A stretch of 34,982 nucleotides of DNA from Intoshia linei (GCA_001642005.1 LWCA01000271.1:1-34982); one strand, 5' to 3'; shown: positions 1 to 34,982, counted from the stretch's first letter. The notes: generated by a model from the sequence alone, not told the origin. Made by a program: numbers and translations.

Positions 1-2
1 AT

Positions 3-89
3 ATAACTAAGAAAAGATCCAGAATATCACCCGATGTTGTTAATGCTTTGGTGTCTTTGAAATTCTACTTTATAGATAAAAATATATAA
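3..89 (+). mobile_element. Remnant of a hAT transposase C-terminal dimerisation domain (probably inside an MDH intron)
   Basis: Frame from nt 3 reads ITKKRSRISPDVVNALVSLKFYFIDKNI*, resembling the hAT C-terminal pattern 'ITxxRxRLSPxxVxALxxLK'. Truncated by the window start. Confidence 0.6.
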
Positions 90-446
90 TATAACAGTTG
101 TAATTAATTTTTCAATTAAGTTACACGAAATCTTGTCATCAATATCAAACATTTGTTTGAATTTTTTAATACGTGATGTAACATAATATTTTAATAAATG
201 AACCCAATTACAGAGCATTTTTTAGTCTAATATTGACTCCTGGATCAGAATAATAGTTATGGAACCAAACAGAAATTTTAATTTAAATATCCTTTGCTAG
301 TGACGCGTTTTTATTTTTTTATGTATCAGTTTGCGACAAATTGCAATTATCAAAACTTTTTATTTTTGTCGTCAAAATTTTTTCTGTCATTTGATACATT
401 TTATTGTTAATAATTTGTCAGTTTTTGTAACATTATGAATGTAAAG

Positions 447-756
447 CAGGGGCGGCAATTTTTTGCATCTCATGGGCCAATTTTATATATCAAAAAATTC
501 CACGGGCCCCGTTTTTGAATATTTACACATGATACACTTCAATTTTAGTTAAAGAGAAACGGTTCTAGTATATTCAACAAAATAAAGTCCAGGGCGATTT
601 GAAAATTCAGTATTAAAAATGATTATAATAGCCAATTTTAGTAGAAAATGTTTTAAAACTGCGTTTAAAAGTTATAAGATTTAAAAATAAATAATTTACA
701 CATTTACTTAAAGGGCAGCCAAAATTATTTTGTGGGCCACTGGTTGCCTACCCCTG
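447..756. mobile_element. hAT-type MITE (310 bp) with perfect 8-bp TSD
   Basis: Left end CAGGGGCGGCAA; right end TTGCCTACCCCTG (reverse complement CAGGGGTAGGCAA). Identical ATGTAAAG flanks at 439-446 and 757-764. Confidence 0.9.
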
Positions 757-820
757 ATGTAAAGGCATAAAAATATTTATTTTCCGTTTTACAATTACCG
801 ATTTATACTACATTTTGTAG

Positions 821-1436
821 ATAGCGTCAAAAATGAAAATTACAACATCAAGTATATCAAATGTAACAATTTTTGGAAATCACTCATCTCTGCAATACCC
901 ACACGCTTGGGATGCCAAGTACAATGACAACGGAATACCTAAATCAGTCGTTCAAAAATTGGACAACGATCATTGGCTAAAAAACACATTCGTAGACGTA
1001 ATCTATTAATGAGTAGATATACATAATTATTAATTAGGTTGTGAGAGAAAGAGGCCACCAAATAATTAAAAACAAAAAATCGGCAAGTGGTTGTTCCGTA
1101 GCAAAGGCTATACTGGACCATTTAGTTATGTGGAATTATGGATCGGTTTTCATAAAATTACTAACATTTATTTTATTTTTATAGCAAAATGAAATAATAA
1201 GCATAGGATTAGAGTCAAAAGGAGAATATGGAGTACCAGACGGTTTATTCTTTAATTTTCCAACAAAAATATCTGACTCTGGAACCATTACAGTAGACAC
1301 CTCAATTGGTATATCGGATTACGACAAAGAAATTTTACAACTAAATATAAAAGAATTGCAATCGGAGAAAGATTTAGCCTTATCTATAGTTCAAGAAGTT
1401 CTGGAACCCAAACTATTAAAAAATAAAAATAAATAA
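821..1436 (+). CDS. MDH1: Cytosolic malate dehydrogenase (MDH1-like), last three exons; 5' part lies upstream of the window
   Basis: Exons 821-997, 1038-1145 and 1185-1436 (introns of 40 and 39 nt). Splices to IASKMKITTSSISNVTIFGNHSSLQYP...DNDHWLKNTFVD/VVRERGHQIIKNKKSASGCSVAKAILDHLVMWNYGS/QNEIISIGLESKGEYGVPDGLFFNFP..., with the MDH1 GNHS catalytic His motif and the YGVPxxLxFxFP motif. Confidence 0.88.
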
Positions 1437-1469
1437 ACGTGTAATTGATACAATTTATAAATGTTGATA

Positions 1470-2765
1470 TTAATCATACCAAAAATTTATAGAAATTGAG
1501 GTGGATAGTGATCTAACATAATGCCAATGTTTAGAAGGTATATACAACATTTCTCCTGGTCTGAGTATAGTTATTATTGGTTTTGCTTTAATAAAATTTG
1601 GAAATTTTTCAAGGTCCGGATATTCCACGTTAACGCGAGATGTGTTTTTGTTTAATCCTTCAATTTCAGGGTACATGAAATCATTTTGTGATGTATCAAA
1701 GAGATATACCAATTTTTCCCCAACTATTTGACAGAGAAAATTGTCTTTTGGGTCAGTGTGAGCGGGTGAAATCGTCCCCTTCGGTCCTATCCATGAATTA
1801 ATGTCAACTTGGTTCAAATTGTTTCCAACAAAACAATAATCTGGAATAATCACATCTTTTTCCAAAATTGGAATTTGCTCCAATAACCGATGTTGCGCAA
1901 GATAACCCATAGGTTTTTTGTTATCGTTACTTTCGAAACAGTTTTGTATATATTTGTAGAATTGCATCATGGTCTGAGACCAGGATTCATCATTATATTT
2001 GGTACCAATTTCGATGGGAACATTTCGGTATCCACAAATTTGGTTAAAATAATTAATTGACCATTTATTTTTGTTAAATGCTGGCCAATCCATCATAGAT
2101 TCTGTTAAAATGGTTGAAACTTGTTTATCGAAAAATTGTAATTTGAAATTGACTATTGACGGAATTCTTACCCGGTTAATATGGGTCCACAGATGAGATT
2201 TATAGTAACATGGTAAGATTTCAAGTATTTCATTTTTATTCACAATTTTTGTATTTGAAAAATATATTTCTGAATCATCTATTTTGGTGGATATTTTGAT
2301 AGGGTTTAAAGAAATTAAATAATCGTGCAAACATTGAGCAAATTCAGATAATAAATTATCACATTCTTTAAATATAATAAAATCTCCGAGTAATATGGTC
2401 AAATCAATCCTTTCTAAAATTTGAGAAAAAAATTCAAAAAGGTTTTTTTTATCATGTAAGAATATTTTCGATAAATTAATAAAAATACTAGAATAAGCAT
2501 ACAAAATTCTATATTCCTTTAGAACCAGATTCCATTGTCCCATGTTTATCCTTGTGTAAGCAAAATCCAACAATAAATTTCCATGAATAATGCATTTTTT
2601 CCAATTTTTATTAATAAAATAATCAAATACGCGTTTTAAATGGTTTATATACTTTGCTGAATTACCTGAAAAGTTATTTTTAATGTTATCATATTCAGTA
2701 ATGTGTTTGTTTGATTCAAATAGATTATAGAACCAATTTACTTTTGACAAAAATTGTTGGTGCAT
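1470..2765 (-). CDS. KDM8: JmjC-domain hydroxylase JMJD5/KDM8 (single exon, 431 aa)
   Basis: Motifs: GYRNVPIEIGxKYxDESWSQ, GYLAQHxLxxQIP, D(V)IIPDYC, WIGPKGTISPAHTDPKDN (HxD) and PGEMLYIPSKHWHYVRSLSTSISINFW. Confidence 0.93.
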   Translation of the reverse strand: MHQQFLSKVNWFYNLFESNKHITEYDNIKNNFSGNSAKYINHLKRVFDYFINKNWKKCIIHGNLLLDFAYTRINMGQWNLVLKEYRILYAYSSIFINLSKIFLHDKKNLFEFFSQILERIDLTILLGDFIIFKECDNLLSEFAQCLHDYLISLNPIKISTKIDDSEIYFSNTKIVNKNEILEILPCYYKSHLWTHINRVRIPSIVNFKLQFFDKQVSTILTESMMDWPAFNKNKWSINYFNQICGYRNVPIEIGTKYNDESWSQTMMQFYKYIQNCFESNDNKKPMGYLAQHRLLEQIPILEKDVIIPDYCFVGNNLNQVDINSWIGPKGTISPAHTDPKDNFLCQIVGEKLVYLFDTSQNDFMYPEIEGLNKNTSRVNVEYPDLEKFPNFIKAKPIITILRPGEMLYIPSKHWHYVRSLSTSISINFWYD

Positions 2766-2809
2766 TGCTGTAAAATAAATTTACATTTATTTTAAAAATT
2801 TAAAATTTT

Positions 2810-5486
2810 ATGAGCTCGCAAAGTATCCCAAAAACTGTACGTAATGTTAAACTATCGATAGTTTTGGATATCGGTAGTTCATACACCAAGTAAGGAATTT
2901 CATAATTTCTAAAGTAATCACTAGGTGTGGATTTTCCGGTACAAGTAGACCTATATGCATAATTCCAAGTGCGTTTCACTCTCAGGCAGCCAACAAAGTT
3001 TGGTTAATTTAAATACTTTTAATATTCATGGTTTTCAGGTCATATATATTGAAAATATAATTTCTAAATATGAACCCTTCTACTATCATCTATTGAAAGA
3101 ATTTATTTCTGTCCTTTATCTGAGGTATTTTTTTGATTCGTTTAATCATTTATTAGATATCTACATGTTAAATCTAACGAAAAAAAAGTTACCATTGTTG
3201 AAAATATGTTTATGTCAAAATTATTACGCGACGCCTTAGCAAAAATATTTTTTACTGTCTTTGATGTAATTTTAGTTTTTATAAACTTTTAATTGTAATG
3301 TAATTGTTCTTACTCTGAAAAGTATATTTTAATTAGGTGCCTGGTTTGAATTTTCTACCGTGTCTTTTATCAAGTTTTTATGTTTTGGGAAATCAAAGTG
3401 CTTTAATATTGGATTGCGCTCATACTCACATTTCAGCGATAGCTGTATATTATATATTATTCATATATAATGTATATTTTTAGGTGTATGAACATGTTCC
3501 TATTATTAGCAGTTTTACTTTTACCAATAATTCTTGTAGATCCGTTAATAAATTTATTTTAAAAGAATTGAGAAAATGCAATGATTTAGGTTTCCAATAT
3601 ATTAAAGGTTGATTTTTTAATTTTTCATATAGAAGACGTAACTATTTCTGAAAGCGATTTGGATAAAATAAGAAGTAAATAATATATTTATTTATATAAG
3701 ATATATCCAACCTAGGGATGATAAAAATTTTATCAAGTTTTTCATTTTTAAGATTATTGACCATTCAATCAAACAAATCTTACCATACAACTTTTTTTAC
3801 TCTTTTCAAGGAGTAGCAATTTTAACTACTGAAAATAATATTGCAAATAAAATACCACTCAAAGGATTAAAATATATTTTTTTTGTCCTAATGAGACCCT
3901 TCAACAGTCTTAAACTTTTGGATAGACCTTTTGAACACATGCATCACTTTGTAGGCCTTGTCATTCTTTACATTGCTGCGAATTTTGGGCCAAAGTTTTA
4001 AAATGATTTCAACGATTTTCTTCATAGACTATATATAGTTTTAAAAATACGAGATCTGGATGTGTTAGTAAAATTTTAACGTTAAATTGTGAGAATATTC
4101 TTAGACCCAATCATTTTTACTATAAATGCACTTTTACCAACCTTAAAGGGAAAAATCCATTTTCACAAACCTTAAGTGAAAATTTCAATTTTATCAATCC
4201 CTAAGTGAAAATTCCTGTTCTTCCAAACCGTACAAGGAAAAATGCAGTTTTACCAACCCTAAAGTGAAAATTCCAATTTTACTTATTTTTAAGGGAAAAA
4301 CCCACTTTTACAAACTCTTTAGGGAAAAATCCAATTTTTACCAATCCTTCACGGATAAATCCACTTTTATAAACTCTAAAACGAAAAATTCAGTTTTACC
4401 AATCCTAAAGTGAGAATTCCAATTTTACCAACTCTAAAATGAAAAAATCAATTTTACCAACCCGTAAGTGAAAAACCCACTTTTACCAATCCTTAAGGAA
4501 AAATCCATAACTATATTATATAAATTTTTATTTTTAGGGTTGGTAAAACTCACTTTTTCGCTTAAGACTTGATAAAATTGGATTTTTTACTTAATGGTTG
4601 ATAAAATTAGATTTTTCCCTTAATGGTTGATAAAATTAGATTTTTCCTTTAATGGTTGGTAAAATCCGAATTTTCACTTAAGGGTCTGTAAAAGTGGATT
4701 ATTTTTTTTAGGGTTGGTAAAACTGGACTTTTTTCTTGAAGTATTGGTTAATTTTCATTTTTAGTAAAAATGGTTGGATTTAAGTAGACACTATTAAATT
4801 ATTATTTCCTGATTTCCATAACTAATTGTGAATCATTTAGCTAAATTTTGTATACTAATGGACGAAAATGATGAAGATGATTCTATTACTGAAACGGTTT
4901 ATTTTTTAAAAAGTCACGATGCTATATATATTTGTAGGAATTTCTTTCATCAGAAGGGAATAAATTGAGTATATCCAAAATAATTCGGTACTATTCATTG
5001 TATAATTTATTGATATTTAGTAAACAAGCCTTTATACAATTACTGGATAGTTCTGAAGGTTCAATTATCACCTTAATTGATAAAGTTTTACAAAAGGTAA
5101 AACTTGATTATTATTAACATTTTTTGAAGGTACCCATAACGTTTCGTCATATCATAGCCAATAAATTATATTTTACTGGTGGATTGGTTCATCAAGATCA
5201 GTTTGTACCAATTGTCATGCAAAAATTAAGAAAACATTTACAACTTAATGGCTCGAATTTAAGTCGTCATTTGTCGTATTACAACACCCCTCTCGGTAAA
5301 CCAAACTACCATGCCTGGTTGGGAGGTAATTTGGTTGGTTAAATATTCTTGATTACAGATTTAGGTTCAATTGCATCTTCTTTACCGTCCGACCTTTACA
5401 AAGACATTGAAATGACGAAACAAGAATACATGTCTGTAAAAACTGTGCCAATGAGGTACGATTGGCTACATTCTCAATTTGAATAA
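2810..5486 (+). CDS. ACTR10: Actin-related protein 10 (dynactin Arp11), multi-exon
   Basis: Spliced reading: MSSQSIPKTVLLDIGSSYTKCGFSGTSRPICIIP...LLKEFISVLYL...KKVTIVENMFMSKLLRDALAKIFFTVFD...SALILDC...LYFTGG...KPNYHAWLGG...QEYMSVKTVPMRYDWLHSQFE*. Many ~35-60 nt introns plus one long, repeat-filled intron. Internal exon boundaries are approximate. Confidence 0.85.
4100..4784. mobile_element. Foldback-type element: terminal inverted repeats plus inverted arrays of a ~30-bp unit
   Basis: Left end CTTAGACCCAATCATTTTTACTATAAATG; right end reverse complement CTTAAATCCAACCATTTTTACTAAAAATG. About 13 units of TTTTACCAAnCnTAAGnGAAAAATCCAn at 4131-4510 face about 7 inverted units at 4530-4750. Confidence 0.8.
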
Positions 5487-5497
5487 TTATCCTTTAT

Positions 5498-6056
5498 TTA
5501 CAAAATTTGGCATATAAATAAAATAAATATTATGTAACTGGATGTTCTGTATGGTCGAGAGCCATTACAGTAATCACCTTTACAGCATTTTATTTGACGA
5601 TAGGGCAAAAGATCTAAATCTGGTAAAAAAATAAAGTAATAATTTTTCTAACCCACACTAAAGCAGTCTTCAAAACAATCTCGTTTTATATTGTAATTTC
5701 TATCGTTAGACTTTTGATATATTGTCTAAATTTAAAAATAATACAAAACGTGTTTAAGTTGTAATTACTCCACATTGACTAAAGCAGGGAACTATTGGTA
5801 TTCTACCTGAAATGAATGGATTTCTGCAATTGACATTACCCATAGCATAACCATCCAATATGTAAAATATACAAGCATAACAATAAGAAAAATTTTGGTT
5901 TTCTCCCATAATTTTTGAATTTTCACCGATATAGCTTGATGGAACGTTGAGATATGTTTGGTTTTGTACTCTCATTTGATTTTCACCATGTTTGTTACTT
6001 TTGGTATTTACAAAATCTAAATAAATAGAATAACATCTTTGGCGCAAATTTGACAA
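5498..6056 (-). CDS. Ly6/uPAR three-finger (quiver/sleepless-like), probably GPI-anchored; start or signal exon not located
   Basis: Splicing two short introns gives ...CYACIFYILDGYAMGNVNCRNPF...IVPCFSQCG/TIYQKSNDRNYNIKRDCFEDCF/NLDLLPYRQIKCCKGDYCNGS...YIIFILFICQIL*. It has the CYxC start, the CCxxDxCN end and a hydrophobic C-terminal tail. Confidence 0.72.
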
Positions 6057-6185
6057 AATATATAACAGGTAATATTTAACTTAAATGATACTAAGCGATT
6101 ATATTTAATTGGCGCAATGTACCAGGTAATATTTTAAAGTTTTATCGATAAGGTTAATTTATATTATTTTGATTGTAAAATATAA

Positions 6186-7986
6186 ATGCGTGTTAAAAAT
6201 ACGCCTACAAAAAATTCAAGTTTTAATCCGATACTGTTGACGTCGCGATCAACGTTGTTTTCTTTGTTCTTACAATCCCAGGAAAAACGAAGATTAAAAG
6301 TTTATAAACATTCCATTCGAAAATTGAAAGAAAAACAATTATTAATACCGCTCAAATCTTTTCAGAGAATTGTTAAAGATATCATTGGAGCTCATGGACA
6401 AAATTTTAGAATCCAATATGAGGCTTTATTGGCTATTCAAGTATTTTATATTTTTAAACATGTTAGTTATACTAATTTTATTCACTTTTATCTAAAAGTA
6501 GTGACAGAAATATTAAGATAATATATATTTTTATAAAAATTATTTTGGATAGTTCAACCTATTTGCAATATCGGATCTAGGTGAGTGCAGGGCGGCCGCC
6601 CACTGGTGACAAATGTGCACCTATATATTTTAATTTGTGTATTTAAAAAAAATTCTAATTTAAAGGATGCATCAAATTGAGTTTATTGAATTATGTTTGT
6701 TATCATTAAAAATATATAATGATCATTAATCTATGTATTATTTGTTATACTAGTAACAGCACTTAAAATTAAATTATCGGACTTAACGTTGTTGATAATC
6801 GAAAGAGAACTTGCCGAAAATGTCGATTTTGATGCAGTTATTGAAAAATTTAAATACATTATAGGAGTTTGGCCCTTAATAATTATTTCGCCCCTGGCTG
6901 AAAATCCTAGATCAGCTACTGCCTACGTATGGTAAAATTATGAGACATTAAAATAAATCTTCACCTTTTTAAATATAAGATTATTTATATTTGAAACCAT
7001 ACTGGTAATCGAAATGTCAAGTATCAAACTCTTATAAAAATGATATCCGAATTTTATTAATTAAATATTGTTTAATTTAAAAGAGATATATAGGGAAAAA
7101 TTATGAAAAATCCATTAGAATAGAATTATACTATATAATTAATTAAACGTTTTAATGTTAACATGTATTTCTTAATGAGTAAATTATTGATTTTTTCGAA
7201 TACCTCAAAAATTCAGATATCGGACAATTCAAAAGTTTTTGAGTATATTAATAAATTTGGAATTAATATAAAATACCTGTATTAGGAGATAATGTTGAAT
7301 AAACAGAAAAATTTAATTTTTTCCATTTGTATTTGAAGATATACCTTTTGAAATTAAAATTTTTAATAATGCTCATGATTTTATAATCTGTACCGATATA
7401 TTTTTTTTTAAATTCTAGAACTCGTTTAATTTTAAAAAAAAAAGAAGATAATTCTAGTTTTTGATAAGGAAGAGGTAACAGTTTCTGAGATTGACATTTA
7501 TTTTTTATTTATGTTTATTTTATTTATTATTAATTTATACCCTGAAAAATCTTATTTTGAATTTATGTGTGTTAAAATGCTAGGACTCTTGGTTATTGAA
7601 AAAATGGTAACACAGACACCAAACATTCAATTTTATATAATTAAGGATAATTAGATTTTTTCATTTGATATTTTTGAGTATCCCTTGTACGTAATATGAA
7701 AAAGTAGATTTTTTAAATTAAATTTTTTACGGTCATGTTTTTTTAATTTTAATAAACAATCTACTGTTAAAATATAGACTGCTGCTGAAGATTACTTTAT
7801 TTCGCTCATGAAAGATGCCGATTTTTGTACTAAACATGGAAAAAGAACCACATTGATACCTAAAGACATAAAATTAGCATTAAAAATTCGGGGTATATTA
7901 TATACTTATGTATTTCTGAAATACACGTAATTATTAGTTATTAATTAATAGATTGTAGTAAGGATCTCTTGGTGCAGAAATTTTAA
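6186..7986 (+). CDS. Divergent histone H3-family protein (CenH3 candidate or novel variant)
   Basis: Exon 6186-6440 plus exon from 7778 (intron 6441-7777, GT..AG) gives LLIPLKSFQRIVKDIIGAHGQNFRIQYEALLAIQ/TAAEDYFISLMKDADFCTKHGKRTTLIPKDIKLALKIR, a complete H3 histone fold. It ends either at about 7930 or, via intron 7893-7951, at 7986. Confidence 0.85.
6566..6921 (+). mobile_element. Old hAT deletion derivative in the H3-variant intron
   Basis: Degenerate TIRs CAATATCGGATCTAGG and (reverse complement) CAGTAGCTGATCTAGG. Internal peptide KLSDLTLLIIERELAENVDFDAVIEKF resembles the hAT/ZMYM1-like dimerisation C-terminus. Flanks CCTATTTG / CCTACGTA may be a decayed TSD. Confidence 0.7.
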
Positions 7987-9529
7987 TTTTTAAGGTGTAT
8001 TAATAATTATAATATCAGTTTCTGTAAATTTTCACGATGAAAAACCTATTCAAAGTTATCTTTATCTAATCATCTGAAAATGAAATATTTTTAAGTTAAC
8101 CTGATGGATACATTTTTTTTAAATCTTAGATAATAATGACAGTTTATCATGAATAGTTATCAAACTAACAACTAATGTCGATAATCAACTTAAGTTATTG
8201 ATTTTTTGAAAAACTATTCAATTAAATAAATAGAATTGATTTGAAAATTTTTATTTTGAATTAGAAAAAACATCGCTATATAAAGATATCCATATACTAT
8301 GTACAATAAAATTACCATATACAAATAATAGTAGAAATATTAGAATTTTAAGGGCAAAATCATGATAAATTGCGTTCATTTTTTCTTTCATTATCAGAAG
8401 AACGTGCTATGTTGCAACTATATTTGGACTTATTAAACTGATAATGATGTAATTTTAATATTTCTTGTGAATCAAATATAATGCCAGTTTTGTCACATAA
8501 AATATCTCAAAATATAAATTTGAATTTCAGAGAATCTAAATGTGAATGGTTTATATATAAATTAAATATTACCAATTTTTATCAAATTTTTTAGATAAAT
8601 CTTGAAATTATACAGCAATTAATGAAAAGTTTAAATTTGATTGTTTAATACATTTAAGTAAATCAATTTATATTATTGTTATTCTAGCTTTATTTTACAC
8701 CAATATAGGCGTTCCACTAATTTATTAACATTGAGGGTATTCATATTTTATTTATTAAAATATCGAATGATTAAAAAAATCGATAGTTAATGGTTGGTAA
8801 ATAACAAATTTAATTTAATCGAATTTATAATGAGATTTAATGTACCAGGTATTGTAGTTTGATTAACTGAATTTTGCTATCGAACTTGTTATAAATTATA
8901 TATTAAATTAAAATAATTAAAAAGTTTTTTCAACTACTAAACATAATTTAAATGAATGACTTGAATAATTTCTCAACATCTAGACTCAATAAGATGAGTT
9001 ATACTACTTAAAATTTGACCTCTATTTCATTTTGTTTTGCACATTTATAAAATAATGTTTAACATGTATAAAATAATTTACTATTACATTAAAACTATAA
9101 TGATAATGTGCCATTTAGTTATCTTGAAACTGTTCAATTTTGAATATCAAAAATCTTCTGTTTTTTTATATCAGTTTTAGTATTTATATTAATTTATTCT
9201 TTTTCAATTGGAAATCCGATATTGATGAAATATTAGGTATACATAAGCAAATTCAATTTTTATTTTTAAATTATATGATTAAAGTAATTTATAGGTTAAT
9301 ATTCTGTTTGCTATATTTTTGTCAGTCATTTATAAGATTATTGAAATAAAATGCTCAATTAAATTAATCAAAGGTACAGAAATTTACCCAAATAACATCT
9401 CCTCTAGGTAAAATTATCCAATATTTTAAATACAGAATTTTATCAATTTTTTATTAATTTATTTTGATAATTATTTTTTCAGTTAACAATAAAATTTTAT
9501 TAAATTTTTATTAATTGTATTATAATCGA

Positions 9530-10205
9530 TTAAATTTTAATGATATTTTTACAATTCAGTATTTCTTTAACTCTATCAAATATGTCTTTTAAATAATTAT
9601 TTTTATATTTTTCTTGATCACATTTAAAATTGGTGAATAAATTAAAAAGATAATTAAAATTGCAGGCATTGATTCCTTTGGCATTAGCAATTTGTTCAGC
9701 GATTGTATTATGCGAGTCAGTTTGATTATAATTTGGATGATTAGTTTTTGCAACAAAACAATACGCAGATAAACAAATATCGAGGTCGATATAATGAATA
9801 TCATGAGTATAACAATTAATTTTCATTGTTTGGTACGTATTGTCTTCATAATTTTTCAATTTATCTAATACTTCCTTCTCATTTAAATGCGAAATTTTAT
9901 ACAAATTCCCCCACAATAATTTCTAAAAATTTATTATACAATAATAACAATTACTTACGTTTTCATCAGATTTTTCAATTGTGAGTATTCTGCCGGGCTA
10001 AAAGTTTATATTTTATGATTTTATTAAAATACATTTTCTTTTGTTCCCCATTTCTCTCGACTGACAACCCAAAATTTGGCTTCATAGCCCTTTGTAAATC
10101 CATTTACTACATACTCGTAATCTATTTCTATTAAAATAAAATGGAAATGAAATATCACTATTTACCCAAATCTGGAAATATAAAACCATAAGAAAAAATA
10201 AACAT
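9530..10205 (-). CDS. ChaC-family gamma-glutamylcyclotransferase, divergent paralog A (4 exons)
   Basis: MFIFSYGFIFPDL/EIDYEYVVNGFTKGYEAKFWVVSREKWGTKEN/PGRILTIEKSDEN/KLLWGNLYKI...LKNYEDNTY...IAEQIANAKGINACNFNYLFNL. Same three intron positions as the canonical copy. Confidence 0.85.
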
Positions 10206-10338
10206 TAATAAATACAAATGAAAATATTTTGCTTAGCATAGCAATAATTTTAAAATTTAATGAACTATAAATTTTATATATAATAATTTAATACAGAATA
10301 AACTAATTAATAGTTTCTAATGAGCTGAATGTAAAAGT

Positions 10339-11515
10339 TTATTCAAGTATGGACTTGACCTTAAAGGTGAGTTCGTTGAGATGATCATCACAACTACCGG
10401 GCTTAAATTTTTGCATAGCTGTGTGTAGATTAAATAAATATTCATAATTTGTGCCACTGTTGCCGGAAGCATGAGCAATTTGTAACGCCATCTCCTCGAG
10501 TGGTGCAGGGCCTAAATAACATTCGTTTCCAGGTTGTCCAATGTATATTTCTAGGTTAAAAGGCTTCATTTCTTTATATTTATCGTCTTGAGGGGTAAAT
10601 GGGACTATTATTTTTTCATATCCACCTTTTTCTCGGTAATTTAACTGTTTTTCGATAGTTTTATTATTATCATCTTTAATGTAGTAAGATATTCCCCAAA
10701 CTTTAATCTATAATACAATAAATTACTGTATACCAAAGTCTTACGTTAGCATTTTGAGATTTTACAAGGGTAACCACACGGCCAGGCTTTACATAAATTA
10801 AATTATAAATATTGTAATTTTACTTTTCCCGGTATTCCACGATGATCATAACTACCTTGCCAAAATTTTCTTTCGTATCCAGTTACATATCCTTTCACTG
10901 CAATTTCATATGGAAAATCTAAATATAGTGAAATGATATTATAATGCGATGCTAAAAATTTAACATTCACCCCAATCATTTAAAATTTTCGTATTCACCC
11001 CGTATTATTTCATATTCATAATATAATTATTCACCCCTTGGGTGACCTTTGGTACGTGATAGTGAGATACTTTGGAATTTTGTTTATAAAAAGATTTTTT
11101 TAGATATTATATATTTAAAATAATAACTAAATTTTGTCTCTATTATGTTTAACTCAAGACACGTATATTTTAACTTTATTATGAAAATATGTGTACTTAG
11201 TGAGAATACTAATTATTTAGTGATTTTAGGACACATACAAAAATTTAAAAACTATTTAAAAAACAAATTCTAATTGATTATATAAACATAATTGTAAGAC
11301 AATTCCTGCGTGATAGTATACATCTTTGTCAATTTAGATAAATTATTAGTTTTATTTTACATAAATATATTTTTGTTAGTAATACTATCATGTAAAATTT
11401 ATATTGTAAATATTGTTCACAAAAGTTAAACACGTAATTATATATTATATAAGCCATCTAAAACCTTAAACATACCTATTTTCCATATTAAAGATCCATA
11501 CCCGAATATCCACAT
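10339..11515 (-). CDS. CHAC2: Canonical glutathione-specific gamma-glutamylcyclotransferase ChaC (ChaC2-like), paralog B (4 exons)
   Basis: [67 protein letters not shown]...LNYREKGGY...[31 protein letters not shown]...DDHL. All ChaC motifs (YGSL, HRG, PGRV, REKGGY) are intact. Confidence 0.95.
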
Positions 11516-11758
11516 TTCAATTATAATTTCAAGTAGCAAATGTTATGAATAAACTAGTACGCAGTCAAGTTATGTTTAATTATTAAATATTTTATTTAGA
11601 ATTTTGAACCATATTGCTATGTAATGTATATGGGAAACCCACATAAATAAATATTTAACTAGTTTCTAAGTACATTGAGTTGTATTTACTAAATCATAGA
11701 AATATAAAAAAATAAATTTAAATATATTTATTAACTATTTATCTATAATTACAAAAAG

Positions 11759-12100
11759 CTAGCCATAATATGGTGCTTCATATTTGAATCCAGAGTACAT
11801 GTAATTCCTTTTAATTTCATTTTCAAAGACGTTTTTTGTAAAATCTATAACATCTTGTCTGATTTCCAGGTTTTCAATCTTGTGAATTTCTTGAAATAAT
11901 CGATCAATGTAAGGTTGATATTTTTTGTGAGTATTTATAGTATTAACCACTTCTTTCCTGACTTCTAGAGCATATTTCTCGTTTTCTATAAACTTGGCAT
12001 GCGCTTCTTTAAAAAACTTGTTTATCTGCTTTGTGTTGAGTTTGAAACCAAGAAAGTTGGTTAGATTGCATTTGATATTGTATTCGTAGATGGACTGCAT
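11759..12100 (-). CDS. Hypothetical single-exon protein (~113 aa, MQSIYEY...EAPYYG)
   Basis: Open frame from the ATG at 12100, long for DNA this AT-rich, with charged helical composition. No family recognised. Confidence 0.55.
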   Translation of the reverse strand: MQSIYEYNIKCNLTNFLGFKLNTKQINKFFKEAHAKFIENEKYALEVRKEVVNTINTHKKYQPYIDRLFQEIHKIENLEIRQDVIDFTKNVFENEIKRNYMYSGFKYEAPYYG

Positions 12101-13012
12101 TTTCTTCAATTTCAATTTAAAATGTTTTAATAAATTCTTGATTCGGAAAAATTAATTAACTTAATTATTTATCACGTGTATCCTTAGTGAAACATAATTA
12201 CTGCTTGTGGTGCCAACAAGATGATATAATTATGTAGATGCAACCATATTACACAAAATAAAGGAATCAAGCCGTTATCAATAAATTGTTGTTTTATATC
12301 TAACGTAATCGATGAACGTACAATAGACATCGTACGTCGTATTGTTTATGTCAATACAAACCGTGTTGATAGGAATATAAAATAATGGCCAAAATTGATC
12401 AACCGTTTTTTGTGTAGATTATATCAGAGGAAGTGTCATGAATCCATTACTAATATATAAATTTGTTACACATAAATTGTGTATCTATTATATAAAAAAA
12501 TAAAACAATATTAATACATAGTATGTATTACATACTGTGTTTGACTATTGATCATATCAATTGTACAACGTGAGTTTAACTTGTTGGAGTCAAGAAAGTG
12601 GACTCCAGATTAAACAAACAATGAAAAGTTAATATTCTATGAAAGAATAAGCATTTGGGATTATAATTATATTAGAATTGACATCATATTAGTGACAATT
12701 TTTAATCTTTTTAGAAAAATTAAGATTAACATAATCTATTATAATTAATTCAAATGTATTATTAATATTAATTAAGTAATTCAGGAATAGATAACTTTTC
12801 GTGTCCACTGAAGGCTTGTGTAAAACCCTCGAAAAATTATATATTCAATGTTTCAAAAAAACTATAAACCTTAAAAAGTTACAGTATGGTCACAAAGAAT
12901 ATAGATTTTTTTTATAAAACTAACAATTATTCATCAAACAACTTATACCTTAGCCCCTACAGTTTTATCTGACGTAAACCGTTATATAACTATTTTATTA
13001 CATTAATCCATT

Positions 13013-14501
13013 ACTTGCATAAAATTGAATGTCTGTGTTACCGTATATGTAAAAAATTAACAGTCGTATAATTTAAAAAACCCAATTTATAATACAATTT
13101 TTTGCGAGTGATGTTTATAAATTTTTTATATCTACGTTTCATTATCCAAAATTAAGTCCTTCAGGGTCAAAAACCCAATTCCCACTTTTTTAAAAATAGA
13201 ATCAGCCCAAAATTAAACAAAATATACATTCTGGGACGCGTTTTAAAACCATTAAGATTGTCACAAATCTAAGCCACAGAAACGTACATCCTCATGGCCA
13301 AAACCACAAATTACTTTCGTTTTAAAAATGACATAAGTCTTAAAATTTTAAAAAAAAATTTTTAAAAATTCTGGAAATAGGTTTAAAATCATATGTATTA
13401 TCATAAATGGCAACCTCAATAAAGTACATTTCATTATCAAAACCACAAATTACCCTTTTTTTAAAAAATGAAAATAGTCCTAGAATATTAAAAAAAATTA
13501 CACCTGATACCGATATATCCAGTTAACACACACAAAAATTTTCAAAGTGACAAAGTGATGCCTTCACGGTCAAAAAAGTACTTTATTATTCATTTTTTTT
13601 TGAAAATATTTTATAAAAACAAAAAATTTGAAATGGTTAAGGTCCTATAATTAAAAAAAGGATTATTTTGATACAGATTATTCCACTTTATGTAGAGACA
13701 AAATTTCAACACCAGAAATCTAGGCATTTCCGGTGAAAAATAATTTTTAATGTATTATATCAACAAATATGTTGGGATTAAAATTAGAAATGAAAATGTA
13801 AATATTCATACTACAATTTCGAAAAAAATTTGAATTTACTTTATATACATTTTAAATACAAAAATATGGGTTTCAATCTGATAAATTGATTCCATCTATT
13901 TTTTGTCATTACTTAGTAATTTACTATGTAGTTTCTCATTTTCAAGTTTAGATTTAAATCCAGTATAACTTTGTTATTATTATGTTGAGATTTATTATAT
14001 TTATTTAATTATATTGGAAAAATTATTCGAAATGTATATTTAATTGTGCTAAATCCTTTATTTATAGATATAAATTATTTTTTTATTATCGAAAGCAGTT
14101 AATGAATATATTCCATCAAATTATACTACAGGTTTTTTAATTTTATTTTTTATGAAATTCATGTTATTTATGATGATTTTTAGGATTGTACTGTTTGGAC
14201 TTTATTTTTTAGAATATACCCTCATTGTCTCTAATAAATTAAAAAAATTGCATCACCAAATTTGCTTTTAAAAATTTTTTACATAAATAAAATTAAGTTA
14301 ATACTACTAAATTCTTACTTATATTAATTTGAATCGAGCAGTCCATCGTGAAATAAGTTTGGGAACCACTCCTTTACCCAAAATTAATCATAGAAGAAAA
14401 AACTATGTAATACAGGTATTTAAAATTTTATATTTTCTAGGATTTCTGAGCCTCGGTAGAGCCAGCTGCTGTTTGTACGAAGTACATAACAGTCAAGCTA
14501 G
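13013..14501 (+). mobile_element. Non-autonomous Helitron-like element, near full-length degenerate copy (5' end approximate)
   Basis: The 3' end has hairpin CTGTTTGTAC-GAA-GTACATAACAG followed by TCAAG-CTAG|T (14498-14502). The 5' region has GTCTGTGTTACCG. Internal blocks (CACGGTCAAAAAAG, CCAGAAATCTAnGCATTnCCGGTGAAAAATAATTTTTAAT) recur at 34320-34510. Confidence 0.75.
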
Positions 14502-14786
14502 TTTTCTAATAAAATTCCACCACACTGAAAAAATTTATAATTTTTTTTAATTATTACTACGTTCATAATTTGTCAATTTAAATTTTTACTTTGTTATATT
14601 TCTTTGTTATAATAACATTGTTATAGTTATATTGTATTAATAAATTTATATAAGTTAGGATTCACAAAATATAATAAACATCTACTAAGTAAATAAGGAT
14701 ACTAGGTAATCCATTTCGTGTCAACCGACGTGATTAGATTGATATTAAATTGAATTAGAAAATTATTATAATTCAAATAAAACTGA

Positions 14787-15423
14787 ATGTGGATTTTTAC
14801 TTATGGATTATTTGTTTGGCAGATTAGTTTCATATTTATTTCTTCCAATATATCGAATTTAAACAGATTTTGAATATAAAGACTCAGTTATCGGATTTGT
14901 CCCGGAACATCAACGAAGTTTTTCTCTTAAAAGTAAAGCTCGATGGGGTACAGAAAATGAAGTAATTAAATATAAAGTAGTTTTGTACATATTATTCATA
15001 GCCGGGACTAGTTCTTAATATTGAAAAAAATAAAAATGTAATTATAAAGATGAAAAATAAATCAATTAGTTATTTTAGGAAAATGTTTATGGTGTCGCTT
15101 ATAATCTGGACAAAGAGGCAATTCTAAAAATGGATGAAATAGAGGGTGACCCCTATGAAAAATATTTGGTGAAATTTGTACCCAATGATTCCAAATACAA
15201 TAATATCAAATGTTTTGCTTATTTTTGCAAAACAAATATCCCTTTATACGTAGGCATATCTGACATAGACAACCAAGCATTAATCATAAGTAAATCAAAA
15301 GGATCGCAAGGAAATAACTACGAATATGTTTTCAATCTAAGAGACAAAATGATGGAAATAAATTTACCAGTGGATCAATACTTGGAAAGTTTATATCAAA
15401 AATTATGTAAAATGATAAATTAA
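14787..15423 (+). CDS. ChaC-family divergent paralog C (4 exons)
   Basis: MWIFTYGLFVWQI/NFEYKDSVIGFVPEHQRSFSLKSKARWGTENE/PGLVLNIEKNKN/ENVYGVAYNLDKEAILKMDEIEGDPY...ISKSKGSQGNNYEYVFNL...DQYLESLY. Reading frame intact. Confidence 0.9.
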
Positions 15424-16240
15424 ACATTCGTATTTATTTGAGCATGGGAAACTGCCAAAATTAACAATCTTCCAGAAAGTACATGACTACCTGTAATTAT
15501 GTTGGAGTTATCATTGTGTTTCAAAGTTTAATAATACATTTTATATTATATTATTAACCATACCAATGATTATATACCAGGACTTGGTATGATATACTTT
15601 GAAAGTTGATATCTATTGATCACACTTTCACATATGTCAAGTAGTGAATATCGATTCGTGCCTTCACTTAACTTCTGAACTGAAAATTATAATATACTAA
15701 AATGTTATATTGATCATACCTAGAAATACTGTGTAAATAACCCGATGGGTGACACAATATCATGTTAATTTACATGTTAATGTTAAAAAATAATTTGATT
15801 CGATTTTATCATTCGTGGCTCCTTGAATTTTTATTTACAGTTCGCGACAGCATACTTTTGTCATAAATATTTGTGCTGTATTCATAAATATTAAATATAC
15901 AACTACAGTTTTAAAAATTAAATGTATGTTCATTAGGAAACATTTTATTTTCCCTAGCATAATAACTGTCGTTGACTGTTAATTTATATGACTAATACAT
16001 ATAGGAGGCCTATAATTTTAATCTGACTCTGCCCACTTTTGGATCTCCATGAACCTGAATATCCTACAATATTGTATGATACCTGGTATCTAGGAAAATT
16101 ATTAAAACGCGGAAAACAGGTAAAAATAAAAATTTAATTAAAATTACTCATTATTAAATAAATAATTCAGTACTAAAGGGGCTATAAATAATTACAAACA
16201 GCTAACAAATATAGAACTTTCAACACGCTAATATAAATTA

Positions 16241-16777
16241 CTAGGTTGACTGTTATGTACTACGTACAAACAGGACCTAGCTATGCCGAGGGCACATTTT
16301 TATTATAGTTAAAAAATAAATTCACGTTGAAAATCTAATTTAAAAATCCTACTATTCACAATTATCAATCCTATAAAGGAGTGGTTTCCAAATTTATGTC
16401 AGGTGGAACCATAATATCACATTAATTTTTACTTTAAAGTGAATTATTCCAAATTTCCAAATTTATGATTATATTTATGATAATAATTATGATTTTAAAA
16501 TCCGTATCAGCCAATATATTTTTTTAAATTCTCAAGAATTGATTTTCTCGTTTGATTTTCATTTATCTCTATTTCAATTTTCAAAAAGAGGGACAATTGG
16601 GGTTTTTGACCTGTATTGTTTCTGACCTGATGTGAGTTTGGGAGGTTGAAATTTATCGTATTATACGTCCCAGAAAAACTGTAATGGAAATGTAGACTTT
16701 ATAAAATTCTAAGACTAGTAGTTATTTCAATAAAGTGGAAAACACAAACCAAAATCGCATAGCATATTATATAAGTT
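16241..16777 (-). mobile_element. Internally deleted copy of the Helitron-like family
   Basis: A|CTAGGTTGACTGTTATGTACTACGTACAAACAG is the reverse complement of the hairpin plus CTAG|T end. The other end shares GTTATTTCAATAAA...CACAAAC...GCATAGCATATTATA with the copy at 30980-31160. Confidence 0.75.
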
Positions 16778-17418
16778 AAACTTATTTTTGGTTTAAAAAA
16801 TATGATACTGAATTTATTTAATGATTCACGTTTGGCACATCAAGTTTGATTTTCTAAATAAATTTGTATGCATCTATTAATTTTTGTTGTTTACCTTCGT
16901 TATCTAATACATGGATATTTTATAATTTCATTAACTTACTTCATAATATATTAGAATGTGGATCTTCACTTAAGGCTTATTTGTATGGAAGGCAAGTAAA
17001 TTAATTATAAGGGAAATTCATTAAAATATAAAATGCAGCCAATCTCTTTTAAATAGTATTATGAATCAATTAGCTCTGTCAAAATCATGTTGAGTTTTAA
17101 ATTGTACCAAAACTTTTATGTTATTTGTTCACTTATAGGGTAATTTGCTTTTTAATGGTTAAATCTTCCCTCAGTTATTAAATATATGTAATTTATATAT
17201 CGGCCACACTGTTTATCTTTAATTAAAATATTTTTAACTTAACTTATAATAAATAATTGTAAATGTATTATTAAACGTCAGCACTAAAAATTTAAAAAAA
17301 TCTGTTTTACACATTATACTATATAATTCTTCATAATTATGATAATGAAATTTTTGGCTAAGCATAATAATTTCAGAGTTAATTAATTGAATCATATGAT
17401 ACAGATAAGCATCTCAAC

Positions 17419-17868
17419 CAGGGGCGGATTCAAGGGGGTGCAAAAAGTGAAGTTCACCCTCCAAATTTTTTTAAAAAAAAATTTTCATTTATTAAAACAA
17501 TATAGATGGCGCATAACATTACATGAACAATTGATCATGTTACTTGAGGCCTTTTGTTATGTGGACTACCCTTATGAATTGCCACTATGACTATAATTTT
17601 GATATTGAAAGTTTGGTTAATGAATTTGCAATACTTCATCCAAGAAAACTGGACCCAATTGATTTAGGATTATTTTATCAACAAAATTAATTTCTCTTTT
17701 TTTTTGTGCTGATCATTTTTATATTTTTGCTAAAAAATACAAATTTGGAAACTATTGTATAACAACTTTTAAATGAAATTAAAAGAGACGTTCTAAAAAG
17801 TCGGCAAAGTTAAATATATTGCTCGCTTCGCTCGAATCCCATTAACTAGCCTCTTGGATCCGCCTCTG
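17419..17868 (+). mobile_element. hAT deletion derivative with 5-bp TSD (hAT5-like)
   Basis: TIRs CAGGGGCGGATTCAAG and CTTGGATCCGCCTCTG, with TCAAC on both flanks (17414-17418, 17869-17873). Internal remnant MNCHYDYNFDIESLVNEFAILHPRKL resembles the C-terminus of P52rIPK/THAP0-like hAT transposases. Confidence 0.8.
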
Positions 17869-18532
17869 TCAACGCAGTTAAATTATAGCGACCATTTTTC
17901 AAGGCAGAAATATTGAATTGATAATTATAATCTTATTCATTTTCAAGTTGTCACATCCTACATCAAAAGTGGTATACGATATATTTTTTCTTAAAATAAA
18001 ATGATCTATATTTGTAATTAGTAATTATTATCATTAAAACTGTTAGAATTCGAATACACGGAAAAATTGATTGGTTTTATACAAGGATACAAAAGAATTT
18101 TTGCTCAAAAAAGCATTACTTATTATGGCACAGATAGTAGAGTAATTTTATAATTAACAAAATATAAATGTAAATAAAATATAATAATAATTTTTGTTTT
18201 TTAAATATAGCCCGGTTTGGTATTAAATATTGAAAAAGAAAAAAATGTAATTAATAATAATTGATAGAACTTTGCGCAGTTCGACATCAGAGCCCTGGAC
18301 AGGGACTAGGATCAAATGGCTATTAGATTACATGGAATTAGGCAATAATGTGGCAAATGTTAACCCTTTTTGATAGATTATATTAGTTCCAAAATACCAG
18401 TCTATGGAAATTTTATTGACAGTATTATAATTAATACATTTTCATATTTCTATAGTTCAGTCAATTTAAATAAATTACTGGTCCGCCGTGAAAAAAGTGT
18501 GGAAACCCCTGAATCATACGGGCCATATCTAC

Positions 18533-18768
18533 TAGAGTTCTGCGTCGGATTGGGTTGAGGTGATATGTACGAACGAAACAAAAAAATTTTGTCCGAAAAA
18601 CACCCTTAACACGAAATACAAAAAATCCGAAACACGATTAAAATTTAATCAAAAATTAATTAAATTAAATTAAAGATTAGTTGTTGAAAACTTACAACAC
18701 AAAATATTGAAATTTTGTAAACACGATCCGAACACGAACTTCGGATCGGATCATGTTGCAGAATTCTA
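18533..18768. mobile_element. hAT-type MITE with TAG-type termini
   Basis: TIRs TAGAGTTCTGC and GCAGAATTCTA. Flanks ATATCTAC / GTACCTAC match at 6 of 8. Subterminal AACACGA/TCCGA repeats. Confidence 0.7.
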
Positions 18769-19569
18769 GTACCTACACAAAAAATAGAATTTAAAGAAAT
18801 TATTAATTTTAAATTTTTATGTAGTCAGTCCAAGTCCATTTGAGCATTTTCGATTGCTAATATTTAAACTATATTTTGACCGTATTGTCAGTTAAGGATT
18901 TTAATATATTATACATAATTATAAATGTGTTAATAGAATAATGTATATAGATTGGCTTTTAATGTAAATGCAGAAACTATGGCCATGCTCGACAAATTGG
19001 AAAGGAGTGGATATGAAAAAAACCATTAAAATTTACATTGGACGATTTAAGTGACAAAAATACAGAATCAACCATTTAATGCTTGGTATACGTCTGTAAA
19101 ATAAGCCATCCACTGTATGTTGGAAATTTAAAAGTTGAAAAAATATGTAATATGATATGTAAATTATCAGGCTGGCAAGGACGAAACTATAAATACCTAT
19201 TTAATTTACAAGAAGCATTACAAGCCTTAAAAGTACCAAAAGATGAATATATTGACGAAATTTATGTAAAAGTTAAAAAGTTACTAATGAATAGTAATTA
19301 ATATCATTATTTTTATATTATGTTCTTTGTCTACATTTTACATGCATGTTGACTCAAAACTATCATAATAAATGTTAAATTTTAGAAATGATTTAAATAA
19401 TTAAAAAACAAGTAAAAGGTTGCAATTAAAATATAATCTCATATGGTGAAAGTAAATGTAAAATTTTAATTATCCTGGTTAATAATTATAATCGAATGTA
19501 AAAAATATAATTTGGTAACAATATTCTACATATCAATTAAAATATTAGGTATATATAGTTAATAATATG

Positions 19570-20216
19570 TTAAGTGCAATTTTTAGTATTTAATTTTTGT
19601 TTCACTTTCTGGTATAGAGGTTCTAAACATTTATCGATCGGAGCATTGAGTTTTTTTAAACCATCTCTTATACCAAAAAGATATTTATGGTTTGGACCTT
19701 CATTGCCTTCAGAGCTGCAAATTGTTTGGGATATAATGTCCAAGTTAGTTTCAGTAGAAAGTGAAGGGTGACCTTTTACGCACATGTATGCCAAACATTC
19801 AATAGTTTTTCCGTTGTGTTTGTCGTCAACTGCTGTAAAAATCACTTTTCGTTTTTGATATGCATCCCCTTCTCGTCTATCCATATGATTAATTGTTTCA
19901 TCGTCCACATTATAAGCTACACCATAAACGGATTCCTAAAAATATTAAAATAAGAAATAAAACTCTTACATTATTATTTTCTTCAATATTGAGAGCTAAT
20001 CCTGGCTACCATATAATAAATATTAAAATAATAGTGATAAATACTTTCATATTTGTTCCCCATAGTCTAGTACTTATCGTGGTAAAACTTCTTTGATAAC
20101 CGCTAATGTAACCAAATGCAGTGTCATTGCTGAAAAAGTCTACATATTTGAAAATTTGATGAAATTGTCTTTTTACCTTTCTGCAAAATAAGCCATCCAT
20201 ATGTAAATATCCACAT
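19570..20216 (-). CDS. ChaC-family divergent paralog E (4 exons)
   Basis: MWIFTYGWLILQK/DFFSNDTAFGYISGYQRSFTTISTRLWGTNMK/PGLALNIEENNN/ESVYGVAYNVDDETINHMDRREGDAY...ICSSEGNEGPNHKYLFGI...DKCLEPLY. Reading frame intact. Confidence 0.9.
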
Positions 20217-20444
20217 TTTGTTTTTGAATGCTGTATAGAGAAATAGTTGAAATTTGATATTAAGATTAAAATAAAAATGTAGAAATTAATAAACGTTTAT
20301 TGTAAATAAGTATGTATTTATTTACATTGTTAATATTTATTTATTATTTATATAAGAAATAAAAGTTTCTTCGATTTTGAATATAAAGAAGCCGATATTT
20401 TACAAAAATATATTCAAAGATTTAATGAGATTTGTAACATTTAT

Positions 20445-23400
20445 TTAATTATGTCGATAGAAATGAATACATACTATAGCACAAACTAAAACTATTGTAT
20501 ACACCTAAATATATTCATTAGTTTTTTTATTATTATTATTTAAGAATTTCAAATTTTTGGGAATTTTTTCTTTTATAGTTAAATAAGAGGTTTTTCTTGT
20601 CGGGTTTGGTAAAAACGGATTTTTCAAAAAAATGTTATAAAGTGGATATAAATTGCTAAATTTGTATTTTCTCTGTTCGAGTTTTTTCTCCTTAGTAATA
20701 TTAATTAATTTCTGAAATAATATATTTCTTTAGCCGTGAACCCCTGTTATATAGCGTGGACCCCTTTGAGAAACACTGTTTTGAGATGTAATAAAATAAA
20801 TTATGTAATTTACAACGTAATTCCAGCATATATAGATATAATTGTAGGCCATTTGCACAACACAACCAAAAAAAGCATTTTCATAACATCTATAATTTCA
20901 TTCAATAACCATAATAATAACGATTATCATACTTGTCCATAATATATTGCATTATTTTGTATTTTTCTTTTGATACATCTTTAGGTAATACTCCGTTCAA
21001 AATGTGCGCCAATTCATATACTGCCTAAAAATACATACATGTATATGATTTACTACATTAATAATATTACATCATAATGATGGAACTTATGGAATGGAAT
21101 ATTACTTGTATGGAATTTTCATTGACGGCCAACAGATAATATTGTATACTGTGATTAATAATATCTTTATTGGTATAAATTTTAGCAATTTCCAACAAGG
21201 CTTTAATTTTTGAAGTTAATCTAATATCTTTTAAAGATTTTTTGTACAAATACAGAATTATGTCATCATCCATAATATTATTAAACTTAAAAGTTTCAAT
21301 TTCCTAAATAACATTAAATCAATTTAAATTTCATGAAACGGTATTTTGAATCATGTAAGCTGCATTGTAAGATGAAACTGAATTTCCCATTTCTGCAAGT
21401 TGCATGTATTCCCACCAAATTAAATTATTTCTCGTTTTGTTTTTTAAAGAATCACGAATATACCGTAATTTTTTGCATTCAAATAATGTTTGATGTAAAA
21501 TATTTTGTAAATGTCTAATTAATAAAAAATTTAAAAAAACGCAAGTCATCATAACTATGTTCATAAAATTACGTTTTAGGTTCATTAGTATTGGAAAATA
21601 TAGGAGGAATTCCATAGTTAAAATACTCGGAAAATAATGCAATAGCTTCAATCTGATCATATGAAACGGCCATTTTCAGATATTCATAAGCTTTTATCTA
21701 TAATTTTCTTTATTTTTTGTAAATTATAAATAATATTTCTAAAACTAACCAAGTTCATATACACTTCTAAAAATGTATAATCTGTATAGGTATTACCAGC
21801 ATTTTATTTTATTACCGTAATATTAAAAAATTAGTTTATTTTTGTAAAATACATTATTACAGAGTTGTCAGATGTTAACATTTTACTCCAACGTCTAGAC
21901 TCTAGAGTCTAAAAAACTACTACATTATTATTTTAAAAATTCCACTTTGATCCCACCATTTAATAAAAATATTAATAAAATTTAATAATATCTTCTAAAA
22001 AACACCATCTCAAGCTTTTGATGTAAAAATCCCTTCATTACTATTTTAAAAAAGCTTGTGAGGAAAAAACGTTTTCATCCAACCCCAAATAAAAAATACA
22101 ATTTTACCAATCTTCATGTCTTAACTTAAGGTACAATATCTTTTCCCACATTTTTTTGAAATTTTTATTTTCTATTTTATCAAGACTTATGAAAAAAATT
22201 CTTAATCCAACCACAAAATAAAAAACCAAAATTTTAGCAACCATGAAGGAAAAATCCCTTTTTCCGAGTACTCAGTTCTAATCATTAAAAATTTATGAGA
22301 CATACAATCGTCATTGTACATGAGTGTACATTTTACAAATTAATCATTTATAAATTTCAAAAAATTTGATGGTGCCATCAAAAGGTTATTGGTACCAATA
22401 AATCGACCACTCTTGATATAATACGTTTAATACGCTTTAAATTACAAATTGTAACAAGGCGTGGAAAATTTTAGCAATAAAGTAAAATTAAATTATATGT
22501 AAATTAGTAATGTAATTATTATTATTAATTTATTAAAATTAATGACACAATCCCTTTCTCATCATTAAAAAATTTTTTTTAAGTAAAAATCATGATAAAT
22601 TAATCATACTATGAAGCATATAATGTATTATCTTGATATTTACCTATATATAGAACATTAGAAAGGTTTAATTAAATTATATACTTATAATACATTAATT
22701 GACATATAATGTAGCATTACTCGGTCAATTGGAATAATTTTGCCATTTCCGTAATAGTATACAGATGCAACATTATAGGCTGCATCAAAATTGTCTCCAT
22801 TTTCTACAGATTTTTCGAACCACATTAAACCAGCTCTATAGTTTTTCAAAATATCATAATAATACCAACCTAGAGCATTCATAGCATAGGACGACCCCTA
22901 ATGATTTATAAATAATAATTAATTCTTTTTTTTATAATTAAATAAAATCTAATCATATTTACCAAAGTGCATGTGAGGCGTAAAAAATTATTAGGGACTA
23001 GTTACATATTATATTGTACTAGCTTGGCTGTTTTGTGCTTTGTACAAACAACACCTAGCTCTGCTGAGGGCGGACTTTATCTACTTCTACCAAATAATAT
23101 AATATTACATAACATTCCACTATTCACTATAACCAATCTTTTAAAATAATGGCTCCCAAACGGGTAAAGCAATTTTTTACTTTTAAATTATGGGACCATT
23201 TAATTATATCAATTTTTTTGTTTTAATGAAATTACTCAAAAAAATGGTAAACAGTATATTGCTTTTTTGAATATGAAAGCTTAATTTAACATTGAAACTT
23301 TATATATTTAACTGGAAAAAGCTGTATTAAATTTGATCTTTTTTTAGATTCTAAGAATATTCGGTTTTTTTAATTTTTTAAAATAACGATAATGCACAAT

Positions 23401-26400
23401 GTGTATTGCACATACAGACAGACACACAAAAAAAGACTTTTTATATAAGTTAATATGGGTAATTTCGGTTTTTAACAATGAAGATATAAGTTTTTGAAAT
23501 TAAAATTTGAAATTTTCATGATTTTAAAATATGCATCAGAATGTAAAAAAATTTCTAGGTCTCGTTTTATTTTTAAAAATATGATGCGTTGTTTGGGGTT
23601 TTACTCTAAAAGACTCAATTTCTAAAATCTAATTTGTGATAAAATGTAATCCACGAAAAACTGTATTAAGAATTAATGTTTTTAAAAATCTACATATCTT
23701 ACTTTTGTAAATAAGATCAAAAAAATTAAAAAACTGAAATCCTCTTCTAAATAAATTGATTCATTCGAAATCATCCCAAAAAATTTCCCAAAAAACCCTT
23801 TTGAAAATATGGTTAAAAAATCTACTAAAAACATTCTTTCAAATTTGGTTAAAAAAATTCACTAAAAACCCCCTTGAAAATGTGAAAAAAAATCCCCTAA
23901 AATCCTCTTTAAAAATTTTCAAATATGATCCCAAAAAATTTCGCTAAGAAAACCCTTCTTTCAAATGTGGTTACAAAAAAATTTCCCTATAAACCCTTTT
24001 GAAAATATGGTTAAAAAAATCTACTAAAAACACTCTTTCAAATTTGGTTAAAAAAATTCACTAAAATCCTCTTTAAAAATTTTCAAATATGATCACAAAA
24101 AATTTCACTAAGAAAACCCTATTTTCAAATGTGGTAAAAAAAATTTCCCTAAAAACCCTTTTGAAAATATGGTTAAAAAATCCACTAAAAACACTCTTTC
24201 AAATTTGGTTAAAAAAATTCACTAAAAACCCCATTGAAAATGTGAAAAAAAATCCCTTAAATCCTCTTTAAAAATTTCCGTAAAAACTCTCTTGAAGATA
24301 TGGTTAATATAAATTTTCTTAAAATCCCGCTTAAAAATGTGAAAAAAAATCTCCTAAAACTCCTTTGAAAATATGGTTAAAAAATCCACTAAAAACACTC
24401 TTTAAAATTTGGTGAAAAAAAATCGTCTAAAAACCCCCTTGAAAATGTGTTACAAATAAATTTAAAAATTTGTTTATTTATTTGTTATCTATTTTTTTAA
24501 TTTTTGTATATGAACTGTGGGTTATTTACAATTCTAGGACTATTTTCATTTTTTTAAAAAGGGTAATTTGGTTTTGGCCATGAAGATTTATGATAATATG
24601 ATGTTAAAATCTGTATCAGAGTGTATATTTTTTTAAATTTTAGAACTAGTTTGGTTTTCAAAAAAAAAGATAATTAGGGTTTTTCGCCGGTAAGATGTGA
24701 GTTTCTGAGATAAAGATATATCTTAGATTCACCACCGGAAAAAACTGTAATAGAAATGTAGAATTTTTTAAATTCCAAGACTCTTAGTTATTGAAATTAA
24801 AATGAAATTGAACTTGAAATTGAAATAAACGATAACACATACAGACAAGCAGTCATTATATTAAAATACCAGAGCAATTGCTTTATGTAAATATTCCAAT
24901 CCTTTCGAAAGATCTTTTTCTATACCTTGACCCTAAATTAATGCACATTTAATATTTTCTGATTTTTAAAAATTTAGAAAAATTTTCCCATTTTTCTATA
25001 TCTATCTACATTTTTTCAATTTTTTATATTACATATTGTATAATTTTTTCTACGGTTGACATTATTATTACACACATGCTAGCTATGGGGCGTTGTATAA
25101 ATAAATTTTTATATAAAAAACTGAAACCGGTTGACATGAAATCTACTCCAAAAATATAATTTTAGATTATGTATATTTGAAATAGAATAGAAAAATCGCC
25201 CTCAACGGAGCTATTCGACCACCATTGAGAATCCCGGATATAGATGTAAACTGTAAATTTTATACCCGAACCGAAATATAACCAAAGACTTATATAAAAT
25301 GAAATAATCCGCATAAACTACTTTCTAACCTATAATAATTTATAATGTTCCATTATATACTCATTTCGAAAATGTTAAGCTTAACATGAAAAGAAAGAAG
25401 GTAAACACATCTAAAAATATTAGAAAGCAATCGATTATGAATCTAACTTTGCCATTATAGAATTTTTATAAAATTGAATTGTGAAATGGTAATTCTTAAA
25501 GAAAATTAAAAATCACTACTAACTAAAAGAACAGTGACCAGCAAACTACGCACCGCAATTACATTTTTGTGTCCACGAATTTGTAATAAAAAGTAGATTA
25601 CTCTCATTCATTTTAATCTAACGTAAAACACGGATATTACTACTGATATGTATAAATGTTTACCAATAATAAAACAATTCCATAATTGTAATAATTCATA
25701 GCATTTTGTGATTCATTTTCAAAATTTTTTTCTTCTGACTGAACAGCAGCTTTTTCATACAATTCTGAAGATTTTTCTAAATTTTGTTCCATACCACTGA
25801 ATCCATAATGATACATGGCAGAAAGTATATTCTAAATTAAGTATAAGGATATAAAATAAAACATTGTATACCATAGCTTCTTGTTGTACATCAATATAGT
25901 CTATTTTTGTTTTAAATTCTAACCATTCCATCAAATGTGAAGTTTTTACATCTCGTTTAACAATATTATCTTCTAAATATTCATTTTCGTAGCGAATCTA
26001 TTTATTGAAGTTAATTAATGATTTAATGTCTTACGGTAGCTTTATTAATTTTTCTTTCAACAATTATATGTTCAACGACTTCCCTGGAATACACTATACA
26101 ATTAAACTTATAAGATAAAATAATATTATATTATATTTTTAATATACTATATTTTATTTTTTGCATCAAGAATTCATCATTATTATCAAATAGCTGAAGG
26201 TATGTTTGTATACAGGGCACATGCGAAGAAATTACGCACTTAATCAATGAGTATATCTACATATCATAAAAAACATGAAAAATATCATATACAGAATAGT
26301 TCATGTCAAGTTTTTCATATTTTGAAAGAATATATTGATCGAAATTGGCAGATTCATAATCGTAAAAAGCTGCTCTATGAAGATTTTTAGTATGTAAATG

Positions 26401-27560
26401 CTTAATAGATTCTTTTTTCCATTTCTAGGATTATATTTAAAATAATAATATTAATAATTCACTTGATAATAAAAGTTAGCTATAGATGGAAATATTATTT
26501 TTATGGCTTGATTAAAATTGACCTCATTTTGAATCAACACATATTTTTTTAGTTTTGGTAAAATAAGATGCCGCAATAGAAAATAATGTTTATTATTTTC
26601 CATTAAATATTGATGAAATTTTTGAATTGGTATTTCATTTGAATTAATCAAACACTTTTGGGTTTTAAAGTACTTGTAATGTTTTATGACATGAGTTAAC
26701 GATGGACAAATGTTCTTGAAAGACATGAGTATTTTTCTATCTAATAAGGAATTGATAATTATGAGTATATCCATTTTCGTCTGACAAAATTCAGATTCAA
26801 TTTTATAGTTTTGGCAGTATTCAATATCTGCATTAACCAAATTAAAAGTATTTAAATAATCTACATTATTTTGAGAGTAAGCATTATATTCGTTTTGATT
26901 TGATTTGAAATAAAATAAAACGAAATTAGCAGAACTGGCAAGATGCTTCGTTGAGCCCAATATTACTTTTGTCCTCTTCGCATTAAAATTTATCTTGAAT
27001 CTTATATTAATCAATTGTTTTAGCAATTCACTTTCAAAAAAGGGCAATTTCTGGCTATGTTTTGTTACAGTCTCAAGAATTATAAAATTTTTCAATAAAG
27101 GAGGTAGTTTAACATTCCACGAGTATAACTTCATAGTGGGCTCATTTAAATAAGTAATATCCAGCTCGATTTTATAAATTTTCAAGAGTTCAAGATGGTG
27201 CACTGTTTTCATCAAAACCACGTTTTTGTTTCGAATTTCCGAATATAATAAAACAAAACAATTGTTTTTATCCAAAAACAAGGATGGGGTGGTTAAATAT
27301 GATGCATCCAATGATATTGCATGAAAAATTGAACAATACTTTTCTTTGGAAAATTTAAAATTCGCAATTTCTCCAACTTGACAATTTTCGTAAATTGAAA
27401 ATATAATGACTACATTTGACCAATTTTTAGAATCTGTCGCAAGAACACCATGCTTATTATTTGAATTGAAAAATACGGGTACACGATGTTCTATGGCACT
27501 TATTGCATAAATAAAAATAAATATTAAGTATAAATTCATTATACACGTATACGTGGACAT
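20445..27560 (-). CDS. SEL1L3: SEL1-repeat membrane protein, SEL1L3-like (multi-exon)
   Basis: Signal peptide MNLYLIFIFIYAISA. SEL1 repeats NALGWYYYDILKNYRAGLMWFEKSVENGDNFDAAYNVASVYYYG, YMQLAEMGNSVSSYNAAY and SIQYYLLAVNENSIQ/AVYELAHIL. Putative terminal TM exon VYTIVLVCAIVCIHFYRHN*. The 3' end and internal boundaries are approximate. Confidence 0.7.
23019..23450 (-). mobile_element. Short Helitron-like copy in a SEL1L3 intron
   Basis: A|CTAGCTTGGCTGTTTTGTGCTTTGTACAAACAACACCTAG is the 3' terminus. The other end has an ACAGACAGACACAC microsatellite and TTATATAAGTT. Confidence 0.65.
23775..24455. repeat. A-tract minisatellite (~35-40 bp units with higher-order structure)
   Basis: Recurrent AAAACCCTTTTGAAAATATGGTTAAAAAATC(C/T)ACTAAAAACACTCTTTCAAATTTGGTTAAAAAAATTCACT at about 23792, 23990, 24151 and, degenerate, 24360. 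Confidence 0.9.
24500..24865 (-). mobile_element. 5' fragment of the Helitron-like family
   Basis: Shares GTAAGATGTGAGTTT, AAATTCnAAGACT..AGTTATTGAAAT and AAACGATAACACA with 30040-30165. Confidence 0.65.
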
Positions 27561-27588
27561 GTGTTACAATAATGATTTATTTTTAATT

Positions 27589-28251
27589 TTATACACAATA
27601 TGCTCTTTTTCTAAGTAATTTCATATTTTCAGTCCGAATTTTGTACTGATCGAAAAGACTCTTTGAATTTTCTTGTATGCTTTCAAAATATTTATCTATA
27701 CCAATCTGAGATTTTGGCTCAACACCGTCTTTCTCAAAATCTGACAAATTAAGTGAATCCATTAGTTCTGTAATAGATTTGTGATTTGATTTTATTGGTT
27801 CATTTTCTTCATTGAAATCAAATTTATTTGAACTTTCATCCCATTGACCACTGATAGAATACGGTTCCATTACACCCAAAACTTCTGAATATAAATCATT
27901 TGTCATATTTGGTCTACTTGGATAATGAGAAGACATTATGTTATTATTTGAAACGGAACTTTGAGAAAAATGTATGGAATAAGGGTTTAGAAATGACGTC
28001 AAACTTCCTTTTTTCCAAACCATGAAAGACGGTGCTGCTAGCATTGCATTTGCTCCGGTCGTTTTCAACCCATTTTTCCCTAATGGATTTAATTCATAAT
28101 CCATACTACATTCATCATATTTTTCCATGGGTACGTAGCATTTTAAACCTGGACATGCATTGAATATATTATACTTCTCATGTTCCACACAATGATCCTG
28201 CATACCTCGTGGAGGTTCAAAAGTCTTCAACCATTCCTTAACTTCTTCCAT
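27589..28251 (-). CDS. 220-aa protein; tentative resemblance to the C-terminal region of ciliary CFAP221/PCDP1
   Basis: Clean 663-bp ORF. Segments IFNACPGL...YDECSMDYEL and PSFMVWKK recall CFAP221 'FNPxPGL...YxExxxDYHL...PGIMxWK' from memory only. Confidence reflects the product call; the ORF itself is likely real. Confidence 0.45.
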   Translation of the reverse strand: MEEVKEWLKTFEPPRGMQDHCVEHEKYNIFNACPGLKCYVPMEKYDECSMDYELNPLGKNGLKTTGANAMLAAPSFMVWKKGSLTSFLNPYSIHFSQSSVSNNNIMSSHYPSRPNMTNDLYSEVLGVMEPYSISGQWDESSNKFDFNEENEPIKSNHKSITELMDSLNLSDFEKDGVEPKSQIGIDKYFESIQENSKSLFDQYKIRTENMKLLRKRAYCV

Positions 28252-28721
28252 TTTATTTGTTTATAGATACTATGGTTGTAGTGTAAACACATGCCCATAC
28301 AATATAATTGTATACACAAGTATATTATAAACATAGATTTATAAATAATAAGAGAAATCGGTTTCTAAAATCGATCATTCATCCTCTAACCGGGATTATT
28401 TATAAATCTTTTAAAGGCATAATCCATGGTCTTGAATATCCAGTAATTTGATTTCTCTAAAAATGTATTTCATTTTTATCTAAAATTTATAAAAATCATT
28501 TCAAAAATAATAATAATAATAATAAATTATATCTAAAGTTTTGAGGACTATTCACGATTCTGGCTAATGTTATTTGGTTGTTATATACAAATGTAATTTT
28601 GAATTTTATTGATTATTTGGGTTATCTTTAGTATAGTTTTAATCAAATTAAATGATGGATGAACAATCAGGTATTTTATCGTTCAAATAATTGTAAGGCC
28701 CAGTCTGTGTTTATAGATATA

Positions 28722-30180
28722 CTAGGTTGACTGTTATGTACTTGGTACAATTAGCACCTAGTACAGAGGTGGATTTTTTTAATTCTACCCAAAAAATAAA
28801 TTCAATAAATAATTCTTACTTAAAAATGCTATTTTCACTATTATCAATCCTTTATAGGAGTGGCTCCCGAATTTGTGTCAGGTGGAACCATCATATCACA
28901 TTACTTTTTACTTTAAAGTGAATTATTCCACTTTAATTTTTTGTTTGTTAACATTTGCGTAAAGAATTTTAAAAACAATTGTTATCGTTTTTTTAATTTA
29001 TTCGACAGAATGTGTGTAATACACACTGTGTATAATATTAAAAATAAAGTAAAAACCGTCCAATCCTAAATTGTCATAAATAGCATAAATTCCAGAAAAA
29101 ATAAAATTATAAAAACCTATTTTGTTATTTTGAGTGTGATGATATATATTCGGTACCAATTTAATAAATACTTAAAAATATTAAATATGTATAAATAATT
29201 AACCGAATCTTCATTTTATAAACATATTTTAGTCGAATTTTACCAAAATTGCAAAGGATTGTAATAAATATAAAAATGATACTAACAAGGTGATTTTAGT
29301 TTCGTTGTTCAGTTTCTATTAAAATTTTATTCAAAATGTTTTGAAAATGAGAATTTCAAATTTAAAAATTGCGAAGGAATGAATCATATAGATTTTCACC
29401 CATATTCCTTTATTGGAAATGTGTAAACTTTCACTGCACAGTAGTTTTAAAATTATAGGGTCAATATTTACATTTTCAATTTTTATTTTAATCCAAATAT
29501 TTGAAAAATATTGGTTGAATATATTAAAAATTATTTTTTATCGGGAATTCGTAGATTTCTCGGGTTGAACTTTTGTATTTTTATCAACTGGAATAAGCTC
29601 TATCAGAATAATCTTTTTTTTAGTTTTCGGACCGTTTAATTAATTATTTCACATTTTTTGTTTTAATAAAATATTTCCAAAAAAAATATATCAATACTAA
29701 AATGCTTTTTTGACCGTGAAGTCGTCACTTATTACAATTGAAATTTTTTGAAATTATAGAGCTGTTTTCATTAAAAAAAGATGGGTAATTTTGGGTTTTG
29801 GCTCTGAAAAAATAATTTTTTTAAATTTAAATTTATGGTAATGTTTATGATTTTAAAATCCGTATCAGCGTATATATTTTTTTAAATTCTCGAACTCGTT
29901 TGATTTTCAAAAAAAAGACAATTGGGATATATATTTTTTTAAATTCTCCAACTCGTTTGATTTTCAAAAAGAGGGACAATTTGTTAAATTCTCCAACTCA
30001 TCTGATTTTCAAAAAGAGGGACAATTGGACTTTTTGATCCGTAAGATGTGAGTTTGAGAGGTTGAAATTTAACTTATTATACGTCCCGGAAAAAAGTGAA
30101 ATTGAAATTTGGGCTTTATAAAATTCTAAGACTGGTAGTTATTGAAATAAACGATAACACACACAAACAAACAAAGCATA
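28722..30180 (-). mobile_element. Near full-length Helitron-like copy
   Basis: A|CTAGGTTGACTGTTATGTAC terminus at 28721-28741. The body is the reverse complement of 33870-34982 (for example TAAAATGCTTTTTTGACCGTGAAGTCG). Ends with AAACGATAACACACACAAACAAACAAA. Confidence 0.8.
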
Positions 30181-30979
30181 TTCCAAAAATCTGATTCCAA
30201 AAGAAAAAACCAAATTTTACCAACCCTTAAGGAAAAAAATCGCTTATCAATATTTTTATAAAAAATCGCTTATCAATATTTTTATAAAAAATCCCATTTT
30301 ACCAAATTTTTAGATCAATAATTCTTCTGATTGATTCCATAAGAAAAAACCTGATTTGAAAAAACATTAATCATTAATTTTTTGGTAAATAATTAATAAT
30401 AATTGGACAACAGAAAAAAGTTCCATTAAAAACCTATTTGTTGATACATTAGAGTGGAAGACATAAAAAAATGTAAATAGTAATAATGACATAAAAAAAA
30501 TATCAGTGACTGCCTTGATTTTGTGTGCCCTTCGCTAACATTTGAGAAACTGAAACAAAGTCAAAAATGTAACTTTTTGATTAAAATATTTTAAATAGAC
30601 CTTGAATAAAATCTCATTTTAACTTTTCAATTTGAAGTAAAATGATATATTGCATTATGGTCAAATTTATTGCCCACGGCAGCACGTTGTGCACCCCTGG
30701 TTTAAATTAATAGAAGTAGATATTATTTTATTTAAACATAACGTTATTTTTTATAAAACTAACTTAATTTATTGAATTAACCGTTAGTTTAACACTGCCT
30801 CAGCAAAGCTTGATTAGCATGAGCTGGTCGTCCCCTTTTTTTTCACGTTAAATGGGAGATATGTCTTAAATTAGACGATCACAGTACCTATTAAATAATG
30901 TTAAATTAATTAAGTTATACGTTATAAATATTAAATTAGACGCTGAAACTATTAAATTAGTCGGTGCATTAAATAGTAT

Positions 30980-31160
30980 CTCTTGTATAATATGCTATGC
31001 AATATTTGTTTGTGTGTGTTACCGTTTATTTCAATAACTACTAGTCTTAGAATTTTATAAAGTCCACATATCAATTAGTTTTTTCCGGGTGTTAGCAAAA
31101 TAAATTTAAACCTCCCAAACTCACATCTTACGGGTCAAAAAGCCCGATTGTCCTTTATTA
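30980..31160 (+). mobile_element. 5' fragment of the Helitron-like family, just upstream of the fumarate reductase
   Basis: TATAATATGCTATGC...GTTTGTGTGTGTTACCGTTTATTTCAATAACTACTAGTCTTAGAATTTTATAAAG...ACCTCCCAAACTCACATCTTACGGGTCAAAA. The last block is identical at 33986-34015. Confidence 0.75.
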
Positions 31161-31383
31161 TTTGTCGACTCATTTATAAAAATCGATTTATAATTATTTC
31201 TACAAGAAACCATCTTGTAATTTATTGTTAATTTTAGAATATTTGATAACTTATCAAATGATAAGTTGAGATAAAAGGCGTACAATAAAATAATTACCCG
31301 TGCTACAAAAGAAAGGGACATATTAGGGCCATAAAAAATATATTTATATTTGGTATAGATACAAATATAAATAAACTTTGAAA

Positions 31384-32920
31384 ATGTGCAATTACGGTGT
31401 AATAATTTATTCAATTTTAATCTCGTTAATAGTTTTACTAGCCCAAACAGAAGAAATTAGAGAAATTGCAATTATTGGCGGAGGTCTTTCTGGGATAATA
31501 TCGACAATAGTTGCAGCCGAAAATGGAAAATCAGTGGTTTTGTGTGAAAAGGAATCGCATTTGGGTGGAAATTCTGCCAAGGCTACTTCAGGAATCAATG
31601 CAGCGAATACAGTTCAACAAGATTTTGAAGGAATAGATGATGATTTTACAAGTTTTGAAAATGATACTAAAAAATCAGGAGTAAAATTAAACGAAGCTTT
31701 GGTGAAAATATTGACCTATAATAGTGCTGAAGCTTTGAAATTTTTGGAAGATCGAATAAATTATAGTTTTGATGACGTAGTTAAACTAGGTGGCCATTCT
31801 CAACGTAGAACCCATCGTTTTAAATCAGATGAAAATAGTGGAAAACCGAAACCGGTTGGATTCACAATCATGACACTTTTGATAAACTCTGTTAACGAAA
31901 ACATCAAAACTGGAAAATACAACATAAAAATCGTGAAAAATTGTCGACTTTCACGAGTTAAAAAAATTGACGATTATTACATTTTATATGCAGATGATAT
32001 GACTTTGCGTGCTAACTCCATTATATTTACGTCTGGTGGTTTTGGTAACGACCATGATAAAGATTCATTGATAGAAAAATACGCACAAAAATTAAACTAC
32101 CTTCCCACAACAAATGGGAAATGGACAACGGGAGATGGCATGAAAATACTTGAAAGTATGGGAGCGGATTTGATAGATATGGATAAGGTAAAAATTTAAA
32201 TTGAAAGAAAAGATTAAATAAACTTTTAGATCCAAATACACCCCACGGGATTTCTTCAAATGGAACAAGCAGAAAGCAACATTGCATTTCTCGCACCAGA
32301 AAGTCTTAGGGGCTGTGGAGCAAAATTGATTTTGAAAAATGGAAAACGTTTCGTAGATGAATTAGAAAAGCGGAACGTTGTTACAGCAGCTATTTTTGAA
32401 AAAGGCTTTTCAATTAAAGAAAATAATCCACGCAAAGGTGCTTACATTGTCATTTCTAGTGAGGATGCAGAGTGTTTTGGTAAAAGTTATATTGAATTTT
32501 ATGTTAAACTGAAAAGAATGATGGGGCCATATAATTCGCAGGAAATAGAAAATATAGTGGCCAATGGAGAAAAGGTAATTTACTCTATTTTAAAAACAAT
32601 GCACATTTATTTAGTTCGAATTTGAATACTCAAAAAAAATTGACCAAAATACAAAATATTACCTTGGATTAATATCGCCAGTTATTCATTATTGCATGGG
32701 AGGTGTAAAAATAGACGAAAATGCTAAAGTTATCGATAGAGACTCAACATCAAATGTTTTGTCTGGTATATTTGCTGCAGGAGAAGTAACTGGTGGGATT
32801 CATGGAGAGAACAGACTGGGTGGAAACAGTCTACTCGATTGTGTGGTTTTTGGTAAAATTGCCGCAACTTCTGCTGTTAATTATGTAGATAAATTTAAGA
32901 AAAATCACATGGAGCTATAA
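31384..32920 (+). CDS. FAD-dependent soluble fumarate reductase (flavocytochrome c / Osm1-Frd1 type), 3 exons, with signal peptide
   Basis: Introns 32188-32230 and about 32575-32614. Motifs: GGGLSG, GGNSAKATSGIN, LGGHSxxRTHR, IQIHPTG, LAPESLRG, RFVDELEKR, VIHYCMGG and GEVTGGIHGENRLGGNSL. Hydrophobic N-terminus; C-terminal HMEL. Confidence 0.92.
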
Positions 32921-32948
32921 AATTTAATATTGGACACTATTACGTAAA

Positions 32949-33293
32949 TTAAATTGTTGATCCATCTACAGAAATTAAAATTATACCATCGCCTCGAATG
33001 AATAAAAGTGGTATTTTTCGTTTTACTTTTTCATAAACTTCATCATATGTTTCATCGTCGATATGAACTGAATTTATTTAAAAGAAATATATCTTTGGTT
33101 TACCTTTGTATGTTTCTTCTTCGACTTCACTAAGTATCATATTTAGGTGTTGATCAAAAGAGTTCATTTTGCCTTTTACAATTCGATTGTTTCGCATTTT
33201 TACTAAAATATATCCGTTTATCGAATATTTAATTAGGTCCAGAGGTTCTTTAATATTTTGAAAAGTAGGTATGACCGGTACATTGCGTTTCAT
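32949..33293 (-). CDS. LSM3: U6 snRNA-associated Sm-like protein LSm3 (2 exons)
   Basis: IKEPLDLIKYS...VKMRNNRIVKGKMNSFDQHLNMILSEVEE, then after a 36-nt intron HIDDETYDEVYEKVKRKIPLLFIRGDGIILIS. Confidence 0.93.
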
Positions 33294-33859
33294 TTCTGGA
33301 ATTTAATATTCAAAATTTCGAATTATATATTTCCAAGGTTTGAATTTTGTATCGCTCAATATTGAATATGGATTCGATATTATCGAATGTCTTCATTTAC
33401 AGTATGGCTAGTATAATGTTATTAATAGGATGTAAGTTATATCCTATTTATATTAATAAAATGAAATATGCTTACTCCCTAGATTTTACCAAAGCATATC
33501 TAAAATAAGTGTAATACAGATTTTCACTTCAAACAAGTCAGGAAATGTATATTTGCCAGGATATCCGTGTTGTCAATTGTCTAATGTCAATATCTCAATT
33601 ATAAATATTCTTTTGAGTAAATTTAAAAAGCTTCATTGAAAATGCAGTGTAGTTACAGAAATATTGAAAAATTGTTTGGATTATGACACTATTAAGGTTT
33701 CTTATAAAAGTAGAGTAAAATTTTTAAAACGATAGAAAAATGTCTACGCTTAACCCATCGCAAACAACAAAACAAAATGATAAAATTTATCATTATAGCT
33801 TTAATTTGAAAATAAATTTTTTCGATATTATAAAATAACGTCAATGGTACATGATGGAC

Positions 33860-34982
33860 GCGATTTTTGTTTGTCTGTCTGTGTGTGTGTTTTACTTTAA
33901 TGAAATAATTAGCACTCTTAGAATTTTTTAAAGACCACATTTCTATGACAGTTATTTTCTGGGGTGTTAGTAAGATACATTTTAACCTCCCAAACTCACA
34001 TCTTACGGGTCAAAAGCCCAATTGTCTTTTTTTTGAAAATCAAACGAGTTCGAGAATTTAAAAAAATATAGCTGATGCGGATTTTAAAATCATAAACATT
34101 ATCATAAATTTAAATTTAAAAAAATACACTGATGCGGATTTTAAAATCATAAACATTATCATAAATTTAAATTTAAAAAAATTATATTTTCAAAGCCAAA
34201 ACCACAAATTACCCTTCCTGTTTTTTGAAAACACCCTAGAATTTCAACAAATTTACAGGTGGTAGAATTGTATCATGTTAACACACATAAAAAATTTCAA
34301 TCCGAATAAGTAACGACTTCACGGTCAAAAAAGCATTTTAGTATTCATATATTTTTTTTTCAAAACATTTTATTAAAACAATAAATGTGAAATAATTAAC
34401 AGTCCGAAAATTAAAAAAAAAAATTATTCTGATAGAGCTTAACCAATTGATATAAATTCAAAATTTCAACCCCAGAAATCTACGCATTCCCGGTGAAAAA
34501 TAATTTTTAATATATTATCAACCAATATTTTTCAAATATTTAAATTAAAATCAAAAATTGAAAATGTAAATATTGATCTACAATTTTAAAAATAAAGTGC
34601 GATTGTACGTCTACACATTTCCAATAAAGACATATGGGTAAAAATCTATATAATTCATTCCTTCGGAATGATTTTTCATTGCTACGCAATTTTTAAATTT
34701 CAAATTTTCATTTTCCAAACTTTTTAACAACATCTACGGCAACGAATTTATAAAAGTTTTGATAGTACCTTAATTTAACTTAATTTGAAAATCCAAGATT
34801 GAAAAGTAACATTCACAAGAAAAAAGGACAAAAGTAAGGACATATTTTTAACATCAATAATTTTTATATTACAATCCTTTGCACTAATGGTAAAATTCGA
34901 CCGAAATATTTATAAAGTGGAGATTCTATTAATTATTGATACATAATTGGTATTTTTATGTATTTATTAAATTGGTACTGAA
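33860..34982 (+). mobile_element. Helitron-like copy running off the window end
   Basis: Starts with a GTTTGTCTGTCTGTGTGTGTGT microsatellite. Colinear with 13013-14060 and with the reverse complement of 29150-30170. Contains a 57-bp tandem duplication (34072/34129). Confidence 0.8.

What the first reader, a model, noticed from the sequence alone, without database searches (positions are those of the whole stretch)
9530..20216. Five-member ChaC array with the catalytic Glu kept but glutathione-binding motifs rewritten
Seen: five ChaC paralogs in about 10.7 kb, in mixed orientations (-,-,+,+,-), all with the same three intron positions. Only copy B is canonical. The others change YGSL to YGFI/YGLF/YGWL, DHRG to EKWG/ARWG/TYYG/RLWG, and (in C, D, E) PGRVVT to PGL(V/A)LN. 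All keep the catalytic-position Glu and downstream Tyr: YREKGGY versus NYEDNTY, EIEGDPY, KLERSGY and RREGDAY. Known: animals typically carry one or two ChaC genes; the YGSL loop binds the gamma-glutamyl group and the Glu (E115 in human ChaC1) is the catalytic base. Inference: a lineage-specific subfamily of cyclotransferases acting on a different, possibly more hydrophobic gamma-glutamyl substrate (GSH conjugates, isopeptides, host metabolites). The aromatic residue replacing the Arg of HRG in all four divergent copies suggests a selected new pocket. The short introns hide this array from an ORF track.
Basis: partly seen in the sequence, partly recalled or inferred. Interest (0 to 1): 0.8.

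Follow-up and report, generated by a model that had tools for sequence, protein, structure and literature searches.

The report
Parasite ChaC copies with rewritten pocket
A parasitic orthonectid worm keeps one ordinary-looking glutathione-cleaving (ChaC) gene beside three spliced copies and one broken copy that retain the catalytic glutamate but have lost the conserved substrate-binding residues, so the intact copies likely act on some other gamma-glutamyl compound, which no assay has yet tested.

Summary
The array is real: five ChaC loci (-,-,+,+,-), each with a 40-nt first and 95-nt second exon. Database names place the contig in Intoshia linei. B is canonical (36 of 36 family-conserved sites). 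A, C and E are intact, spliced in one public run and under purifying selection. A, C, D and E form one clade, so Arg40-to-aromatic is most simply one inherited change, not four. They keep Glu83, Gly7, Asn141 and the pocket tyrosines but lose Ser8, His39, Arg40 and Ser138. Among 147 other library hits these are nearly fixed (Ser8 45 of 47, Arg40 56 of 56), and no relative with the rewritten pocket turned up. C and E are predicted to keep the ChaC2 fold. Best reading: a lineage-restricted cyclotransferase for a less anionic, non-glutathione gamma-glutamyl substrate (about 45%). A non-catalytic role is the main rival (27%). The substrate is untested. Public gene models appear mis-fused (B+A; Sel1 gene+E). 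New variant of a known family; interest 0.5.

The parts
9530..10205 (-). Copy A, intact, 188 aa; exons 10205-10166, 10127-10033, 9997-9959, 9922-9530. Most divergent copy; loop 1 YGFI, Trp at Arg40, Glu83 kept.
   Evidence: Splice model; 3 of 3 joints in run X1; residues 14-188 identical to P0009 154-328
10339..11515 (-). Copy B, canonical ChaC2-like gene, 181 aa; exons 11515-11476, 10918-10824, 10786-10745, 10707-10339.
   Evidence: 52% identity to fish ChaC2 P0001; 36 of 36 conserved sites kept; introns 2 and 3 seen as joints
14787..15423 (+). Copy C, intact, 171 aa; exons 14787-14826, 14867-14961, 15002-15037, 15079-15423. Loop 1 YGLF, Trp at Arg40, Glu83 kept.
   Evidence: one contig spans all four exons with 3 of 3 joints; equals P0011 over 166 aa; model pLDDT 96.7
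16956..19301 (+). Copy D, pseudogene; exons 16956-16995, 18047-18141, 18211-18246, 18937-19301. TAA at 16971-16973, frameshift at the A run 19016-19022, TAA at 19077-19079, invariant Gly62 changed to Arg; introns 1 and 3 enlarged.
   Evidence: Pfam ChaC hit on 19080-19298
19570..20216 (-). Copy E, intact, 178 aa; exons 20216-20177, 20139-20045, 20005-19970, 19935-19570. Loop 1 YGWL, Trp at Arg40, Glu83 kept.
   Evidence: introns 2 and 3 seen as joints; identical to P0010 847-1024; model pLDDT 95.5
17419..17868 (.). Small insertion element in D intron 1, with 19-nt terminal inverted repeats (16 of 19 match) and the same 5 nt on both flanks.
   Evidence: repeat-like cover by many diverged contigs

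Best explanation
One ChaC gene was likely duplicated in the lineage leading to Intoshia linei; copy B kept the canonical glutathione pocket, while the sister copy lost its polar and basic pocket residues and multiplied into A, C, D and E, whose intact members likely still cyclise a gamma-glutamyl group to 5-oxoproline but on a less anionic, more hydrophobic substrate than glutathione. Shown: gene structures, splicing of A, B, C and E, purifying selection, one clade for A/C/D/E, the kept and lost residues, and the breaks in D. Predicted: the ChaC2 fold of C and E. Inferred: Glu83 still acts as general acid/base; the loop-1 backbone amides with Tyr6, Tyr87, Tyr109 and Tyr144 still hold the glutamyl part; Trp40 and the bulky residue at position 8 wall a hydrophobic site for the leaving group. 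Candidate substrates are gamma-glutamyl amines (lysine isopeptide, polyamine or biogenic-amine conjugates) or gamma-glutamyl hydrophobic amino acids. All five models begin at the first family motif with no N-terminal extension, so the proteins are likely cytosolic.
For: Glu83 is kept in 4 of 4 divergent copies. Of B's 17 Asp/Glu only positions 83 and 98 are kept in all four, and of its 18 Lys/Arg none. The kept set (Tyr6, Gly7, Glu83, Tyr87, Tyr109, Tyr144) matches the residues listed as shared across GGCT-fold enzymes with different substrates (PMC7022552; PMC2954230). A review states that loop-1 backbone amides bind substrate and that surrounding loops vary with specificity (PMC12756093). 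In GGACT, Thr9 can be Ala, so the hydroxyl is not strictly required. Ser8, Arg40, Arg82 and Ser138 are nearly fixed in library hits (45 of 47, 56 of 56, 138 of 142, 136 of 147) and their human ChaC1 counterparts are named as glutathione contacts (bioRxiv 2024.07.21.604522). Hydrophobic residues at 20 chosen pocket positions number 9-10 in A, C, D, E, against 5 in B and 4-7 in 45 of 46 full-length hits. Trp40 is shared by A, C and E at 26-45% identity. Pairwise dN/dS is 0.005-0.08. In all 10 pairs codon position 2 is 0.52-0.73 identical and position 3 only 0.32-0.53, against about 0.31 at random; neutral simulations left 0, 5 and 12 of 2000 frames open. Models of C and E match human ChaC2 at Z 24.8 (rmsd 1.8, 165 aligned) and Z 24.2 (rmsd 1.8, 168 aligned).
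Against: No activity was measured and no pocket geometry was inspected. Ser8 (human Ser40) and Arg40 (Arg72) are listed as essential for substrate binding in ChaC1 (primary mutagenesis paper not seen). A bulky residue at position 8 occurred in none of the 47 hits with an aligned first loop. Retention of listed active-site residues (5 of 7) is not significantly above other conserved sites (10 of 29; Fisher p 0.10), and the tyrosines may be structural. Position 8 differs among copies (Phe, Leu, Leu, Trp), as does Ser138 (Asn, Gln, Gln, Glu), which argues against one precisely tuned site. Tyr109 in A depends on the alignment. The folds were predicted from alignments with 46 of 48 rows from other ChaC proteins, so likeness to ChaC2 is partly built in. 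dS is saturated, so the dN/dS values show constraint only, not its size or timing.
Confidence: 0.45

Rival explanations
1. A, C and E are non-catalytic or nearly inactive proteins kept for binding a ligand or a partner, for example as regulators of B or as carriers; Glu83 persists for structural or binding reasons.
For: Two residues called essential in ChaC1 (Ser40, Arg72) are replaced, with Arg114 and Ser172 equivalents also lost in most or all copies. Active-site retention is not significantly enriched (p 0.10). The fold has been repurposed before: the Paulinella transit-peptide domain has it without the catalytic centre (bioRxiv 2025.01.15.633182).
Against: The Paulinella domain lost the Glu, whereas here it is kept in 4 of 4 copies over 24-45% pairwise identity and is one of only two charged residues of B kept in all four.
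Confidence: 0.27
2. The divergent copies still cleave glutathione or its S-conjugates, with changed affinity or regulation; the array is a dosage or stage-specific expansion.
For: Same predicted fold as ChaC2; Ser36, Asn141 and Glu83 are kept. Tandem ChaC pairs that both cleave glutathione exist in Leishmania (PMC9586994).
Against: The Leishmania pair keeps the YGSL/I signature. Here His39, Arg40 and Ser138 are lost in all four copies and Arg48 and Arg82 in three of four, removing positive charge where a doubly carboxylated substrate is predicted to bind.
Confidence: 0.13
3. The copies act on glutamyl or glutaminyl residues within peptides or proteins, where the alpha-carboxyl is not free: removing gamma-linked groups or forming N-terminal pyroglutamate.
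For: The lost residues are a hydroxyl and several arginines, the kind that would bind free carboxylates (inference); the acid/base Glu stays. Human CHAC1/Botch is reported to act on a gamma-linked glutamate in Notch1 (PMC12756093).
Against: Which carboxylate Ser8 and Arg40 bind was not established from anything read here. The reported Botch activity comes from a canonical pocket. There is no N-terminal extension to bring the proteins to secreted substrates.
Confidence: 0.1
4. The divergent copies are decaying duplicates or come from another GGCT-fold family (GGCT, GGACT or a bacterial ChaC-like gene) and are not repurposed ChaC genes.
For: D is broken. C and E pass the Pfam GGACT cut-off (29.8 and 37.7 bits against 22.8). 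The nearest Atlas clusters by features are mostly bacterial ChaC/GGACT-like (0.93). B does not join them in the free tree.
Against: Exon lengths and intron phases are shared with B. ChaC scores are far higher (108 and 106 bits). Fold Z is 24-25 to ChaC2, 14.5-15.6 to GGCT and about 10 to GGACT. 14 of 46 other ChaC proteins also hit GGACT at E 0.001 or better. Constraint on A, C and E is strong.
Confidence: 0.05

Closest known systems
ChaC2 glutathione-specific gamma-glutamylcyclotransferase (PF04752; human 6K95, 6KY0, 6KY1; yeast 5HWI)
   Same: Best sequence and fold match for all copies tested. Glu83, Gly7, Tyr87, Asn141 and Tyr144 kept. B keeps 36 of 36 conserved sites.
   Different: A, C and E keep only 21, 23 and 22 of 36 sites and replace Ser8, His39, Arg40 and Ser138.
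GGCT, gamma-glutamyl amino acid cyclotransferase (human 2PN7, 2I5T, 3CRY)
   Same: Same fold (Z 14.5-15.6); the catalytic-Glu region aligns weakly (E 0.27); works on non-glutathione gamma-glutamyl compounds, as proposed here.
   Different: About 20% identity; the copies have ChaC length and share B's gene structure. That GGCT has a Trp in the equivalent loop and keeps the loop-1 Ser is recalled, not checked.
GGACT/A2LD1, gamma-glutamylamine cyclotransferase (3JUB, 3JUC; PF06094)
   Same: Shared catalytic set Tyr-Gly, Glu and three Tyr; C and E exceed the Pfam cut-off; its substrate class is a leading candidate.
   Different: Fold Z about 10 and 13-18% identity; GGACT keeps Thr, Ser or Ala at loop-1 position 3, not a bulky residue.
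Leishmania tandem ChaC2a/ChaC2b
   Same: Tandem ChaC paralogues in a parasite (PMC9586994).
   Different: Both keep YGSL/I and cleave glutathione with similar Km.
Paulinella chromatophore transit peptide part 2 (9I08, 9I09)
   Same: GGCT fold with a partly rewritten YGSL loop (Z 8.5-11.3).
   Different: It lost the catalytic Glu; these copies keep it.

Membership tests
ChaC (PF04752), copy B | Profile match, YGSL loop, His-Arg-Gly loop and catalytic Glu | tested here: met
   (36 of 36 conserved sites)
ChaC (PF04752), copies A, C, E | Pfam ChaC score above the curated cut-off and best-matching family | tested here: met
   C 108.1 and E 105.8 bits, cut-off 21; A last exon 57.7 bits
ChaC (PF04752), copies C, E | GGCT fold closest to ChaC2 | tested here: met
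   Predicted models, Z 24.8 and 24.2, rmsd 1.8; alignment-guided; A was not folded
ChaC (PF04752), copies A, C, E | Catalytic Glu (83 in ChaC2, 115 in ChaC1) | tested here: met
   by alignment
Glutathione-specific ChaC enzymes, copies A, C, E | YGS(L/I) signature loop | tested here: not met
   Ser8 is Phe, Leu, Trp; Ser in 45 of 47 library hits
Glutathione-specific ChaC enzymes, copies A, C, E | His39-Arg40 in loop 3 (Arg72 of ChaC1) | tested here: not met
   Trp at 40; Arg in 56 of 56 and His in 51 of 56 library hits
Glutathione-specific ChaC enzymes, copies A, C, E | Cleavage of glutathione to 5-oxoproline and Cys-Gly | not testable with these tools
   Needs an enzyme assay
GGACT/AIG2-like (PF06094) | Pfam score above the curated cut-off | tested here: inconclusive
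   C 29.8 and E 37.7 bits against 22.8, but 14 of 46 other ChaC proteins also match at E 0.001
GGACT/AIG2-like (PF06094) | Closest fold and sequence are GGACT | tested here: not met
   Z about 10 against 24-25 for ChaC2
GGCT (C7orf24 type) | Closest fold and sequence are GGCT | tested here: not met
   Z 14.5-15.6; profile E 0.19 against 1.6e-28 for ChaC2

The most novel reading that the evidence does not exclude
The rewritten copies are the first GGCT-fold enzymes that do without the loop-1 hydroxyl and the basic residues because their substrate has no free alpha-carboxylate: they would cyclise or strip peptide-bound glutamyl or glutaminyl groups, or free amines from gamma-glutamyl conjugates in the host, giving the orthonectid plasmodium a chemistry that evolved from a glutathione housekeeping enzyme.
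Probability: 0.12. Interest if true: 0.8.

Novelty: new variant of a known kind. Interest (0 to 1): 0.5.

Why it matters
ChaC enzymes are known as glutathione-specific, with a nearly fixed pocket. Here one animal carries a canonical control (B) beside three intact, constrained variants that keep the catalytic residue and drop the recognition residues. This is a natural test of what makes ChaC glutathione-specific and of whether the YGSL serine is needed. Gene gain in a lineage described as simplified (PMC6543705) hints at a need of the parasite. The public models look mis-fused, and their UniRef names call all three glutathione-specific, which probably over-annotates A, C and E. The reach is limited: one species, no assay, and tandem neofunctionalisation is itself common.

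Tried and rejected
No whole genome is held, so other copies elsewhere and the presence of GGCT or GGACT genes in this species were not checked. No RNA holder was listed on record; X1 is of kind '?' and is taken as RNA only because it skips introns. No contig at 99% likeness covers D's exons; this is not used as evidence of silence. Contig depths were not used to rank expression. B intron 1 and E intron 1 were not among the joints shown. Relatives with the rewritten pocket: none found among the best 150 of 256 hits of a last-exon profile, 599 near-length candidates or 7990 longer candidates. Seven hits that differ at both Ser8 and Arg40 lack the surrounding motifs and were set aside as wrong N-termini. 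The 47-row mixture-model tree and its AU test did not finish; the quick tree had 1 of 44 branches starred. It was redone with 23 rows under LG+G4, where long-branch pull is possible. A true Sel1-ChaC fusion was considered less likely: the Sel1 gene can close on its own stop near 20730 through a 43-nt intron, but no RNA joint tests this. Capture of C by a transposon was rejected: the inverted repeats flanking it are dispersed, with further copies at 23017-23071 and 28712-28930. An alternative genetic code to rescue D was not pursued: TAA ends A, B, C and E, and D also has a frameshift. No complex prediction was sent. Literature: 'Intoshia linei' + 'ChaC' gave 0 papers; listings (25 of 485; 2 of 2; 10 of 18,489) showed nothing on divergent ChaC arrays; the ChaC1 mutagenesis paper and GGCT pocket residues were not found. 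The species' genome paper and its supplements were not read. Three look-ups of earlier findings returned nothing.
Full report
Observation. Translation of both strands and a splice model by coordinates give five ChaC loci between 9530 and 20216, oriented -,-,+,+,-. All five have a 40-nt first exon and a 95-nt second exon, with introns in phase 1, 0 and 0. A (188 aa), B (181), C (171) and E (178) are open frames. D has TAA in place of the Tyr of the YG loop, a frameshift after the Glu/Tyr motif and a second TAA; its invariant Gly62 is Arg and an insertion element sits in its first intron. Last-exon pieces of all five match Pfam ChaC.

Splicing. One public run, X1 (kind not on record, one study), holds contigs that skip exactly the predicted introns: A 3 of 3, B 2 of 3, E 2 of 3 and C 3 of 3, with no other letters in the listed exon pieces. 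I infer that X1 is RNA. Depth was not used.

Source and annotation. Database names give Intoshia linei, with the whole window as one contig. [quoted passage not shown] Public models are OAF69500.1 (B fused to A), OAF69502.1 (C, 166 aa) and OAF69503.1 (a Sel1-repeat gene fused to E). The joint 10127/10166 shows that A has its own first exon, so the B+A fusion is at least not the only form. The Sel1 gene can end on its own stop; this is untested by RNA.

What is kept and lost. Numbering follows ChaC2 through P0001, which aligns to human 6K95 without gaps over 175 residues. PMC7022552 (methods part and passages) lists Tyr6, Gly7, Ser8, His39, Arg40, Glu83, Tyr87, Tyr109 and Tyr144 in the cavity. 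For ChaC1, Tyr38-Gly-Ser-Leu41, Asp68, Arg72, Glu115 and Tyr143 are called essential (bioRxiv 2024.07.21.604522, passages; PMC12756093, passages and section 1.1). I map these to ChaC2 by offset, not by an alignment. A profile of the last exons of A, C and E, which excludes both N-terminal loops, was run against 1.84 billion representatives. The window's own three models scored 1e-50 or better and the next hit 1.7e-13 (best 150 of 256 listed). Among the 147 others, Ser8 stands in 45 of 47 with the first loop aligned, Arg40 in 56 of 56, His39 in 51 of 56, Arg82 in 138 of 142, Glu83 in 141 of 142 and Ser138 in 136 of 147; the rest are fragments without those regions. Of 36 sites at least 85% conserved, B keeps 36, A 21, C 23, D 22 and E 22, so fast genome-wide change alone does not explain the pattern. 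All four divergent copies lose Ser8, His39, Arg40 and Ser138; three of four lose Arg48 and Arg82. All keep Gly7, Ser36, Glu83, Tyr87, Asn141 and Tyr144; the intact three keep Tyr6; Tyr109 is clear in C, D and E and alignment-dependent in A. Of B's 17 acidic residues two, and of its 18 basic residues none, are kept in all four. Against my reading: the excess retention of listed active-site residues is not significant (5 of 7 against 10 of 29, p 0.10).

Selection. Pairwise codon models give dN/dS 0.005-0.08 and reject neutrality in 10 of 10 pairs, but dS is saturated. Second codon positions are 0.52-0.73 identical and third positions 0.32-0.53, with about 0.31 expected at random. Simple neutral simulations left 0, 5 and 12 of 2000 frames open for A, C and E. 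D's branch is about as long as C's and E's, so it likely died late.

Origin. In a 23-row tree A, C, D and E form one group (99/97) and C, D and E another (100/97). B sits unresolved among canonical proteins, and holding all five together is not rejected (AU p 0.32). A larger tree did not finish. Shared exon lengths and linkage are the better evidence for descent from B's ancestor. I recall that introns 2 and 3 match the human CHAC2 positions; this was not checked and would make them ancestral, not diagnostic. No relative with the rewritten pocket was found; other orthonectids may simply be absent from these libraries.

Fold. Models of C and E have mean pLDDT 96.7 and 95.5. They match human ChaC2 at Z 24.8 and 24.2 (rmsd 1.8; 165 and 168 aligned), GGCT at 14.5-15.6 and GGACT at about 10. 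C and E pass the Pfam GGACT cut-off, but 14 of 46 other ChaC proteins also match that model at E 0.001 or better. Atlas look-alikes are ChaC/GGACT-like clusters (leads only).

Mechanism. In this fold a glutamate deprotonates the alpha-amine of the gamma-glutamyl group, which attacks the amide to give 5-oxoproline; loop-1 backbone amides bind the substrate and surrounding loops set specificity. GGACT uses Tyr7, Gly8, Thr9, Leu10, Glu82 and three further tyrosines, and tolerates Ala at Thr9 (PMC2954230, passages). The divergent copies keep this shared core and drop the polar and basic residues, gaining hydrophobic ones (9-10 of 20 positions against 5 in B). I infer a working cyclotransferase for a less anionic substrate (0.45). 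Gamma-glutamyl amines are one candidate class; gamma-glutamylation of biogenic amines in invertebrates is mentioned in PMC6434831 (one passage), with no link to this species. Rivals: non-catalytic binder (0.27; precedent in bioRxiv 2025.01.15.633182, passages, though that domain lost the Glu), altered glutathione enzyme (0.13; the Leishmania tandem pair keeps the signature, PMC9586994, passages), peptide-directed activity (0.10), decay or foreign origin (0.05).

Verdict. B is an ordinary ChaC2-like gene. A, C and E are ChaC by descent and predicted fold but fail two signature tests of the glutathione-specific enzymes and should not be filed as such. D is a pseudogene. A search for 'Intoshia linei' with 'ChaC' found no paper in the held library; the genome paper was not read. 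New variant of a known kind; interest 0.5, limited by one species and no assay.

Noticed in passing
window 11759-12151 (-): Orphan ORF between B and C (130 codons stop to stop), with no Pfam match above cut-off; an X1 contig covers 11747-12143 with no other letters.
   Followed up: partly
window about 20720-27539 (-): Sel1-repeat gene with a hydrophobic N-terminus, fused to copy E in the public model; it has a possible own last exon and stop near 20730.
   Followed up: partly
window 6186-6521 (+): Divergent histone-fold gene with an unusual N-terminus (Pfam Histone E 8.5e-6); H3-like by eye, possibly the centromeric variant (guess).
   Followed up: no
window 31375-32920 (+): FAD-binding oxidoreductase (FAD_binding_2, E 9e-29) with a hydrophobic N-terminus; resembles soluble fumarate reductases (recalled), of possible interest for low-oxygen metabolism or gene transfer.
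   Followed up: no
window 1470-2780 (-): Single-exon JmjC/Cupin_8 protein of 431 aa; KDM8/JMJD5-like by recall.
   Followed up: no
window 18530-18771 and 17419-17868: Two short elements with terminal inverted repeats (14 and 19 nt) in the introns of pseudogene D.
   Followed up: partly
window 4100-4784 and 23734-24449: Local repeat arrays: the first with direct and inverted units, the second a tandem array.
   Followed up: no
library proteins P0049, P0101, P0116 (also P0015): Other mildly divergent ChaC proteins: Arg82 changed in P0049 and P0101, Glu83 apparently lost in P0116; P0015 appears to hold two ChaC parts in one chain.
   Followed up: no
window 1185-1436 (+) and 33078-33302 (-): C-terminal exon resembling malate dehydrogenase (recalled, not scanned) and an LSM-domain exon.
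   Followed up: no
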